A stretch of DNA of 64,000 bases from Bixzunavirus cane17 (lineage: Duplodnaviria > Heunggongvirae > Uroviricota > Caudoviricetes): the IMG/VR virus record IMGVR_UViG_2974759174_000001, one strand, 5' to 3'. The translations under genes were made by a program, and so were the position numbers. The notes beneath the pieces were generated by a model. The model had not been told where the DNA came from. It saw only the letters and a list, made by a program, of their open reading frames with translations, and did not search any database. This document shows positions 1 through 64,000 of this stretch, in pieces; position 1 is the first letter of the stretch, and the number at the start of each line of letters is the position of its first letter.

Positions 1-14
1 GAGGAGCACGAGCT

Positions 15-269
15 GTGACCCACGAGCCGGTCCGCGTCGAGATCCCGAGCGAGCTGCTGCCCCTGATACACCTGGTGGCCGAGCATCATGGCGTCTCGCC
101 TCAGGCCATCGCTGTCGCCTGGATTACCTACGGCGCCGAGAACGCCTGCACCGAGGACGACATCAGGGACATGGCTGCCAAGCAGGGTGAGCGCATCCAT
201 GCCGGATTCCAGCGCTTCCTCAAAGATCACCTCGTCGGCAATCGCAAGAACCGGCTCGGCGGACGATGA
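15..269 (+). CDS. hypothetical protein (84 aa). GTG start. The frame is open to the window edge, so the gene may begin upstream.
   Basis: GAGGAG at 1-6 upstream of GTG 15; ATGA overlap with next gene; balanced composition unlike the overlapping Arg/Pro-rich frame. Confidence 0.5.
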   Translation: MTHEPVRVEIPSELLPLIHLVAEHHGVSPQAIAVAWITYGAENACTEDDIRDMAAKQGERIHAGFQRFLKDHLVGNRKNRLGGR

Positions 270-466
270 CCATGTCCTGTCAGCAGAAGGTCCAGATCGC
301 CTTCGCCATCGCTGTGTTGGCCCTCGTCATCGGCCTGATCGGGTGGGTGCACGAGACGTGCCTACAGGACGAGACAAATCAGAATCCTGGCGTGCAGCAC
401 ACCGACTACAATTGTCCTGTTGCCACACTGTCACACCCCTACACCCACACTGCAGGAGGACTATAG
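266..466 (+). CDS. small membrane protein (66 aa, one TM helix)
   Basis: hydrophobic stretch IAFAIAVLALVIGLIGWV; ATGA coupling to upstream gene. Confidence 0.5.
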   Translation: MTMSCQQKVQIAFAIAVLALVIGLIGWVHETCLQDETNQNPGVQHTDYNCPVATLSHPYTHTAGGL

Positions 467-469
467 GCT

Positions 470-2335
470 ATGAGTGTCAGGCCCACAGAAGAACTACAGC
501 CCCAGGATGTGCTCCACGAGCCGGTCCAGGGCGCCTTCGAAACCTCGCATTCGTCCTCACATCATCAGCAGATCGCCCTGGACGGGTTGATCTATCTGAG
601 CGAGGTGGGCTCGACCCTGCACGGGGTGAGCACCGATGCGACCAGCGACGATATCGACGAGATGGGCATCGCCATCGAGCCGCCCCGCTGCGTGATCGGC
701 TTCGAGCGCTTCGACCTCTACGAGTACCGGACCAAGCCGGTCAGCGTGCGCTCACAAGCAGGCGATATCGACCGGACCATCTACAGCCTGCGCAAGTACG
801 CCAAGCTGCTGGCCGACGGCAATCCGACCGTGCTCATGCCGATGTTCGCCCCGGCAGACAAGCTGCGCTATGTCCATCCGCTGGGCCAGGTCCTGCGTGA
901 GAACGTGGGGCACTTCCTGAGCAAGCAGACCGGTTGGCGCTTCCTGGGCTACCTCAATCGTCAGCGCTCTCGCTACCTGGACCCCGAGCGCGCCGACTCC
1001 ACCCACGGCGCCCGACCCGAGCTGATCGAGGCCTACGGCTGGGATTGCTACTTGGACGACACCGAGTTCCTCACCCGCCGGGGGTGGATGCTGGCTGATC
1101 AGGTGCAGGACGGCGAGGAGATCGCCACCATCAATCAGGTCACCGGGCGCATGGAGTTTCAGCACTTCACCGAGCGGGTGGACAAGCCCTACACCGGCCC
1201 CATGCTGGTGGGCAGCACCCAGTACAGCCAGTGGGTGGTGACGCCCAATCACCGCATGTGGGTGCAGAAGATGTCTCGCGGCGCGAACGGCAGGAATCCA
1301 CGTGCGTACAGCGTTGAGACCGCAGGGCTGCAGCACTTCCGGCGTGCCGACGAGGTGACCACCTTGGACTGGTACCAGCGGGTGGTTGCCGAGCCTGGCC
1401 AGGTCGAGTTTCCGGTCAGTGATGCGTATCTGGCGCTGGTGGGCGCGTACGTTTCCGAGGGGTACGTGTGCAAGCGTCGTCAGGACGGCACCGCCTCGGT
1501 GTTGCGTTTCGATCAGAAAGACGGTGGCAGGCTTCATGGGACCATGGCGCTCGTCGGCACCGAGTACGCCCTGCGTGCGTACCGCTACCCCGATCGCAGG
1601 CCGGTGACGACCTGGACCCTGGCCGACCGTGATGTCGCACAAGACCTCGACAAGTCCTGTGGTGTAGGTAGCGTCAATAAGCGGCTGCCATCGTGGGTGT
1701 TCGACTTGTCTGGCCGTCAGGCCGACGTGCTGCTGCAGCACCTACTCAACGGCGATGGCACGCTCTCTCCGCGTGGTTGGGTGTACTACACCCAGTCTCC
1801 TGGTTTGGCTGGTGACGTGCAGGCCTTGTCGATCCTGGCGGGACGACGGTCGATCATGCGTGGACCCTACGACCCGGCAGCCATGTACCAGATCTCGGTG
1901 CAGGAGCGAGGAGTCACGCACACCTCATTCCGTGGTCGAGATGTCGCCACCGAGCAGGTGGAGAATCGACGCATCGTGTGCTTCACCGTGCCCAACGAGA
2001 CGCTGGTGACGCGCAGGAACGGCAAGGTGGCCATGCACGGCAACACCAAGACCGGCTATCACGCGCTGCGCCTGGCCATCCAGGGCGCCGAGCTGATGAA
2101 GCATCGCACCATCACGCTGCCGATGGAGCCCGAGCGCCGAGAGTTCCTGCTCAACGTGCGCAATGGGCAGTTCACCAAGGACCAGGTGATCACGTGGCTG
2201 GAGAGCACCTTCGTCCCGCTGCTGGAGCACGAGATTGAGCAGTCCACGCTGCCCGAGCAGCCGGAGTGGCGCTACATCAACCATCTGCTGGTGCACCTGC
2301 ATCAGGAGTACTGGACCGACCACGGGTGGGTCTGA
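470..2335 (+). CDS. Pol-beta superfamily nucleotidyltransferase (RlaP/YcgL-like) interrupted by an intein; 621-aa precursor with an extein of about 288 aa
   Basis: N-extein motif LSEVGSTLHGVSTDATSDDID (GS...G.....SD.D NTase signature); intein starts CYLDDTEF, has two LAGLIDADG motifs (LALVGAYVSEGYV, LQHLLNGDGTLS), ends VAMHGN followed by T. Confidence 0.75.
   Translation: MSVRPTEELQPQDVLHEPVQGAFETSHSSSHHQQIALDGLIYLSEVGSTLHGVSTDATSDDIDEMGIAIEPPRCVIGFERFDLYEYRTKPVSVRSQAGDIDRTIYSLRKYAKLLADGNPTVLMPMFAPADKLRYVHPLGQVLRENVGHFLSKQTGWRFLGYLNRQRSRYLDPERADSTHGARPELIEAYGWDCYLDDTEFLTRRGWMLADQVQDGEEIATINQVTGRMEFQHFTERVDKPYTGPMLVGSTQYSQWVVTPNHRMWVQKMSRGANGRNPRAYSVETAGLQHFRRADEVTTLDWYQRVVAEPGQVEFPVSDAYLALVGAYVSEGYVCKRRQDGTASVLRFDQKDGGRLHGTMALVGTEYALRAYRYPDRRPVTTWTLADRDVAQDLDKSCGVGSVNKRLPSWVFDLSGRQADVLLQHLLNGDGTLSPRGWVYYTQSPGLAGDVQALSILAGRRSIMRGPYDPAAMYQISVQERGVTHTSFRGRDVATEQVENRRIVCFTVPNETLVTRRNGKVAMHGNTKTGYHALRLAIQGAELMKHRTITLPMEPERREFLLNVRNGQFTKDQVITWLESTFVPLLEHEIEQSTLPEQPEWRYINHLLVHLHQEYWTDHGWV
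1046..2044 (+). mobile_element. intein (333 aa) with LAGLIDADG homing-endonuclease domain inside the nucleotidyltransferase gene
   Basis: Cys1 at TGC 1046-1048; block B TPNHRMWV; C-terminal HGN then Thr+1; two LAGLIDADG-like motifs. Confidence 0.7.
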
Positions 2336-2344
2336 TGAAAGGAC

Positions 2345-2530
2345 ATGGAAATGGGTCTGTTCTGGATGGCTTCCGGCGTCGGCTTGGCGTTCTTCTTGGT
2401 GCTCTTGGGCCAAGGCGTTCAGTCCTGGCTGCGGTCAAGAGCCGCGCTGGCCAAGGCGCAGGCACTCAGGGAGCTGCGCGAGGCGGGGTATCCGGTGCCC
2501 GACGGAACGCAGTTCAACTTCCCCCTCTGA
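2345..2530 (+). CDS. small membrane protein (61 aa)
   Basis: AAAGGA upstream; TM segment LFWMASGVGLAFFLVLLGQGV. Confidence 0.45.
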   Translation: MEMGLFWMASGVGLAFFLVLLGQGVQSWLRSRAALAKAQALRELREAGYPVPDGTQFNFPL

Positions 2531-2624
2531 CCACCCGTGACGGCTGGACCGGCCCTGGTCCAGTACTGCATGAACCTGCGCCTGGCCGTGGCCCAGTCGC
2601 CTGCGAGGAAGGACTGACGCCAAC

Positions 2625-2834
2625 ATGAACCCGTTCGAGGTCTATGTCGCCATCGGCGCAATCATCGGCATCATCACCTGGACCGCCATACTCGTGCACG
2701 TGGCCCGTGAGGACGGCTTCGTCGAGACCATGCTCTTGGGCGTGATGCTCAACACGGTGGTCTCGGGGATGGTCGCCTTTGCGTGGCCGCTGTTCGCCTT
2801 CGGTGCCCTGATCTACTTGGGGGCGAACCGGTGA
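2625..2834 (+). CDS. small membrane protein (69 aa, 2 TM)
   Basis: two hydrophobic helices; AGGAAGGA upstream. Confidence 0.5.
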   Translation: MNPFEVYVAIGAIIGIITWTAILVHVAREDGFVETMLLGVMLNTVVSGMVAFAWPLFAFGALIYLGANR

Positions 2835-2926
2835 GCCCGTTCGACACCCTGTGCGTGGCGGTGCTGGTCTTCGGCGTGCTGGTGCAGACCATGCACGCGC
2901 TGGGGAGATGGATGATGAAGCGATGA
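2831..2926 (+). CDS. possible 31-aa membrane micropeptide (VSPFDTLCVAVLVFGVLVQTMHALGRWMMKR)
   Basis: GTGA overlap with upstream stop and ATGA overlap with downstream start; too short for the ORF track. Confidence 0.25.
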   Translation: MSPFDTLCVAVLVFGVLVQTMHALGRWMMKR

Positions 2927-3222
2927 CCGACACCCTGCTGGCGCCGAACCTGGCCGACCTCGTCGACATGAAGTCCCAGCCTGCTTGCGAGTGCAAGAGC
3001 AGTCTCGCCGACGAGGACGAGTGGGAAGAGTGCCCGCACGCGGCCACCTGGTGTGCTGTCAGCAGGTGCTGTGCGCTGACCCTGCTGATATGTGACGACC
3101 ATCGACTCTGGTATCTGGACTACGTCGCGAAGATGTCGGTGCACCAGTCGTGGGTATTCATTTGCGGGCGGTGCCGGGCCGCGATGCAGGGCAATCCGTT
3201 CGCTAGCCTGGAGCGCCTGTGA
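2923..3222 (+). CDS. Cys-rich small protein (99 aa), possible zinc binder
   Basis: 9 Cys including CECK, CPH, CC, CGRC; start chosen at ATG 2923 by ATGA coupling, alternative GTG 2851. Confidence 0.5.
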   Translation: MTDTLLAPNLADLVDMKSQPACECKSSLADEDEWEECPHAATWCAVSRCCALTLLICDDHRLWYLDYVAKMSVHQSWVFICGRCRAAMQGNPFASLERL

Positions 3223-3425
3223 CCGCCGCGATCGTTGTCACCTATCTGGTGGGCATTGTGGCCATGGCCGCGATCGTCCTGGCCACCGGGATACTCGACG
3301 AGCCGGTCTATGCCGACATGAGCGAGCTCAGGAAGCTCTATGCCCTGACCTGCATAGTGCTGGGTTGGCCGTTGATCATCATGGCCGCGCTGGCCCTGAC
3401 GCTGCTCTACTTGCTCAAACGCTGA
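3219..3425 (+). CDS. membrane protein (68 aa, 2 TM)
   Basis: GTGA overlap; hydrophobic helices. Confidence 0.5.
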   Translation: MTAAIVVTYLVGIVAMAAIVLATGILDEPVYADMSELRKLYALTCIVLGWPLIIMAALALTLLYLLKR

Positions 3426-3440
3426 AAACATCGAGCGCTC

Positions 3441-3513
3441 GGGAGTGAAATCCCCTGTAGATGCGCTATAGTAAGGTAGTCTGAACACGCACACACTCAC
3501 CAAGGGAGACCAT
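3441..3513 (+). promoter_or_regulatory. conserved intergenic promoter-leader element (variant box GGGAGTGAAATCCCC, -10 TATAGT, CA-rich leader, AAGGGAG RBS)
   Basis: member of the repeated element family; see findings. Confidence 0.5.
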
Positions 3514-4206
3514 ATGCCCAGACTCATCACGGACAAGCGCGGCGCCAAGCTGGCCCGCGAGATCCTCACCCAGATCGAGGCCGAAGTGGAGGCCCGACTG
3601 GTACGCGAGTCGTCTACTTCTACTGAAGGCCCGGTGTGGAACCAGAGCGTGTGGGTCATGGTCGACCTCGACCTGCTTCCTCCGCGTTCATCGGTCGAGC
3701 TGATCGATCCCGCCACGATCACCGCCCGTCGATCGCTTGACTATGTTCCGAACGGGCACGCCGTTCGGTCAGGCTTGGCGGCGGCGATCGACAGCGGGGT
3801 CGGTCCCTCCTGCGGCACGGCCCTGTGCTTTGCCGGGCATGCCTCGATCATGGCAGGCGACCGGTACCTCATCCCGGTGAGACCGGAGGTCGCCCAGAAG
3901 CTCAGGACCGGAAGGGTCCGGCGCAGTCTGCGGCACTTCGTGAACAACTATCGGCACAAGCTGCCTCCCTCCCTCTCCGACATCCTCGGTTCGACAGTGA
4001 TCACGCCGGACAACGAGGTGACGACGGTCGAGATCCGCGCGCGGGAACTGCTGGGCCTCACTGCAGGAGAGGCAGAAACGCTTTTCGCTGGCGGAAACAC
4101 CCTCTCCGACCTGCGCAGGTACGTGGAGATGATGGAGCGGGGCCAGAACCTGAGCACCGGCAAGCCGAAGCGAGGCGTGCGGCGGCGCACCTCGGGGGAG
4201 GACTGA
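3514..4206 (+). CDS. hypothetical protein (230 aa)
   Basis: long ORF with RBS AAGGGAG; high GC3. Confidence 0.7.
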   Translation: MPRLITDKRGAKLAREILTQIEAEVEARLVRESSTSTEGPVWNQSVWVMVDLDLLPPRSSVELIDPATITARRSLDYVPNGHAVRSGLAAAIDSGVGPSCGTALCFAGHASIMAGDRYLIPVRPEVAQKLRTGRVRRSLRHFVNNYRHKLPPSLSDILGSTVITPDNEVTTVEIRARELLGLTAGEAETLFAGGNTLSDLRRYVEMMERGQNLSTGKPKRGVRRRTSGED

Positions 4207-4373
4207 TGAACTGGCCAGCGGTCCTCGGTGTCCTGGCGGGAGCAGCGGGCATTGTCGCCTTCGTCTTGTTCATTATCAATCCGTTCCTGGAGGAACCCAA
4301 GAAGCGGCGGATGATGATCGTCGCGTTCGGCATCGGCGTGGTCTGTGCGGCGCTGGCCGCAGGCCTGTCATGA
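4206..4373 (+). CDS. small membrane protein (55 aa)
   Basis: TGATG overlap; MNWPAVLGVLAGAAGIVAFVLFII TM helix. Confidence 0.45.
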   Translation: MNWPAVLGVLAGAAGIVAFVLFIINPFLEEPKKRRMMIVAFGIGVVCAALAAGLS

Positions 4374-4389
4374 GGGGAGAGAGGGACGC

Positions 4390-4998
4390 ATGACCAACAC
4401 CATCACCCTGCACCAGGTCTCTGACGACGAGGTGGTGCGTCCGGCCACCGTCGACATCCGGCATATCCGCACCACCCGGTGGAACAAGCAGACCAAGCTC
4501 ACCGAGGTCGGGCTGGAGGCCGGGCTGCACAGCACCGCGCCCATCTGCGTGCTCGAACATCCTCGGCGCATCTCTCTGCTGATCAGGCGGGCCCACCAGG
4601 CCCAGGTTGTCAAGGAGAGCCTGAACAGGGTTGCGCGGACGCAGCCACAGTCAGGCGATACGCTGTTGCAGCGCAAGCTCAAGGAGGCCGTGACACAGGC
4701 TCAGGCGCCTCGTGACGACGCCGATCTGGCCAGCTATGAGGCCTACGCCCAGGACGTGGCCAACCAGCGCGCCGAGCGATCCGCGCGCAAGGCTGCCGCC
4801 GAGGAGCAGTGGAAGACCGATGTGAGCCAGCAGATCCGGGGCGTCATCGAGCGACTGGAGACCCTGCAGGCTGCGCGTCAGGTCGACGCCAACAACAACC
4901 GGGTCATCATGAGCACCATGAGCAACCTGCTGGCCGAGGTCAAGCAGACCAACGGCCTGCTCGCCGAGGTTGTCAAGCACCTGGCCAAGGAGGCCTGA
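4390..4998 (+). CDS. hypothetical coiled-coil protein (202 aa)
   Basis: RBS GGGAGAGAGGGACG before ATG 4390; C-terminal heptad-like region. Confidence 0.65.
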   Translation: MTNTITLHQVSDDEVVRPATVDIRHIRTTRWNKQTKLTEVGLEAGLHSTAPICVLEHPRRISLLIRRAHQAQVVKESLNRVARTQPQSGDTLLQRKLKEAVTQAQAPRDDADLASYEAYAQDVANQRAERSARKAAAEEQWKTDVSQQIRGVIERLETLQAARQVDANNNRVIMSTMSNLLAEVKQTNGLLAEVVKHLAKEA

Positions 4999-5318
4999 TG
5001 AACACCGCAGAGCGGTTTGTCACTCTCGACCGCGACGATGACGGCAAGAGTGTCCGCTTCGAGATGATCGAAGACGAGGACGGCGACGTCTTCTGGGCCT
5101 ACGGCCACGTGCCCAGCGAGTCCATGGTGGCCGAGGTCAACCGCTGGCTGACCCACTGCGAGCTGGAAGCCGACGTCCTGGCGCCCTCGTCGGCGACCGT
5201 CGACCACGTGTGGGCCCGGTTCACCGACAACGAGCGCTTCAGCCTGGAAGAGCCGATCGGCAAGGAGACCGACACCGAGCTGTTCCCCGTGACCCGTCTC
5301 TACTGGTTCGTGGCCTAG
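4998..5318 (+). CDS. hypothetical protein (106 aa)
   Basis: TGATG overlap; balanced composition. Confidence 0.6.
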   Translation: MNTAERFVTLDRDDDGKSVRFEMIEDEDGDVFWAYGHVPSESMVAEVNRWLTHCELEADVLAPSSATVDHVWARFTDNERFSLEEPIGKETDTELFPVTRLYWFVA

Positions 5319-5320
5319 CG

Positions 5321-5425
5321 ATGTCGCAGCCGAGCGAGACCCGCATCCCGCAGGTCCTCGGCTACGCCTGGGGCGAGGTGGACTCGGTGCTGCGCGGCTT
5401 CATCGACACCCTCAAGGGCGACTGA
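5321..5425 (+). CDS. possible small protein (34 aa)
   Basis: ATG right after upstream stop; weak RBS. Confidence 0.3.
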   Translation: MSQPSETRIPQVLGYAWGEVDSVLRGFIDTLKGD

Positions 5426-5460
5426 ATCCGACACGCCGATCGAGGAACAAGCCCGGGCGA

Positions 5461-5479
5461 CTGTAGGTTCACTACAGTA
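5461..5479. promoter_or_regulatory. inverted repeat ACTGTAG-gttca-CTACAGT abutting the start codon of the next gene (operator-like)
   Basis: perfect 7-bp arms seen directly. Confidence 0.4.
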
Positions 5480-5763
5480 TGACTATGAGCCTGGACTTGA
5501 ATTTTGTAGATCTGCCGGAGAAGAAGATGGGTGGCGAGCGCAACCGGTCGCGCATCCGTCTGGAGACTCTGGCCGACGCGCTTCGTGCGCAGCGCGGCAA
5601 GTGGGCCGAATGGCCCTGGCCGTCCTCGTCGCCGTATCAGACCGGCAATCACATCAACCAGGGCCGCTATGCCTCGCTGCCCAGCGAGGAGTTCCAGGCC
5701 ACGGTGCGCAACCGGGTGCTCTACGTACGTGCCCGCACCGAGGAAGAAATGAGGCAGCTGTGA
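5479..5763 (+). CDS. hypothetical protein (94 aa)
   Basis: ORF with high GC3 preceded by palindrome. Confidence 0.6.
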   Translation: MTMSLDLNFVDLPEKKMGGERNRSRIRLETLADALRAQRGKWAEWPWPSSSPYQTGNHINQGRYASLPSEEFQATVRNRVLYVRARTEEEMRQL

Positions 5764-5987
5764 TCAGACTCCTGCTCCGAGGCATCACCGTCGGCCTGTT
5801 CGGCATCGCGCTGGCCTTCAGCCTGCTCGCCATCTTTGCCGAGCTGACCGACTACAACCTGCCGCGTCCCGGCGGCTCGTCGTCCGGCATTGGCATCACG
5901 CGTAACGGCATCGGCATCGACATGGGCGGCGGCATCATGCTCGACCCGTCGTCCGGTCGGCTCACACCCGGGATTCCGCTGCCATGA
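5760..5987 (+). CDS. membrane protein (75 aa) with Gly-rich tail
   Basis: GTGA overlap; TM helix ITVGLFGIALAFSLLAIFA. Confidence 0.5.
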   Translation: MIRLLLRGITVGLFGIALAFSLLAIFAELTDYNLPRPGGSSSGIGITRNGIGIDMGGGIMLDPSSGRLTPGIPLP

Positions 5988-6012
5988 CCGCGTTGATCGC
6001 AGGCGGTGAGTG

Positions 6013-6156
6013 ATGGCCATGACCAATCCCCTGGTCGTCCCGATCCAGCGCGACTGCCCGCGCGCGGCCTGCGCGGCCATGGGCATCCAGTGCAAGGACC
6101 GCCGCGAGGGCCGGACGTGCGAGTCCGGCTACCAGCCGCCCGAGGAGGAGCCGTAG
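6013..6156 (+). CDS. possible small Cys-containing protein (47 aa)
   Basis: ATG after GTGAG; the competing 101-aa frame is Arg/Pro-rich and looks like an off-frame artefact. Confidence 0.25.
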   Translation: MAMTNPLVVPIQRDCPRAACAAMGIQCKDRREGRTCESGYQPPEEEP

Positions 6157-6290
6157 CCATGGACGCCGACGACCTCTGTCGCTTCCGCCGCCGCCGGACC
6201 GGGCATCACACCGCCTGGCAGTCCAGGCCGCACCGGGTCGACCCTCACCCGCAGACCGACGACAACACGCCTCAAGGCGAAATAAAACAG

Positions 6291-6378
6291 CCTGTAGTAC
6301 CGTTACAGTAGATGTAGTAAACTCCCAGGTATGGGAACACAAATCGCCCCACACACGCACACAGAAAGGCACACACAC
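6291..6378 (+). promoter_or_regulatory. AT-rich promoter-like region (CCTGTAGTACCGTTACAGTAGATGTAG, -10 TACAGT) with CA-rich leader
   Basis: local AT richness; the ACACACGCACACAGAAAGG leader resembles the element family. Confidence 0.4.
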
Positions 6379-6672
6379 ATGAAGAGCGCATTGGTGGCCG
6401 TCCTGGCCGCACCCGCACTGACCATCACCGGTCTGTTCTTCGTCGCACCGGCCAGCGCGAGCCCCAACTGGCAGAACGACGTCCTCTGTTCGTCCAACAT
6501 CGCCTACCGCAACGCACACAAGGCGCTGTGCACGGACATCTCCATCGGCAGCCACGGCGGCGGTGGTGGCTACCAGGAGCCCGAGGCAGAACCTGCCTCA
6601 GGCGGTGACACTGGCGGCGGTGACACTGGGGGCAGCACGGGCTCCGGAGGTGGAGGTGGGGACAGCGAGTAG
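6379..6672 (+). CDS. secreted Gly-rich protein (97 aa) with N-terminal signal peptide
   Basis: MKSALVAVLAAPALTITGLFFVAPASA then SPNW; start at ATG 6379 with RBS GAAAGG. Confidence 0.55.
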   Translation: MKSALVAVLAAPALTITGLFFVAPASASPNWQNDVLCSSNIAYRNAHKALCTDISIGSHGGGGGYQEPEAEPASGGDTGGGDTGGSTGSGGGGGDSE

Positions 6673-6751
6673 TTTGCTGTCCGCCCAGGGAGGCTGATTC
6701 CCTCCCTGGGTCCACATTCCCACCCACCTGCACAGAAGGAAACACGCCCAC

Positions 6752-7108
6752 ATGAAGAAAACCTTTGCTGCACTGGCCCTGGCCGCAGCCGCTGTCCTAT
6801 CTTCCGCCCCGATCGCCACCGCCGACGAGTACGTCCCGGGCTGCGAGCGCATCCGCTGGGGCTTCTTGGCCTCGGGCTACCGCACCATCTGCGACGGCCC
6901 GCGTCAGCCCGACGGCTCGTGGCTGCGCTGGCGCCGCGAGTGGACCCCGGCGGGCTACGTGCCCGGCTGGTGCTCGCGCTACTCCTGCTCGTCGGGCTAC
7001 TACCGCAGCGAGACCACCCAGCGCCAAGAGACCTACCCGGTCACCGACGCCACCGTGCTGCCCGGCGAACCTGGTTGGATTCCCCCTGGCACCATCCGCA
7101 TTCTCTGA
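6752..7108 (+). CDS. secreted Cys-containing protein (118 aa) with signal peptide
   Basis: MKKTFAALALAAAAVLSSAPIATA then DEY; RBS AGAAGGAAA. Confidence 0.65.
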   Translation: MKKTFAALALAAAAVLSSAPIATADEYVPGCERIRWGFLASGYRTICDGPRQPDGSWLRWRREWTPAGYVPGWCSRYSCSSGYYRSETTQRQETYPVTDATVLPGEPGWIPPGTIRIL

Positions 7109-7118
7109 GAGGCCGCAC

Positions 7119-7226
7119 ATGAACCGCCACGACCCCGAGCAGGACGAGCAGCAGTCCTCCGACGCCACCGCCTTCACCATCCCGCGCTGGGAGACCTTCA
7201 GCGTCGGCGAGGAGGACAGCAACTAG
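7119..7226 (+). CDS. small acidic protein (35 aa)
   Basis: RBS GAGAGG 6 nt upstream. Confidence 0.4.
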   Translation: MNRHDPEQDEQQSSDATAFTIPRWETFSVGEEDSN

Positions 7227-7426
7227 TGAGCTGGCATCTGACCCGCAGGGGCATCAAGCGCGTGCGCACCGGCTGGACCATCGTCGGCGAGGACCCGACT
7301 CCTGACGGTTACCGCGACCACCTGCTCTACAAGGGCATCTCGCGCTGGCAGGCCTTCAAGGCGGTGCGGGCCGCTCTCAAGGAGGACATGATCGTCACCA
7401 TCACCCCCTATCTCGTCACCAAGTAG
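7226..7426 (+). CDS. hypothetical protein (66 aa)
   Basis: GTG overlapping upstream TAG. Confidence 0.55.
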   Translation: MSWHLTRRGIKRVRTGWTIVGEDPTPDGYRDHLLYKGISRWQAFKAVRAALKEDMIVTITPYLVTK

Positions 7427-7458
7427 CTCCACCCCATCTCGACAGGAAAGAGATCCCC

Positions 7459-8403
7459 ATGGCAATGCTTGCCACTGTCGTACTGGCCCTGCTGGCCCTT
7501 GTCGTCATCGGAGCCGTCATCATCCTGCTGCTCACCAACGACAAGGACACCTGGGCCGGTTCGTTTCTCACCGCCGCTGGCGCCCTGGTGCTGTTCCTGA
7601 TCGTCGCCTTCTTCGCCACCTTCACCGTGGTCTCGACCCGCAACATCGGCGTGGTCACCACTTTCGGTCGCCCGGTCGGCACCCTGAGCAATGGCCCGCA
7701 CTTCGTCTGGCCCTGGCAGAGTGTCGAGGAGCTCGACGGCGCCATCCAGATCGACTGGCACAAGGACAACGATCCCAATGGGGACAACCATGACGGCGCG
7801 ATCGTGGTCCGTTTGGCCAACAACTCCAACGCTTGGGCCGACACCTCGGTGAGCTGGGAGATGAAGCAGGACAAGGCCGACGAGCTGTTCCTGCAGTACA
7901 AGACGTTCGACAACATCCGGACCAATCTGGTCACCCGCAACCTGCAGACCGCGATGAACGAGGTCTTCGCGACCTACAACCCGCTGGGTCAGATCAAGAC
8001 CGAGCAGACGCCCGAGGGTCCGAAGACCACCGTCGTGCCGGTGACCGAGTCGCAGCTGCCCACGCTGGCCACCCGGGTCCGCGACATCATGCAGAGCAAG
8101 GTCGGCGACTACGTCTCGATCAAGGAGGTCCAGATCCCCACGATCGCCTTCGACGGCAACACCCAGCAGCGCATCGACGAGCTCAACCAGCAGAAGGCCG
8201 CGACAGCGGTAGCCATCGAGAAGCAGGCCACGGCCAGCGCCGAGTCTCAGGCCAACGCCGAGATCGCCGCGTCGATCAACAAGGACCCCAACGTGCTGGT
8301 CAACAAGTGCCTCGACATCGTGCGCGAGAAGGGCGGCAACGTGCTGGGCTGCTGGCCGGGCACCAACGTCGTGCCGACCGTCCCGGCCAACCCGCAGGGA
8401 TGA
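7459..8403 (+). CDS. SPFH/band-7 (stomatin/prohibitin-like) membrane protein (314 aa)
   Basis: N-terminal TM helices then SPFH core STRNIGVVTTFGRPVGTLSNGPHFVWPWQSVEELD and a C-terminal coiled coil. Confidence 0.8.
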   Translation: MAMLATVVLALLALVVIGAVIILLLTNDKDTWAGSFLTAAGALVLFLIVAFFATFTVVSTRNIGVVTTFGRPVGTLSNGPHFVWPWQSVEELDGAIQIDWHKDNDPNGDNHDGAIVVRLANNSNAWADTSVSWEMKQDKADELFLQYKTFDNIRTNLVTRNLQTAMNEVFATYNPLGQIKTEQTPEGPKTTVVPVTESQLPTLATRVRDIMQSKVGDYVSIKEVQIPTIAFDGNTQQRIDELNQQKAATAVAIEKQATASAESQANAEIAASINKDPNVLVNKCLDIVREKGGNVLGCWPGTNVVPTVPANPQG

Positions 8404-8759
8404 TCATGGGTATCTCCAGGGGTGCGGTCGTCCAGATCGATGGCGCGTTCAGTATCGATCATCTGTCGGCTCTGGTGGACCGGATGAAGATGTCGGGCGT
8501 CGGCACGACGACGCCGATCGAACTCTGGGGTCAGGGCGATCAGTTAGTCCTGGTCCCGGCGTTCGTCGAGATGCATCTGCGTGAGCAGGGGTGGACGCTG
8601 CTGGTCGGCGTGCATGGTCCCGTCGGCGTCAGAGCTGCGGACCAGGCCAAGGCCAGAGCCCAGGACTCGAAGAAGACCACGACCACGCGTCGTGGCCCGA
8701 TCGGCTGGTTCCAGCGACACTGGAGCGGCGAGGCCTTCAAGGAGAAAGAGTCGTCATGA
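8400..8759 (+). CDS. hypothetical protein (119 aa)
   Basis: ATGA overlap with band-7 gene. Confidence 0.65.
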   Translation: MIMGISRGAVVQIDGAFSIDHLSALVDRMKMSGVGTTTPIELWGQGDQLVLVPAFVEMHLREQGWTLLVGVHGPVGVRAADQAKARAQDSKKTTTTRRGPIGWFQRHWSGEAFKEKESS

Positions 8760-8887
8760 ACTGTCCGAACTGCGACACCGAGCTGACCGACACCACTGAG
8801 AACACCATCATCGACGGCAAGGAGGCCCGTATGCGGGTGCTCGCCTGTCCCAACGGCTGTTTCCGCAGCGCCACACCCGCCCAGTAG
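8756..8887 (+). CDS. zinc-ribbon protein (43 aa)
   Basis: CPNC ... CPNGC; ATGA overlap. Confidence 0.5.
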   Translation: MNCPNCDTELTDTTENTIIDGKEARMRVLACPNGCFRSATPAQ

Positions 8888-9042
8888 CAAACAACCACCC
8901 GGACGAGGATGCCCAGGTCGCTGGGCAACTCGCTCCAGCAAACATGATGTGGATGAATAATCCGAGGTCGAATCCATTATGAGTTACCATTTAAAGATGG
9001 CCCGGATCAAACTGCCACCCACTCAGGCCGGGCGCCGACCGG

Positions 9043-9150
9043 ATGGACGAGGCTGCCAGCTGGACCTACAACCGGATCGGCTACGCCCTGACCGACGTCC
9101 GCAAGGACCTCAAGCGCTGGGACCAGACCGGCGAGTGGCTGGAGGACTGA
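9043..9150 (+). CDS. possible small protein (35 aa, MDEAASWTYNRIGYALTDVRKDLKRWDQTGEWLED)
   Basis: balanced composition versus the overlapping Arg/Pro-rich 8979 frame. Confidence 0.35.
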   Translation: MDEAASWTYNRIGYALTDVRKDLKRWDQTGEWLED

Positions 9151-9311
9151 TGCCCCACACCCCCGACTTTCGCGACCTCGTGATCGCCGACCTCTCCCAG
9201 TACCTGCGTGAGCGCTGTGGCATGAGCGAGGAGACGGCACGGAAGAAGGCCGACCAGCTGCTCGACCAGGCCGTGAAAGATTTTGAGAAATCTTTGGAAT
9301 CCGGGGAATGA
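9150..9311 (+). CDS. small protein (53 aa)
   Basis: RBS GGAGGA, TGATG coupling. Confidence 0.45.
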   Translation: MPHTPDFRDLVIADLSQYLRERCGMSEETARKKADQLLDQAVKDFEKSLESGE

Positions 9312-9375
9312 TCTCTCATACCGCTCCGTTATACTAGGTGTAAGACACAGACACACTCACACAAGGAGCCCCCAA
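9304..9375 (+). promoter_or_regulatory. conserved promoter-leader element (GGGGAATGA box, -10 TATACT, GTGTAAGAC, ACACTCAC leader, AGGAGCC RBS)
   Basis: family member; the box includes the stop codon of the upstream gene. Confidence 0.55.
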
Positions 9376-9624
9376 ATGAACGCCAAGACCGCCACCATCG
9401 TCCAGATCGACGAACTCGCCGCCGCCAACGGCTGGGTCCGCACCGACGAGTGGGACTCCCCCGGATTCCGCACCTGGCAGCGTGGCGAGGACAAGCTGTT
9501 CGTCTCGATCGGCGGCGACTACAGCAAGGTCCGCCCCGTGGTCATCTCGGGCATCCGCTTCAACAAGGCGCCGGTGCGCGGCGGCGACCGCCGGGCCAAG
9601 ATCATCGAGATCCTGAGCGCCTGA
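9376..9624 (+). CDS. hypothetical protein (82 aa)
   Basis: strong RBS AAGGAGCC. Confidence 0.7.
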   Translation: MNAKTATIVQIDELAAANGWVRTDEWDSPGFRTWQRGEDKLFVSIGGDYSKVRPVVISGIRFNKAPVRGGDRRAKIIEILSA

Positions 9625-9627
9625 CCC

Positions 9628-9699
9628 GGGAATGAATCCCCATAACGCGCCGTTATACTGAGTACACCACCACCACCACTCACCCACACAGGAGCCGAA
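9628..9699 (+). promoter_or_regulatory. conserved promoter-leader element (GGGAATGAATCCCC, TATACT)
   Basis: family member. Confidence 0.55.
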
Positions 9700-9963
9700 A
9701 TGTCCAAGGTCATCGTCAACAAGGTCGCCATCGCCCGCTTCCTGCGCGAGCGCGGCATCCCCGCCCGCGAGGCCATCTTCGCCTCGGTCATCCTGGGCGA
9801 CGCGGGCATCGACCTGCCCGAGATCGCCGACTCCTTCGACGTCGCGGTCGAGAACCCGCCCCGCTTCCAGGCGGTCTACGACGCCCTGGAGGCCGCGCAC
9901 GTGCAGGCCCAGTCCCCGACCGCGCTGGCCGACGAACTGGCGCTGAACCGAGTGGAGGTCTGA
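9700..9963 (+). CDS. hypothetical protein (87 aa)
   Basis: RBS CAGGAGCC. Confidence 0.7.
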   Translation: MSKVIVNKVAIARFLRERGIPAREAIFASVILGDAGIDLPEIADSFDVAVENPPRFQAVYDALEAAHVQAQSPTALADELALNRVEV

Positions 9964-10253
9964 TGCCTAACCAGATCCTGCGCAATCGCATCACCGTGGC
10001 CGGACCGGGCCAGCTGTTCGGCGCTATCGACGTCTCGACCGCCGACGCCAACAACTGGATGGTCTTCACCCCCGAGACCTGCCTGTTCTGGGGTCACGGC
10101 AACACCCTGGTCGTCGAGCGCTATGAGACCTGGGACGAGGCGATTTCCGGCCACAGCCGCTGGTACAACAACCCGGCGCGCTGCGTCGAACGCATCCTGG
10201 CCTACAACGCCGAGCGCGATCGGGCCTACCGAGAGGAGTACGAGAATGCGTGA
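9963..10253 (+). CDS. hypothetical protein (96 aa)
   Basis: TGATG coupling. Confidence 0.65.
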   Translation: MPNQILRNRITVAGPGQLFGAIDVSTADANNWMVFTPETCLFWGHGNTLVVERYETWDEAISGHSRWYNNPARCVERILAYNAERDRAYREEYENA

Positions 10254-10491
10254 ATGCAGCTGCCCGGTGCCGGTGATGAACTTCGCTATCCGGTGCTCGG
10301 AGACGGAGGGCCCGTACGGCGAGGATGAGAACTGCGAGGCGTCCTGGCACGCCGAGCCGCCGGTGATCCGGCACTCCTCCAGCGAGGAGGCCATGGCCGA
10401 GGACCTGGAGAACGACGGCTGGCTGGTGCTGCGCGAGCGGAATGGCTGGAGTCTGATCTGCCCGAACTGCCGCAAGCGAGAGGGCCTGTGA
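10246..10491 (+). CDS. Cys-rich zinc-ribbon-like protein (81 aa)
   Basis: CSCPVP ... CPNC; RBS GAGGAG 7 nt upstream. Confidence 0.55.
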   Translation: MRECSCPVPVMNFAIRCSETEGPYGEDENCEASWHAEPPVIRHSSSEEAMAEDLENDGWLVLRERNGWSLICPNCRKREGL

Positions 10492-10673
10492 TGGAAGGGA
10501 TGCATATCGGGCGCAGCTGGGTCGACCACCCTGTGGAAGACGCCTGCTCCTGCCCCAAGGCGCCGTGTGGCCTGGTCATCGCCAGCCAGGCTGTCTGCGA
10601 TGAGCACCGACTCGACGGCGGCAAGACCATGCGTCAGGGCCACTCGGCTGATCATTGCCCCGGGGAGTCCTGA
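10488..10673 (+). CDS. Cys/His-rich small protein (61 aa)
   Basis: GTGA overlap. Confidence 0.5.
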   Translation: MMEGMHIGRSWVDHPVEDACSCPKAPCGLVIASQAVCDEHRLDGGKTMRQGHSADHCPGES

Positions 10674-10924
10674 TGCGCTGGCCCTGGCAGAAGCGCCCGC
10701 TGACACCCGAGCAGCTGGAAGAGGATCGCCGGGTTGCAGTGATCCGGGAGCGATGCCCCCACGTCTCGCGCGCGACGGCCCTGCGCTGGTACGAGGAGGA
10801 CGTCGCGTTCGGACGTTTCGCCGCCGCCGTACTCGACGCCGCCAGCCGGGGCGTGGACACCTCGTTCCTGCACTCCTGCCCGGACCTGCACGCCCTGGCC
10901 CTCATGCACGCGAAAGGCCTGTGA
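10673..10924 (+). CDS. hypothetical protein (83 aa)
   Basis: TGATG overlap, RBS GGGGAG. Confidence 0.55.
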   Translation: MRWPWQKRPLTPEQLEEDRRVAVIRERCPHVSRATALRWYEEDVAFGRFAAAVLDAASRGVDTSFLHSCPDLHALALMHAKGL

Positions 10925-10942
10925 CGCAGAACACACCAGGTC

Positions 10943-11012
10943 GGGAATGATCTGCGGGCATATCCCGTTGATATGAGTGTAAGCGAAACACTCACTCACC
11001 CAGGAGCCCGAA
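10943..11012 (+). promoter_or_regulatory. conserved promoter-leader element (GGGAATGATCTGCGGGCATATCCC, TTGATAT, GTGTAAGCGAAACACTCACTCAC)
   Basis: near-identical to the copy at 11461. Confidence 0.55.
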
Positions 11013-11441
11013 ATGTCCAGCACCCGCAAGGTCCAGGCCACCAACCCCCACACCGGCGCCACCACCGTTCGCACCAGTAAGAGCAAGGTCTACACCCACG
11101 CGCTGGTCGTCAAGCAGAGTGCCCAGGAGTCCTTCATCCTCCCTGCCGGGACCTACACCGTGCCTGCCAAGCGTGTTCGGGGTCGTCACATCCGCTCCTA
11201 CCAGACCACTCTCAGCTTCGACGAGGTCGTGGAGGCCCGCGAGGAGAGCTGGGCCGTGTGGAGCTTCCACACCAGCTATGACGCCGCCGCCAAGGCCGGA
11301 CGCAGCGAGGTCTCGCAGTCTGTGACCCGCAACGACGAGGAGAAGGCCATCTACGGCGACCTGGCTGCCAAGCGGACCCCGTTCATCGGCGACTTCGAGG
11401 TCGTCGAGGTCGAGGTCCTCGACGAGGGCTTCAATGCCTGA
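11013..11441 (+). CDS. hypothetical protein (142 aa)
   Basis: RBS CAGGAGCC. Confidence 0.7.
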   Translation: MSSTRKVQATNPHTGATTVRTSKSKVYTHALVVKQSAQESFILPAGTYTVPAKRVRGRHIRSYQTTLSFDEVVEAREESWAVWSFHTSYDAAAKAGRSEVSQSVTRNDEEKAIYGDLAAKRTPFIGDFEVVEVEVLDEGFNA

Positions 11442-11460
11442 GACGCGGATCACATGCCCC

Positions 11461-11532
11461 GGGGAATGATCCTGAGGCATATCCCGTTGATATAAGTGTA
11501 AGCGAAACACTCACTCACTCAAGGAGCTCACG
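11461..11532 (+). promoter_or_regulatory. conserved promoter-leader element
   Basis: family member. Confidence 0.55.
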
Positions 11533-11820
11533 ATGATCACTCTCGCCGCCGCCCCCGCCAGCATCAACCTCGCCGACTACAACGAGGTCCGCCTCGTCGG
11601 CAACGTCCGCACCGGCGACATCCTGAGCCGCGATGGTCACCTGCTGGTGGTCACCAAGGTGGTCCGCACCGCCAAGACCATCGAGATCCGCGCCGAGAAC
11701 GCCAATGGCGAGGCCGAGTACGGCAAGCGCCTGTGGACCAGCAAGCACCGCAGCTCGACCCCGGTCGCCCGGGCCCTCGGCGACACCACTCACATCTTCC
11801 GGAAGGCGGTATGGGCGTGA
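11533..11820 (+). CDS. hypothetical protein (95 aa)
   Basis: RBS AAGGAGC. Confidence 0.7.
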   Translation: MITLAAAPASINLADYNEVRLVGNVRTGDILSRDGHLLVVTKVVRTAKTIEIRAENANGEAEYGKRLWTSKHRSSTPVARALGDTTHIFRKAVWA

Positions 11821-12086
11821 GCACCAAGACCAACACCGAACTGGCTCAGATGATCGACGCGTTCGCCCTGAACGCCGTCACGACCTCCGACGCTCTCGAC
11901 AACGTCCTGGAGTCCCTCGACGACCTGCTCTACCAGGCCGCGTATGCCAGCGACACCGGCCTGCCGATCAACCGCGACCAGGCTGGCGGCGCCGTCATCG
12001 AGGTCCAGGACGGCCTGACCCGGCTGCGCCAGGCGATGGAGCAGCTGCGCGACGAGCTGCGGCCCCACCTCGGGGACCGGTCCTGA
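11811..12086 (+). CDS. hypothetical protein (91 aa)
   Basis: 10-nt overlap with upstream gene. Confidence 0.6.
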   Translation: MGVSTKTNTELAQMIDAFALNAVTTSDALDNVLESLDDLLYQAAYASDTGLPINRDQAGGAVIEVQDGLTRLRQAMEQLRDELRPHLGDRS

Positions 12087-12262
12087 TGGCCCTCAAGAAC
12101 CTCCAGCACTACAGTCCGGAGGAGTTACGCCTGATTCTCGACGTGCTCGTCGACGTCCACGAGTACGGTCAGCAGAACGACCGTGAGGAGATCATGGGAT
12201 ACCTGACCCAGCGCAAGCGCACCGTGCGCAACCGGCTCAAGGCCGTCAAGAATCGGGAATGA
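12086..12262 (+). CDS. hypothetical protein (58 aa)
   Basis: TGATG overlap; its stop lies inside the next GGGAATGA box. Confidence 0.55.
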   Translation: MALKNLQHYSPEELRLILDVLVDVHEYGQQNDREEIMGYLTQRKRTVRNRLKAVKNRE

Positions 12263-12326
12263 ATACCCATACCACTGCGTTATATTCAGTGTAAGACACA
12301 CTCAGTCACCCAGAAAGGCCAGAGCC
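12255..12326 (+). promoter_or_regulatory. conserved promoter-leader element (GGGAATGAATACCC, -10 TATATT)
   Basis: family member. Confidence 0.55.
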
Positions 12327-12692
12327 ATGACCCAGACCTTCGTCCGCATCAACGCCCGTCGCGCCGAGCTCCGCGAGTTCGCCGAGGCCCACGGCTGGAC
12401 CAACGTGAGCATCTACCAGTACCACGACCGGTTCGAGCGGACGATCACTCTCGACGCCGACGAGCCGATGGCCAGGGTTGCCGCGTCCATGGGCTGGGAG
12501 CTCAAGGAGTCGCTCTACGTCGGCTACACCCACGACAACCGCGTTCACGACGTCGCCTACCACTCGCCCGCCGACCAGGCCGCACTCGACGGCAGCTTCG
12601 TCACCAGCCACGTCGCCAAGGGCACCAACAAGCGCGACAAGGCCTTCGCCCACCTGGCCCAGCCCGCCTGGACCCCCGCGCGAGACGCCTAG
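12327..12692 (+). CDS. hypothetical protein (121 aa)
   Basis: ORF after element. Confidence 0.7.
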   Translation: MTQTFVRINARRAELREFAEAHGWTNVSIYQYHDRFERTITLDADEPMARVAASMGWELKESLYVGYTHDNRVHDVAYHSPADQAALDGSFVTSHVAKGTNKRDKAFAHLAQPAWTPARDA

Positions 12693-12728
12693 CCCACACA
12701 TCACTCATTCACGCAGTCAGGAGTCATC

Positions 12729-12989
12729 ATGAAGGTCACCGTCACTGCCGAATGGCAGGAGTTTCATCGCAACGACGTCCACGGTCATAGGATCGAAGTC
12801 GCCGGATACACCGCCGTCGTCGAGCAGGTGTCCAAGGCTGACTGGAAGAACGGTGACTACTCGCCGGTCTGGCAGTTCACCGTACTGCAAGACCATCTGC
12901 GCATCGTCGAGGTCGGACAGCGTGACGCCCTGCAGGACGCCAAGAGCGCCGCCGAGGCCGTCATTCAGGCTGACATCCAGAGGAATTAA
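12729..12989 (+). CDS. hypothetical protein (86 aa)
   Basis: RBS CAGGAG. Confidence 0.65.
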   Translation: MKVTVTAEWQEFHRNDVHGHRIEVAGYTAVVEQVSKADWKNGDYSPVWQFTVLQDHLRIVEVGQRDALQDAKSAAEAVIQADIQRN

Positions 12990-13052
12990 CTGAGATACCC
13001 ACGTGTTATACTCAGTGCACACCACCACACAGACACCCACAGGAGAATGACA
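12982..13052 (+). promoter_or_regulatory. promoter-leader element variant (GGAATTAA box, TATACT)
   Basis: family member. Confidence 0.45.
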
Positions 13053-13292
13053 ATGGCGCTCCCTACCCTCACCTGGCGCACCGAGACCAACGGGCGCAAG
13101 AAGGTCGCCACCACCCACCTGCGCACCAAGTACATCCTGGAGAAGATCGACGGCACCTGGGTCGCCCTGGTAACCGTCCCCCAGACCCGCAACCGCATCG
13201 GCGGAGGCACCGAGACCCTGGTGTCCGGCGTGACCTTCGCCCAGGCCCGCGCTGCCGCTCTGGACGACTACAAGCGCAACGGAGGCAACTGA
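13053..13292 (+). CDS. hypothetical protein (79 aa)
   Basis: second ATG chosen (AGGAGA spacing 6); the first ATG at 13047 abuts the RBS. Confidence 0.65.
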   Translation: MALPTLTWRTETNGRKKVATTHLRTKYILEKIDGTWVALVTVPQTRNRIGGGTETLVSGVTFAQARAAALDDYKRNGGN

Positions 13293-13293
13293 G

Positions 13294-13599
13294 ATGGCCA
13301 AGATCACCGAGAGCCCGCTGGGCATCTACCTCAAGCGTGGCGTGAGCGTCAGCATGGACGTCTTCTACCACGACCTGGGTCTGGTGATTCCGCAGAAGCA
13401 TGTCGGCCAGCCCAAGCACGACTGGGTCGAGGTGTCCCGAGCCCGTGTCTTCCGCCCCCGCATCGTCACGATGCCCCAGGGGGAGGACTGGGTGCCGGTC
13501 GGCGGTGTCGAGCACGCCCGCACCGATGCCACCATCACCACCGACGAGCTGGCCTACCAGCTTCGTCGGGTCGCGCGCGCCCTGATGCCCAAACACTGA
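13294..13599 (+). CDS. hypothetical protein (101 aa)
   Basis: RBS GGAGGC. Confidence 0.65.
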   Translation: MAKITESPLGIYLKRGVSVSMDVFYHDLGLVIPQKHVGQPKHDWVEVSRARVFRPRIVTMPQGEDWVPVGGVEHARTDATITTDELAYQLRRVARALMPKH

Positions 13600-13613
13600 A
13601 AGGACTTACCCAC

Positions 13614-14054
13614 ATGGCTTACTATCGACTGCCCGCCGACGCCGACCCTGAGACTCGAATGGTCCCCGGCCCGGTCTACTACAAGATCAACAAGACCCCG
13701 GCCAGCTATCGGGACGATTACAACCTGTTCTACATGGACCTCGGTCGGCTCGACGGCTACAAGAATCCCAGTGCCTGGCTGGGCTTTGACACCCGCGCCG
13801 AGGCCGTCGAGTACGCCGAGAGCCGGGGCTGGATCAAGGTGGACAGCTGGAAGCAGGCCAGGGAGCTGGCCAAGCCCCACCTCGAAGAGCGGGCCCGGCT
13901 GCGGGAGGAGCGTGCCCGCGAGCGCGACCGTCAGACCTTCACCAATCCTGCTGCCGTCGGCATCGCCGTGAGCGACCTGGTCGCCGGAGGCCCCGGGATC
14001 AGGGTCTGGGTCGGCGCGGACGGCCAGATGCGCATGATCAAGGAGAAGAGCTGA
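13614..14054 (+). CDS. hypothetical protein (146 aa)
   Basis: RBS GAAAGGA. Confidence 0.7.
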   Translation: MAYYRLPADADPETRMVPGPVYYKINKTPASYRDDYNLFYMDLGRLDGYKNPSAWLGFDTRAEAVEYAESRGWIKVDSWKQARELAKPHLEERARLREERARERDRQTFTNPAAVGIAVSDLVAGGPGIRVWVGADGQMRMIKEKS

Positions 14055-14269
14055 TGCCCAAGCTGTCCGAGCTGTCCAACGAATCGGTCTACCATGCCGC
14101 CGAGGTCGCGCTGAAGCAGTACCGGCTGCTGACTGAGGGGGGATCTTCCTCGCCGCGCCTCTGGGAGGCCTACCGCGTCAGCGCCGAGGAGTGGACCGCG
14201 CTGGCCCTGGAGCGGCTGCGTGCGGCCAAGGACGGCGGCACGATCGATCTACCCACCAGGGAGACCTGA
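14054..14269 (+). CDS. hypothetical protein (71 aa)
   Basis: TGATG overlap. Confidence 0.6.
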   Translation: MPKLSELSNESVYHAAEVALKQYRLLTEGGSSSPRLWEAYRVSAEEWTALALERLRAAKDGGTIDLPTRET

Positions 14270-14466
14270 TGCCCGCCACGAGGATGCAGATGGTTCGGGG
14301 CGGCAGGACCGTCCTGAAGTACTCGGTCAGCATCCCGGGACACTGGGACCAGGTCGACGATGAGGTGCGTGCGGCCTGGAACCGGGCCACCCACGCCCTG
14401 GGCGAACTGGCCGCACTGATCGAAGAACGCGCTGCCGACGAAGCTGAGGAGGAGTTCAACTCATAG
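14269..14466 (+). CDS. hypothetical protein (65 aa)
   Basis: TGATG overlap. Confidence 0.55.
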   Translation: MPATRMQMVRGGRTVLKYSVSIPGHWDQVDDEVRAAWNRATHALGELAALIEERAADEAEEEFNS

Positions 14467-14471
14467 CATCC

Positions 14472-14538
14472 GGGAATGGATGCGGCTATAGTCGCGTTAC
14501 GCATCACGTATCGCCCACCACACACGCAGGAGCACCCC
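14472..14538 (+). promoter_or_regulatory. promoter-leader element variant (GGGAATGG, -10 TATAGT)
   Basis: family member. Confidence 0.5.
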
Positions 14539-14769
14539 ATGTTCGTTCTCTCCCTCACCCCGACCGGCACCGTCGACACTCAGCGCACCGAGCACCCCAA
14601 CCTCGTCGAGGCCCGCCGGGCCCTGACCGAGTTCGCCCGGGCGCGCGGGCTGCGCCTCAACACCAACGACACCGGCGCCGGTGTGGGCCGGGGCTCGCTG
14701 AGCTACTCGCCCTCCGGCACCTTCCACCAGGCCACCCATACCTGGGTCATCGACGAGAAGGAGGCCTGA
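14539..14769 (+). CDS. hypothetical protein (76 aa)
   Basis: RBS GCAGGAGC before ATG 14539. Confidence 0.65.
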   Translation: MFVLSLTPTGTVDTQRTEHPNLVEARRALTEFARARGLRLNTNDTGAGVGRGSLSYSPSGTFHQATHTWVIDEKEA

Positions 14770-14868
14770 GCACCGCGAGGTCCTCAACCGGATGGCTCGC
14801 GAGCTGCGCGAGCGGTTCGTTCCCGACGAGACCGCCTGACCCCTCACCCACGAGAGAAGGAGAAACTC

Positions 14869-15171
14869 ATGGCCCGATCCAAGGTGGTGTCCATCCAGGC
14901 CACCCCGCGCCGGTCCTACAAGTCCTCGACGGCCAAGATCCAGGCCGAGACCCTGCGTAAGGCCTCGCGCGCCGGGCTGCCCTGGGAGGACGACGAGGTC
15001 GCCCGCCTGGCCCAGGGCATCGCTGCCGACGAGACCAGCCGCGAGATCGCGCTGTCGCTCGGGCGCACCTATTACGGCGTGATGGGCGCGCGCACCCACG
15101 TGCGCTTCGCGCTGGACCACTGGGACGCGCTGGCGCCGGTGGCCAAGGACGCCCGGAAGAAGGTGCGCTAG
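14869..15171 (+). CDS. hypothetical protein (100 aa)
   Basis: RBS GAGAGAAGGAGAAA. Confidence 0.7.
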   Translation: MARSKVVSIQATPRRSYKSSTAKIQAETLRKASRAGLPWEDDEVARLAQGIAADETSREIALSLGRTYYGVMGARTHVRFALDHWDALAPVAKDARKKVR

Positions 15172-15311
15172 TGGACCCGAACCAAACCCTCGGCGACCTG
15201 CGCGACTGCATCGAAGGCGAGCGCTGGGACGAGGCTGCCGAGTACTTCCAGGCCCTCGACACCTGGCTGACTCAGGGCGGCTTTCTGCCGACAGATTGGG
15301 CGCGTCGATGA
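15171..15311 (+). CDS. small protein (46 aa)
   Basis: GTG overlapping TAG; ATGA coupling downstream. Confidence 0.4.
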   Translation: MDPNQTLGDLRDCIEGERWDEAAEYFQALDTWLTQGGFLPTDWARR

Positions 15312-15559
15312 CCATCACCAATCCCAAGCATCAGTTTCGCCTGGTCTTCAAGACCTGGCTGGGCAACTACAAGGGCGAGCAGCCGTTCACCAGCGCGCCG
15401 CAACGCAACCTCGACGAGGTGATCGACCTGGTCCGCCAGACTCAGGCCAGCGCGCTGCATCCGCACATCCGCAGCTATGTCGTGCAGGAGAACCTCGGCA
15501 CTACCCACGCCCCGCACTGGGTCACCCTGGACCTCTCAGACTGGATGGACCTGCTGTGA
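15308..15559 (+). CDS. hypothetical protein (83 aa)
   Basis: ATGA coupling. Confidence 0.6.
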   Translation: MTITNPKHQFRLVFKTWLGNYKGEQPFTSAPQRNLDEVIDLVRQTQASALHPHIRSYVVQENLGTTHAPHWVTLDLSDWMDLL

Positions 15560-15882
15560 GTAAACCCCCACTTCGCTACATCACCGCCGACGGCGTCCTT
15601 TGGTACCCGGTCAGTGCCGAGCACGGCGGTTCGATGGCTTTCGCCCGGGTGAGTGACGTCGACGCAGGCCTGGGGCCGGGTTACCTGTCGCTCAACGAGG
15701 TCCTTCGACAACATGGCGCCCTGGAGATCTATGACCCGATCGTGCATACAGCGCGAATCCTGATGGCCGCTGCCGAGGAGGTCGGTCGCGAGATGTCGCA
15801 GTCAACTGCCGAGGACCTCGTCGTAGGCCTGAAGAACCTGGGCCGGGAGATCGTCAAAGTGACCGACGACACGCCGGATTAG
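15556..15882 (+). CDS. hypothetical protein (108 aa)
   Basis: GTGA coupling. Confidence 0.6.
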   Translation: MSKPPLRYITADGVLWYPVSAEHGGSMAFARVSDVDAGLGPGYLSLNEVLRQHGALEIYDPIVHTARILMAAAEEVGREMSQSTAEDLVVGLKNLGREIVKVTDDTPD

Positions 15883-15894
15883 GTCATGGCAGCG

Positions 15895-15962
15895 GGGAAT
15901 GAACCCAGGTAAAGTGTGGTTGTAGAAGGTGTAAGGCACTCACACACACAAGGAGCCCCGAA
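15895..15962 (+). promoter_or_regulatory. conserved promoter-leader element (GGGGAATGAACCC, TAAAGT)
   Basis: family member. Confidence 0.5.
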
Positions 15963-16250
15963 ATGAACGCCACCACCACCTCCCCCGCCGTCACCATCAA
16001 CGCGCTGCAGGTTGCCGCAACTGCCTTTGGCTGGCACGCGCAGTCTGCCCGTTTCGACAGCTACTACGAGGAGACCTCCTACGGATTCGTCCGGGGGGCC
16101 GAGAAGGTCGTGGTGATCGTCAACGGTTCCGACGTGGTCACCCACTACAGCTGGACCGACAGCGCCAGCGATAGCTGGACGGTCGCTGGCGAGAACAGCG
16201 ACGTCCCGCCCTCCCATCTGGCGCTGGTTCGACTGAGCCAGGTCGACTGA
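15963..16250 (+). CDS. hypothetical protein (95 aa)
   Basis: RBS AAGGAGCC. Confidence 0.7.
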   Translation: MNATTTSPAVTINALQVAATAFGWHAQSARFDSYYEETSYGFVRGAEKVVVIVNGSDVVTHYSWTDSASDSWTVAGENSDVPPSHLALVRLSQVD

Positions 16251-16256
16251 TCTCCG

Positions 16257-16295
16257 CCTCCCCACCCCGGGTGATACGGCCCCGGGGCGGGGAGG
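16257..16295 (+). terminator. GC-rich hairpin (CCTCCCCACCCCGGG-loop-CCCCGGGGCGGGGAGG), likely an intrinsic terminator without a U-tract
   Basis: 15-bp stem with one mismatch. Confidence 0.5.
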
Positions 16296-16340
16296 TCACC
16301 AACCTACCGAATACCCACTTCACACGAAGGAGCCACCACC

Positions 16341-17036
16341 ATGGGCGCACGAGCCAACTTCCTCCAGACCGTCCGGGTCCACGGCTGGGAGCCCGACCCC
16401 CGCCAGACCGTCACGCGTAACTGGTCGGACCGGGAGCGGGTGCAGGACCCGCATGCGTTCACCAAGCCCGCCGCCCACGGCGGCACCTGGCACATCTACC
16501 TGGACTACCGCAATCGGTCCAGCTACCACCAGAACTACGACGACACGCTGCGCAAGGTCGAGGTCCGTCACCGCGATGCCGAAGGCGAGGTCACCCTGCA
16601 ACGCACGCTGGTGCGGCCTGACAGCTACTACACCTCTGTCCCGTTGTGGACGGCCACCGATGACCCGGCCAAGCCCAATGGCGGGTCGCTGCGCGAGCAT
16701 GCCACCCTGCTGGTGGCCGACGTCGACCTGGTGGCGTGGCTGGCCGAGGAGGTCCAGCACAGGATCGAACTGCAAGACCGGGCCGAGCGGGAGCGCCGCA
16801 AGCAGGATCGCCGTGAGCGCGCACGTCCGCTGCCGCTGACCCCGGAGGGCCAGCAGGACTGGCGGCGACGCAAGAGCGAGTTCAAGGACGCCGCCAGCAA
16901 GATCTGGGATGCCGACGGCAAGAGCGATCTGGCCGAGCTGATCGTGGCCGCGCGCCGGGCCCTGGCCCGCGTCGAGGACGCCGTTGACGCCGACGTGCAG
17001 GCGCGCATCGAGGCCCTGGAGACGGTGAACGTCTAG
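16341..17036 (+). CDS. hypothetical protein (231 aa)
   Basis: RBS GAAGGAGCC. Confidence 0.75.
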   Translation: MGARANFLQTVRVHGWEPDPRQTVTRNWSDRERVQDPHAFTKPAAHGGTWHIYLDYRNRSSYHQNYDDTLRKVEVRHRDAEGEVTLQRTLVRPDSYYTSVPLWTATDDPAKPNGGSLREHATLLVADVDLVAWLAEEVQHRIELQDRAERERRKQDRRERARPLPLTPEGQQDWRRRKSEFKDAASKIWDADGKSDLAELIVAARRALARVEDAVDADVQARIEALETVNV

Positions 17037-17347
17037 TGGGCGCCCAGCTGACCTCCGACGAGCTGGCAGGAGCGGCGATGAGGCCGCGCTACCAGCAGTT
17101 GACGCCGGTGATCGACTACGAGGCCGCGCTGCGCCGGTTTCTCGCCGAGGAACTGCCGCCGGACACCATCTTCGACGCCGAACACCTCAACCTGGGCCTG
17201 CAGCTCGTCATCGAGTTCAATCGCGACATCTGGCAGCACCGCGTCCCGAGCACCTGGGAGATGGTGCTCGCCGACCGGGCCGGACGTCTCGAAGAGCACA
17301 TCGCCGAGATCGAGGCCGAGTACCAACGAAGCAAGGAGAAGAAATGA
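17036..17347 (+). CDS. hypothetical protein (103 aa)
   Basis: GTG overlapping TAG. Confidence 0.6.
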   Translation: MGAQLTSDELAGAAMRPRYQQLTPVIDYEAALRRFLAEELPPDTIFDAEHLNLGLQLVIEFNRDIWQHRVPSTWEMVLADRAGRLEEHIAEIEAEYQRSKEKK

Positions 17348-17550
17348 CAACCAGCGTTGTCCACAATCAGCTGCAGGTCGAGCTGATCCACAAGGTCACC
17401 GAGGGCATGGAGGCCAACGGGTGGTCTCAGGGCGATCTGGAGCGCCATTCGGGCGTGGCCCAGCCCAACATCAGCAACCTGCTGTCCGGCAAGCGTCTGG
17501 GCACCCTGAGCACGTGGAATAAGTTGCTCAGAGCGGTCGAGGCGCCATGA
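17344..17550 (+). CDS. helix-turn-helix (XRE-like) DNA-binding protein (68 aa)
   Basis: GWSQGDLERHSGVAQPNISNLLSGKR is a typical HTH_3 signature. Confidence 0.7.
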   Translation: MTTSVVHNQLQVELIHKVTEGMEANGWSQGDLERHSGVAQPNISNLLSGKRLGTLSTWNKLLRAVEAP

Positions 17551-17855
17551 GCGGGCTGACACCGACCCAGGAGCTCGTCCTGGAGGTGCTCGCCGCCCGC
17601 ACCCGGCTGGGAGAGCAGGCCTGGACCTTCCTGTCCCGCCCGGCGGTCGTGAGCGCGGCCAAGGCTCTGGACGAGCGGGGTCTGGTCTGGTGGAAGTACG
17701 CCTCGACGCCGCACGCCATCCTGGTCGGGCTCACCGACCAGGGCAGGCTGGCCTGCATCGATCCCGGTTACGTTCCGCCCGTCGAGCGCACCGACCGCGA
17801 GGCCATCCGTAAGCGGATGCACGAGATGATCGACAACGTCTTGGACGGTGTCTGA
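17547..17855 (+). CDS. hypothetical protein (102 aa), possible winged-helix
   Basis: ATGA coupling to the HTH gene. Confidence 0.6.
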   Translation: MSGLTPTQELVLEVLAARTRLGEQAWTFLSRPAVVSAAKALDERGLVWWKYASTPHAILVGLTDQGRLACIDPGYVPPVERTDREAIRKRMHEMIDNVLDGV

Positions 17856-18190
17856 TGGTGGAGCTTGTCCTCTTCGACGAGTTGACCCCGCAGCAGCAGG
17901 AGGCCTGGCTGCACGACGAGGCCCTGGATATGGCGCACCGCTGGCTGCGCGGTCGGCGCCAGCGCGAGATGCTGGCCAAGATGTACCGCCACGAGCGCGT
18001 CTACGGCCCGCGCGGCTCGCGCTGGGGCTACAGTGCCGACCCGCGTCGGATACTCATCGCGCTGCTCAGCCGTGGTCTGGTGATCAAGTGCGACAGCGCG
18101 GTCCCGCCGCCGCGTCCGGGCCTGCAGCTCTGGCGTCTGAGCGACATGGGCCGTCGCACTGCCAAGATCATCGTCGAGGAGAAACTGTGA
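17855..18190 (+). CDS. hypothetical protein (111 aa)
   Basis: TGATG coupling. Confidence 0.6.
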   Translation: MVELVLFDELTPQQQEAWLHDEALDMAHRWLRGRRQREMLAKMYRHERVYGPRGSRWGYSADPRRILIALLSRGLVIKCDSAVPPPRPGLQLWRLSDMGRRTAKIIVEEKL

Positions 18191-18216
18191 AGATGTGGCA
18201 CGGGTCACATAACTCC

Positions 18217-18260
18217 GAGGAATGAGTCGCCCTACAGCAAGGTTATAGTGGGTGTAGCAC
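18217..18260 (+). promoter_or_regulatory. orphan copy of the promoter element (GAGGAATGAGTCGCCC, -10 TATAGT) with no CA-rich leader, RBS or ORF behind it
   Basis: family box plus TANNNT; downstream 450 bp is non-coding. Confidence 0.5.
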
Positions 18261-18700
18261 CGAACATCGACAACTCAAGAGAGCATCTGGACCACCGAGG
18301 CACCGTGCAAGTACCCCTGTGAAACATCCCCTGACGGCTAACGACCACGACCTCACCCCAGAGACCGGACCGAAAGGCCCCATCGCGATATACCCCAGCC
18401 ACGTGTGGCGGGGCCGGTGGGAACCAGCCCCAGAGAAGCCGGAGACGGGTGTGAGGCGACCCCTGAACGAAGGGATGTGGAGGGCGAAATCCGCCGCGAG
18501 AGAAGGTGAGGCCAAGAGCCATCGAGCGCGCCGACGGGCGCGGGAAGGATGGACAAGCGCCGCGTCAAACAGACAGGTCTAGTACCGATGGGAACCGGGG
18601 AGTGCGCACGAACCGGGGAGACTAGGGAACGAAACCGGCTGGCCAGATGCCCCCTTGGGTTGTCGATGTCGGCACCCACTACCACCACCCACCGAAAGGA
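18260..18700 (+). ncRNA. candidate non-coding RNA: 440-bp purine-rich non-coding stretch downstream of the orphan promoter
   Basis: the only ORF here (18319-18582) has about 24% A at codon position 3 versus under 10% in flanking genes; GA-rich with repeated GAACCGGGGAG units. Confidence 0.35.
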
Positions 18701-18707
18701 GGGCCGC

Positions 18708-18938
18708 ATGGCCCACAATGATCTGGTCAAGCTGGCCAGCGACCTCAACGAGAAGGCGTTCTCGGTCCGCGAGGACCTCGAACACCGGGTCGGCGACGTT
18801 CCTGCCGATCTGCTCGCCCTGCTGGCCGCTGTCGACGCCCTGACCGGCGCCGTGGTCGAGCTGGCCGCGACTGACGACGTCGCCACCGAACTCGAAGAGC
18901 TCAAGGCCAAGTTCGATCGCGTGCGGACCTGTCGGTGA
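18708..18938 (+). CDS. hypothetical protein (76 aa)
   Basis: RBS GAAAGGAGGG before ATG 18708. Confidence 0.6.
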   Translation: MAHNDLVKLASDLNEKAFSVREDLEHRVGDVPADLLALLAAVDALTGAVVELAATDDVATELEELKAKFDRVRTCR

Positions 18939-19402
18939 GAGTCTTCTTCGGCGCCCGCGAGGTTACCGAGGAGGAGGCCAAGGCCCTCGAAGCCGAGGGC
19001 CGGGCCCACTTCTCCTACGTCGACGACGAGGGCAACTTCATCCTGGAGCGTGGGCCGGGCAACAAGTGGCTGGAGACCCAGCCCACCTGGGAGGAGACCA
19101 ATGCGCCGGGCACGATGCTCTACCACGTCCGGCTCAACAGTGGCCGCGTGGTGACCATCACCGACAGTGCCGACGGACGTGTGGCTGTCCGGGTGGATCA
19201 TCAGCACGTCTACCGGGAGACCAACCGGATGCGCAACGGCCAGCGTGAGCGGGCCGTCACCCAACTGCAGTCACAAGAAGCCTACGAGCGCGAGCTCGCT
19301 CAGGAGGAGCGCAGGGAGGCCCTGCGGGCCAAGCTGGGCACCGACATCATTCACTCACCCACACAGGAGCATCATGACCAAGATCCTCGCCACGATCGCT
19401 AG
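18935..19402 (+). CDS. hypothetical protein (155 aa)
   Basis: GTGA coupling. Confidence 0.55.
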   Translation: MRVFFGAREVTEEEAKALEAEGRAHFSYVDDEGNFILERGPGNKWLETQPTWEETNAPGTMLYHVRLNSGRVVTITDSADGRVAVRVDHQHVYRETNRMRNGQRERAVTQLQSQEAYERELAQEERREALRAKLGTDIIHSPTQEHHDQDPRHDR

Positions 19403-19580
19403 CGTGGCCGTCCTCTCCGCCTGCGCCGTCCAGGCGCCCGCTGCCCCGGAAGTCTCGACCCCGCAGGGCAGGCCGTTCATCGAGAAGCTGATCGAAGACC
19501 TCAAGAACCCGCCGACGACCACCGTGGTCCAGCCGACCACCATCGCCGACATGCTGTTGCCGCCCGACTACAAAGGTTGA
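19374..19580 (+). CDS. lipoprotein (68 aa)
   Basis: MTKILATIASVAVLSAC lipobox; RBS CAGGAG. Confidence 0.6.
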   Translation: MTKILATIASVAVLSACAVQAPAAPEVSTPQGRPFIEKLIEDLKNPPTTTVVQPTTIADMLLPPDYKG

Positions 19581-19598
19581 GTTCAGAAGAAAAACTTG

Positions 19599-19690
19599 CC
19601 TATAGCGGAATTAAAGTCGTAGAGTCTCGGTTGTACGGTTTGTACGACGCTCACCCAGAGCACCACCACCCACCCACACAAGGAGTACCT
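19599..19690 (+). promoter_or_regulatory. promoter-leader element variant (CCTATAGCGGAATTAA, -10 TAGAGT, CACCCACACAAGGAG leader)
   Basis: shares the 10-mer CCTATAGCGG with the copy at 22411. Confidence 0.45.
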
Positions 19691-20926
19691 ATGAGCACCA
19701 TCACCAACCTCCCCGAGGTCCCCGCCCAGGTTCTGCGCAGCGCCGACCTGGCCCAGGCCGTCAAGGTCCTGCGGTCGCGCCGAGCCCAGAAGCTCGACGT
19801 GGTCGTCCCGACCAACCAGCTCTCGCTGCAGAGCGGCAACCTGCTCGTGCAGGGTCTGGACTCGGTCCAGGTTCCCGAGCACACCGTGCTGCGCGAGGAC
19901 GGCGTGGAGACCATCCCGGGCTTCACCTATAACCCCTCGGGCCTGTACCGCCCGACCTCGATCGTCGACCAGCACATCGCCTCGCTGTTCGAGATCCCGG
20001 TCCGCTACATCCGCAAGCTGCGAGACCAGGACGTCGAGCTGCTCGACATCAACGTCAACCGGCACGCCGAGCGGGCGACCGGCTCGAACCTGGTCCGGCT
20101 GATCTGGGGCCAGACCCCCGGTGACGAGGTCACCACCGGCATCGTGCGCGCGGTGCTCTCGGACCGCTACGCGATCATCGACCACCTGGACACGGTGATG
20201 TCGATCCTGGCCGGTCTCGACGAGCTGGGTATCTCCGGCGACAGCCTGATCCGCCTGGATCTCTCCGAGCGCAAGCTCTACATGGAGATCGACGCCCCGC
20301 AGATCGCGGTGCACGGGCGCGAGCTGGTGCAGAACTACCGCTCGCCGTTCACCGGTCAGACCGGCGCCGAGCTGCCGCTGATCAACGCGGGCATCAAGAT
20401 CACCAACTCGGAGATCGGCCACGGCGCCTTCGAGGTCAAGCCTTTCGCCCGGTTCCAGGTCTGCATGAACGGTGCGACCATCGACGCGATCGGTCAGGAC
20501 AAGGTGGGCCTGCGCAAGGTGCACGTCGGCAAGCAGCTGGACTCCGGCGTCATCAACTGGAGCCAGGACACCATGCGCGCAGCCAACGAGCTGGTCCGCA
20601 GCCAGGTCAAGGACGCCGTCGGCCAGTACCTGTCGGTGGACTTCCTGCAGGCCGCTGTCGACGAGTGGCGGGCCCTGGCCGGTGTCGAGGTCAAGCGTCC
20701 CGCCGACACGATCAAGGTCGTCGCCGACGAGCTGTCGTGGACCGAGGCCGAGATGGACAACATCCTCAACAAGTTCACCACCGGTGGGCAGACCCACGCC
20801 TTCGGTGTCGGCCAGGCGGTCACCGCCGCCGTGCAGGACATCACCGACCCCGACCGGGCCCACGAGCTGGGCGAGCAGCACCTCAAGGCTGCAACCATCG
20901 CCGCCCGCGAGGCTGCGAAGGCCTGA
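19691..20926 (+). CDS. hypothetical protein (412 aa)
   Basis: long high-GC3 ORF; start at ATG 19691 with RBS AAGGAG. Confidence 0.8.
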   Translation: MSTITNLPEVPAQVLRSADLAQAVKVLRSRRAQKLDVVVPTNQLSLQSGNLLVQGLDSVQVPEHTVLREDGVETIPGFTYNPSGLYRPTSIVDQHIASLFEIPVRYIRKLRDQDVELLDINVNRHAERATGSNLVRLIWGQTPGDEVTTGIVRAVLSDRYAIIDHLDTVMSILAGLDELGISGDSLIRLDLSERKLYMEIDAPQIAVHGRELVQNYRSPFTGQTGAELPLINAGIKITNSEIGHGAFEVKPFARFQVCMNGATIDAIGQDKVGLRKVHVGKQLDSGVINWSQDTMRAANELVRSQVKDAVGQYLSVDFLQAAVDEWRALAGVEVKRPADTIKVVADELSWTEAEMDNILNKFTTGGQTHAFGVGQAVTAAVQDITDPDRAHELGEQHLKAATIAAREAAKA

Positions 20927-20935
20927 GGCCTGACG

Positions 20936-20963
20936 GGAGGGCCGGAAGATCCCGGCCCTCCCT
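20936..20963 (+). terminator. perfect hairpin GGGAGGGCCGG-aagat-CCGGCCCTCCC
   Basis: 11-bp stem directly after stop. Confidence 0.55.
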
Positions 20964-20997
20964 CCCCTCACCCACTCACACAGGACAGGAATTTCAG

Positions 20998-21243
20998 ATG
21001 GCCACCGAGATCTATATCAACTACCGCATCGAGTGGGACATCCCCGAAGATGACCCCACTGTTCAGCTGGGACGTCCGTCGCACCTGGAGGTCGTCTTCG
21101 ATGGCGCCGAGGGACAGAGTCAAGGCGAAGAGCGCCTGCAGATCCTGCGCGAGGCCGAGAAGCGCGGCATGTGCTCCAACATCAAGGTGGCCCACCGCCG
21201 GGTCACCGTCGAGACCGAAGAGTGGAAGGACGGTCAGCCATGA
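20998..21243 (+). CDS. hypothetical protein (81 aa)
   Basis: ORF after terminator. Confidence 0.6.
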   Translation: MATEIYINYRIEWDIPEDDPTVQLGRPSHLEVVFDGAEGQSQGEERLQILREAEKRGMCSNIKVAHRRVTVETEEWKDGQP

Positions 21244-21923
21244 CCCTCAACACCAACATCGCCGTACGCCTGCCCGCCGAACACAACCTCACCCCGCGTC
21301 AGGTCTTCGACGAACTGGTCAAGGCGCTGATCCACGCCGGTGGCCCCTGGTCCAGAGATCTCTCGGAGAACATCTTCGACCCCGATCCGACCCTGGCCCC
21401 GGCTAGCATCGAAATGCCGAAGACCGAGGAATCCAAGGGCAAGGAGACCGGAAGTATCTACACCGTGCTCGGTCAGGGCTTCCACGGCATCACCGACATC
21501 GAATATCGTGTCGACGGCTCGCCGCTCTACCCCAAGGACGTAACCAACGGGGAGTTGTATCCGGAGGACTACGATCCGAACGACCCCGACGACGTCAGGT
21601 GCGCCCAGAACCTGGCCTATCCGGCCTGCTGGTATCTGCTCTCGGTTGACACCGCTTACGGCTACCGGCCTGATGCGGGCCACATGCCCGGGGTGACCGG
21701 CTGCACCAGCCTGCATGCGGCGGCGATCGGCGTCTTCAACGAGTGGGTGGTCGCCCAGGGTGGCTCGGTGATCTGGGAGAACGAGTACGCCGGGACCTGG
21801 CACACCATGGACGACGAAGAGGGCTGGGTCGACTTCACCGGGAACGGCAGCGAGGCCATGAGCTGGTTCCGTGGCACAGCCCTGCCCGCCATCGCGGCCC
21901 AGATTGCCGCCGACAAAGACTGA
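21240..21923 (+). CDS. hypothetical protein (227 aa)
   Basis: ATGA coupling. Confidence 0.7.
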   Translation: MTLNTNIAVRLPAEHNLTPRQVFDELVKALIHAGGPWSRDLSENIFDPDPTLAPASIEMPKTEESKGKETGSIYTVLGQGFHGITDIEYRVDGSPLYPKDVTNGELYPEDYDPNDPDDVRCAQNLAYPACWYLLSVDTAYGYRPDAGHMPGVTGCTSLHAAAIGVFNEWVVAQGGSVIWENEYAGTWHTMDDEEGWVDFTGNGSEAMSWFRGTALPAIAAQIAADKD

Positions 21924-22053
21924 TCACGTGGTGGTGGTCACAGAGGAGCCCCGGGGCTGCGGCCTCGGGGTCTCCTCGCCTTCACTGGAGACAAGTACGA
22001 CGTGCCGGTCCACGTCATTGTCAGGGTGGAGCGGGCGACTTACAGTTGACGCC

Positions 22054-22428
22054 ATGACCGCCAGCGGCATCGCGTTTCCCGCGACGCACCCGATTCACGA
22101 GAAGGTGCGTGCGTACCGCGAGGAACGCGAGCGTCAAGAACGGGAGCTGGACGAGGCCACCGGAGGGTATGACGCCGACAAGGCCGACTACTTCGCCCGG
22201 GGAGGCCAGCCGCTGATCACGTTCAAGGACTGGCTCAAGAGCACCAAGGCCTCCGACGTCGAGCAGGCCGAGCGCGCCGGACCGGTCACCAACGAGACTT
22301 ACATCCCCGACGTTGACGCCTGGGGGTCCGATGACGACATTCCCGAATGGGCCAAGATGGCGCGTCGTCGTCGTTTCGCCATCCGCATCCGGTCTGCCGA
22401 AACAAATCGCCCTATAGCGGTGTTATAG
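22054..22428 (+). CDS. hypothetical protein (124 aa)
   Basis: ORF with basic C-terminus overlapping the next promoter element. Confidence 0.65.
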   Translation: MTASGIAFPATHPIHEKVRAYREERERQERELDEATGGYDADKADYFARGGQPLITFKDWLKSTKASDVEQAERAGPVTNETYIPDVDAWGSDDDIPEWAKMARRRRFAIRIRSAETNRPIAVL

Positions 22429-22465
22429 TAGAAGTCACTCACTCACTCACTCAAAGGAGCCCGCC
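22411..22465 (+). promoter_or_regulatory. promoter-leader element variant (CCTATAGCGG, -10 TATAGT, CACTCACTCACTCA leader, AAAGGAGCC RBS)
   Basis: family member. Confidence 0.45.
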
Positions 22466-23200
22466 ATGGGACAGTATTACCGCCCGACCGTCGTCGATCA
22501 GCACAACAACATCCTGTTCACCGCCTACAGCCACGAGTTCGACAGCGGACTCAAGCTTATGGAACACAGCTGGATCGGCAATGACTTCGTCCAGGCCTTT
22601 GAGACCCTGCTCGTCGCCGACGGGCCGGTACGCGTGGTGTGGGCCGGTGACTACGCCGACCCCGAGACCGACGCCGAGGGCAACCCACGGAAGGTGACCG
22701 GCACAGATGGCAACGAGTACGACGCCAACCTGCACGACCTGGCCGCACGCGCCGAGGACAAGCACTACCGTCCCGACATACCGGCCTGGAACCGTCGGCG
22801 GAATTACAGCTGGACCTACGCCAACGGCAGGCGCCGCGAGGAGCCCAAGATCACCTACGGTCTGTACGACGAGGACCTCAAGCCCAACGCCTTCCCGGCA
22901 GTGTTGCCCACGATGACCAGCCACCCGTATCTGCTCAACCACGACAAGGGTCTGGCCGTCGACAAGCGCCGGGTCCCCAAGGATGCGAACGGCTGGCGCA
23001 TCCACCCGCTGCCGCTACTCACCGTGGAGGGCAACGGTCGCGGCGGCGGCGACTTTCACGTCGACCCGGACTACTTCCGCACCGGTGGCAATCGGGGCAA
23101 TTTCGACCTGATCGGCTCGTGGTCGCGCGATCGGATCTCGTTGTCCAAGACTCTGCCCAAGGGTTTCGAGCGGACCGACTTCGACTTGGTGGAAGGGTGA
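22466..23200 (+). CDS. hypothetical protein (244 aa)
   Basis: long ORF. Confidence 0.75.
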   Translation: MGQYYRPTVVDQHNNILFTAYSHEFDSGLKLMEHSWIGNDFVQAFETLLVADGPVRVVWAGDYADPETDAEGNPRKVTGTDGNEYDANLHDLAARAEDKHYRPDIPAWNRRRNYSWTYANGRRREEPKITYGLYDEDLKPNAFPAVLPTMTSHPYLLNHDKGLAVDKRRVPKDANGWRIHPLPLLTVEGNGRGGGDFHVDPDYFRTGGNRGNFDLIGSWSRDRISLSKTLPKGFERTDFDLVEG

Positions 23201-23409
23201 TCTTCGCCAGGCCCGTCTGGGCAGACAACAGGAAGTCGCCACTGCCCGATGTCATTCCGCTGCGCGAGGCCCCGTTTGCCGGAGATGGCATTCGGTTGCA
23301 AAACGGGGCCGAGTTGCTCGTAATCCGTCGTACATTCCTGGAGTTGCCTGACGATCCCGCACAGGCGTCCGGCCATGTCGACTTAATTCTGACCGTAAGG
23401 GAGAAGTGA
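23197..23409 (+). CDS. possible small protein (70 aa)
   Basis: GTGA coupling. Confidence 0.4.
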   Translation: MIFARPVWADNRKSPLPDVIPLREAPFAGDGIRLQNGAELLVIRRTFLELPDDPAQASGHVDLILTVREK

Positions 23410-23411
23410 GA

Positions 23412-23606
23412 ATGTCCGACTCTGTCTACAGGTGGGACCAGCGTGTAAAGGAATGGCGTGAGGAGCAGCTGGCGAAAGGACTCTGTCTGACGTCGTACGA
23501 CCATCAGGTGTGCCGTGCCGCCGAGGAGATCATGGACGAGGACGATCCGGCGCCGGACTGGCCCAAGGACATGGACGCCTATCGCAAGCTCACGCAGGAA
23601 GATTGA
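23412..23606 (+). CDS. hypothetical protein (64 aa)
   Basis: RBS AAGGGAG 8 nt upstream. Confidence 0.55.
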   Translation: MSDSVYRWDQRVKEWREEQLAKGLCLTSYDHQVCRAAEEIMDEDDPAPDWPKDMDAYRKLTQED

Positions 23607-23616
23607 CCCTGCACAC

Positions 23617-23657
23617 GGCCCTCCCGGTCCCTCGAATAGGTAGAGGGATGGGAGGGC
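23617..23657 (+). promoter_or_regulatory. stem-loop with conserved loop TCGAATAGGTAGAG (hairpin family B) upstream of GTG 23662
   Basis: GGCCCTCCCGGTCCCTC / GAGGGATGGGAGGGC imperfect stem. Confidence 0.45.
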
Positions 23658-23661
23658 TGTT

Positions 23662-23988
23662 GTGAGCAACGACGACGACAAGGTCAAGGTCTGGGTGCAC
23701 CTGTACGGGGGCGAGCAGGACGGCTGGCGGCGCCAGATCGAGCTCGGCGACACCGACCCGGACAGGGCTCCGCAGATGTTCTACGTGTGCCGGATCAAGG
23801 ATGAGTCCAAGATTGCCGAGGCCGGGTCACAGACCGCCCGGATGGCCCTGCAGAACAAGCTCTCCCAGCTCGCCTACGAGCTCTACGACGACGTCGCGAT
23901 CTCGTGCGCCGGAGGCCGTTCCGAGCGCGAGTTGCGCTATCGCCGCCTGGCGTCCGCCGACAAGGTCGTGCCCAACGCAATGGGATAG
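23662..23988 (+). CDS. hypothetical protein (108 aa)
   Basis: GTG start after hairpin. Confidence 0.6.
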   Translation: MSNDDDKVKVWVHLYGGEQDGWRRQIELGDTDPDRAPQMFYVCRIKDESKIAEAGSQTARMALQNKLSQLAYELYDDVAISCAGGRSERELRYRRLASADKVVPNAMG

Positions 23989-23997
23989 GGTCATTTT

Positions 23998-24020
23998 CCT
24001 CCTCTAACAGGTAGAGGAGG
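23998..24020 (+). promoter_or_regulatory. RBS-sequestering hairpin CCTCCTCTA-acagg-TAGAGGAGG (family B)
   Basis: perfect 9-bp stem; the 3' arm is the Shine-Dalgarno GAGGAGG for ATG 24027. Confidence 0.55.
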
Positions 24021-24026
24021 TCACCC

Positions 24027-24737
24027 ATGTTCCGTTCCGCATCGGTCGTCGAGGCCGAGGCCGCTCAGCGCAAGCTGGACAAGCTGCGCGAGGATTGGCA
24101 ACGCACGGCCAACACCTGGTTTGACGGCTCTGCCGAATCGGTGGAGCGCCGCATCGCCCAGATCGATCGGGTGATCGCGTTCGCATCGCGCACCGCCCAG
24201 CGTTCCGGTGACCCGGCCAAGTTCTGCCTGGCCGCGCTGCCCACGCTCAAGGCCAACCGGGAAGAACTCGTCGAGCTGCACCGCCAGCTGGTCGGCGGGT
24301 CCTGGTACACCGGCCCGGAGGACCACGGGTTCCCCGTGAATCCGCACGACTATCCCAGCATGCGTGAGTGGATGGACGCGTCCAACATGCGCAGCTATAT
24401 CCAGGACGCGCACGAGAAGCACCCGCAAGAGGGCTGGGACCGCGCCAAGGGCGACTATGCCGTCGACGAGAGCTGGATGGACCCGCACGGGCCCATGCTC
24501 AACCACGCCGCGCTCGACTTCATCGCCGAGCAGGACACCACCGACCCCGGAGAGCTCAGAATCCGGGCTCAGCGCCTCGTGGCGGCACGAACTTCCACAT
24601 GGTCACGTGAGGCATCGGCCCGGGCAGTCCAGGCCTTTGTGAAGGCCGTGGAGGACAACAGTCCCCGACCGGTTCGGACAGCATCGGCTCCAGTACGGCA
24701 GCTGCCCGACTTCGAGGACCACCTCATGTTCAGTTGA
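24027..24737 (+). CDS. hypothetical protein (236 aa)
   Basis: ORF after hairpin-RBS. Confidence 0.75.
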   Translation: MFRSASVVEAEAAQRKLDKLREDWQRTANTWFDGSAESVERRIAQIDRVIAFASRTAQRSGDPAKFCLAALPTLKANREELVELHRQLVGGSWYTGPEDHGFPVNPHDYPSMREWMDASNMRSYIQDAHEKHPQEGWDRAKGDYAVDESWMDPHGPMLNHAALDFIAEQDTTDPGELRIRAQRLVAARTSTWSREASARAVQAFVKAVEDNSPRPVRTASAPVRQLPDFEDHLMFS

Positions 24738-24750
24738 GCCAGAGAGGCTG

Positions 24751-24960
24751 GTGGGTCCGATGATGTCACCAGAAGAAAAGTGGGAGATCAAGCAACTGGT
24801 CCACCAGGAGCTTGCCGCCATCGAGTACGAGATTGCGCACAACGCGGGGAGCTATCGGTACCTGTGTGCGCTGGGCGGAGTCACGTTTTTTAGTCACACC
24901 CCCGTCGGGACGGTAGTGCGCAGCATTCCGCCCCGAACGCACTTGCCGGTCAATGTGTGA
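24751..24960 (+). CDS. hypothetical protein (69 aa)
   Basis: GAGAGG upstream of GTG. Confidence 0.5.
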   Translation: MGPMMSPEEKWEIKQLVHQELAAIEYEIAHNAGSYRYLCALGGVTFFSHTPVGTVVRSIPPRTHLPVNV

Positions 24961-24997
24961 CCGAGCTAAGTGAGTGTCGTGATAAGGAGAAACCGTA

Positions 24998-25294
24998 GTG
25001 GCGAGCTGGCGCAATCCGCTCCGAGACATCAGGCCGCTGACCGTCACGATGTTTCTGATCCTTGGCATGTGGGCGACCTTCCAGGCTCTGGACCCCACGC
25101 CTCCGCCCGTGCTGGACCAGATTCTCATCGCCATCTTCGGCGCCTGGATTGCTCGTGAGACGGTTGATCGGAAAAACGAGCGGACAAAGGGCGACGAGCC
25201 GAAAGATGATACCGCTGCTCCCGCGTCAATAAGTAATGATGGGGAGAAGGGCAAAGTCGGGGACAAGCAGACCGAAGAGGATGAGACGGGCTGA
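24998..25294 (+). CDS. membrane protein (98 aa) with charged C-terminus, holin-like
   Basis: RBS TAAGGAGAAA; TM helix PLTVTMFLILGMWATF and IAIFGAWIA. Confidence 0.6.
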   Translation: MASWRNPLRDIRPLTVTMFLILGMWATFQALDPTPPPVLDQILIAIFGAWIARETVDRKNERTKGDEPKDDTAAPASISNDGEKGKVGDKQTEEDETG

Positions 25295-25455
25295 TGATCG
25301 AGCTGGTCGCAGATCTCTTGGGCGGGTTGTGGACATGGCAGACGCCAGTCTCCTTCCTGGCCGGTATTGGGGCGACCAAGATTTACGACGCTTGCCTCGA
25401 CGCCTACCGACGACGCCCTGAGGGGGAGCAAATTCATGTTCAGAAGGAAGAGTGA
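25294..25455 (+). CDS. possible small membrane-associated protein (53 aa)
   Basis: TGATG coupling; not in track. Confidence 0.4.
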   Translation: MIELVADLLGGLWTWQTPVSFLAGIGATKIYDACLDAYRRRPEGEQIHVQKEE

Positions 25456-25924
25456 CGGCACCTACGCGCTGTCGGCGCGGTTCTGGACCTACGCCGTCAT
25501 CGCGACGCTGATCATCGTCTGGATCGGTATCCGGACTCAGCGCACGGCCAACATGCAAGAAGAGCAGGCCAAGAGCACCACGGCCTTCGCCGAGGCCACC
25601 AACAAATGCCTCAACCAGGTGATCGACGTACTGACCACCCGTGTGGGGTACAACGACCAGATCGCCGAGCTCGACCGCCGGTGGTCGGTGCTCGACGCCC
25701 GCCGTCAGGCCATCTGGGACCAGCTGGTGTTCGACCTGGCCCAGGCCAACAACTCCGACGGCCTCAACAAGCAGGCTCTCGACCGCTTTCTGACCTCCAA
25801 CGCCCAGCTCAAGGACGAGATCGGCGCCATCCGCAGCGAGCAGGCCAAGCTCGGCGACCGCCGCGAAGAGGTCCAGTACCCTGACTGCGCAGCGGCGCTG
25901 GCAGCCGACGGCCCCGGGAAGTAA
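25436..25924 (+). CDS. membrane-anchored coiled-coil protein (162 aa)
   Basis: RBS GAGGGGGAG; TM FWTYAVIATLIIVWIGI. Confidence 0.65.
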   Translation: MFRRKSDGTYALSARFWTYAVIATLIIVWIGIRTQRTANMQEEQAKSTTAFAEATNKCLNQVIDVLTTRVGYNDQIAELDRRWSVLDARRQAIWDQLVFDLAQANNSDGLNKQALDRFLTSNAQLKDEIGAIRSEQAKLGDRREEVQYPDCAAALAADGPGK

Positions 25925-25926
25925 CG

Positions 25927-27441
25927 ATGTGCTACGGCTGCCAGCAGGTCCTCGCTGACTTGCAGGACTACTACGAGGGCGCACGGATCACCGCCGCCGA
26001 GTGCCAGGTCCCGCCGGAGTGGCAGCGCTACTACGACCACATGAGCGGTCAGCCGGATCGCTCGCAGGCCGCGCACCTGATGATGCCGACCGAGCTGGTG
26101 CACCACTACCGCGAGTACGACCGTGACCCTGCCGACCCGAACTACCAGGTGCTCAAGAAGGTCATCCGGGAGCACGGCAATCAGATCCGTCAGCCGCTGG
26201 TAATCAACGCCGACGACACCCACGGCGTGCTAACCGAGGGCAATCACCGCGCGGCCATCGCGCGCGAGCTGGGCATCACTCATCTGCCAGTGCGGGTCCA
26301 GTACGGCCCCAAAGCCCAGGCCAACGAGGGCACCCCGGTGCCGCACCATCCTGCATTCAAGCAGTGGCTGGACGCTAACATCGGAGGACTGCAGCGTCAG
26401 GCTGGGGCCAATGGCGATATGCCTGCGGGCATCAGGATTCAGCAATTGCCCCGGATTCAACGCAAGCAACAGATTGAACCGTGGCTCGGGTTGAAAGAGA
26501 ATGGCGTTCACGCCTTGCATCCGGACGGAACTGAGTTGGGTCACTTGACCTGGTGGGAGCCGGATGGCGAAATTGCCGGAGTTGAAGTTCATCCCGATTA
26601 CCGTCGACGCGGCATTGCCGACGCGCTGTTAGACTACGCACGGTCAAACTTCAATCCGGAGGTGCATCATTCAGAGACTCTGACAGCTGATGGCAGAGCT
26701 TGGTCCAAGCAACGCCAGGCCGGTGTCGACCCGGAGATGACGTCGCTGGTGCACTTCACCAAGCCGCACATCCGCGACAAGATCATCCAGGAGCAGCGGT
26801 TCCAGCAGCATCCGCAGGGTGCTCACAACGACCATTCGTTCTTCACCACCTATGACAACCGTCACGACCCCGACTTCCGGGGCAAGTGGGGATACGGCGA
26901 TGTCGGCGTTGTCGTGGACGTCCCGTCGCACCTGGTGAAGCCGGACGGAGACTGGCCGCATCCCAAGTCGTTCATGGTGCATCGGGACGACTTGGCCGGA
27001 CTGCCGATCCGTTCGCTGGACCGACACGCCGCCGAGGACCGGTGGGACCACCCTGCCGAGGGTGAGGGCTTTGACGCCTGGCGCAACCGGCTGTGGGACG
27101 GTCTGGCCGAGGGTAAGACCTTCCACCCGAACGCCCCGGGCAGCCACTACCGGGCGATGAGCGACGAGGAGTTCAAGGCCGGTATTGCCAACGGCGGCTT
27201 TCACACCCTGCCGGGCAACAAGAGCCTGTTCGTCACCGACGACCCCGATCGGCTGGCCGGTGGCGCCTACGGCGGCAAGGGTGGCGGACACATCGTCGAG
27301 TTCGCCCCGCAGGAGACTCACGACGTCTCCAGCTACTACGTCAACGGCCTCAACGAGAAGGGCGTCAGTCACATCCCGCTCGACGCGGTGCGCCGGGTCT
27401 GGAGCTGGAACGGATCGGACCACCATCCGGCCCCCTACTGA
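25927..27441 (+). CDS. ParB-like nuclease (sulfiredoxin-fold) and GNAT acetyltransferase fusion protein with a 230-aa C-terminal domain of unknown function (504 aa)
   Basis: ParBc motif QPLVINADDTHGVLTEGNHRAAIARELGITHLPV; GNAT motif A VEVHPDYRRRGIADALLDYA. Confidence 0.8.
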   Translation: MCYGCQQVLADLQDYYEGARITAAECQVPPEWQRYYDHMSGQPDRSQAAHLMMPTELVHHYREYDRDPADPNYQVLKKVIREHGNQIRQPLVINADDTHGVLTEGNHRAAIARELGITHLPVRVQYGPKAQANEGTPVPHHPAFKQWLDANIGGLQRQAGANGDMPAGIRIQQLPRIQRKQQIEPWLGLKENGVHALHPDGTELGHLTWWEPDGEIAGVEVHPDYRRRGIADALLDYARSNFNPEVHHSETLTADGRAWSKQRQAGVDPEMTSLVHFTKPHIRDKIIQEQRFQQHPQGAHNDHSFFTTYDNRHDPDFRGKWGYGDVGVVVDVPSHLVKPDGDWPHPKSFMVHRDDLAGLPIRSLDRHAAEDRWDHPAEGEGFDAWRNRLWDGLAEGKTFHPNAPGSHYRAMSDEEFKAGIANGGFHTLPGNKSLFVTDDPDRLAGGAYGGKGGGHIVEFAPQETHDVSSYYVNGLNEKGVSHIPLDAVRRVWSWNGSDHHPAPY

Positions 27442-27553
27442 TCGGCCCGATAGGCGCGACTCGCAGATACCCGCAGACAAGCTCGACAAAGCCTGATACA
27501 GTCATCCCTATGTTCGCTTTCCGCCTGAGTTTGTCCTCATCGCTACTTAGCTA

Positions 27554-27574
27554 GCGGAGGGCTCACTCCTCCGC
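27554..27574 (+). other. hairpin GCGGAGG-gctcact-CCTCCGC immediately 5' of tRNA-Ser (acceptor-stem-like remnant or processing signal)
   Basis: perfect 7-bp stem; the CCTCCGC motif recurs four times in the tRNA region. Confidence 0.35.
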
Positions 27575-27580
27575 GTCTAA

Positions 27581-27663
27581 GGAGGGTGAGCATCAGGTGA
27601 TGCAGCGAGATTGCTAATCCCGTACGGTAACCACCCCGTGAGGTTCGAATCCTCCTCCCTCCG
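27581..27663 (+). tRNA. tRNA-Ser (anticodon GCU) with long variable arm
   Basis: acceptor GGAGGGT/TCCCTCC, T-arm GAGG-TTCGAAT-CCTC, anticodon loop TTGCTAA, variable arm ACGG-taaccacc-CCGT. Confidence 0.6.
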
Positions 27664-27689
27664 CGTAGTACATCCATGGAGGATGAAGC

Positions 27690-27735
27690 AGCCGCGTAGT
27701 GCGGCGACCGGATTCGAAACCCGGGTAGCGCGTCA
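27690..27735 (+). other. tRNA-like remnant (T-arm-like CCGGATTCGAAACCCGG) without a foldable acceptor stem
   Basis: T-loop-like sequence seen; no complementary acceptor found on either strand. Confidence 0.25.
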
Positions 27736-27856
27736 TGGCGCTTGGGGAGCGTGCCCTCCTTCCTCCGCTTGGGAGAAGAAACCGTCAAGGCTGACGGGAC
27801 CGCTTGGAAAGCGGCTCGTGGGTAACACCATGAGGATCGTGCCCTCTCTTCTCCGC

Positions 27857-27942
27857 GCCTCGGTGACGTAATGGAAGCCGTGCTGCACTCAGACTGCAGT
27901 GTCCGAAAGGGCGTGAGGGTTCGACTCCCTCCCGAGGTACCA
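27857..27942 (+). tRNA. tRNA-Leu (anticodon CAG) with long variable arm and encoded CCA
   Basis: acceptor GCCTCGG/CCGAGGT (G-U at 1-72), anticodon stem CTGCA/TGCAG perfect, loop CTCAGAC, T-arm GAGGG-TTCGACT-CCCTC, 3' ACCA. Confidence 0.7.
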
Positions 27943-27943
27943 A

Positions 27944-28016
27944 GCCCCTGTATCCCAACGGCAGAGGAAGCGGTCTGAGAGGCCGTTCAGTGAGGGTTCG
28001 AATCCCTCTGGGGGCA
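27944..28016 (+). tRNA. tRNA, type I (short variable arm); the anticodon loop reads CTGAGAG (GAG), so the isotype is ambiguous
   Basis: acceptor GCCCCTG/TGGGGGC, T-arm GAGGG-TTCGAAT-CCCTC; a Leu anticodon without a long arm is anomalous. Confidence 0.5.
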
Positions 28017-28017
28017 C

Positions 28018-28091
28018 GCCGCAGTATGCAAACCGGAAAAGCAGCCGTACTCAAAATGCGGTGCGTGCGGGTTCGATCCCCGCCTGCGGTA
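28018..28091 (+). tRNA. tRNA, type I; the anticodon loop reads CTCAAAA (CAA), so the isotype is ambiguous
   Basis: acceptor GCCGCAG/CTGCGGT, T-arm GCGGG-TTCGATC-CCCGC. Confidence 0.5.
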
Positions 28092-28458
28092 CTTTGGCTC
28101 GTTGACGTTGCTGCGCCTGGGTGTTGGCGGCAGTGCAGGCCTTGCACCGGCACTTGATCTTGGGGTTGCGATACCTCCCCACAGTTCCATGCTGGTGATA
28201 TCCCATGTCGTTCGCCGTCTTCTCCTGATGACAGGGCTCGCAAAGCACCTGACACTTGGTCAGCTCAGCTTCTCGCCGTGCGGCGCTCCAAGACCAGATC
28301 TTGTGGTCGACTTTCTGAGTCGGGTCGATGTGATCAAGTCGGAGATCTTCTGTGGCACCGCACTCCACACAGGACTTCCCTGCGAAGTACTCGGTTCGCC
28401 GTCGCGCCACCCATTCACGTTGATACTGGCGCTGGGCTTCGGGGTCCTTGTAGGGCAC
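28051..28458 (-). CDS. HNH homing endonuclease (135 aa); its 3' end overlaps the last tRNA on the opposite strand
   Basis: CVECG ... LDHIDP ... KCQVLCEPCH HNH motif; GTG start with GGGATAGGA RBS. Confidence 0.8.
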   Translation of the reverse strand: MPYKDPEAQRQYQREWVARRRTEYFAGKSCVECGATEDLRLDHIDPTQKVDHKIWSWSAARREAELTKCQVLCEPCHQEKTANDMGYHQHGTVGRYRNPKIKCRCKACTAANTQAQQRQRAKVPQAGIEPARTAF

Positions 28459-28504
28459 GGGTTCATCCTATCCCTGAGTACACATGGCGCAGTGCCGGTC
28501 TACA

Positions 28505-28514
28505 ACCTGTAGAA
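28505..28514 (+). promoter_or_regulatory. copy 1 of conserved motif tCAACCTGTAG, 68 bp upstream of the giant acidic-protein gene
   Basis: identical 10-mer also at 36596 and 39576. Confidence 0.35.
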
Positions 28515-28572
28515 AACCTACCGACCTGTTCTAACCAGTAGGAGCAACACCTTCTATCTGGCAGGAGCAGGG

Positions 28573-31500
28573 ATGAGTGACTTTGGTCTGTTCGAGGCGG
28601 CAGCTGACGCCGAACAGGAGCCGAGCCGTAAGCACCGGATCGCCGCGCGCAAAATGGCCGCAGCGCTGGTCGACGTGCACGCCAAGTTCGGGTCGTTCAT
28701 GACCAACGCTGACGGCGTCGACAACTTCGAGGACCGGTTCTCGATGAGTCGTCGTGACATCGCCAAGGTCATGGTGGCCCACGGTGTGGGCGCCTATCCG
28801 GCGGTGATGCGTGAGGTCCACGGCAGCCTCAAGAGCGCTTGGTACGAGAAGCACGCTGAGTTCGACGAAGACGCGGGCACCACCGAGGAGTCCAACTTCG
28901 AGGACGGCGATGACTCCGGCTCGGACAAGCCCGGCGGCAAGGAGGCCCGGCGCCGCAAGGTCGCTGAGGACCGCGACGCCCCGGTACAGGCCATCCAGGA
29001 GACCTACGCCCCGTCGGGCGGCAACTTGGTCCCCGAGGGTGACTTCGACGGCTACCTGGACCGAGTTGACCAGGGTGGTCCTGAGAACGTCAGTGGCCAC
29101 GACTTCACCCCCGGCGGCGACTCGGGTGTGGACTCCCACCACCACGAGGCCCGCCAGCTGGTGGCCGACCTCTACACCGACTGGGCCGAGAGCAATGGCC
29201 TCCGTGTCGCGTCGATGAACACCCTCGACGTCTACGCGGCCAACGGCCTGCACGACGACGACTACTACCTGCTGGCCGCGATGATCCGCAAGGCCGAGTG
29301 CGAGTGCGAGGACGACGACAAGGAAGAGTCCGACTCGGACGATTCCGACTCGGACAGCGATAGTGACTCGGACAGCGACTCGGACGACGACGTCGACGAG
29401 GACGGCCCCGAGGGTCCGGACACCGACAGCGACGGCCCGCCTGCGGGTGCTGCCGAGAAGGGCGGCGAGATCTCCGACGAGGGCGGATCCGAGGACGACT
29501 CCAATCCGTTCGACGGCGAGGATGAGGCCCCCGAAGAGGATGGCGAGGACTTCCCGGCAGACCCCAATGGCCTGGAGGACGCCGGTCCTCAGGACGCGCC
29601 CGTCGACGACGGCAGCGCTGGTGGCCAGGAGTTCACCGTCCCCGAGCAGGCCCCTGAGCTGCCACAGGACGAGATGAGCCAGCTGCAGGACTCCGGTCCA
29701 CAGAGCGTGCCGCCGGAGGTTATCGACGACATCCTGGGCCTGCCTCCGGGCACCCTGGAGCAGCTCATCGCCGAGGAACTCGGTCAGGCTGGCGGCGGCA
29801 CTCCGCCGCAAGGGTCGCCTCCGCAGTTGGCCCGCCGACGTCGTCAGGCGGCAGAGGACCCCACCGGGGCCGCTGAGTCTGCCGACCAGGGTGACGCAGC
29901 GGCGGCAGCAGCCCCGGCAGCCGCAGGCGCGGGCAGTGCTGGAGCCATCCCGCCGCCTGGATCGGCCTCGGTCGCTCCTCCGCCCGCACCGGCGCCGCTG
30001 GAGAACCAGCCCGCCGAGGACGCACTGCTGGACACCGCCGTCCAGTCGGTCACCCAGATGATCGACCGCGAGACCCAGGAGTACCAGCAGATCATCGACC
30101 CGCTGACGCAGGCCCTGCAGGCGATCGAGTTCGCCCAGCAGGTCGAGCAGGCCGAGAATCCGCTCGACGTCACCCCGCCCGAGGGCACCGTCGATGCCAG
30201 CCCGGCAGCAGCCCCTGGTGGCGCCAACAGCCTGCAGCAGCAGGCCAGCCACGCGCGGCGCATGATGGCGCGCACGGCAGGCATCGCCAAGCAGTTCGGC
30301 CTGACCAAGCGGGCCGAGGCCATGATGATCCACGCGATGAGCCGCAAGCACTACGAGCACGTGGCCGAGGCCATCCGTATGGTGCCGCCGGAGATGCGCG
30401 GTCCGGTCGCCGAGCACATTGGCGCGATGTTCCGTGAGGACAACCCCCGGTTCAACCACGACCTGTGGATGCAGCACGTCGCCGGAAACAGGCGCGCCAA
30501 GAGCACCGACGACTTCCACACCTACAACGACCGTGGCGGCGAGCCGGGTGATTACGAGCGCAACAACCGGGGCTACAGCGAGATCGGCAACGGCATGGTG
30601 CAGGACTGGGAGACCGGCGAGGTCTACCCGCACCCCGGACGCACTGCGGGCCGCTGGAACACCCCGCCGGGCGGGACGCCGTGGCTGGATGCCACCCCAG
30701 CGAGCCGCCGCCCTTTCGTCGTTAGCCGTACCGCCGGGGAGACCTGGAAGAACACGCCCACCATGGACGCGTTCGAGTTCCCCGGCCACGGCGAGACGCC
30801 GGAGATCTCCGACAACATGAAGATCAACGACCTGCCGAAGACGACCAAGAACGCCGCCCTCGACGTCGAGGCCAAGGGCGTGCTCGACATGTTCGACGAC
30901 TTCACCAAGAAGCGCACCGACAAGGGCCTGAACCTGGGCCCTGCGGCCAACGTCGAGACGTTCAAGCAGGAGAAGGGCGACAAGGTCGGTCCCAAGGCTC
31001 TCGACAAACTGGAGAAGACCATCGAGGCCAACCGCAAGGCGGCGTCGTTCTTCACCCGCAAGGTGCCGGGTTGGACCTGGAACGACCACCTGGCCGGGTA
31101 TGTCACCGACGCCCGTCGGCAGTTCATCTGCTCGTGCGGCGCCGGTATTGAGACGCCGAGCTATACCATGTGCCACTGCGGCAAGATCTGGAACAGCTAC
31201 GCGATCGGCGACACCCAGCACCTGGCCAGCGACTCCGCCGAGCAGTTCATCACCCGCGAGATCCCGGTCCGCAAGGACGTGATCCTGGCCAACCGTCAGA
31301 TGGCCGATGGGCCGCTTACCGGCGACGAGAGGCTGCCTCAGGACGACCCTGAGAGTCTGGCCTATCAGGACCGCCAGGGGATCTCGAACGCCCCTGGGTG
31401 GGGCACCTGGCCGCAGCATCAGATGAAGATGATCGTCGACAGCCCGGAGTTCCGTGTCCCGGAGCACTACTTGCCGGGTCGTGACCGAATGAGCCACAAG

Positions 31501-31995
31501 CAGGCCTGGACCTCTGACAGTGGCTGGACCCCGCCGGACCAGCGCGACGTCGACTGGGTCGAGGACGAGGACCGCGAGGACGCCGATGGCCCGCAGGCCC
31601 CGGGCAAGACTGCCGGTGCCTTCGACACCTACATGAACGGCCTGTCGCAGCTGCCGGAGTTCGACGAGTGGGCCATGGGCAGTGATCATGTCCCGGCGCC
31701 GGAGTCCACACCTGCTCCTCCAGCACCAGCACCGGCTCCCTCGCTCAAGGACCGGGTCCGCCAGCATCTGATCGACCGGATGAACCGCACCGGTCCTCCC
31801 GGAGGCTTCGCCGGTGGCCGCTCGGCCAAGCTCAAGGACGAGGACTACATCGTCAAGTACACCGACGATGAAGATCCGGCGCGTCGGTCCGGCCCAAAGA
31901 AGCCTCCGTCCACCACGATCAAGGGTGGAGATCAGAAGTGGCACTCTCGCGGTGATGGAGGGAAGTTCACGTCCACTTCTCCATTCGGTGAGTGA
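28573..31995 (+). CDS. giant acidic low-complexity protein (1140 aa) with an (SD)n repeat, Pro/Ala-rich linkers and a C-terminal SWIM-type zinc finger
   Basis: DSDDSDSDSDSDSDSDSDDD at about 29330-29390; CSCGAGIETPSYTMCHCG fits CxCxnCxH; high GC3; the opposite-strand 1190-aa ORF is a shadow. Confidence 0.8.
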   Translation: MSDFGLFEAAADAEQEPSRKHRIAARKMAAALVDVHAKFGSFMTNADGVDNFEDRFSMSRRDIAKVMVAHGVGAYPAVMREVHGSLKSAWYEKHAEFDEDAGTTEESNFEDGDDSGSDKPGGKEARRRKVAEDRDAPVQAIQETYAPSGGNLVPEGDFDGYLDRVDQGGPENVSGHDFTPGGDSGVDSHHHEARQLVADLYTDWAESNGLRVASMNTLDVYAANGLHDDDYYLLAAMIRKAECECEDDDKEESDSDDSDSDSDSDSDSDSDDDVDEDGPEGPDTDSDGPPAGAAEKGGEISDEGGSEDDSNPFDGEDEAPEEDGEDFPADPNGLEDAGPQDAPVDDGSAGGQEFTVPEQAPELPQDEMSQLQDSGPQSVPPEVIDDILGLPPGTLEQLIAEELGQAGGGTPPQGSPPQLARRRRQAAEDPTGAAESADQGDAAAAAAPAAAGAGSAGAIPPPGSASVAPPPAPAPLENQPAEDALLDTAVQSVTQMIDRETQEYQQIIDPLTQALQAIEFAQQVEQAENPLDVTPPEGTVDASPAAAPGGANSLQQQASHARRMMARTAGIAKQFGLTKRAEAMMIHAMSRKHYEHVAEAIRMVPPEMRGPVAEHIGAMFREDNPRFNHDLWMQHVAGNRRAKSTDDFHTYNDRGGEPGDYERNNRGYSEIGNGMVQDWETGEVYPHPGRTAGRWNTPPGGTPWLDATPASRRPFVVSRTAGETWKNTPTMDAFEFPGHGETPEISDNMKINDLPKTTKNAALDVEAKGVLDMFDDFTKKRTDKGLNLGPAANVETFKQEKGDKVGPKALDKLEKTIEANRKAASFFTRKVPGWTWNDHLAGYVTDARRQFICSCGAGIETPSYTMCHCGKIWNSYAIGDTQHLASDSAEQFITREIPVRKDVILANRQMADGPLTGDERLPQDDPESLAYQDRQGISNAPGWGTWPQHQMKMIVDSPEFRVPEHYLPGRDRMSHKQAWTSDSGWTPPDQRDVDWVEDEDREDADGPQAPGKTAGAFDTYMNGLSQLPEFDEWAMGSDHVPAPESTPAPPAPAPAPSLKDRVRQHLIDRMNRTGPPGGFAGGRSAKLKDEDYIVKYTDDEDPARRSGPKKPPSTTIKGGDQKWHSRGDGGKFTSTSPFGE

Positions 31996-32002
31996 GGGAC
32001 GA

Positions 32003-32473
32003 ATGACAGCTGTCGAGGATCGCTTTTGGTCCAAGATCGATGCATCTGATGGATGTTGGCTCTGGACGGGGTCTCTCACGCACAACGGATACGGTCGATT
32101 CAAGGTTGACGGGAAGATGGTCCGAGCACATAGGTTCGCCTATCAGATGATGATCGGCGACATCCCTGAAGGCATGGAGCTGGACCATCGGCACACCTGT
32201 CCCAAGAGGTGCGTCAATCCAGAACACCTGCGACTTGTAACGCACAAACGCAATCAGGAGAACCGGTCAGGAGCCATGAGAAACAGCTCCACCGGCATTC
32301 AAGGGGTGTATTGGGACAAGAGGAACTCCTGCTGGCATGCGCGGGTGGGACATCACGGCAAGCGCGTCCACGTGGGGCGTTTCTTGACCTCGGAAGAGGC
32401 TGAGGCTGCCGTTGTTGCCAAGAGGCTGGAACTCTTCACTCATAACGACGCAGACCGGTTGGTGACCGTATGA
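32003..32473 (+). CDS. HNH endonuclease with C-terminal AP2 DNA-binding domain (156 aa)
   Basis: DGCWLWTGSLTHNGYGRF ... ELDHRHTCPKRCVNPEHLRLVTHKRNQ (HNH_3); GIQGVYWDKRNSCWHARVGHHGKRVHVGRF (AP2). Confidence 0.8.
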   Translation: MTAVEDRFWSKIDASDGCWLWTGSLTHNGYGRFKVDGKMVRAHRFAYQMMIGDIPEGMELDHRHTCPKRCVNPEHLRLVTHKRNQENRSGAMRNSSTGIQGVYWDKRNSCWHARVGHHGKRVHVGRFLTSEEAEAAVVAKRLELFTHNDADRLVTV

Positions 32474-32838
32474 GGGACTTGTGCTTCGGGTGTAAGGGCT
32501 TCAAGGAGATCGTCCACACCGAGGGTGGGACGGGCCATCCTTACTGCCAGGACTGCGCCCTGATGCAGCCGCCGACGTCTGACGAGTGGGCGCTGGTCTT
32601 GCTCAACGCCCCTTGGTCGCCGTACTCGGCCCCGTTCAAGCCGGGCGACAAGGTGGAGGCCCGCACTGCGGGTCAGATCTTCGACGGGGTCGGCGAAGTC
32701 GTCGACATGTCCGTCTCGCTGGAACACGGGGGAACTCCCGTGTATCCGACGTTCAAAGTGGTCCTGGCAGAGAAGGCACACGACTTGGCCCCGGATGAGG
32801 CTTGGTACACCGAATGCTGCCTTACACGAGTGGAGTGA
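32470..32838 (+). CDS. hypothetical zinc-ribbon protein (122 aa)
   Basis: CFGCKG ... CQDC; ATGA coupling. Confidence 0.65.
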   Translation: MRDLCFGCKGFKEIVHTEGGTGHPYCQDCALMQPPTSDEWALVLLNAPWSPYSAPFKPGDKVEARTAGQIFDGVGEVVDMSVSLEHGGTPVYPTFKVVLAEKAHDLAPDEAWYTECCLTRVE

Positions 32839-32841
32839 TAC

Positions 32842-35800
32842 GTGAGTAGCCCCATCTACAAGGCCGGGTCCAACTGGTCGGCAGAGGTCAATCGCCTGCG
32901 CAAGGCGGGCGTGAACATGCCGAACAGCCCCACCATGGCCCGCGCCCAGGCTGCTGCGCTCCAGAACACCGTGGACAACAAGCCGCTGATCGACTACTTC
33001 CAGGGGCGCCGCCGCGCCGCCGAGGCCAACCGCCAGCGCCTGGCCAGCTACCGCAAGCAGGGCAACTTCGGCTCCAACATGCAGATCGCCATGCCCAAGA
33101 TCCGCCAGCCGCTGGGCACGCTGGCCGACAAGGGCATTCCGTTCAATGTCGAGGACGAAGAAGAGCTTCGGGTCATCAGACACTGGTGCAGACTCTTCTA
33201 TGCCACCCACGACCTGGTCCCGCTGCTCATCGACATCTACTCGAAGTTTCCGGTCGTCGGCATGGAGTTCGACTCCAAGGACCCGCTGATCAAGACGTTC
33301 TACGAGGACCTGTTCTTCGGCGAAGACCTCAACTACCTGGAGTTCCTGCCCGACCAGTTCGCGCGCGAGTACTTCACCGTCGGTGAGGTCACCTCGCTGG
33401 CGCACTTCAACGAGTCACTTGGCGTCTGGAGCTCCGAGGAGATCCTTAACCCCGACATGCTGCGTGTCAGCCGGTCGATGTTCGTCCAGCGCGAGCGTGT
33501 GCAGCTCATGGTCAAGGACCTCGTCGACCACCTGCGTCAGGGGCCGACCACGGCGGGCGGCAACATGTCGACCGTCGAGGAGACGCCGTCGGAGCGTGAG
33601 CAGCGGATGCGCGAGTTCCAGGACCTGCAGCGCCGCTACCCCGAGATCATCCAGGCCGCGATGCAGAACGACGGCCTCGACATCTCCGAGGCCCTGATCA
33701 GCCGCGTGGTCAACCGGCCCACCGCCTGGGCCACCCGGGGCGCCCCGCACCTGCTGCGCAGCTTCCGGACCCTGATGGCCGAAGAGTCGCTCAACGCCGC
33801 CCAGGACGCGGTGGCCGATCGCCTCTACAGCCCGCTGGTGCTGGCCACCCTGGGCATCGAGGACATGGGCGACGGCGAGCCGTGGATTCCCGACCAGGGC
33901 GAGCTCGACGAGGTCCGCGACGACATGCAGTCGCTGCTGGCCGCTGACTTCCGCCTGATGGTGCACAACTTCGGCCTCAAGGTCGAGAACGTGTTCGGGC
34001 GCGAGAGCGTGCCCAACCTCGACGCCGACTACGACCGCATCGAGCGCAAGCTGCTGCAGGCCTGGGGCATCGGTGAGGCGCTGATCTCCGGCGGCACCGG
34101 TGGCGCCTACGCCTCCAGCGCGCTCAACCGTGAGTTCGTCACCCAGATCATGACAGGCTTCCAGAACGCTCTCAAGCGCCACATCCGGCGCCGGTGCGAG
34201 GTGGTCGCCGAGGCGCAGGGTCACTATGACTACGACCTCAAGGGCGGGGTCCGCGTCCCGATCTACCGCGAGATCGTCGAGTACGACGAGGAGACCGGCC
34301 AGGAGTACATCCGCAAGGTCCCCAAGCTGCTCATCCCGGAGATCAAGTTCTCCTGCGTGGTTCCTGGCACCCAGGTTCTCACCCCGACCGGCCAGCGCAG
34401 CGTCGAGGACATCCAGCCTGGCGACGAGGTCATCGCCTGGGACGGCACCGGCTACGTCATCGACACCGCCCTACACACCGGCATCGAGCATCGCGACCGT
34501 CTGGTCGAGGTGACCACTGCGACCGGACGCACGGTGCGCTGCACCGCCGATCACCCGTTCTGGACTGACCGGGGATGGGTGCTGGCTGAGAACCTCACTA
34601 CCGACAGTCTGATTCGCACGTCTGCCGGTCAGTTGGCGGCGCACATCGAGTCTGATGACGACCTGGACATGCTGCGGTTTCTGGGTCTGCTGGTTGGTGA
34701 CGGCAACTACTCGACCACCCATGTGTCGCTTTCGGTCAGCGACCCCGAGGTGGATGCGTTCGTCTGCGAGCAGGCCGAGCGGATGGGCCTGACCGCCCGA
34801 CGGAAGGCCGATGCTCGCACCGACAAGGTGTGGTACCGGACGTTCGTCCGGCCCGCGCCGTGGAAGGGCAACGCGCTCCGCAACCCGCTGCACACGCTGC
34901 TGCGCGAGCAGGGCATGTGGGGCAAGAATGCCCACACCAAGCGGGTGCCGCCGATGGTGTGGGCGGCGGGGGCCAAGGGGCGCGCGGCGTTCCTGTCCGG
35001 CTACTTCGACGCGGACGGCTACGCCTGCCGCACCTCCGGCCTCAAGATCACGTCGGTCAACCGCCTCCTGCTGGACGACTGCCAGGTGCTGTTTGAGTCG
35101 CTGGGCATCCGCGCCCAGGTGCGCTCTTACGCCTACCGCTACGACGGCCAGAAGAACCCCGGCGTGCAGTCGGTCAACCACTTGACGGTCAGCAACAACC
35201 ACTACTTCCAGATGCTGCGGGACACCCTGTCGCCGGTAATCGGCAGCAAAACCGCCGCACTAGACGACATGGCCCGCCCGTCCACGCGGGGCCGGAAGGC
35301 TCCGCGCCCGGTGGAGTGGGATCAGGTCACGTCGGTGACCCACCTGGCTGAGGGCGGCGACATCGTCACCCTGGGCATCACCAGCACCCATACTCATGTC
35401 ACGGCGGGCCTGGTGTCGCACAACACGCTCAACCTGCGTGACGAGGCCCAAGAGCGTGCCTTCATCGCCCAGCTCAAGGGCATGGGCGTGCCGGTCAGCG
35501 ACAAGACGCTGGCGGTCAACATCGACATGAAGTTCGACCAGGAGCTGGAACGTCAGGCCGACGAGACCGTGCAGAAGCTCATGGCCACCGCACAGGCCAT
35601 GAAGAAGGTCCAGGACCTGTGCGACGCGCAGAACCTGCCCTACCCGCCGGAGCTGGCCCAGCACCTGCAGTCCACTCTGGCGCTGCGCCAGGGCAAGACC
35701 CAGACCGAGCTGGGCGAGGCCCAGGCGGTCGCGGGCGGGGCTCAGGCCGAACTGCAGACCAAGCAGATCGAGATGCAGGAAATGATGATGGACCAGCAGA

Positions 35801-36537
35801 TGGCCGGTGGGGTGATGCCCGGCCAACCGATGCTGCCCCCGGGCGCTGCCGGTCCGCCTCCGGGTGCTCCCGGCGATCCTGCTGCCGGTGGCCCGCCCCC
35901 GCCCGCCGGTGGTCCGATGGGCGGTCCTCCGGTGGCCCCGGCGCCTGGCGTCGCCGGGCCGGGCAACGCCCCGGCGAGCTTCTACGCGGCCAGCCTGCGC
36001 ACGGCGGACGCCATCAACGGCCCGACCGGCACCGGCCCGTCGGCAGACGGCCCGCTGGGTCCGACCGGCCCCGAGTTGCCGCCCGGTGTGCCCGAGCCGA
36101 CTGAGGTCCCGCGTAACCGTCAGCGTCCGGCGGAGTCCGACGACAACCATCCGGGTGGCAACCTCAAGCCCGCCAGCCGGAACCGCAAGCGCACCCGCAA
36201 AGGCCAGGAGGAGCCCCGTCGGCTCACCCGCTGGGAGAAGGGTCCCTCCAGCTACGGCAAGAGCAAGATGGCTTCCGAGGAGCATGTGGTTGCTCAGATC
36301 CGTCGGCGCGAGGTCGTTGCCAACTGGGACTGGTCACAGTTTGGTAACGCTCCCCGCGTTGCTGACTTGGTAGCTGACCCGCACTTTTACCAGGCCACCA
36401 ACATGCAGGCGTATCAGGGACAGTTGCAGGCTGACTGGCCCGAGATCCAGGCCGGTGGCGCCGAGGAGAGCCGCCGGATTCTGGACGATATGCTCAGCCA
36501 GTTTCAAGAGATCTTTGGTGTCGAACCGCAGTGGTAA
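32842..36537 (+). CDS. putative portal (head-tail connector) protein interrupted by an intein; 1231-aa precursor, 874-aa extein; no Walker A motif, so not a terminase
   Basis: intein starts CVVPGTQVLT after EIKFS and ends VSHN followed by T; Pro/Gly-rich C-terminus; the portal call is an inference from size and position. Confidence 0.6.
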   Translation: MSSPIYKAGSNWSAEVNRLRKAGVNMPNSPTMARAQAAALQNTVDNKPLIDYFQGRRRAAEANRQRLASYRKQGNFGSNMQIAMPKIRQPLGTLADKGIPFNVEDEEELRVIRHWCRLFYATHDLVPLLIDIYSKFPVVGMEFDSKDPLIKTFYEDLFFGEDLNYLEFLPDQFAREYFTVGEVTSLAHFNESLGVWSSEEILNPDMLRVSRSMFVQRERVQLMVKDLVDHLRQGPTTAGGNMSTVEETPSEREQRMREFQDLQRRYPEIIQAAMQNDGLDISEALISRVVNRPTAWATRGAPHLLRSFRTLMAEESLNAAQDAVADRLYSPLVLATLGIEDMGDGEPWIPDQGELDEVRDDMQSLLAADFRLMVHNFGLKVENVFGRESVPNLDADYDRIERKLLQAWGIGEALISGGTGGAYASSALNREFVTQIMTGFQNALKRHIRRRCEVVAEAQGHYDYDLKGGVRVPIYREIVEYDEETGQEYIRKVPKLLIPEIKFSCVVPGTQVLTPTGQRSVEDIQPGDEVIAWDGTGYVIDTALHTGIEHRDRLVEVTTATGRTVRCTADHPFWTDRGWVLAENLTTDSLIRTSAGQLAAHIESDDDLDMLRFLGLLVGDGNYSTTHVSLSVSDPEVDAFVCEQAERMGLTARRKADARTDKVWYRTFVRPAPWKGNALRNPLHTLLREQGMWGKNAHTKRVPPMVWAAGAKGRAAFLSGYFDADGYACRTSGLKITSVNRLLLDDCQVLFESLGIRAQVRSYAYRYDGQKNPGVQSVNHLTVSNNHYFQMLRDTLSPVIGSKTAALDDMARPSTRGRKAPRPVEWDQVTSVTHLAEGGDIVTLGITSTHTHVTAGLVSHNTLNLRDEAQERAFIAQLKGMGVPVSDKTLAVNIDMKFDQELERQADETVQKLMATAQAMKKVQDLCDAQNLPYPPELAQHLQSTLALRQGKTQTELGEAQAVAGGAQAELQTKQIEMQEMMMDQQMAGGVMPGQPMLPPGAAGPPPGAPGDPAAGGPPPPAGGPMGGPPVAPAPGVAGPGNAPASFYAASLRTADAINGPTGTGPSADGPLGPTGPELPPGVPEPTEVPRNRQRPAESDDNHPGGNLKPASRNRKRTRKGQEEPRRLTRWEKGPSSYGKSKMASEEHVVAQIRRREVVANWDWSQFGNAPRVADLVADPHFYQATNMQAYQGQLQADWPEIQAGGAEESRRILDDMLSQFQEIFGVEPQW
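34354..35424 (+). mobile_element. intein (357 aa) with LAGLIDADG homing endonuclease domain inside the putative portal gene
   Basis: Cys1 TGC 34354; block B TADHPFWT; LAGLIDADG motifs LRFLGLLVGDGNYS and AAFLSGYFDADGYA; terminal HN 35419-35424, +1 Thr. Confidence 0.75.
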
Positions 36538-36595
36538 TTGTCTTCCTCGTCAATGAAACTTTAGGGTGACCTGGCCAGGGGTGGAGTGCTATTCT

Positions 36596-36605
36596 CAACC
36601 TGTAG
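36596..36605 (+). promoter_or_regulatory. copy 2 of motif tCAACCTGTAG in the low-GC intergenic island
   Basis: identical 10-mer. Confidence 0.35.
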
Positions 36606-36643
36606 TCGAATCAAAGTGATCGACGGTTCGAGGGGTCAGTTCA

Positions 36644-37003
36644 TTGCACGCAGACGTAGACGTCGTGGCCGAATTTGAGATCGGTCTCGAATTGCCAGAC
36701 GGCACACAGATATTTCCACCCGAAACCTTCCGAGGCAGGTCGCTAGCCACTCCTGAAGACCGAAAGGTCATTCATGACTCTTTGCTGGTGGCCATGGATA
36801 ACATGGGTTATCCCCGGTCTCGAGCCCTGGAGGACTACCACTGGGTCCGGCGCGAGACCGAGGTTGTAACCATCAGGCGCTCTATAGCGATCAACCGGTT
36901 GGCGATCGACGACGGGTTCGTCATCTCCAGTCCCGAGAGCGCCGATGCGATCGTTGAAAACGAGACTTCTGGACCGCCGGGTCCGGACGGAGATAGTGGC
37001 TGA
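36644..37003 (+). CDS. hypothetical protein (119 aa) with atypical codon usage (low GC3); possible recently acquired moron
   Basis: TTG start with GAGGGG RBS; many A/T-ending codons, unlike neighbours. Confidence 0.45.
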   Translation: MHADVDVVAEFEIGLELPDGTQIFPPETFRGRSLATPEDRKVIHDSLLVAMDNMGYPRSRALEDYHWVRRETEVVTIRRSIAINRLAIDDGFVISSPESADAIVENETSGPPGPDGDSG

Positions 37004-37073
37004 GACCCTCCTAACCACTCGCTGAGCGGCTCGAATAGATGTCCACTTCTCCATCTATTTGAGAGGACGACCT

Positions 37074-37229
37074 CATGCTCGTTCTTGGCATCATCCTGCT
37101 GCTCCTGGGCTACCTGCTCGGAGTTCACGTCCTGTTCATCATCGGCGCCATCCTTGCGGCTGTCGGCGCCCTGCTGCTGGTTCTCGGCGGTCTGGGACGC
37201 CCGGTCGGCGGTCGCCGGTACTGGTACTA
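37074..37229 (+). CDS. small membrane protein (51 aa, two TM helices)
   Basis: RBS GAGAGGA; MLVLGIILLLLGYLLGVHVLFIIGAILAAVGALLLVLGGL; the track's alternative frame is Cys/Ser-rich off-frame. Confidence 0.45.
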
Positions 37230-37294
37230 ACCACCGGCCCGGGAATAGTTCCTGGGCCCCTTCCACCCACACCAAGTGAAGAAACGGGAGCAAA

Positions 37295-38761
37295 GTGCTC
37301 GATATTCAGTTCACCGATGAGATTGTCGTCGAGGTGCTCGACAGCAACTTCTCCGACAGCCGGGTCTGCGTGGCAGCCCGGACGTCGACAGCAGGTGCTG
37401 GCGCCGATGACAGCGAGCGCTACGGGCTGATCAACGCCCTGATGCGTGACCGTCACGGCACGCCGTTCGAGCACATGAACGCGACCTTCCGGGTGACCGC
37501 GCCGATCTTCGTCTGGCGCGAGCACCACCGGCACAGGTCGGGCTTCTGCGTTGCAGGGTCCACCCGCGTGCCTGTTGGTTCCGGCAAGGACGGCAGGACC
37601 AAGACCATCGAGGACATCTACCGTGACTGGCACCTGGGGGTCCCCGATTCGTTGGGGAGGAACAGGAAGCTGCCAAGCTGTCGCAACCTTGCTACCCGAA
37701 CGGTCAACCTCGACACCGGATTGGTGGAAGCCGCCCGCATGGTCGACGTCTTCCAGTCAGGCGTCAAGCCGATGATCTGGCTGCGGTGGGAGAACGGCAA
37801 GGGGCTCCGGTGTACTCGGGAGCATCGAGTGTGGACTCCCGAGGGTTGGGTCAAAGCGGGCGACCTGCAGGTCGGTGACTTGGTCGGTCGCATCGGTCTG
37901 GTCGCCTACGGCGAGGCTCCCCGCTTCTACTCCAAGAAGCTGCGCGAGGGTATCGGCATCTGGACTTCGCAGCAGCGCGATCTGATCCAGGAGGTGGACA
38001 CCTGTCATCGCTGCGAGGGGGTGTTCTCCAAGAGTGATCTGGAACTCGATCATGTCATTCCGGTCTGTGAAGACCTCAAGCTGGCGCTGGACAGGGATAA
38101 TCTCGCTCCGATCTGTGCTCCCTGCCATGACGTCAAGTCTCGTGAGGAGACGTCACGCAATTACGAGAACCGCCGCCAGCGTGCCAATGGTGTGCGATTC
38201 GAGAAGGTGACGTCCATCGAGGACGGCGGCGAGGAGATGACTTACGACCTGGAGATGCCGGGTCCGTATCACAACTTCATTGCCAATGGTCTGGTTGTTC
38301 ACAACAGCTACAACGAGGAGTCCGGGCGCTACAAGCAGCTCGATCCGGTCTTCTACGTCCCCGGAGAGACCCGACCGATCGCCAAGGTCGAGGGCACCCG
38401 AAACATGGACTACGTCCTGGAGAAGGGCACTGCCGACCAGCACGCCCTGATCGCCAACGCGATGTGGGCCACCTGTTCTGGTGCCTATCGCCAGTACGAG
38501 GCCATGCTCGACGCGGGCATCGTGCGCGAGGTCGCACGCATGGTCCTCCCGGTGAACATCATGAGCACCTGCATCGTGACCTGCAACGCGCGGTCGCTGA
38601 TGCACTTCCTGTCGTTGCGGCAGCGCCACGACGACGCCAAGTTCCCCAGCAAGCCCCAGTACGAGATCAACTTGGTCGCCAATGGGTACGAGCGGCTGCT
38701 GGCCGAAGAAGCACCGTTGGTGCACCGCAGTTATGTCGAAAACGGGCGAGTCGCCCCGTAG
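37295..38761 (+). CDS. thyX: flavin-dependent thymidylate synthase ThyX interrupted by an HNH-type intein (488-aa precursor, 235-aa extein)
   Basis: ThyX signature REHHRHRSGF then intein then SYNEESGRY (RHR-x7-S motif split by the intein). Confidence 0.85.
   Translation: MLDIQFTDEIVVEVLDSNFSDSRVCVAARTSTAGAGADDSERYGLINALMRDRHGTPFEHMNATFRVTAPIFVWREHHRHRSGFCVAGSTRVPVGSGKDGRTKTIEDIYRDWHLGVPDSLGRNRKLPSCRNLATRTVNLDTGLVEAARMVDVFQSGVKPMIWLRWENGKGLRCTREHRVWTPEGWVKAGDLQVGDLVGRIGLVAYGEAPRFYSKKLREGIGIWTSQQRDLIQEVDTCHRCEGVFSKSDLELDHVIPVCEDLKLALDRDNLAPICAPCHDVKSREETSRNYENRRQRANGVRFEKVTSIEDGGEEMTYDLEMPGPYHNFIANGLVVHNSYNEESGRYKQLDPVFYVPGETRPIAKVEGTRNMDYVLEKGTADQHALIANAMWATCSGAYRQYEAMLDAGIVREVARMVLPVNIMSTCIVTCNARSLMHFLSLRQRHDDAKFPSKPQYEINLVANGYERLLAEEAPLVHRSYVENGRVAP
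37547..38305 (+). mobile_element. mini-intein with HNH endonuclease domain (253 aa) inserted in the ThyX active-site motif
   Basis: Cys1 TGC 37547; HNH CHRCEGVFSKSDLELDHVIPV ... CAPCH; ends LVVHN then Ser+1. Confidence 0.8.
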
Positions 38762-38781
38762 CCGCTTTGGAGGACACAGTC

Positions 38782-39030
38782 ATGCCTATCATCCGCAACA
38801 TCAGCTACCACACCATCCAGACTCACCATGCCGACGAAGCCGAGTCCCTGGCGTTCTATCTCAACGAGCACGGAGTTTGTGCTCAAGCCAAGGGTGACGC
38901 CATCGACGTCCCGGTGCCGGACCGAGAGACCTTCGACAAAGTCGAGAAGCTCAAGGAGACCTGGGAGATGTTCTGGGAGACCTCGGACTCGGGTTTGTTC
39001 GGCCTGCCTCTTTATGTAAAGGAGGGCTAG
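38782..39030 (+). CDS. hypothetical protein (82 aa)
   Basis: RBS GGAGGA. Confidence 0.6.
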   Translation: MPIIRNISYHTIQTHHADEAESLAFYLNEHGVCAQAKGDAIDVPVPDRETFDKVEKLKETWEMFWETSDSGLFGLPLYVKEG

Positions 39031-39585
39031 GTGGAGTTCGTTGCCGACGACCGAATCCCGCCGGGCTATCACATCCCATCATCGTGGATGTTGCGTTCTG
39101 CCGACGCCGAACAGGCCAAGCAGACCGGCGGCATGGTCGCGCTCTATCCCTCGACGGAGTCGGCGCAGAAGATCGTGGTGCCCGGCGGGGAACCGATCGA
39201 CGACCTGCACCTGACGGTCACCTACTTCGGGCAGGACGTCACCGGGCAGGACCCGACCGAGCTGGTCGACTTCCTGTACTACCTGGCCCCGCAGTTCCCG
39301 CCGATCGAGGCGAACATCTTCGGCACGGCGGTGTTCAACTCGACCGGCGAGGACCCCTGCATCGTCTACCTGGTCGGCAACTCTCCGCACCTGACGCCGC
39401 TCTTCCAGCAACTCAAGCGGTTCGCGCTGGAACACTACCCCGGCGCTGCCGAGCAGCACGATCCGTGGATTCCGCACATCACTGCGGCCTACGGCTCAGG
39501 GGCGATGATCGACTACGAGGGCCCGGTGGTCTTCGACCGCATCGGCATCCGCTGGCCTGGCGCTGATCAGGACTTCAACCTGTAG
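39031..39585 (+). CDS. 2H-phosphoesterase superfamily protein (LigT-like 2'-5' RNA ligase / cyclic phosphodiesterase), 184 aa
   Basis: two H-x-T/S-x motifs HLTVTY and HITAAY at the expected spacing; RBS AAAGGAGGG. Confidence 0.7.
   Translation: MEFVADDRIPPGYHIPSSWMLRSADAEQAKQTGGMVALYPSTESAQKIVVPGGEPIDDLHLTVTYFGQDVTGQDPTELVDFLYYLAPQFPPIEANIFGTAVFNSTGEDPCIVYLVGNSPHLTPLFQQLKRFALEHYPGAAEQHDPWIPHITAAYGSGAMIDYEGPVVFDRIGIRWPGADQDFNL
39576..39585 (+). promoter_or_regulatory. copy 3 of motif tCAACCTGTAG (overlaps the LigT stop codon)
   Basis: identical 10-mer. Confidence 0.35.
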
Positions 39586-39595
39586 TAGGCCCAAG

Positions 39596-39631
39596 TTCCT
39601 CCTCGAATGGATAGGAGCCTTCGAGGAGGAA
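39596..39631 (+). promoter_or_regulatory. RBS-sequestering hairpin TTCCTCCTCGAA-tggataggagcc-TTCGAGGAGGAA (family B) upstream of ATG 39634
   Basis: 12-bp perfect stem; the 3' arm is the SD. Confidence 0.5.
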
Positions 39632-39633
39632 CA

Positions 39634-42600
39634 ATGGCGACGGTTTACACCGATTACGGTCCGGGCGAGATCATCGCATCGGAGACCGTGCGGGGCCGCA
39701 CTCAGTACCAGGTTCGAGTGGCCGGGTACGGGGAGTTCTGGCTGGACGCGACCAAGGTGGGCAGCGTCCACGAAGCGTGGGCCCCGCTGGACACCGACAA
39801 CTCGGTCAACCTTCCGTACGACCCCTCTCCGCAGTACCCCGCGCTGCCGGGCGACACCGAGAGCACCATTCAGCCGATCCACGAGATCGACGCCGACGAG
39901 CGGCTGTCCCCGGCGGACTCGATCACCTTCGAGGACCGCAGTGACGACGAGTCGATCATCGACGGCCACAGCGACAACTTCGCCAAGAGCGCTGCCTACG
40001 GCGACCCCACCACAAGCGAGCCCGGCTACAGCCACGGCCTGGAATGGGACGCCCCGGAGCGCAGCGAGTACGCGCACCCCGACTTCAAGCACTTTCACGA
40101 CGACCAGTACGAGGAAGAGGACCCGCTTCAGCAGGCCATGGCCGAAGAAGACGGCGCCCCCGACTGGCACCCCAGCGACCAGTACGGCGACCTGAACAAG
40201 CCGTACCCGGCGGACACCTGGCGCGGGTCGCATCCGGACCTGCCCGGCCACATGGCCAGCTCACACGAGGCCGCTGCCTTCCTCATCCCGCTCATGGGCG
40301 CCGGAGCCGGTGCTGCCGCTGGTGGAGCCGGGGCCGGTCTGGGCGGCGCGGTCGCCGGAGGCGTGGCCCGTGGCGTCGGCATGGGCGTGGCTCAGGACAT
40401 GCTCGGTGGTGGCGGCGACGGTCAGCAGGAGCCCGGCATGGTCGACCAGGCGATCGACACCATTCAGCCCGGACCCGGCTGGGGAGAGCTGCAGAAGGGC
40501 GCCGCTCTGGATCGGTGGCTGTCCGGACAGGACCAGGGGACCGGCACTGCTGCTGGACTCGGCGATCGCTACATCGACGTCACCGCTGCCGTCGACCCCA
40601 GCGACCCGATCTCGATGTTCCGGCACGACCCGGTCGCCTACATCAGCCGCACCGGCCACGTCCACGACGAGCCGGTCAGCGAAGAGATGCAGCACTACGG
40701 CCAGCTGGTCGAGGCCAACCCGCAGATCCGCGAGGCCGCGTGGAAGGACGTCCGGGCCAAGGCGATGCGTCTGCGCCGCGAGGGCCGGGTGCATGTCAAG
40801 GACGTCGCGCCGGACCGGATCTACGCCAGTGTCGACGGCGACCACGGCACCTATGAGGTGATGATCGCCAAGGGCGGTGCCTTCGGTGGCCTCGGTGGCG
40901 GTCACGCGATCAGCAACTGGCGTTGCGCGTGCGAGTGGGGCAAGTGGGCCTTCCAGCGCCGGATGACCTACGTCGGTCGTCTGTGCAGCCACGGCTACGC
41001 CGCTTACCTCACCATGCAGTCCGAGCACATGAAGGGCAAGCCGAGCCAGCGTCGTCGCTCGCCGTACCGCAAGCGTGCCGACGCGCTGCAGAACGGCCCG
41101 CAGCGCTTGGTGCCCGAGCTGGCCGTCAACGACCTCGACGACGCGCACACCTTCCTCGACGTCACCGAGGACGAGCGCAAGGAGACCGGGCCGGACGACA
41201 TCGTCAGCGAGAAGGACATCGTCCACTTCTCCCGGCTGATGGCCAAGTGCGACGCCGAACGTCTGCCCTACCCCCGGACCCTGGTGGCCTTCCTGGAGCG
41301 TTACGCCGACGACCAGTCCAAGGAGGACTGGAAGATCGAGGACACCGGCAAGGCGGGACCGGCGCTCGAAGAGCTGCGCGACTGGGCCGACACCTCGCAG
41401 GAGGACTACCTCGGCAACATGGAGGAGCGCGTCGAGGACATCCGCGACGCCGTCGACACCGCGCGCGAGCACGGCGTGGACGCCTCGCAGCTGACCGCCG
41501 GAGTGCACTTCCGCACCGCCGCCCCGAAGCCCGAGGTGACCTCGGATGGTTCGGGCGGCAAGATTCAGCAGACCCGGCAGTTCTCCCGTGACCCGGGAAC
41601 CTCGATCAGCGACTGGCTGGGTGTCGGCGGGACCCCCGGTGCCGCTGGCACCCGGTCCAACGGCGCAGGCCAGTCGATGAACCAGAGCCGTGACTCCGGA
41701 GGAGTTCAGGACACCGATTCCACCCAGGCCAAGTCGAGCGGCGGTGGCTTCGACCCGAACATGAACGACCGCAGCAACCGTCCGGTCTCCGAGGGCGGCG
41801 GTGCCACCAACGGCACTCCGGCAGGATGGTCGGCGGCTGACGCGGCCAGCCCGGGCAGCAACAACGGCCCGCATGGTGCGGCAGGCAGCGCGACCAACCC
41901 GACACCGGGCCAGCCGGGCAACAACACCCCGGCTGTGCCGGGTGCGGCCCCGAAGAACAACCTGGCCGGACCGGCAGGGACCAACACCCCCAGCGCTACC
42001 CCTCCCGGCGGCGGACAGATCGGCCAGGGTGAGTACCAGATCCAGTCCGGCGACACCCTGAGCGACATCGCGCAGCGTGCCGGATACGGCGGCGATTACA
42101 ACTCGCTGGCTCAGCAGAACAACATCGCCGACCCCGACAAGATCTTTGCGGGCGACACGATCAACATCGGCACCCCGGGCGGCGGAGCGACGACACCGGA
42201 CGTCGACCTCTCGGCAGCGACGCCGGGCGGCGGAGCGGATGCCAACAACACCGCCTCGGACTTCGCGGGCACGAGCACCAGCGGCGCGACCGACTCCATG
42301 GGGACGAACAACACCCCGACCGACAACGCGGCGGCGCAGACCACCACCGAGACCAACAAGACAGGCCGTCGTCGGCGCCAGGCGGCGCCGTCGGGCAGCT
42401 CGGCCACTCCGGCTCCGTCCACCACGCCGGATGACGAGGGTCTGGTCGACTCGATGGACAACCCGGCAGCGCCGACCGGAGGCACCCCGGCCAGCAACAC
42501 CGCGCTCAGCTCGCCGAACAACGATCTGGGTGACCCGAGCAGTGCGATCGACACCGGAGCGACCACCGGCGGTACGCCGGACGCCACCGGTGCGGGCACA

Positions 42601-43437
42601 GACGCCTCCACTCCGGGCGGGTTCGACCTGAGCCAGTTCAACGACACCATCAGCGGTGTCGGGGACGCGGTGAACACCGGCGTCGGTATCGCCAGCGACA
42701 TCGCCGGTGGTGTGGGTGACGTGGTCAGCGGCATCGGCTCGATCTTCAGCTCGCGTCAGGACTACGACGACTGGCACCGCTACGCCTACCCCGAGGCGGG
42801 CGACCACAAGCCGTTCGCCGGTTCGGGCCCGCAGGAGCCGCTGAAGTTCACCCCGTCGACCGAGTACGCCGACAAGGCCCGCCGGAAGATGGACGACGTC
42901 ACCGACCTGGACTACGACCACAGCAAGCCGGTCAATCCCCGACAGTCGTCGGCGGGCGGCGGCATCCAGCGCGCCGGACGTGGCGCGCGCCGGACGGTCG
43001 AGCCGGTGGTGGTCCGCGAGCAGCGTCCGGGTGGGCGTGTAGCCGCGCAGCAGCCCCACGTGCCGGACGACTTCGACCCACTGGCCCCGCGCACGGCGGC
43101 GAGCTTCGACGACCCGTACGACGCTCCTGATGTCGATCAGGCCGCAATGCGCATCGCGGCCAACACCGAGGGCGACATCGTCGCGGCCTTCCAGCGCAGC
43201 GCCGGAGCCGAAGCCATCATGTCCAGCTCGGGTGGCGGCGCAGCGAGCCAGTACGACGACTTCTCCTCGTCGCCTGCGGTGATCGCGGCCATGCAGCGCA
43301 CCGCCGGACGGCACTACTCGCCATCGGAGCAGGCCGAGCTGATCCGCGAGGGCGACCGTGGCGGGGCCGGAAACCTCGACGCGCTGGACCTGCGCGGAAC
43401 TCACTACGAGGCAGAGCACAGCGTCGGCCTGTGGTGA
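39634..43437 (+). CDS. giant virion-associated-like protein (1267 aa) with Gly/Ala-rich hydrophobic segment, SWIM zinc finger and LysM peptidoglycan-binding domain; candidate internal/ejection protein
   Basis: SWIM CACEWGKW ... RLCSHGYAA; LysM YQIQSGDTLSDIAQRAGYGGDYNSLAQQNNIADPDKIFAGDTINIG; GAGAGAAAGGAGAGLGGAVAGG. Confidence 0.8.
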   Translation: MATVYTDYGPGEIIASETVRGRTQYQVRVAGYGEFWLDATKVGSVHEAWAPLDTDNSVNLPYDPSPQYPALPGDTESTIQPIHEIDADERLSPADSITFEDRSDDESIIDGHSDNFAKSAAYGDPTTSEPGYSHGLEWDAPERSEYAHPDFKHFHDDQYEEEDPLQQAMAEEDGAPDWHPSDQYGDLNKPYPADTWRGSHPDLPGHMASSHEAAAFLIPLMGAGAGAAAGGAGAGLGGAVAGGVARGVGMGVAQDMLGGGGDGQQEPGMVDQAIDTIQPGPGWGELQKGAALDRWLSGQDQGTGTAAGLGDRYIDVTAAVDPSDPISMFRHDPVAYISRTGHVHDEPVSEEMQHYGQLVEANPQIREAAWKDVRAKAMRLRREGRVHVKDVAPDRIYASVDGDHGTYEVMIAKGGAFGGLGGGHAISNWRCACEWGKWAFQRRMTYVGRLCSHGYAAYLTMQSEHMKGKPSQRRRSPYRKRADALQNGPQRLVPELAVNDLDDAHTFLDVTEDERKETGPDDIVSEKDIVHFSRLMAKCDAERLPYPRTLVAFLERYADDQSKEDWKIEDTGKAGPALEELRDWADTSQEDYLGNMEERVEDIRDAVDTAREHGVDASQLTAGVHFRTAAPKPEVTSDGSGGKIQQTRQFSRDPGTSISDWLGVGGTPGAAGTRSNGAGQSMNQSRDSGGVQDTDSTQAKSSGGGFDPNMNDRSNRPVSEGGGATNGTPAGWSAADAASPGSNNGPHGAAGSATNPTPGQPGNNTPAVPGAAPKNNLAGPAGTNTPSATPPGGGQIGQGEYQIQSGDTLSDIAQRAGYGGDYNSLAQQNNIADPDKIFAGDTINIGTPGGGATTPDVDLSAATPGGGADANNTASDFAGTSTSGATDSMGTNNTPTDNAAAQTTTETNKTGRRRRQAAPSGSSATPAPSTTPDDEGLVDSMDNPAAPTGGTPASNTALSSPNNDLGDPSSAIDTGATTGGTPDATGAGTDASTPGGFDLSQFNDTISGVGDAVNTGVGIASDIAGGVGDVVSGIGSIFSSRQDYDDWHRYAYPEAGDHKPFAGSGPQEPLKFTPSTEYADKARRKMDDVTDLDYDHSKPVNPRQSSAGGGIQRAGRGARRTVEPVVVREQRPGGRVAAQQPHVPDDFDPLAPRTAASFDDPYDAPDVDQAAMRIAANTEGDIVAAFQRSAGAEAIMSSSGGGAASQYDDFSSSPAVIAAMQRTAGRHYSPSEQAELIREGDRGGAGNLDALDLRGTHYEAEHSVGLW

Positions 43438-43472
43438 CCACGACGACCGCCTAGAAGAAGAGAGGAGGTGTC

Positions 43473-46400
43473 GTGGCTACCAAGCACGTACTGCACGCCG
43501 AACGCCGGGATGTGACGACCCGGCCTACGGACAAGGCGATCCGGCGCAAGCTGAAGCACGCCGAGACTCTCGGCGACTTCAAGATGCGCCCGGGTTACCT
43601 CTACACCGTGGTCAGGGCCATCTCGGCGCGAGTTAACCAGAACTACGATGGTTGGCCATCAGACGAGCTAAAGAAGGCCGCGCACACCTTCATCGGAAAG
43701 CCGGTCTTCGTCAACCACGAGAACTACGACCCCAAGAAGGCCCGGGGAGTTGTTGTCGCGGCTCGTTACGTCGAGAACGGCAATGACAAGTTCATCGAGG
43801 TCATTCAGGAAATCGATGCCAAGCGTTTCCCAAAGCTGGCCCACGAGATCCGCACCGGCGGACTTGACTCTGTGTCGATGGGCGCCGAGGCCGGATTCAC
43901 GATCTGCTCGTACTGCGGCAACAAGGCGACCGATGTCCCCGAGATGTGCGACCACGTCCTGTACCACAAGGGCGAGCGTTTGCCACGGCACAACCGCAAG
44001 ACGGGCAAGGTCGAGGACGTTCTCGTCTACGAGTCCTGCCACAAGATCAGCTTCTTCGAGTTGAGCTACGTCTTCGACCCCGCCGACGAGACCGCTGTGG
44101 CTTCGCGCGTGCTGGTGGCCAACAACAAGACCGCCGGTGACTGCCCGCCCGGCCAGGACTGCACGGTCGGCGGCAATCCCGAGGACCAGATCACTCCGGA
44201 CTCGGCCAACAATCCGGTCAACGGCGGCAGCAACGACAGCAGCAGCACCGGCGGCGGTGCTGGAGCGAGCGCGGCCACCACGGTTTCTGGCGGCGAATTG
44301 GGCGAGCCTGGCGAGTCGGTGTCCGCCGGAGGAGGAGCCGGGGCCGACGGCATCATGGACGCCTCGCGCCCGCTCTATGACCAGCTCAAGACGATCGACC
44401 CGAACGCCGATATCGGCGGCTACCGCCCTGGCGGCGACGGCTACGACGAGCACAACAACGGCGCGCTCGACTACATGACCACCGATCCGGCAGTGGCCGA
44501 GCAGGTCAAGCAGAAGGCGTTCGAGAACGGCGCTCCGTACGTCATCTGGCAGCAGCAGCTGCACTACCCCGACGGCTCCACCAAAGCGATGGAGGACCGA
44601 GGTAGTCCGACGCAGAACCACATGGACCACGTGCACACGGGCCCGCTGACCGGACCGAAGGCTGCCCGGATCGAGCACACGGTTCTGGTTACCGCCGGGT
44701 TCGTCGATCCGGCTGTCGACTGCACCGTGTGCCGTCAGGCCCGGGTGGCCACCAAGTGCCACTACTGCGCCGGAGACGCCGAGGAGGGCTTCTCCTCGTG
44801 TGCCGCGCATCGGCCCATGGAAGAGAAGAAGTTCAGGGCCGCACAGCGAGAGGAGGCCGCGATGACATTCGAGGCTAGCGTGATTCGTGAGTTCCTCGGT
44901 GGCCCGCCACCCCCGGCCCGTCCGATGACCGGCATCGAGCACCAGCCTGGTCTCAATCCCGAGGACTATGTCGTGCCGTACAAGGGGCGCGGCTACCAGC
45001 CCGGCATGCCGGTAGACGTCTACCGCAACTTGCACTCGGAGAAGACCGGCACCGGTCTGTGGTCAGTCCGGCACAAGGGTCAGGTGGTCGGTCACGCCGA
45101 CTTCATCCACATGCCGCAGGGCAAGTTCTTCGTGGGCGAGGGCGGCAACGCCAAGGTTCAGGAGACCGGCCAGAAGAACGTGCACGCCGGTGCGCGTGGC
45201 GTGCTGGGCCCGGTCCCGCACGACCACGACCCGTCGCAGTACGTCGGCATCACCTACAACCCCAAGGCCGGAGACACCAGCTTCTACCAGCGCGAGACCA
45301 AGGAGCCGGTCTGGGAGGCCGATCATGTGCACCTGGGTCCCGACGGCAAGGCCTACACCCTCGGTCCGCGCAGCGGCATGGCCAGCGCCGACCAGAAGGT
45401 GTTCGAGGCCATGGTCCTGCAGGCCTACGGCGAGACCGAGGCGCCCACCCGTGTGGACACCCTGCGTGAAGAGGGCTCGGCGCCCGAGGACGACAACAAC
45501 GACTTCTACCACTACGTCGAGCCGCCCAAGGAGCTGCAGACCCCGGATCTGTCCGAGGCCGCACAGATCGACCGTCAGCAGGCCGAGAACCAGGGCGACA
45601 CGATGGACGTCGACGGCGACCCCGGACCGCACAGCGTGATGAACCAGGAGCCCGTCCCGGGCGCCGGTGGGGCCCCGCAGCAGCAGTTCATGACGCTGCA
45701 GATCCCGATCCCGCCACAGGGCCAGGCGCCCGGCGTGCCGATGCAGTCGTTCGCGCCGCCCGCGCCCGCCCCGGCGCCACCCATGCCTCCCCAGCAGATC
45801 GCCGCGTCGACGCTGGACTTCTTCGACCGGTACTACGGGCGCCGCGTGGCCAACTGGCTCGACGCCATTGAGGCCGGACGCGAGTTCACCGCCGAGGAGG
45901 CCTCGGACTACAGGCGGGAAGCAATGAAGCTGTCGACCCTGCAAAAAGCACCCTCAGCTTCAACAACAAGTAGGAACCCCATGAAAGGAACCGCCAACAT
46001 GGCACGCAGCAATCTCGCCTCGCGCGGCAAGGTGGTGACGGCTGGTCGTCGGCAGCACTTCGCCGAGGGTCCGTTGGTGGACTCGGGCGACCAGAGCCGT
46101 AACGACCAGGGCGAGCAGGAAGAGGCCTTCATCTCGACCACGCCGCCCGAGGAGTCCGTGGTGGCTCCCACCGACGACACCCCCAACATCTCGAACACCG
46201 AGCAGAACCTCGTCGCCCGCGTGAAGCGAGGCCGTGCCCAGCTCATGGCCGACGCGCAGAAGCTGGCTCAGCTCCAGGCTCAGCGCCAGCGCCGCATGGC
46301 CAACGAGGCCGGTGGCCCGGTGGCTACCGAGGTCAACCCGACGGTGAACTCGGGCCCCGGCGCCGAGGAGCTCACCGGCGATGACTTCGAGTCGGCCAAC

Positions 46401-47195
46401 CCCAACGACGGTGTCGTCGAGACTCAGCCCAAGGATGCGAGCCTGCATGCGTTCCGCACCTTCGACTCGTGGCTGAAGCGCAAGACGGGCAAGTCGGCGC
46501 GGTACCACACCAGCGCGACCATTCGCCGTGCGGCGGACGACTTCAGCCGTCAGTCGAACGTCTCGGTCCAGGCCCTGTTCCCGGCCCTGGGAATCGTGCT
46601 GCGAGAAGCACGAAAGAACGAAAAGGCAGCAGCCAACACCAAGGGAGCCAACATGCGCAAGCGTGCCGACGAGAAGCTGGAAGTCGCAGCTCCGGATGGA
46701 CGTGTTGACGTCGAGGCTCCGACCCGAGGAACGACTGACGCCGAGGCGCAGGCCTCGCAGTTCGACCTCAACGACTTCGGCAACAACGCCGGAGACGACA
46801 TCGCCGATCCGGATCTGAGCACCGATCAGAACTGGGCCCCCGGTGAGGCCAAGAAGTCCAGCAAGGTCAAGACGGCAGGTGGCGTTCTCGCCTTCCGTCT
46901 GGCGGAAGCCATGATCGCTGCTGGCATCGAGCCGAACACCGTCGAGCGGAAGTATGCGCTGGCGGCAGAGTTCGAAAACATGAATCGCGGTGCGGTCCAG
47001 GACCGTATCGCACTGTGCGAGCGCTTCGTGCCGGTTCTGGCCGCAGCTCGCCGACAGGTCGCCAGCGGTAGTACTCGCGGGGCCGCACTGAAGTCCCCCA
47101 TCCCTTCGGGCCTGGTGCAGGGCGCACAGCGCACCGCCGGACGCGCAGTGGTGGCGGCAAACGACCCCCGTAACGACGCTTCGCTCTTCATCTAA
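43473..47195 (+). CDS. giant fusion protein (1240 aa): N-terminal prohead-protease-like domain (S78/U35-like), M15-family zinc peptidase domain, zinc ribbons, Pro-rich and coiled-coil C-terminus
   Basis: VNHENYDPKKARGVVV ... GGLDSVSMGAEAGF (His/Ser protease-like); GGYRPGGDGYDEHNNGALDYMTTD ... DHVHTG (M15 SxHxxGxAxD ... DHxH); GTG with GAGGAGG RBS. Confidence 0.8.
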   Translation: MATKHVLHAERRDVTTRPTDKAIRRKLKHAETLGDFKMRPGYLYTVVRAISARVNQNYDGWPSDELKKAAHTFIGKPVFVNHENYDPKKARGVVVAARYVENGNDKFIEVIQEIDAKRFPKLAHEIRTGGLDSVSMGAEAGFTICSYCGNKATDVPEMCDHVLYHKGERLPRHNRKTGKVEDVLVYESCHKISFFELSYVFDPADETAVASRVLVANNKTAGDCPPGQDCTVGGNPEDQITPDSANNPVNGGSNDSSSTGGGAGASAATTVSGGELGEPGESVSAGGGAGADGIMDASRPLYDQLKTIDPNADIGGYRPGGDGYDEHNNGALDYMTTDPAVAEQVKQKAFENGAPYVIWQQQLHYPDGSTKAMEDRGSPTQNHMDHVHTGPLTGPKAARIEHTVLVTAGFVDPAVDCTVCRQARVATKCHYCAGDAEEGFSSCAAHRPMEEKKFRAAQREEAAMTFEASVIREFLGGPPPPARPMTGIEHQPGLNPEDYVVPYKGRGYQPGMPVDVYRNLHSEKTGTGLWSVRHKGQVVGHADFIHMPQGKFFVGEGGNAKVQETGQKNVHAGARGVLGPVPHDHDPSQYVGITYNPKAGDTSFYQRETKEPVWEADHVHLGPDGKAYTLGPRSGMASADQKVFEAMVLQAYGETEAPTRVDTLREEGSAPEDDNNDFYHYVEPPKELQTPDLSEAAQIDRQQAENQGDTMDVDGDPGPHSVMNQEPVPGAGGAPQQQFMTLQIPIPPQGQAPGVPMQSFAPPAPAPAPPMPPQQIAASTLDFFDRYYGRRVANWLDAIEAGREFTAEEASDYRREAMKLSTLQKAPSASTTSRNPMKGTANMARSNLASRGKVVTAGRRQHFAEGPLVDSGDQSRNDQGEQEEAFISTTPPEESVVAPTDDTPNISNTEQNLVARVKRGRAQLMADAQKLAQLQAQRQRRMANEAGGPVATEVNPTVNSGPGAEELTGDDFESANPNDGVVETQPKDASLHAFRTFDSWLKRKTGKSARYHTSATIRRAADDFSRQSNVSVQALFPALGIVLREARKNEKAAANTKGANMRKRADEKLEVAAPDGRVDVEAPTRGTTDAEAQASQFDLNDFGNNAGDDIADPDLSTDQNWAPGEAKKSSKVKTAGGVLAFRLAEAMIAAGIEPNTVERKYALAAEFENMNRGAVQDRIALCERFVPVLAAARRQVASGSTRGAALKSPIPSGLVQGAQRTAGRAVVAANDPRNDASLFI

Positions 47196-47225
47196 GCGAA
47201 GCAAGGACCCAGGAGGACAACGGAA

Positions 47226-47768
47226 ATGACTTTCCGTCCACCAGCGTCCAATCCCGGCCAGAAGCGGACGCTCGTTCCGCGCTACGCCAACACTCAGGCC
47301 ACGCCCTGGGCAGGCTTTCTGGACCCGGATCTGGACGTTGACTTCGACATCCTGCCCGGCACCGTGATGCAGCGGCTGTACGGCGACGTGTTCGCTCCGT
47401 ACACCGGTGAAGCGGGCACCGTGCCCTTCGGCCTGTCGGCCCTGTTCCACGCTCCTCGTCTGGGCGTGACCGAGGTCTCCAGCGCGGGCACCGGCCTGTT
47501 CACCGTGTGGGTGGGCGACAGCCAGGCCGTCTTCGACGTGCTGGCACCAGCATTCGACGTGGAAGCCGACTGGCCCGCCGCAGGCGAGACCGGCCCGGCC
47601 CGCGTCATGTTGACGGCGAACAGCAAGGGACGACTGACTCCCGAGGGCGTGACCCCGGAGAACGTCATCGCCGAGCTGATCGACATCCCGTCGACGGACA
47701 AGATCACCATCCGCCTCAACCGCCTCGACCTGGCGGCGACCGGCGGTGGTCTGGCGGGAGGCAGCTAA
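47226..47768 (+). CDS. hypothetical structural protein (180 aa), possible scaffold or decoration protein
   Basis: RBS CAGGAGGA; position just upstream of the capsid gene. Confidence 0.65.
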   Translation: MTFRPPASNPGQKRTLVPRYANTQATPWAGFLDPDLDVDFDILPGTVMQRLYGDVFAPYTGEAGTVPFGLSALFHAPRLGVTEVSSAGTGLFTVWVGDSQAVFDVLAPAFDVEADWPAAGETGPARVMLTANSKGRLTPEGVTPENVIAELIDIPSTDKITIRLNRLDLAATGGGLAGGS

Positions 47769-47771
47769 GCC

Positions 47772-48773
47772 ATGACTCTTCCAGTTGCAGTCGGTAGCGG
47801 CCTCGGTCGCTTCGCCAAGGCATCCGACGACTACGTGGCCGACATTGTCGAGGCCAAGCAGCGCATGGGCGGACGCAAGCTCAGCGCTCGCGAGAAGCAG
47901 GCCAAGCTCGCTCACATCCTGAGCGACAAGGTCGGCGGCATCCAGCGCCTGGGCCAGTCGATGATCGGCCCGATCCAGCTCCAGCTGCGTTACCAGGGCA
48001 TCCTGCGTAACGTCCTGCTGGAGGACACGCTGACCCCCGGCGTGCCGATCCAGTACGACGTGCTGGACGACCTGGGCCAGGCCTACATGCTGCACGGCAA
48101 CGAGGGCGAGATCCGCATCACCCCCTTCGAGGGCAAGCGCATCGAGGTCCAGCTGTTCCGCATCGCGAGCTTCCCGCAGATCAAGAAGGAAGACCTGTAC
48201 TACCTCCGCAGCAACATCGTGGAGTACACGCAGGACATGACCAAGCAGGCCATCATGCGCCAGGAGGACTCGCGCCTCGTGACGCTGCTGGAAGCTGCAG
48301 CGGTCTCCTACCGCGTCGTGGACAGCTCGGCTCAGCCGGGCGTCGGCGCACTGCCCAACGAGATCACCATCGCAGGCTCGCACCTGATGCCCGATGATCT
48401 CTACACGGCGGTGACCTACACCGACCAGCGTCAGCTGGACAGCTCGCGCCTGCTGGCGAACCCGCAGGAGTACCGCGACCTGTACCGGTGGGACATCAAC
48501 ACGACCGGTTGGGCCTTCAAGGACTCGGTGGTCGCTGGCGAGCGCATCGTCCAGTTCGGCGAGTTCCAGATCGGCAAGTCGATCATCATCCCGCGTGGCA
48601 CCGTCTACCTGACCCCGGAGCCCGAGTTCCTCGGCGTCTTCCCGGTCATGTACTCCCTCGATGTCGAGGAGGACAACAAGGTGGAGCGGTTCAACAAGGG
48701 CTGGGTCATGGACGAGCTGGTCGGCATGGCCGTGCTCAATCCAAGAGGCATAGTCATCCTTAGGAAAGCCTGA
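47772..48773 (+). CDS. putative major capsid protein (333 aa, HK97-fold-like)
   Basis: size, position after protease/scaffold, followed by the strongest terminator in the window; fold assignment is an inference. Confidence 0.6.
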   Translation: MTLPVAVGSGLGRFAKASDDYVADIVEAKQRMGGRKLSAREKQAKLAHILSDKVGGIQRLGQSMIGPIQLQLRYQGILRNVLLEDTLTPGVPIQYDVLDDLGQAYMLHGNEGEIRITPFEGKRIEVQLFRIASFPQIKKEDLYYLRSNIVEYTQDMTKQAIMRQEDSRLVTLLEAAAVSYRVVDSSAQPGVGALPNEITIAGSHLMPDDLYTAVTYTDQRQLDSSRLLANPQEYRDLYRWDINTTGWAFKDSVVAGERIVQFGEFQIGKSIIIPRGTVYLTPEPEFLGVFPVMYSLDVEEDNKVERFNKGWVMDELVGMAVLNPRGIVILRKA

Positions 48774-48820
48774 CCTAACCGGTCATAGGTGAATCCTACA
48801 GGAACACCTGGTCAAAGACT

Positions 48821-48850
48821 AGACCCCCTCCTTCGGGAGGGGGTCTTTTC
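48821..48850 (+). terminator. rho-independent terminator AGACCCCCTCC-ttcg-GGAGGGGGTCT plus TTTTC
   Basis: perfect 11-bp stem with U-tract. Confidence 0.8.
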
Positions 48851-48993
48851 TTATGCAGTAGGTACGCTTTACTTAACAAACCCAAACCCAGATTAGGAAT
48901 GACCATAACGACCAGTTCATTCTTGTTTGCCCCAAAAAGAATCTCCCTGCATACTGAGGATTGTTCAGGTCCATCAGCAGCAGGGAGATCTTC

Positions 48994-49932
48994 GTGAGTG
49001 TATGCGCCAACCCCGAGTGCGGCAAAGAGTTCGAGCAGCCCAACAAGTACCGCACCACCAAGACATGCTCCAAGGAGTGCCGATACGCGGTCTCGGCCAG
49101 CACCACCAAGGCCTCCAGTGGCCGGTGGGAGACCAAGGTCTGCCCATGTGGAGTCGAGTTCCAGAGCGCCGTCAATAAGCCCAAGACGTATCACGACTGG
49201 GACTGCATGATGAAGCATCGGCAGGAAGACGCTCGGGCGTCTCGGACGTGCGAGAATCCTGAATGCGGCAAGGAGTTCACTTACTTCAAGCGCCAGAATC
49301 AGCGGACCTGCTCGCCGGAGTGCCGCAACAAAGTCACCGCCATGAAGCGTGAGAACAACTATCCCGAGTGCCAGACGTGCGGTGTCTCCACCGGCTCCTA
49401 CAACCGGATCTACTGCGACGAGCACCGCCCTAATCGTCCGGGCCGCAAGCCCGCACCTCGGATCACTGCGACCTGCCTGTGCTGTGGTGAGGAGTTCACT
49501 CGCCCGGAGAACTACCCCGGCAAGATGAAGTACTGCTCGAACGCCTGCAGTCATCGTCAGGTGAAGAAAGTCCGGGACAAGTTCATCGCCGACCTCCCCG
49601 AGGGTGCGATCGTCTTCCACAGCATGTGGGAGGTGCGCTTCGTCGCTGCCTGTGAGCGGTTCGACATCCCCTGGCGCTCCTACGACGGTCCCGACATCGA
49701 GACCTCTCAAGGCGTCTACCGTCCTGACTTCATCATCGGCAAGCCGGGCGAGGAGCGCGTGGTCGACGTCAAGGGATGGCTGCGGCCTGAGTCCGAGGTC
49801 AAGTGCCGCGAGGCCGGGGTGCATCTGGTGACCAAGCAGGAGCTGCTGCGGCTGGAGTCCGGTGACAGCTTGGACGCGCATCGCGCATTGCTATGGAACT
49901 CGGGAATGAATGCCCATACCGGTCTGTTATGA
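48994..49932 (+). CDS. zinc-ribbon-repeat protein with C-terminal PD-(D/E)XK nuclease-like domain (313 aa)
   Basis: four repeats of C.NPECGKEF ... RTCS.ECR; C-terminal PDFIIGKPGEERVVDVKGW (D ... E.K); GTG 48994 with AGGGAG RBS. Confidence 0.7.
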   Translation: MSVCANPECGKEFEQPNKYRTTKTCSKECRYAVSASTTKASSGRWETKVCPCGVEFQSAVNKPKTYHDWDCMMKHRQEDARASRTCENPECGKEFTYFKRQNQRTCSPECRNKVTAMKRENNYPECQTCGVSTGSYNRIYCDEHRPNRPGRKPAPRITATCLCCGEEFTRPENYPGKMKYCSNACSHRQVKKVRDKFIADLPEGAIVFHSMWEVRFVAACERFDIPWRSYDGPDIETSQGVYRPDFIIGKPGEERVVDVKGWLRPESEVKCREAGVHLVTKQELLRLESGDSLDAHRALLWNSGMNAHTGLL

Positions 49933-49971
49933 TGAGTACACGACACGCACTCACACACGAAAGGCAGACCG
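49902..49971 (+). promoter_or_regulatory. conserved promoter-leader element (GGGAATGAATGCCC, -10 TATGAT, CACTCACACACGAAAGG leader), partly inside the upstream coding sequence
   Basis: family member. Confidence 0.5.
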
Positions 49972-50604
49972 ATGAACACCTACCCCGCCTCCGACGCCCA
50001 GATCCGCTTCATCAACACCCTGCTCGCCGAGCGCGACGTCCCGCAGGCCTCCCGCGACTACGTCGCTCACCTGCTGGACACCGGCATCAGCAGTAAGCGT
50101 GCCAGCGACGCCATCGCCCACCTGAAGGGCTTCGTCAAGATCCAGGCCCAGCAGGAGCTGGCCGTCGCGGCCATCGCTCGTCCCCGTCCCACCGAGCCCG
50201 GCTTCTACCTGGTCGACGGCGAGGTCTTCAAGGTCGTCGAGACCCGTGACGGCGAGCGGCTCTACGCCAAAAAGACCACCGCCCACGGCCTGGAGTACGT
50301 CCCCGGCGCCATGGCCCGGATCTTCGCCGACCAGAAGCTCTCGCCCGAGCAGATCGCCGAGCAGGGTCTGACCCAGGGCTTCTGCATCGTGTGCTCCTCG
50401 GAGTTCGAGGACCCGACCTCCAAGCACATCGGCATCGGCCCGGTCTGCGGCAAGAAGATCCTGGGCGCCGAGGCCTACAAGGACCTGCGCCTGAGCGTGG
50501 CCGATCGTCCCGACGTCATCGCCTTCGAGGCGGCGAAGAAGGCAGCGGCCAAGGCCCGCCGCGAGGCCAAGAAGGCCGAGAGCGAGCAGCTCTCCCTGGT
50601 GTGA
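49972..50604 (+). CDS. hypothetical protein (210 aa), possible tail component
   Basis: ORF after element; followed by terminator. Confidence 0.75.
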   Translation: MNTYPASDAQIRFINTLLAERDVPQASRDYVAHLLDTGISSKRASDAIAHLKGFVKIQAQQELAVAAIARPRPTEPGFYLVDGEVFKVVETRDGERLYAKKTTAHGLEYVPGAMARIFADQKLSPEQIAEQGLTQGFCIVCSSEFEDPTSKHIGIGPVCGKKILGAEAYKDLRLSVADRPDVIAFEAAKKAAAKARREAKKAESEQLSLV

Positions 50605-50615
50605 CCCACCAGCCC

Positions 50616-50645
50616 AGAGGCCCCTTCTCCGGAGGGGGTCTCTTC
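50616..50645 (+). terminator. hairpin AGAGGCCCC-ttctccgga-GGGGGTCTCT then TTCG
   Basis: 9-bp stem. Confidence 0.55.
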
Positions 50646-50686
50646 GCATGTCCGAGGTCCATGAATAGGTGAGGAGGACTTTCCCC

Positions 50687-52300
50687 ATGACTTTGCCTGG
50701 ACCGCCGCTGACCCCGCCGGGCGCGGACTCCCCCGCATGGCCTCCGGTCATTCGCGGCAACCCGGACCACGTCCCGCCGGAGAGCATCCCCACCCACAAG
50801 GAGATTCCGATCTCGGCTGTCGACGGCCTCCAGGAGGCCCTGGAGAGCCTGCAGGGCGGCACGGACAGCGGCGTGCAGCCGCGAGTTCTGTACGGACCGC
50901 GCGTTGTTCTCGATGGCGATTCGATTACTCTTGGCTCGACTACTACAGGAACCTGGAATCAAGGTCGCGGCGGCTGGGGGATGGAGCTGGCCCGACTGTC
51001 CGGCGGACGCATCGACATCGTCTACAACGCAGCCATCGGCGGCACGGGCATCGACACGCGGCTGGAGAACTTCGACAGCAAAGTCGCACCACATAACCCG
51101 CAGACGGTCATCTTGTCCAACGGGACAAACGATGTGGCCAGCATGCCTCTGACCGAATATCTGACCAAGCTGACGACCTACTATCAGAAGGCGCGGGCCA
51201 TCGGTGCCCACCTGGTGTTAGGCGGCATCTATCCGAAGAACACGAATGCCTCGACCATCGCTCGGTGGAATGTCGCCCTGCAGGAGTGGGCTGCATCGCG
51301 GGGCGTGGTCGTGATTCCGTTCTGGAGTCTGGCAGACCCGGCCACCGGAGCCTGGCCATCCGGATGGAGTTCGGACGGCACGCACCCTCTGCGAGAGACG
51401 CCCGCGTACGCCGCTCTCGGGCGGCTGGCCTGGGACACTCTGGCCTCCTCGTTCACCGAGCCGGTGGCGCCGACGGCCTTCTATGCGGGCGAGGGCCTCT
51501 ACACGAACTTCTTCACCGACCTCGCGGCGACGATCACCGGCACGGCCACGATCTCGGTGATCGCGACGACGACAGGGTCCCTGGCGCCCGGAGAGTATTC
51601 GTACCGGGTGGTTCCGAGGAACTACTGGGGCAAGAACAACAACTTCGACGACGACACCATCACGCTTTCAGAAACAGGCGGGGTGTCGCTCACGGTGACC
51701 GGATCGGGCACGTACACACGCCGCGCGGTGTACCGCAAGGGGCCTGGCGACACGACGTTCCGATACATCGGTCAGATCACCGCCACTGGCACGCAGACGT
51801 TCACCGACGGCGGTCTGACGGCAGGGTACGACTGGGAGGACGGAGACAGCTCCCGCATTCCCAACGGACTGGCCAACGGCGCCACTCAGGACCTCCGCAC
51901 CCTGGCGTACGGTCCGCCGGTCCGACCCGGCAACGGCGAGGTCCGGGGAAACATTCTGCGACTCACACGGCACGAGGGATCAGGCGTCTCGCACATCGAC
52001 CGATTCACCGTCACCGGCCTGACGGCAGGGCAGAAGATCACTGTCTCCTGCAAGTGTCGAGGAGCGAACACCACAAACGCGACAGAGCGCATTCAGGTGT
52101 ACTTCCGCGACCCCGCCGATGCCACCAACGTCGAACTGGTCCCCCTGATCTTTCATCGACTCTCGGCGGACTGGGGCCTGGTGTTCAAGACCATGGTCGT
52201 TCCCGCCGGATCGGACCGTCTTCGAGTTTCGTTCGAGGGGGACGCGACGTCGCCGTACATCGACGTCGCCGAGCTGTATGTAGCCCAGACCGCTGTCTAA
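50687..52300 (+). CDS. tail-fibre-like protein with SGNH/GDSL hydrolase (esterase) domain (537 aa)
   Basis: GDSL blocks VVLDGDSITLG, ILSNGTNDVAS, DGTHP; N-terminal MTLPGPPLTPPGADSPAWPPV module shared with the next gene; RBS GAGGAGGA. Confidence 0.8.
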   Translation: MTLPGPPLTPPGADSPAWPPVIRGNPDHVPPESIPTHKEIPISAVDGLQEALESLQGGTDSGVQPRVLYGPRVVLDGDSITLGSTTTGTWNQGRGGWGMELARLSGGRIDIVYNAAIGGTGIDTRLENFDSKVAPHNPQTVILSNGTNDVASMPLTEYLTKLTTYYQKARAIGAHLVLGGIYPKNTNASTIARWNVALQEWAASRGVVVIPFWSLADPATGAWPSGWSSDGTHPLRETPAYAALGRLAWDTLASSFTEPVAPTAFYAGEGLYTNFFTDLAATITGTATISVIATTTGSLAPGEYSYRVVPRNYWGKNNNFDDDTITLSETGGVSLTVTGSGTYTRRAVYRKGPGDTTFRYIGQITATGTQTFTDGGLTAGYDWEDGDSSRIPNGLANGATQDLRTLAYGPPVRPGNGEVRGNILRLTRHEGSGVSHIDRFTVTGLTAGQKITVSCKCRGANTTNATERIQVYFRDPADATNVELVPLIFHRLSADWGLVFKTMVVPAGSDRLRVSFEGDATSPYIDVAELYVAQTAV

Positions 52301-52317
52301 GCGAAGGAAACGTCTCC

Positions 52318-52857
52318 ATGACCATGCCTGGACCCCCGCACACCCCGCCCGGCGCCGATTCTCCGGCCTGGCCTCCGGTCGTCTCTGCCAACGGTTACGT
52401 GCCGCCCGAGAGCATTCCGACCCGCACCACGGTGACCTCGGTCGAGGGTCGGTCCGGTGATGTCGACGTCACCATGGACGACATCGAGGGTCTGCAGGAA
52501 GCGCTGGACGAAGCGAGCGCCCCGGCGACGTGGGACACCCTGTCCGGCAAGCCTGCCGTGATCGCTGCTGGGGCCACCCAGGCCGCTGCTCGGTCGGCCA
52601 TCGGCGCGGGTACTTCCAGCCTGGCCCTGGGCACCACGGCCTCCACCGCACTGGCGGGCAACACCGCGCTGGTGCCGCCCACGCGCACCGTCAACGGCAA
52701 GGCCCTCAGTGCCAACGTGACGCTCGGTGGTGGTGATGTGGCACTGACTGGCTACGCCGCCGGGACCGCCGAACCGGTGTCCGCCACCGACACGGTCAAC
52801 GCGGCCATCGCCAAGCTGGAGGCGAGGATCGCCGCCCTGGAGGCCGGACAGCCGTAA
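52318..52857 (+). CDS. tail-fibre-like protein (179 aa) sharing the N-terminal anchor module, Ala/Gly-rich with C-terminal coiled coil
   Basis: MTMPGPPHTPPGADSPAWPPV ... VPPESIPT paralogous to the 50687 gene N-terminus. Confidence 0.7.
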   Translation: MTMPGPPHTPPGADSPAWPPVVSANGYVPPESIPTRTTVTSVEGRSGDVDVTMDDIEGLQEALDEASAPATWDTLSGKPAVIAAGATQAAARSAIGAGTSSLALGTTASTALAGNTALVPPTRTVNGKALSANVTLGGGDVALTGYAAGTAEPVSATDTVNAAIAKLEARIAALEAGQP

Positions 52858-52859
52858 GT

Positions 52860-52926
52860 GGGAATGAATCCCCATATCCCTGTGTTATACTAGGTGCACA
52901 TTCACCCACACACAGAGGAGTCCGGC
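52860..52926 (+). promoter_or_regulatory. conserved promoter-leader element (GGGAATGAATCCCC, TATACT, CACCCACACACAGAGGAG)
   Basis: near-consensus copy. Confidence 0.55.
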
Positions 52927-53145
52927 ATGATCATCGACGATCTCAACGGAGAACTGGTCGACATCGAGGACGGCGGCGTCTCGAACGAGAAGCTCGTCGA
53001 AATGGAGCGCGAGTACTTCTCGCACCTGATCGATCCGCACACCGCGCGCTACTGGGGCAAGGACTACCTGCGCCACTTGGGCCAGGACTACGACTCGATC
53101 GTCGAGGAGATCGGCTACCGTCGACGCGACCGGGAATGGGTGTGA
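52927..53145 (+). CDS. hypothetical protein (72 aa)
   Basis: RBS AGAGGAG. Confidence 0.6.
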   Translation: MIIDDLNGELVDIEDGGVSNEKLVEMEREYFSHLIDPHTARYWGKDYLRHLGQDYDSIVEEIGYRRRDREWV

Positions 53146-53160
53146 GGAGGTGACCATGAG

Positions 53161-53325
53161 ATGGAGCGCTACCTGTTCGCCGGAAGCGAGTTGACCCGCG
53201 ACGAACTGGAGAAGGCTTTGGCTCCAGAGCTGGACGAACTTAACGCCGCCCAGGGCACCAAGATCGGCTTCGACGAATACCTGGCCGCAGCTCTGAACAC
53301 CGGCACCATCACCGAGATCCTGTAA
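53161..53325 (+). CDS. possible small protein (54 aa)
   Basis: GAGGAGG upstream; not in track. Confidence 0.4.
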   Translation: MERYLFAGSELTRDELEKALAPELDELNAAQGTKIGFDEYLAAALNTGTITEIL

Positions 53326-53337
53326 GGCGGGGCGGGA

Positions 53338-53359
53338 CCTCCTCTAATAGGTGAGGAGG
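53338..53359 (+). promoter_or_regulatory. RBS-sequestering hairpin CCTCCTCTA-atagg-TGAGGAGG (family B) upstream of ATG 53369
   Basis: stem plus conserved loop. Confidence 0.55.
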
Positions 53360-53368
53360 CCTGTCCTG

Positions 53369-55252
53369 ATGCGAATCACCACTGCTCGCGAGCAGTTCGA
53401 AATGCTCTTGCCCTGGCGAGAGGCCGACGTCGCTATTCGCCCAGACGCCGTTCCGCCAGGAGTTCCTGGTGCTGGCAATCAGCCTCAGATCCCGGCCCGA
53501 GGGAAGAACATCGGCGAAAACACGCCATGGTCGCAGGTCGACTGGCGTACCGCCGACGATTACGGGGCGCATCGGTCCACCAGTCGACCACCGATGTCTT
53601 CCGACATCCCGCACCCGACCGAGCTGCTCGATCCCCGCAAGGCCGGTCATCGTGCACGCTTGGAGCGTGCGACGGCCAGCGAAGACCCGGTGAACGATCC
53701 ATGGAACGTCCTCGGCGGCACACCCTGGACATTCGAAGACCTGGTCCAGAACCACATGAGCCACCACCAGAACATGAATCCCGAGCAGGAGTTTCAGGGG
53801 CGTGTCTGGTACCCAGCGGCCCATGACTCCACCAAGGACGTGGCCCAGCGGACCATCGGTGACCACGAGCGCACGGTGGCCGTCGATTCGGCGCTGTCGC
53901 CGGTCAAGGACTGGGACCTCAACAACGAGCAGATGATCCACTACCTGACCAACTACGAGGGCCAGGAGGGATACAAGTCTCCGACGAAGAACTGGAAGGG
54001 ATTCAGCCGCGACGCGCCCGAGCGCGACCCTGAGAACCGGTTCCGGATCAAGGCGCCCGACGATCAGAACGAGAAGGCTCATCGGCTGATGGACGCCCCG
54101 GCAGGATCGCTGGGGCGAGAGGACTACCTCAACATCCTGTCCGGCCCCAAGACCAGCTCCTTCTTCAACAACATCCTCGACGAGACCCCGCTGCGCGAAC
54201 CGCGCTCAGGCGTGCCGGACGACGAGGGGTTCTACGAGCACCAGATCAATCCGAACACCGGCAAGCCGGACTGGCGCTACGGCGATCAGGACGTCACCGT
54301 GGACACCCATCACGCCCGGGTTCAGACGATCCCGCACGGCGCCGATCTCAGCCAGGTGGGGTACGTGGTGCCCGACCACTTCGGCGAGAAGCTCACGGTC
54401 AACAAGAAGGCCTACCACCCCGGTTACGACCTGCACGCTCGTGCGTCGGCGGAAGCAACCCGTCGGCTCAACGCCATGCAGGAGGACGACCTGCGGACTT
54501 TGAAGCCCAAGCAGGCTCAGGCCGGTCCGTGGGTCAAGTTCAAGAAGGACGTCGTCGACGCCGGTGTGTCGCCGAACATGCCCGAGCCCGGCCAGATGCC
54601 CAAGTCTTTCAATCCCGACAAGCCGACCCAGCTGAGGGGCCCGTATCCGAACACTCCGGACCAGCCTCGTTATCAGCGTGACGTTGGCGACTTCTGGGTA
54701 CATCCAGACCGTCCGGACCCGGACCTGCGCCGGGCTCCGAACTGGAACAACCGCACGCCCAGCTGGCGTAGTGAGAAGAATCGTCGACAATCGTCGGTGC
54801 GAGTGGGCTTCGTCGAGGAATGGATCGCTCAGCACTTCCCGCATCGGGCTCATAGTCCCGAAGACGGCAGCGTCCAGCAGGTGGTTCAGGCCAGCTTCAG
54901 CGACGACTTCGAACCGATCGCGATTCATCCCGAGCCGCACAAGATCCACCCGGACTGGGGCGGCGGAGAGCCAGACATCGAACATCGTGGCTACTGGCAG
55001 CACGGCCCGTCCGAGATGTCGGTGATGAGCGACTGGGGTGACGAGAACGGGAACATCAACTACTCGCTCATCCACCAGGGCGACACGATCGACGTCGCGC
55101 AGGACCCGCACGAGTTCCTCTCGCGGTCTCCGCAGGAGCTGGCTGACATGTTCGGCCTGAATCCGGAGACGCACGACGATCGCGGTCACTACGGGTCTCG
55201 GCTGACTGCTGAGACTCTCTCCTTCGCCGATGAGGTGCTCAAGAATGTGTAA
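53369..55252 (+). CDS. hypothetical large protein (627 aa) with conserved N-terminal RITTAREQFEMLLPW module
   Basis: long ORF; N-terminus paralogous to the next gene. Confidence 0.8.
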   Translation: MRITTAREQFEMLLPWREADVAIRPDAVPPGVPGAGNQPQIPARGKNIGENTPWSQVDWRTADDYGAHRSTSRPPMSSDIPHPTELLDPRKAGHRARLERATASEDPVNDPWNVLGGTPWTFEDLVQNHMSHHQNMNPEQEFQGRVWYPAAHDSTKDVAQRTIGDHERTVAVDSALSPVKDWDLNNEQMIHYLTNYEGQEGYKSPTKNWKGFSRDAPERDPENRFRIKAPDDQNEKAHRLMDAPAGSLGREDYLNILSGPKTSSFFNNILDETPLREPRSGVPDDEGFYEHQINPNTGKPDWRYGDQDVTVDTHHARVQTIPHGADLSQVGYVVPDHFGEKLTVNKKAYHPGYDLHARASAEATRRLNAMQEDDLRTLKPKQAQAGPWVKFKKDVVDAGVSPNMPEPGQMPKSFNPDKPTQLRGPYPNTPDQPRYQRDVGDFWVHPDRPDPDLRRAPNWNNRTPSWRSEKNRRQSSVRVGFVEEWIAQHFPHRAHSPEDGSVQQVVQASFSDDFEPIAIHPEPHKIHPDWGGGEPDIEHRGYWQHGPSEMSVMSDWGDENGNINYSLIHQGDTIDVAQDPHEFLSRSPQELADMFGLNPETHDDRGHYGSRLTAETLSFADEVLKNV

Positions 55253-56546
55253 CCGCCGTCGCATCATCACCGCCCGCGAGCAGTTCGAGATGCTGCAACC
55301 CTGGCACCGCGAAGCTGCTGCGCACCCGGAGGCTCACCCGGATCTGCACCACAGCTTCGCCACGCACGGCTCGGTGCACACCACCGGTGGCCGCGTGCTG
55401 CCGCAGCGCACCGCCAACTCGCCGACCTTCCAGGATCCGGCGGGATGGACCTTCCATAAGTCCTTCGAGCCCAGCCAGCACGCATTGCAGGGCGCACGGG
55501 CCTACGCCTCGCTGGTCGGCCTGCCGGACCCGCACTCCGGTCATGTGGACTACCTCAACGCCCGCCGGACGCCCGACAGCGTGGCCAAAGTGGCCAAGGC
55601 CTACGACAGCCTGCCGGACATGGACCGCAGTGCCGTCCCGCACTTCCAGGCGATGGCCGACGAGGTGGCCAAGCAGCACGACTTCATGACCAATCGTCTG
55701 GGCATCAAGACCCAGTCGGTGGACTACGACCCGTACACCGACGTGCACGAGATGCTGCACGACATCAACCACAACAAGACCCTCAAGGTGATGGGCACCC
55801 ATGTCACCGGCGGGCATCCCTTGTTCAGCAACAAGCAGAACGACATGTTCCGCGCTGTGCACGACTTCTTCGGTCATGCCGCGACCGGGCGCAGCTTTGA
55901 CCGACATGGCGAGCAGGCTGCATACCTGGCGCACGCGCAGATGTTCTCTCCGCACGCGCTGCCCGCGCTGGCCAGCGAGACCAAGGGTCAGAACAGCTCG
56001 CTGATCTACAACGGCCAGTTCGGTCCGCAGAAGGTCGGCATCATGTCGCCGGAGCACTACACCGACGGCCTGGCGCTGCATCGACCGCGTGTGTCATCCT
56101 ATAGAACAGCTGTAGGAGATCCACAGTGGCAGAACGAGGTAGAGAAGGCCGTGCGCGAGACGGGCGGGTACACCTTCCGCGATCGTCCTGGTGACGGCCC
56201 GCAGAGCGGATTCATGGTGGCCCTGCCGGGCGCCGAGAAGATCGTTCCGCGTGACGAGTTCTCCGGGGAGGATGCCGCCCGCTACCGCCAGGAGTGGGAC
56301 GACAGGATCCGGGAGGATCCCGATCGCTATCAGGGTGGCTGGGACGACGTCGAGTCGGGCAACTTCTACCACGACGTGGCCAAGCACTACGACGACCTCT
56401 GGGAGTCGGGTGTGGCCGGACGCGCCGAGAACGACGAAGATGCCCAGCACGGTATCTACCATCTCGACTCCGACACCACGTTCAGCCCTCTGGAGGTCAA
56501 CTACGGCGGCACGCCGGGATACATGATGGCCAGGAGGGAAGACTGA
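55245..56546 (+). CDS. hypothetical protein (433 aa) with paralogous N-terminal RIITAREQFEMLQPW module, His-rich
   Basis: 8-nt overlap with the upstream gene. Confidence 0.75.
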   Translation: MCNRRRIITAREQFEMLQPWHREAAAHPEAHPDLHHSFATHGSVHTTGGRVLPQRTANSPTFQDPAGWTFHKSFEPSQHALQGARAYASLVGLPDPHSGHVDYLNARRTPDSVAKVAKAYDSLPDMDRSAVPHFQAMADEVAKQHDFMTNRLGIKTQSVDYDPYTDVHEMLHDINHNKTLKVMGTHVTGGHPLFSNKQNDMFRAVHDFFGHAATGRSFDRHGEQAAYLAHAQMFSPHALPALASETKGQNSSLIYNGQFGPQKVGIMSPEHYTDGLALHRPRVSSYRTAVGDPQWQNEVEKAVRETGGYTFRDRPGDGPQSGFMVALPGAEKIVPRDEFSGEDAARYRQEWDDRIREDPDRYQGGWDDVESGNFYHDVAKHYDDLWESGVAGRAENDEDAQHGIYHLDSDTTFSPLEVNYGGTPGYMMARRED

Positions 56547-56758
56547 TGGCGCTGGACATGGAGAAGCTGCGCGCGTTCGCCAGCGAGGTGGGTTACTGGC
56601 CTGCCACCGACGATGACGATGAGCTGGAGGCCCGGCGCCAGGCGCACGCTGCCGACACCGGCTCGCTGGAGCGCACTCACGCCAAGTACGGCCATCTGCG
56701 TGAACACAAGCGTCAGGTCGAGGCTGAGGCTGCCGCGCGGCGCGATCTCAAGGACTGA
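56546..56758 (+). CDS. hypothetical protein (70 aa)
   Basis: RBS CAGGAGGGAAG; TGATG coupling. Confidence 0.6.
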   Translation: MALDMEKLRAFASEVGYWPATDDDDELEARRQAHAADTGSLERTHAKYGHLREHKRQVEAEAAARRDLKD

Positions 56759-56760
56759 CC

Positions 56761-57132
56761 ATGACGATGCCCACCGAGGAAAGCGGCAAGCCGGGTCTGT
56801 TCGACCGGTTTGCCGACCTCATCAACCAGTTCACCTCGCGCGCGTGGTTCTTCCTCGCTTGCGTTTTGCTCGTGCTGATATGGGCACCCAGCTTTCTGGT
56901 GGTGGGCAACATCGACACCTGGCAGCTGCTGATCAACACCCCGACGACGGTGATCACGTTTCTGCTGGTGGCCCTGCAGGCCAACACCTCCAAGCGCTCC
57001 GACGCGTCGGAGCAGGCCAAGCTCAACGCGATCGCCGACGGACTGGCCGACCTCATGGAGCACTTCGAGGTCACTGAGCACGCCCACGAACTACGAGAGG
57101 CCGTGGGACTGGAAGAGAAGGAGTCCACCTGA
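56761..57132 (+). CDS. membrane protein (123 aa, two TM helices), holin-like candidate
   Basis: WFFLACVLLVLIWAPSFLVVG and TTVITFLLVALQ. Confidence 0.65.
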   Translation: MTMPTEESGKPGLFDRFADLINQFTSRAWFFLACVLLVLIWAPSFLVVGNIDTWQLLINTPTTVITFLLVALQANTSKRSDASEQAKLNAIADGLADLMEHFEVTEHAHELREAVGLEEKEST

Positions 57133-57362
57133 TGCCGAACGAGACTGATACCGTCCGGGGAATCCAGGGCCACCCGGAGCTTCCGGGTCCGCCCAACACC
57201 CCGCCGACGACCCAGGTCCCGCCGGAGTACTGGCGCAAGAACCCCGAGGGCGACCCTGACCACGGCCAGTACCAGACCGTGGAGCGTGGCCGCGACGACG
57301 TCGTCAAGGTGCCGGTCGAGCCGGGCTGGGACAACAACGTGGTCATCGGCGGATTCGAGTAG
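57132..57362 (+). CDS. small protein (76 aa) with VRGIQGHPELPGPP motif
   Basis: paralogue of next gene. Confidence 0.6.
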   Translation: MPNETDTVRGIQGHPELPGPPNTPPTTQVPPEYWRKNPEGDPDHGQYQTVERGRDDVVKVPVEPGWDNNVVIGGFE

Positions 57363-57364
57363 CC

Positions 57365-57586
57365 ATGCCCGAGATCGATCACGTGCGGGGCATCGAGGGA
57401 CATCCGGAGCTCCCCGGCCCGCCGTACGACCCGCCGACCCACACCTGGGCGGTGCCGGTCAACGACCTGGTGCGGACCCCGAAGGGTGACCCCGACGGTA
57501 AGCGCAAGCAGTACATCGAGATCCGTGGACCGCAGCTGGAGTTCATCGAGGCGCGCGACGACGCGCCCGAGGACGACGGAAACTGA
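57365..57586 (+). CDS. small protein (73 aa) with VRGIEGHPELPGPP motif
   Basis: tandem paralogue. Confidence 0.6.
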   Translation: MPEIDHVRGIEGHPELPGPPYDPPTHTWAVPVNDLVRTPKGDPDGKRKQYIEIRGPQLEFIEARDDAPEDDGN

Positions 57587-57848
57587 CGATCCTCCCCGAC
57601 GGGGCTACACTGTTTTTGCAGCACTCCTTTGCGAGTGCAAAGTCTTCTCATGTGGGTGAGAAGTGGTGGAGGGCAAAGGGACTCAATTCCCCGTCAGCCC
57701 CCAGAGGATCTGTGCTGGCTAGGGCGTGGCTGGCACAGGTCCTCTTACTTTTTGTACCGTTCGACACCAGCGGTTTCCGCTTCCTTGCCAATCTCCTGCA
57801 AACAAACAACAATGAGTTATAGACGACCTACAGGAGACTGACCTCACG

Positions 57849-58115
57849 ATGGGAGGACCACGGGTGAACACCTATCTTGTCCGCCTGGCCGACCGCCACA
57901 CCGGCGAGGGCCAGCGGATTCTTGTCCAGGACCGTAACCCGAGCACCGACCCCGCGACGGCGCTCGATGACATGCAGCGCTGGGTGGACGCTCACAAGGA
58001 GAGCTTCGACCCGCCGCTGCAGATCGCCGATCCCATGGTGATCGACATCCATCTGCTCAAGATGAAGCGTCCGGCGCGGACGGTCCTGCCGACCGCGACC
58101 CGTGTTCCTCTGTGA
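57849..58115 (+). CDS. hypothetical protein (88 aa)
   Basis: RBS CAGGAGA. Confidence 0.6.
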   Translation: MGGPRVNTYLVRLADRHTGEGQRILVQDRNPSTDPATALDDMQRWVDAHKESFDPPLQIADPMVIDIHLLKMKRPARTVLPTATRVPL

Positions 58116-58134
58116 GCGCGATCACATAACGGAG

Positions 58135-58203
58135 CGGAATGATCCTCCACCGGGTGCGGTTGTAAGGAGTGTTCGACACTCACACAATCACCCAGGAGGA
58201 ATC
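58135..58203 (+). promoter_or_regulatory. promoter-leader element variant (CGGAATGATCC, GTTGTAAGGAG, ACACTCACACAATCACCCAGGAGG)
   Basis: family member. Confidence 0.45.
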
Positions 58204-58323
58204 ATGAACCCCAAGGCCCAGATGATGAGCGCCACCGGCTACGTGAAGCGACCCAACAAGGCCACCCGCGCCAAGGAGGCTCGCGCCTGGAAGCGTGATC
58301 AGGAGGTCGCCCGCTACCGCTGA
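58204..58323 (+). CDS. small basic protein (39 aa)
   Basis: strong RBS CAGGAGGAA; follows the element. Confidence 0.5.
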   Translation: MNPKAQMMSATGYVKRPNKATRAKEARAWKRDQEVARYR

Positions 58324-58331
58324 ACACCCTG

Positions 58332-58380
58332 CCGAAGGCCCCTTCAGCCACTCGAATTAATGAGTGGAAGGAGGGGCCTT
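58332..58380 (+). terminator. nested hairpins GAAGGCCCCTTC ... CCACTC-gaattaat-GAGTGG ... GAAGGAGGGGCCTTC whose 3' arm carries the next RBS
   Basis: inverted repeats. Confidence 0.4.
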
Positions 58381-58384
58381 CGTC

Positions 58385-58879
58385 GTGTCTGACCAGCAGC
58401 AGATCATCGAGGTCGAACTCGACCCGATCGGGTACGTGCCGCGACCCGATCTTTTCGTGCGCAACCTCTCCCCGCAAACGATCACCTTCAACATGGGCAA
58501 GATCCGGTGGACCCTACCACCGTTCCCCAACCCGGACTACGAACAGCCGCTGCCCTGGACTGTCGCACGCTCGTCTGGCTTTGGTCGACTCTGGGCCCGA
58601 GGGCAAGTCCTGGTTGCTGGCGATGAAGAGTTCACCCTCATCGTCAACGACCTGCCTGAGGGCGGATCGCTCTTCCGTCCCTTCGTGCACCGCCAGGAGG
58701 TCGCACAGTCTGTCGTCGACATTGACCACGACTTGAACCGCCGGGGTCCGGTCATGGTCTCGGTCTTCAGCCTTGACGGACAGACCGAGTACTTCAACTT
58801 CCACACCGAGATGCTCACCGAGAACCGGTGCCGCGTCTCGTTCGACGACCCGATCTCGTTCGTGGCCACCATTTTCTAA
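58385..58879 (+). CDS. hypothetical protein (164 aa)
   Basis: GTG 58385 chosen over GTG 58364, which lies inside the RBS. Confidence 0.65.
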   Translation: MSDQQQIIEVELDPIGYVPRPDLFVRNLSPQTITFNMGKIRWTLPPFPNPDYEQPLPWTVARSSGFGRLWARGQVLVAGDEEFTLIVNDLPEGGSLFRPFVHRQEVAQSVVDIDHDLNRRGPVMVSVFSLDGQTEYFNFHTEMLTENRCRVSFDDPISFVATIF

Positions 58880-58896
58880 GAGGGAGATAGCCCAGC

Positions 58897-59802
58897 ATGA
58901 CTGCACGCAGGTCCGCTTCGCAGCTGGACATGAACAGCAAGAAGATCATCGAAGTCGGTGCTCCTTCGAACCCCAACGACGCAGCCCGCAAGGCCGACGT
59001 CGACACCTCCTACAACAACGCGATCTCGCGTGCCAACCACACCGGCACGCAGACCGCGTCGACCATCAGCAACTTCGACACCCAGGTCCGGGCCAACCGG
59101 CTCGACCAGATGAGCGCGCCGACGGCGCCGGTGTCGATGAACAGTCAGCGGGTGACCTCGGTGGCCGCGCCTACCGTCGACGGCGACGCGGCCAACAAGA
59201 AGTACGTCGACGACGCGCTGGCCGGTCTGGTCTCCGGCATGGAGCGCAAGGGCGGCGTCAAGGTGGCCGTCGGGGAGAACGTCAACATTGCCAACCCGGG
59301 CACCTCGACCCTCGACGGCGTCAGCGTGAGCAGTGGCGACATCGTCCTGCTCTACGGCCAGACCGACGGCACTCAGAACGGCCCGTACGTCTTCAACGGC
59401 TCCGGTGTGGGCATGACCCGCGCGGCCAACTGGGACACCGCCGGTGAGGCCGTCATCGGCTCGTTCTGGATCGTGGCGCAAGGGTCCAAGGCCGACCACT
59501 TCGCCCTGATGACCAATGACAGCTTCGTGCTGGGCAGCGATGAGATGGACGTCCAGTTCGTCGGCGTGGCCCCGACGGCCAGCGCGCCGTTCGAGGCCGA
59601 CCTCGGCGACGGCTCGGCGACGGTCTTCAACTGCGATCACAACTTCAACACCCGCGCGGTGCACGTGACCGTCTACCGCAATGCCAGCCCGTACGACGAG
59701 CCGCTGGTCTACATCGCCCACCCGACAGTCAACCGGGTGACCATCGAGCCTGACGACGTCTGGTCCAGCGGCCAGTATCACGTGGTGATTTCTCGCGCGT
59801 GA
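58897..59802 (+). CDS. tail fibre protein (301 aa)
   Basis: repeated fibre motifs KKIIEVGAPSNPNDAARKADVD and QRVTSVAAPTVDGDAANKKYVDDA. Confidence 0.8.
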   Translation: MTARRSASQLDMNSKKIIEVGAPSNPNDAARKADVDTSYNNAISRANHTGTQTASTISNFDTQVRANRLDQMSAPTAPVSMNSQRVTSVAAPTVDGDAANKKYVDDALAGLVSGMERKGGVKVAVGENVNIANPGTSTLDGVSVSSGDIVLLYGQTDGTQNGPYVFNGSGVGMTRAANWDTAGEAVIGSFWIVAQGSKADHFALMTNDSFVLGSDEMDVQFVGVAPTASAPFEADLGDGSATVFNCDHNFNTRAVHVTVYRNASPYDEPLVYIAHPTVNRVTIEPDDVWSSGQYHVVISRA

Positions 59803-59833
59803 CCTGGGCAAATAGAGCGAAAGCAGGCTCTTC

Positions 59834-60652
59834 ATGACAACTCGCGCCAGTGCGTCGCGGCTCTCGGTCACCCACGCCCCCACCGCCAATGAGCACGTCG
59901 CCAACAAGCAGTACGTCGACCAGGCAATCGCGGCGGTGCTGGCCAACGACGGCATCACCATGGGTGCCATCGACGGCCTCGAGGAGGCCCTCAACACCAA
60001 GATGGACAAGTCGCTGGTCGACGCCAAGGGTGACCTCGTCATCGGCACGGCGAACAACTCCCCGGGCATCTTGTCCGTCGGCGCCGACCGGACGTTCCTG
60101 ACGCCCAAGGCGGCGAATCCGACCGGCCTGGAGTGGACAACCATTCAGGCCTCCGACATCTCCGGCCTGAGCGACCTGTTGGCCCTGCGTGCCCCGATCA
60201 ACAACCCGACGTTCACCGGCACCGTCTCGGGCATCACCAAGGCCATGGTGGGTCTGGGCAACGTCGACAACACCTCCGACGCCACCAAGAACTCCGCCAC
60301 GGCCACCCTGACCAATAAGCGGATCACCAAGCGGGTCCACGATCAGAACGCGCCGGGCGCCACGCCCACGTTGGCCTGGAACTCCTACGACATGATCGTG
60401 CTGCGTGGCATCAACGCGGCCATCACGTCGTTGTCCTCGGGCATCACCGGCACGCCGACCCAGGGCCAGCCCTGGCTGCTGCGGTTCAAGGACGACGGCA
60501 CCGCTCGGGCGCTTACTTGGGGCGCCTCCTATCGGGCGATCGGAGTCGCTCTGCCTACCACAACCACGGTCGGCAAGACGCTCTACGTGGGCGGCTTCTA
60601 CAACGCCACGGACTCGCTTTACGACGTGCTCGCCGTCGGTCAGGAGGCCTGA
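59834..60652 (+). CDS. tail fibre protein (272 aa)
   Basis: ANEHVANKQYVDQA; PTFTGTVSGITKAMVGLGNVDNTSD classic fibre motif. Confidence 0.8.
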   Translation: MTTRASASRLSVTHAPTANEHVANKQYVDQAIAAVLANDGITMGAIDGLEEALNTKMDKSLVDAKGDLVIGTANNSPGILSVGADRTFLTPKAANPTGLEWTTIQASDISGLSDLLALRAPINNPTFTGTVSGITKAMVGLGNVDNTSDATKNSATATLTNKRITKRVHDQNAPGATPTLAWNSYDMIVLRGINAAITSLSSGITGTPTQGQPWLLRFKDDGTARALTWGASYRAIGVALPTTTTVGKTLYVGGFYNATDSLYDVLAVGQEA

Positions 60653-61260
60653 TGCCGGTCACCTTCTCCCGGTCCAACGGCAACTGGGGCGCCAGCAACC
60701 CCGGTCACGCCATCACGGTCGAGCCCGGAGAGTCCATCGTGGTCTGGCAGTCCTGCCAGAACCCGAACGCCAACCCGCACACCTGCACGATTGCCGGAGT
60801 GTCCGTCCCCTTGATCGGCCAGGATCTCAACGGCTCGCTGTCCAACACCTACTGCTTTGCTCTGCTCAATCCCCCGGTGGGCACCAATCTGACGGTCGCC
60901 TTCCCGGTCATCGGCTCCTACGACGCTGCCTGCACGATCGTGCTCAAGGGCGTGGGCAGCTTCGGCACATCGGTGCAGCACACCACCGGCAACAGTATTA
61001 CGGCGTCAACCGAGGCCGGATGGTACCTCACCTCCGGCTGGTGCAACCGTGGTTCGTTCACCGCCACCAACGGCGTGCAGCGGTTCCGACGTGACACGGC
61101 GGGCTTCGTCAACCTGGCACTGTATGTCGCCGACTTGACCTCAACGACCAGTCCGACGTCGACCATTGAAATTACGGCGTCGGACACCACTATCACCGGC
61201 CTTGCGCTTCCGGTTTTGCCCAAAGCCGAGCAGAACTTCTTCCCGCTCATCGCAGCGTGA
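60652..61260 (+). CDS. tail fibre-associated protein (202 aa)
   Basis: TGATG coupling to the fibre gene. Confidence 0.7.
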   Translation: MPVTFSRSNGNWGASNPGHAITVEPGESIVVWQSCQNPNANPHTCTIAGVSVPLIGQDLNGSLSNTYCFALLNPPVGTNLTVAFPVIGSYDAACTIVLKGVGSFGTSVQHTTGNSITASTEAGWYLTSGWCNRGSFTATNGVQRFRRDTAGFVNLALYVADLTSTTSPTSTIEITASDTTITGLALPVLPKAEQNFFPLIAA

Positions 61261-61331
61261 ACCCTGTGGGAAGCGGTCGCAGGATTCTGAACCAGTGAGG
61301 GCAGTAAACCCCCACTAGTGAAGGAGTCAAG

Positions 61332-61958
61332 GTGACTACACCTACTGCGCAGCGGAAGTCCCTGCGCGAACTGCGTGAATCGACCGGCACCCTGTTCGCC
61401 AAGAACAACACCAGGAACAAGATCACGTGCAACACCGACAAGATCCGCTTTGAGCTGGAGCCCGCCGGTACGGACGACTCGATCCGCATCGTGCCCAAGG
61501 AGTGCCTCAACGAGCCCGGCTTCCAGCGCCTGTGGATGCGCGGACGCATCTCAATCTCCGACGACGAGGCCATGGAGAATGAGGTCATCCTGCTCATGAG
61601 CGGGCAGGTCGAGACCAAGCCCAAGATCTACTCGACCGACAAGGACGGCAATCAGATCGAGGTTGCCCCGCAGCTCACCGAGTCGGCGGAGAGCCGCGAC
61701 ATCGTCTTCCGCGAGCAGGGCGATCCCACCCAGCGCGGCTACACCATCCAGAGCGGCAACACCTGCATCTGGACCGGCTGTGGGGCGCCTGTGCTCATCG
61801 CACAGAAGTTCCTGGACCAGGGCGAGCCGCCGCTGTGCCAGGATCATTCAGACCGTAAGGGCCAGGTGGCATCGACGCCGCAGCCCGACGGCACCTGGAC
61901 CCACCAGGTGATCAGCATGCAGCCGGTACAGAAGAGCGATCTTCCCGCCGGGGGCTAA
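61332..61958 (+). CDS. hypothetical protein (208 aa)
   Basis: GTG with GAAGGAG RBS. Confidence 0.7.
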   Translation: MTTPTAQRKSLRELRESTGTLFAKNNTRNKITCNTDKIRFELEPAGTDDSIRIVPKECLNEPGFQRLWMRGRISISDDEAMENEVILLMSGQVETKPKIYSTDKDGNQIEVAPQLTESAESRDIVFREQGDPTQRGYTIQSGNTCIWTGCGAPVLIAQKFLDQGEPPLCQDHSDRKGQVASTPQPDGTWTHQVISMQPVQKSDLPAGG

Positions 61959-61976
61959 CGAGGAGAAGAGAACACC

Positions 61977-62267
61977 ATGGCAAACGACCTGCCACTCGGA
62001 CCGTTCAGTGACTCGGTGTACGCCCGACCGGGCATGACGCACCAGGTCCGTCAGTTCGACCGCAATCCCGGCAAGGGGGAGACCATCCTCACCGCCGTGG
62101 CCAATCCGTCGGAGATGGCACTGCAGGCCGAGCAGGACTCGCTGGACCGCGCGCGGGAGACCGGCGTCGACGAGCCGCGCAACCCGCGTCCCGAGGTGTA
62201 CGCGCATCGGGATTACTACAAGGAGCAGATGGAGTCGACCTCCATCGACCGCAGCTACGACGGCTGA
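61977..62267 (+). CDS. hypothetical protein (96 aa)
   Basis: RBS GAGGAGAAGAG. Confidence 0.6.
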   Translation: MANDLPLGPFSDSVYARPGMTHQVRQFDRNPGKGETILTAVANPSEMALQAEQDSLDRARETGVDEPRNPRPEVYAHRDYYKEQMESTSIDRSYDG

Positions 62268-62353
62268 GTTCACCTGCTCTCGTTATTCCCCCGACCCCGT
62301 CCGCCCTCGCTCTGAGGGCGGCGGGGAGCGTCGCTGCAATCTAGGAGGGCGGC

Positions 62354-63964
62354 ATGCCAACCGGTTACCCCGAGGACTTCGACACCTTCATCGAGCCCAC
62401 CCTGCCCGAGGAGACCACCCTGTCGTCGTCGGGCACCGGCGACCGCAACCACGTCGAGCACCACCGCGACATGGGCGACGCGATCGAGGCACTGCAGCGC
62501 GGCGCGGCCTACCGTGACCACGACCACGGCGGCGATCCCGACGACATCCGGCACGGTCGCAAGCTCGATCAGGCCAACACCCACGAGAACGCCGACACCG
62601 ACACCGTCGAGGGCATCCACCACACCCTCGGTGAGGGCGCAGGCCAGGCCGCGCCGGGCAACCACACCCACGACTACGCCGGGCCCTCGATCATCAACAA
62701 GGCCCTGGAGATCTGCACCTCCAGCTCGCGTCCGCCGAATCCGAACCCGGGCAAGCTGATCTGGGAGGTCGACACCAACCGGATGCGCGTCTGGGCCCAG
62801 TTCCCCGGCGAGCGCCAGGCGGTGCAGGGCCTGTACTCGATCGACAAGCTGGAGCGGACCAGCAGTGTCGACCTCGGCCCCACCCTGTGGGACCAGTGGT
62901 ACCAGTTCCCCACCGGCAAGGGTGTGATGGCCACCCCCAGCGGACATTCGGCCAGCTGGATCAAGGCCAGCGCTGACGCCAACCGCTGCATCGCGCGGCG
63001 CATCTTCCCGGCGGACCGCTACACCCAGAGCTACGACCAGGTCATCACCTTCACCACCAACGACCACGTCGCCGACTGGACCAACCCGAGTGCGGACAAC
63101 CCGGCCACCAACGACGCCTACTTCCGGATGTCCGACGACGGCCAGTCCTATGTCCGGGCGGCGCTGACCTGGTGGAAAGGCTCGACCGGCGCCATCATGC
63201 TGACCTACACCACCACCGGCCCGACCGGTGAGGTGCTCATCGGCCAGCTTCCGGCGCAGACCAACGCGGCCAACATCATGTGGCAGCTGCGCCTGGTCGG
63301 CAACAAGTTCGAGGTCTACCGAGGTGTTGAGTACATCGGCAGCATCCTCGATAACGAGGGTGTGACCACGCTGCCGTACAAGGGCTGGGGCTTTGGCATG
63401 CAGGCCGGTGACGGCGGCTCGCAGCAGTCGCTGCCCAACGAGATCTCTGAGGTCGGCATCGCCGATGCGACCTACTACACCAGCAACGCGGCCTGGCAGC
63501 TGCTCACGGCGGGCGACATCCCGCGCGTGGGCCTCGGCGCGGCGCGGGCCCAGCCGATCAACCCCACCGGCACCATGATCGAGTGGACTGAGATCGGCGA
63601 AGACAACTTCGACATGTTCAAGCTGGAGAACCCGACTCACGTGGTGATTAAGGAGGCGGGCATCTACCACGTGCACGCCTCGGTCGCCTGGGCCACCCAG
63701 CTGCGCGGCGACCGTGCGGCCACCATCATCACGGTCAACGATCAGCCGACCCCGCACATGCACTGGGAGTTCGTGCGCGGCCAGAACTACGTGCCCGGCT
63801 TCTCCCAGACTGTCGACGTCACGGCCTTCCTGCGCCTCAAGGAAGGTGACCGGGTCGGCGTCGCAGCAGCGCACAACGGTCCGGTCCCTCAGCATACCGG
63901 GGCCAAGAAGAACGCCGAGATCACCCAGGTGAGCCGGTTCTTCCTGTGCTTCCAGAGCCCGTAA
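62354..63964 (+). CDS. tail fibre / receptor-binding protein (536 aa) with C-terminal jelly-roll-like (C1q/TNF-like) domain
   Basis: His-rich N-terminus; the C-terminal 140 aa, AGIYHVHASVAWAT ... RVGVAAAHN, resembles C1q-like domains; RBS AGGAGGG. Confidence 0.75.
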   Translation: MPTGYPEDFDTFIEPTLPEETTLSSSGTGDRNHVEHHRDMGDAIEALQRGAAYRDHDHGGDPDDIRHGRKLDQANTHENADTDTVEGIHHTLGEGAGQAAPGNHTHDYAGPSIINKALEICTSSSRPPNPNPGKLIWEVDTNRMRVWAQFPGERQAVQGLYSIDKLERTSSVDLGPTLWDQWYQFPTGKGVMATPSGHSASWIKASADANRCIARRIFPADRYTQSYDQVITFTTNDHVADWTNPSADNPATNDAYFRMSDDGQSYVRAALTWWKGSTGAIMLTYTTTGPTGEVLIGQLPAQTNAANIMWQLRLVGNKFEVYRGVEYIGSILDNEGVTTLPYKGWGFGMQAGDGGSQQSLPNEISEVGIADATYYTSNAAWQLLTAGDIPRVGLGAARAQPINPTGTMIEWTEIGEDNFDMFKLENPTHVVIKEAGIYHVHASVAWATQLRGDRAATIITVNDQPTPHMHWEFVRGQNYVPGFSQTVDVTAFLRLKEGDRVGVAAAHNGPVPQHTGAKKNAEITQVSRFFLCFQSP

Positions 63965-63975
63965 GGAGCACGACG

Positions 63976-64000
63976 TGACCACCATGGAGATGCCTGGCAG
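63976..64000 (+). CDS. start of next gene, truncated by the window edge
   Basis: GTG after AAGGAGCACGAC. Confidence 0.3.

What the first reader, a model, noticed from the sequence alone, without database searches (positions are those of the whole stretch)
50687..52857. Adjacent tail-fibre genes share a conserved N-terminal anchor module; one carries an SGNH/GDSL esterase
Both proteins begin MT(L/M)PGPP(L/H)TPPGADSPAWPPV ... VPPESIPT, then diverge completely. The first continues into a full GDSL hydrolase (GDS, GxND and DxxH blocks) followed by beta-rich repeats. A swappable N-terminal attachment domain on different distal domains is the signature of a modular receptor-binding system. The esterase may deacylate a cell-wall glycan or lipid for adsorption.
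Basis: seen in the sequence. Interest (0 to 1): 0.6.

Follow-up and report, generated by a model that had tools for sequence, protein, structure and literature searches.

The report
Shared docking peptide on fibre and esterase
Two neighbouring genes of mycobacteriophage Cane17, a short fibre and a sugar-binding esterase, start with the same 36-residue proline-rich peptide that probably plugs both onto one site of the virus particle; this is an ordinary modular design, unusual only in that the site may be the head, not the tail.

Summary
The window is Mycobacterium phage Cane17 (cluster C1 myovirus). gp91 (50687-52300) and gp92 (52318-52857) share residues 1-36 plus a GLQEAL helix (BLASTP E=2e-17; z=21 against 5000 shuffles). 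gp91 then continues as a complete SGNH/GDSL esterase, a beta-sandwich and a carbohydrate-binding-module-like jelly roll.

- **Anchor:** the N-terminus is a swappable module. It occurs only in C-like myophages, always in the gene slot just after the cement and major capsid genes, and is fused to at least five different distal parts.
- **Esterase cassette:** the same cassette sits on unrelated N-termini in a siphovirus (Kersh, 80% identical), a podovirus (Jasmine, N-terminus shared with its tailspike) and Rhodococcus phage Weasels2.
- **Insertion:** gp91 is a 1.6-kb insertion placed exactly at the start codon of the resident fibre gene. It is present in only 4 of about 200 C1 phages.

"Tail fibre" is not supported. 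Gene context and public annotation ("head fiber protein") point to the head module, but no experiment or structure locates the docking site.

Both the kind of system (modular receptor-binding proteins, phage SGNH esterases) and the two gene annotations are already known. The possibly new element is an enzyme mounted on a head-fibre anchor.

The parts
50605..50686 (+). Intergenic leader of gene 91. It holds a hairpin at 50621-50638 (7-bp stem, loop TCCG) after gp90 and the ribosome-binding site GAGGAGG at 50671-50677. It is the same leader that precedes the fibre gene in phages lacking gene 91.
   Evidence: DNA alignment with StephanieG; BLASTN breakpoints; coordinates. The scan did not call the hairpin a terminator because its T-tract is weak.
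50687..52309 (+). Insertion of about 1.62 kb (gene 91 plus most of the 17-nt spacer), relative to about 200 other cluster C1 phages. It is present only in Cane17, Colt, Blubba and Pier.
   Evidence: In the megablast, 5 records (4 phages) cover the region and the others match in two pieces. The left junction is at the ATG of gene 91 and the right junction is 8 nt upstream of the ATG of gene 92.
50687..50794 (+). gp91 residues 1-36: proline-rich docking peptide (anchor), MTLPGPPLTPPGADSPAWPPVIRGNPDHVPPESIPT.
   Evidence: BLASTP; shuffle test z=21. 12 of 28 conserved residues use different codons in the two genes, so the peptide is kept by selection. The segment is disordered in the AF2 monomer.
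50795..50881 (+). gp91 residues 37-65: neck, with a predicted helix at 43-60 containing GLQEAL. This is the ScoobyDoobyDoo-type version, lacking the 12-residue insert of gp92.
   Evidence: AF2 secondary structure; alignment with P0151; tblastn hit to ScoobyDoobyDoo, 60.9% over residues 13-58.
50882..51472 (+). gp91 residues 66-262: SGNH/GDSL esterase domain. Catalytic codons: S79 at 50921-50923, N148 at 51128-51130, D230 at 51374-51376, H233 at 51383-51385.
51524..51820 (+). gp91 residues about 280-378: beta-sandwich (Ig/FN3-like) spacer domain.
   Evidence: AF2 strands 287-374, pLDDT above 85; PHROG 752 match at residues 281-369.
51854..52297 (+). gp91 residues about 390-537: beta jelly roll resembling carbohydrate-binding modules.
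52301..52317 (+). 17-nt spacer carrying a new ribosome-binding site (GAAGGA) for gene 92.
   Evidence: Sequence; homology to phages without the insert resumes at 52310.
52318..52422 (+). gp92 residues 1-35: resident copy of the docking peptide.
   Evidence: It is 90-100% identical across the 203 C1 phage records that have it (183 of them 95-99%, 17 at 99% or more).
52423..52515 (+). gp92 residues 36-66: linker plus GLQEAL helix (predicted helix 53-66).
   Evidence: AF2; alignment.
52516..52857 (+). gp92 residues 67-179: fibre shaft repeat (GKPAVIAAGA..AAARSAIGAGTS, helix-turn-helix type), a TRTVNGKALSANVTL block and a C-terminal coiled coil (helix 160-176).
   Evidence: PHROG 5711 'head fiber protein', E=3.8e-32; some homologues carry Pfam PF11133; alignment A4; AF2.

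Best explanation
gp91 and gp92 are two surface appendages of the Cane17 virion that use the same docking device: a 36-residue proline-rich N-terminal peptide followed by a short GLQEAL helix.

Shown:
- The peptide is the hallmark of the one fibre gene that follows the cement and major capsid genes in C-like mycobacterial myophages. There it is fused to interchangeable distal parts: a short coiled-coil fibre, longer repeat fibres, a PTR-plus-beta domain, a glycine-rich domain, or an esterase.
- In four C1 phages a 1.6-kb cassette (a diverged copy of the anchor, then SGNH esterase, beta-sandwich and CBM-like jelly roll) is inserted exactly at the start codon of the resident fibre gene. It takes over that gene's leader and brings a new ribosome-binding site for the fibre gene.
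- The enzyme part is 80% identical to a protein encoded beside the minor-tail genes of the siphovirus Kersh, so it moved horizontally between phages of the same host.
- The catalytic Ser-Asp-His triad and the oxyanion Asn are intact.

Inferred:
- Both proteins are built into the particle and occupy the same class of docking sites. These are most likely on the T=16 capsid (head fibres), so the virion would carry a mixture of plain fibres and enzyme-tipped fibres.
- The CBM-like tip binds a Mycobacterium smegmatis surface glycoconjugate and the esterase removes an acyl, probably O-acetyl, group from it. This would give reversible, processive surface binding that helps adsorption, as esterase tailspikes do.
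- Acetylated glycopeptidolipid is the leading candidate substrate, because the C1 phage I3 needs glycopeptidolipid.
For: - **Anchor similarity:** E=2e-17 and z=21. 43% of the conserved residues use different codons, so both copies are under purifying selection.
- **Anchor distribution:** it is restricted to 203 C1 records, with two copies only in Cane17, Colt, Blubba and Pier. An all-against-library HMMER search finds it on P0143, P0145, P0151 and P0153, which have different distal domains. All of those with genomic context lie just downstream of Phage_cement_3 and the capsid gene. Capsid proteins there are 92-95% identical to Cane17's.
- **Insertion:** breakpoints are defined.
- **Cassette on other anchors:**
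  - Kersh gp27 and metagenomic homologues sit at the end of siphoviral minor-tail blocks.
  - Jasmine gp19 shares 67% of 36 N-terminal residues with the beta-helix tailspike gp18 of this podovirus.
  - Weasels2 gp71 shares its N-terminus with gp69 and the BppL_N-like gp74.
- **Head context:** gp87 matches Pfam Phage_cement_3 at E=4e-99, gp88 is the major capsid protein, and gp92 matches PHROG 'head fiber protein'. The closest non-C homologue of the gp92 tip lies between the capsid gene and the head-tail adaptor of a siphovirus.
- **Substrate lead:** glycopeptidolipid is implicated as the I3 receptor (citing Chen et al. 2009). I3 carries the anchor gene.
Against: - No proteomics, microscopy or structure places gp91 or gp92 on any part of a cluster C virion. 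I found none in the literature.
- The only related capsid map (Myrna, 7.7 A) shows no fibres. Myrna also lacks the gene, so the map is uninformative.
- The 'head fiber' label rests on the shaft repeat, which is generic. It also matches an R-pyocin tail fibre (E=0.004). Homologues occur beside a candidate tail-tube gene (a 324-aa ORF, no family match) and the tape-measure gene in Simpliphy, and among tail-fibre genes in Schwartz33.
- Every other known home of the esterase cassette is tail-associated.
- The N-terminus has no resemblance to the phi29 gp8.5 capsid-binding base.
- Enzyme activity and substrate are untested.
- Only 4 of about 200 C1 phages carry gp91, so it is dispensable.
Confidence: 0.6

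Rival explanations
1. This keeps the modular anchor and the esterase function, but puts the docking site on the tail, baseplate or neck. gp91 and gp92 would be accessory tail or whisker fibres.
For: - Homologous esterase cassettes are tail-associated elsewhere: Kersh and metagenomic siphoviruses at the end of the minor-tail block, Jasmine sharing its N-terminus with the tailspike, and Weasels2 with BppL_N-like receptor-binding proteins.
- The shaft repeat matches an R-pyocin tail fibre. Shaft homologues occur in tail contexts.
- The distal domains seen on this anchor (PTR, glycine-rich) are typical of tail fibres.
- Further fibre-like genes (gp105-107) lie in the same long block that follows the capsid gene.
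Against: - The gene keeps its place directly after the cement and capsid genes in all four lineages with context. In the relative Myrna the sheath, tape-measure and baseplate genes lie 17 kb or more after the capsid gene.
- Two tandem genes competing for one anchor site is easier to accommodate on a capsid with hundreds of equivalent sites than on 6-12 tail sites. This is inference.
- The public annotation is head fibre.
Confidence: 0.28
2. gp91 is not a virion component. The anchor would be a by-product of the recombination that inserted the cassette, and the esterase would act as a soluble enzyme, for example helping lysis (like LysB) or remodelling the envelope of the infected cell.
For: - Only 4 of about 200 C1 phages have it.
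- Kersh, P0123 and P0130 encode their homologues next to lysis genes.
- SGNH enzymes include peptidoglycan O-acetylesterases.
Against: - The gp91 anchor is not a copy of its neighbour. It is 77% identical at the DNA level over codons 1-25 (58/75), and 12 of 28 conserved residues have synonymous changes, which indicates long-term selection on the peptide.
- Its neck is of the type found in ScoobyDoobyDoo's fibre.
- There is no signal peptide or membrane segment for export (sequence).
- Homologues in three other phages carry virion-attachment N-termini.
- The CBM-like tip fits binding the cell from outside.
Confidence: 0.07
3. The shared N-terminus is a capsid-targeting sequence, like that of the T4 internal proteins. 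It would direct both proteins into the prohead, possibly be cleaved by the prohead protease, and the proteins would be ejected with the DNA.
For: - The genes lie in the head block after a giant protease-containing protein, gp86.
- A second adjacent pair, gp95 and gp96, also shares an N-terminal motif, so N-terminal address tags may be a habit of this block.
Against: - Coiled-coil fibre shafts, PTR repeats and CBM-like tips are external adhesin architectures.
- Homologous cassettes are on external spikes.
- A 36-residue proline-rich peptide is unlike known short capsid-targeting sequences. This is from my knowledge of T4 and was not tested.
Confidence: 0.05

Closest known systems
Esterase tailspikes and tail fibres of N4-like phages (G7C gp63.1, PDB 4qnl; Moo19 gp82 and B2 gp48/49, PDB 9d81 and 9d84; Possum)
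   Different: Only the SGNH domain is shared (whole-protein TM about 0.2-0.3, 12-19% identity). The host is a mycobacterium with no lipopolysaccharide. The domain order here is anchor, SGNH, beta-sandwich, CBM. The gene lies in the head block of a myovirus rather than among podoviral tail genes. Activity is untested.
Multi-spike phages with a shared N-terminal particle-binding module (established knowledge: P22-family tailspikes, SP6/K1-5, CBA120 TSP1-4, multi-depolymerase Klebsiella phages)
   Same: Several genes carry a conserved short N-terminus and unrelated distal domains, exchanged as cassettes between phages. This is seen here within Cane17, across C-like phages, and independently in Jasmine and Weasels2.
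   Different: The anchor here is a 36-residue proline-rich, apparently unstructured peptide, not a folded head-binding domain. It has no similarity to any solved chain. Its docking partner is unknown and may be the capsid.
phi29 head fibre gp8.5 (Pfam PF11133, PDB 3QC7)
   Same: The gene lies just after the capsid gene. The shaft is predicted to be built of helix-turn-helix-type repeats. The fibre is dispensable, and phi29 fibres are reported to enhance attachment (cited in PMC7150772). gp92 hits PHROG 'head fiber protein', and some shaft homologues carry PF11133.
   Different: gp92 itself does not reach PF11133 in Pfam and does not hit gp8.5 by sequence. The N-terminal base is unrelated. No head fibre carrying an enzyme turned up in my searches.
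Kersh gp27 'esterase/lipase' (cluster F1 siphovirus) and PHROG 19622
   Same: 80% amino-acid and 75% nucleotide identity over residues 68-534, with the same SGNH, sandwich and CBM architecture and the same host species. PHROG 19622 matches at E=4e-255.
   Different: Kersh has a 187-residue unrelated N-terminal region and sits between the minor-tail genes and the lysis cassette.

Membership tests
SGNH/GDSL hydrolase superfamily | Block I GDS(x) with the nucleophile serine | tested here: met
   DGDSIT at 76-81. S79 is invariant in 22-24 homologues.
SGNH/GDSL hydrolase superfamily | Block II glycine (oxyanion hole) | tested here: inconclusive
   NAAIGGTG at 114-121 has glycines at 118, 119 and 121, but the column is G, S or A among homologues. 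I could not assign the exact residue without coordinates.
SGNH/GDSL hydrolase superfamily | Block III GxND and block V DxxH (Asn oxyanion, Asp-His of the triad) | tested here: met
   GTND at 146-149 and DGTH at 230-233. N148, D230 and H233 are invariant.
SGNH/GDSL hydrolase superfamily | Profile score above the curated threshold, and an alpha/beta/alpha flavodoxin-like fold | tested here: met
SGNH/GDSL hydrolase superfamily | Measured esterase or acyl-hydrolase activity | not testable with these tools
   Needs purified protein.
Virion-borne esterase receptor-binding protein (G7C gp63.1 type) | SGNH domain structurally equivalent to that of gp63.1 | tested here: met
Virion-borne esterase receptor-binding protein (G7C gp63.1 type) | Physical presence on the particle through an N-terminal adaptor | not testable with these tools
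   This is inferred from the anchor shared with gp92 and from Jasmine and Weasels2 homologues that share N-termini with spikes or receptor-binding proteins. I found no proteomics.
Virion-borne esterase receptor-binding protein (G7C gp63.1 type) | Deacylation of the host receptor glycan during adsorption | not testable with these tools
   The CBM-like tip and the glycopeptidolipid dependence of phage I3 are leads only.
Modular appendage system with shared N-terminal anchor | Two or more genes in one genome with a homologous N-terminus and unrelated remainder | tested here: met
   gp91 and gp92: E=2e-17, z=21, no other similarity.
Modular appendage system with shared N-terminal anchor | The same anchor on different distal domains in related phages | tested here: met
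   C1 fibres of 179-230 aa, P0151, P0145 and P0143. Invariant anchor residues: G5 P6 P7 P11 G12 D14 P19 P29 P30 E31 S32 P34.
Modular appendage system with shared N-terminal anchor | The same distal cassette on different anchors in unrelated phages | tested here: met
   Kersh, Weasels2, Jasmine, P0123-P0142.
Modular appendage system with shared N-terminal anchor | Both proteins bind the same virion site | not testable with these tools
   Needs cryo-EM, pull-downs or multimer modelling, which were not available here.
phi29-type head fibre (PF11133) | Sequence membership in PF11133 or similarity to gp8.5 | tested here: not met
   There is no PF11133 hit for gp92 at E<=0.1, and no gp8.5 hit by phmmer or profile search. 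Only the PHROG 5711 label and PF11133 on three shaft homologues point this way.
phi29-type head fibre (PF11133) | Gene adjacent to the major capsid gene | tested here: met
   It lies in the cement, MCP, (HNH), (gp90), fibre order in Cane17, StephanieG, ScoobyDoobyDoo, L015 and L017.
phi29-type head fibre (PF11133) | Located on the capsid surface | not testable with these tools
   There is no structure of a C1 capsid. Myrna (C2) lacks the gene.

The most novel reading that the evidence does not exclude
The anchor docks on the T=16 capsid, so Cane17-type phages display many copies of an active, CBM-tipped SGNH esterase on their heads. This would be a capsid-borne enzyme that strips acyl groups (for example the O-acetyls of glycopeptidolipid) from the mycobacterial outer surface while the particle 'grazes' before the tail engages. 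The 36-residue proline-rich peptide would then be a portable capsid-display tag for mycobacteriophages.
Probability: 0.35. Interest if true: 0.65.

Novelty: new member of a known kind. Interest (0 to 1): 0.4.

Why it matters
Receptors and adsorption mechanisms of mycobacteriophages are poorly known (PMC9262239). This locus offers three things.
- **A natural on/off comparison:** four phages with the esterase against about 200 near-identical phages without it. This allows a direct test of whether a virion esterase changes adsorption or host range on mycobacteria.
- **A candidate enzyme for a candidate receptor:** acetylated glycopeptidolipid is the leading substrate guess.
- **A short, well-delimited docking peptide:** it could be used to hang foreign domains on cluster C particles.

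If the docking site is the capsid, this would be an unusual case of an enzyme carried on a head fibre. If it is the tail, it is one more modular receptor-binding system.

Tried and rejected
1. A word-index protein search with the 58-residue anchor alone returned nothing at all, not even gp91 itself. This is a method failure, probably low-complexity masking. The exhaustive HMMER search replaced it.
2. Sequence searches of the PDB found no informative solved relative of the anchor or the fibre. I used gp92, a 31-sequence profile, and the anchor profile. The only hits were a weak R-pyocin tail-fibre match to the shaft (E=0.004) and chance hits.
3. The AlphaFold2 monomer of gp92 was of low confidence (pLDDT 64, pTM 0.28). 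I used it only for secondary structure. Multimer modelling of the anchor with the capsid or cement protein was not possible with the tools.
4. Literature searches for cryo-EM or proteomics of Bxz1, I3 or cluster C virions found only the 7.7 A Myrna capsid. Myrna lacks this gene.
5. I considered a recent tandem duplication of the fibre gene's 5' end. I rejected it because the two copies are only 77% identical at the DNA level over codons 1-25 (58/75), with many synonymous differences, and gp91's neck is of the ScoobyDoobyDoo type.
6. I considered the upstream GTG at 50669 as the start of gene 91. I rejected it because the ribosome-binding site GAGGAGG lies inside that extension and the ATG at 50687 aligns with the fibre start in other phages.
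7. I considered gp90 as a 'capsid decoration protein', as annotated in some phages. Only a weak DUF6011 hit and a PHROG of unknown function support anything, so I left it open.
8. The promoter and terminator scan gave nothing specific for genes 91 and 92.
Full report
**Identity of the window and the two genes.** The region is 100% identical to Mycobacterium phage Cane17 (Bixzunavirus, cluster C1 myovirus, 160 kb), and window coordinates equal genome coordinates. The finding spans exactly two annotated genes. Gene 91 lies at 50687-52300 (537 aa; RefSeq 'esterase/lipase'). Gene 92 lies at 52318-52857 (179 aa; 'head fiber protein'). Upstream are gp87 (Pfam Phage_cement_3, E=4e-99), gp88 (major capsid protein), gp89 (HNH endonuclease) and gp90.

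**Check of the observation.** BLASTP of gp91 against gp92 gives one significant segment: 34/65 identities, E=2e-17, covering gp91 1-53 and gp92 1-64. Because the segment is proline-rich, I shuffled the gp92 N-terminus 5000 times. The real local score is 171, against 33.8 +/- 6.5 (maximum 63, z=21). The shared part has two blocks:
- residues 1-36, MTxPGPPxTPPGADSPAWPPV...VPPESIPT;
- a GLQEAL helix, which follows a 12-residue insert present only in gp92.

Of 28 conserved residues in the ungapped blocks, 12 use different codons, and nucleotide identity is 58/75 over codons 1-25. The peptide is therefore kept by selection in both genes and is not a fresh duplication. The GDSL call is correct:
- Pfam Lipase_GDSL_2 scores 76 bits against a cut-off of 32.9;
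- GDS lies at 77-79, GTND at 146-149 and DGTH at 230-233;
- S79, N148, D230 and H233 are invariant across 22-24 homologues.

**Anatomy of gp91.** An AlphaFold2 model built on 22 homologues has mean pLDDT 84.5 and pTM 0.79. It shows these parts:

| Residues | Feature |
|---|---|
| 1-65 | low confidence, except a helix at 43-60 |
| 70-260 | SGNH domain |
| about 285-375 | beta-sandwich |
| about 395-535 | beta jelly roll |

**Anatomy of gp92.** After the anchor and the GLQEAL helix comes one copy of a widespread fibre repeat (GKPAVIAAGA..AAARSAIGAGTS). It is followed by a TRTVNGKALSANVTL block and a C-terminal coiled coil. Other C1 phages carry one extra repeat (227-230 aa) or a small insertion (184 aa). 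This shaft-and-tip part is found with many unrelated N-termini in other phages and prophages.

**Gene 91 is an insertion.**
- Of 206 matching phage records, only Cane17 (two records), Colt, Blubba and Pier cover the whole region. The others match in two pieces.
- In StephanieG the fibre gene directly follows the same 81-82-nt leader that precedes gene 91 in Cane17.
- BLASTN puts the left junction at the ATG of gene 91. Homology resumes at 98% identity 8 nt before the ATG of gene 92.
- Gene 91 has therefore taken over the resident leader and ribosome-binding site. The insert's 3' end supplies a new ribosome-binding site for gene 92.
- gp91 is 100% identical in the four phages.

**Origin of the two halves of gp91.** Residues 68-534 are 80% identical (75% at the nucleotide level) to gp27 of the cluster F1 siphovirus Kersh. 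Kersh infects the same host but has an unrelated 187-residue N-terminal region. The anchor and neck of gp91 (residues 22-57) align without gaps to the fibre of the divergent C-like phage ScoobyDoobyDoo, P0151. About 68% of residues are identical by my count. Both lack the 12-residue insert of gp92. The cassette therefore looks assembled in another C-like lineage and then recombined in through the conserved anchor or leader.

**The anchor is a family-level module.** tblastn with the anchor finds it only in 203 C1 records, once per genome except in the four gp91 phages. An exhaustive HMMER search of 1.84 billion representatives finds four further N-terminal matches:
- P0143, 543 aa, with a glycine-rich C-terminus;
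- P0145, 322 aa, with PTR repeats and a beta domain;
- P0151, 279 aa, from ScoobyDoobyDoo;
- P0153, a fragment.

Twelve anchor positions are invariant across the six aligned anchor proteins (gp91, gp92 and these four). In every case with context, the gene lies just after Phage_cement_3 and the capsid gene, with or without an HNH-like gene between. Capsid proteins there are 92-95% identical to Cane17's, cement proteins 77-82%, and anchors 47-75%. Myrna (C2) has a 92.5%-identical capsid protein and a 70.7%-identical cement protein but lacks the whole gp90-92 segment.

**The esterase cassette is itself portable, and the shared-N-terminus pattern recurs.** Twenty-two homologues have the conserved SGNH, sandwich and CBM core but highly diverse N-terminal regions of 45-190 residues. 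Several contain the same fibre repeat as gp92.
- In siphoviral contigs and Kersh the gene closes the minor-tail block before the lysis genes.
- In the podovirus Jasmine, esterase gp19 shares 24 of 36 N-terminal residues with the adjacent beta-helix tailspike gp18. The morphology and the HK620-like spike are reported in PMC5513430.
- In Rhodococcus phage Weasels2, gp71 shares its first 34-39 residues with gp69 and with gp74, which has a BppL_N-like motif.

So three unrelated phages mount this enzyme on whatever anchor their own spikes use. This is the strongest argument that gp91's N-terminus is a working attachment device.

**Head or tail?** This remains unresolved.

For the head:
- conserved position right after the cement and capsid genes;
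- the PHROG and GenBank 'head fiber' labels;
- a closely related tip domain encoded between the capsid gene and the head-tail adaptor of a siphovirus;
- the ease of sharing abundant capsid sites between two proteins, which is inference.

Against the head:
- the 'head fiber' label derives from the shaft, which is generic. It gives a weak R-pyocin tail-fibre match and occurs in tail contexts in Simpliphy and Schwartz33;
- gp92 does not reach PF11133 or phi29 gp8.5;
- all other homes of the esterase are tail-side;
- no structure or proteomics exists for C1 virions. The Myrna map shows only the minor capsid protein, and Myrna lacks the gene.

I put the capsid at roughly 60-65% and the tail or neck at about 30%.

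**Likely mechanism.**
- *Shown:* a complete catalytic apparatus, a CBM-like tip, a selected anchor shared with a fibre, and horizontal transfer between phages of M. smegmatis.
- *Inferred:* both proteins are incorporated through the anchor. The CBM-like tip binds a surface glycoconjugate. The esterase removes an acyl, probably acetyl, group, giving reversible binding and local remodelling that speeds adsorption, as shown for the G7C, Moo19 and B2 esterase spikes (PMC11654681).
- *Candidate substrate:* glycopeptidolipid is implicated in infection by the C1 phage I3 (Chen et al. 2009, cited in PMC9262239 and PMC8818766). From my own knowledge, M. smegmatis glycopeptidolipids are O-acetylated on 6-deoxytalose. 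This is a lead, not a result.

**Comparison and novelty.** The parts are known kinds: SGNH esterase receptor-binding proteins, shared N-terminal anchors on multiple spikes, and head fibres. Both genes already carry sensible public annotations. What I did not find described is:
- the 36-residue proline-rich anchor as a defined module of C-like myophages;
- the cassette nature and breakpoints of gene 91;
- the possibility that an enzyme rides on a head-fibre anchor.

I rate it a new member of a known kind, of moderate interest. It would be of higher interest if the capsid location is confirmed.

Noticed in passing
window 53369-55252 (gp95) and 55245-56546 (gp96); also L014:9482-9880: A second adjacent gene pair shares an N-terminal motif, RI(T/I)TAREQFEML(L/Q)PW-REA (20/29 identical, E=6e-6), and then diverges. 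A 132-aa ScoobyDoobyDoo protein begins the same way. The function is unknown; it could be another address or docking tag in the head-proximal block.
   Followed up: partly
L015:19574-20887 (metagenomic C-like contig), compared with window 59834-60652 (gp106): A different 437-aa GDSL protein occupies the slot of Cane17 gp106 and shares its first 32 residues with gp106 (56% identical, E=3e-5). Its SGNH domain is only 28% identical to that of gp91. This appears to be an independent second recruitment of an esterase onto another fibre anchor in the same phage group.
   Followed up: partly
window 48994-49932 (gp89), with the terminator-like hairpin at 48821-48846: An HNH endonuclease-like gene with repeated CxxC motifs sits between the capsid gene and gp90. 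It is annotated 'holliday junction resolvase' in StephanieG and is present in ScoobyDoobyDoo and L017 but absent in L015. A strong intrinsic-terminator-like hairpin directly follows the capsid gene.
   Followed up: no
window 49972-50604 (gp90): gp90 is annotated 'capsid decoration protein' in some C1 phages. It matches only a PHROG of unknown function and weakly matches DUF6011 (a CxxC...C segment), and it ends in a Lys/Ala/Glu-rich tail. The decoration label looks unsupported. The gene is missing in Myrna and L015.
   Followed up: partly
window 43473-47195 (gp86) and 39634-43437 (gp85): gp86 (1240 aa) has a prohead-protease-like N-terminus (residues 61-211) fused to a very long extension with tape-measure-like and endolysin-like segments. 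gp85 (1267 aa) contains a transglycosylase-like segment (residues 798-909), and its L015 counterpart has LysM. They may be capsid-internal or ejected proteins.
   Followed up: no
window 58897-59802 (gp105), 59834-60652 (gp106), 60652-61260 (gp107): This is a run of fibre-like genes well downstream of the capsid gene. gp105 is called 'head decoration' in RefSeq but 'putative tail fiber' in Myrna, and it hits both head and tail-fibre PHROGs. gp107 hits a minor-tail PHROG. The annotations are inconsistent across records.
   Followed up: no
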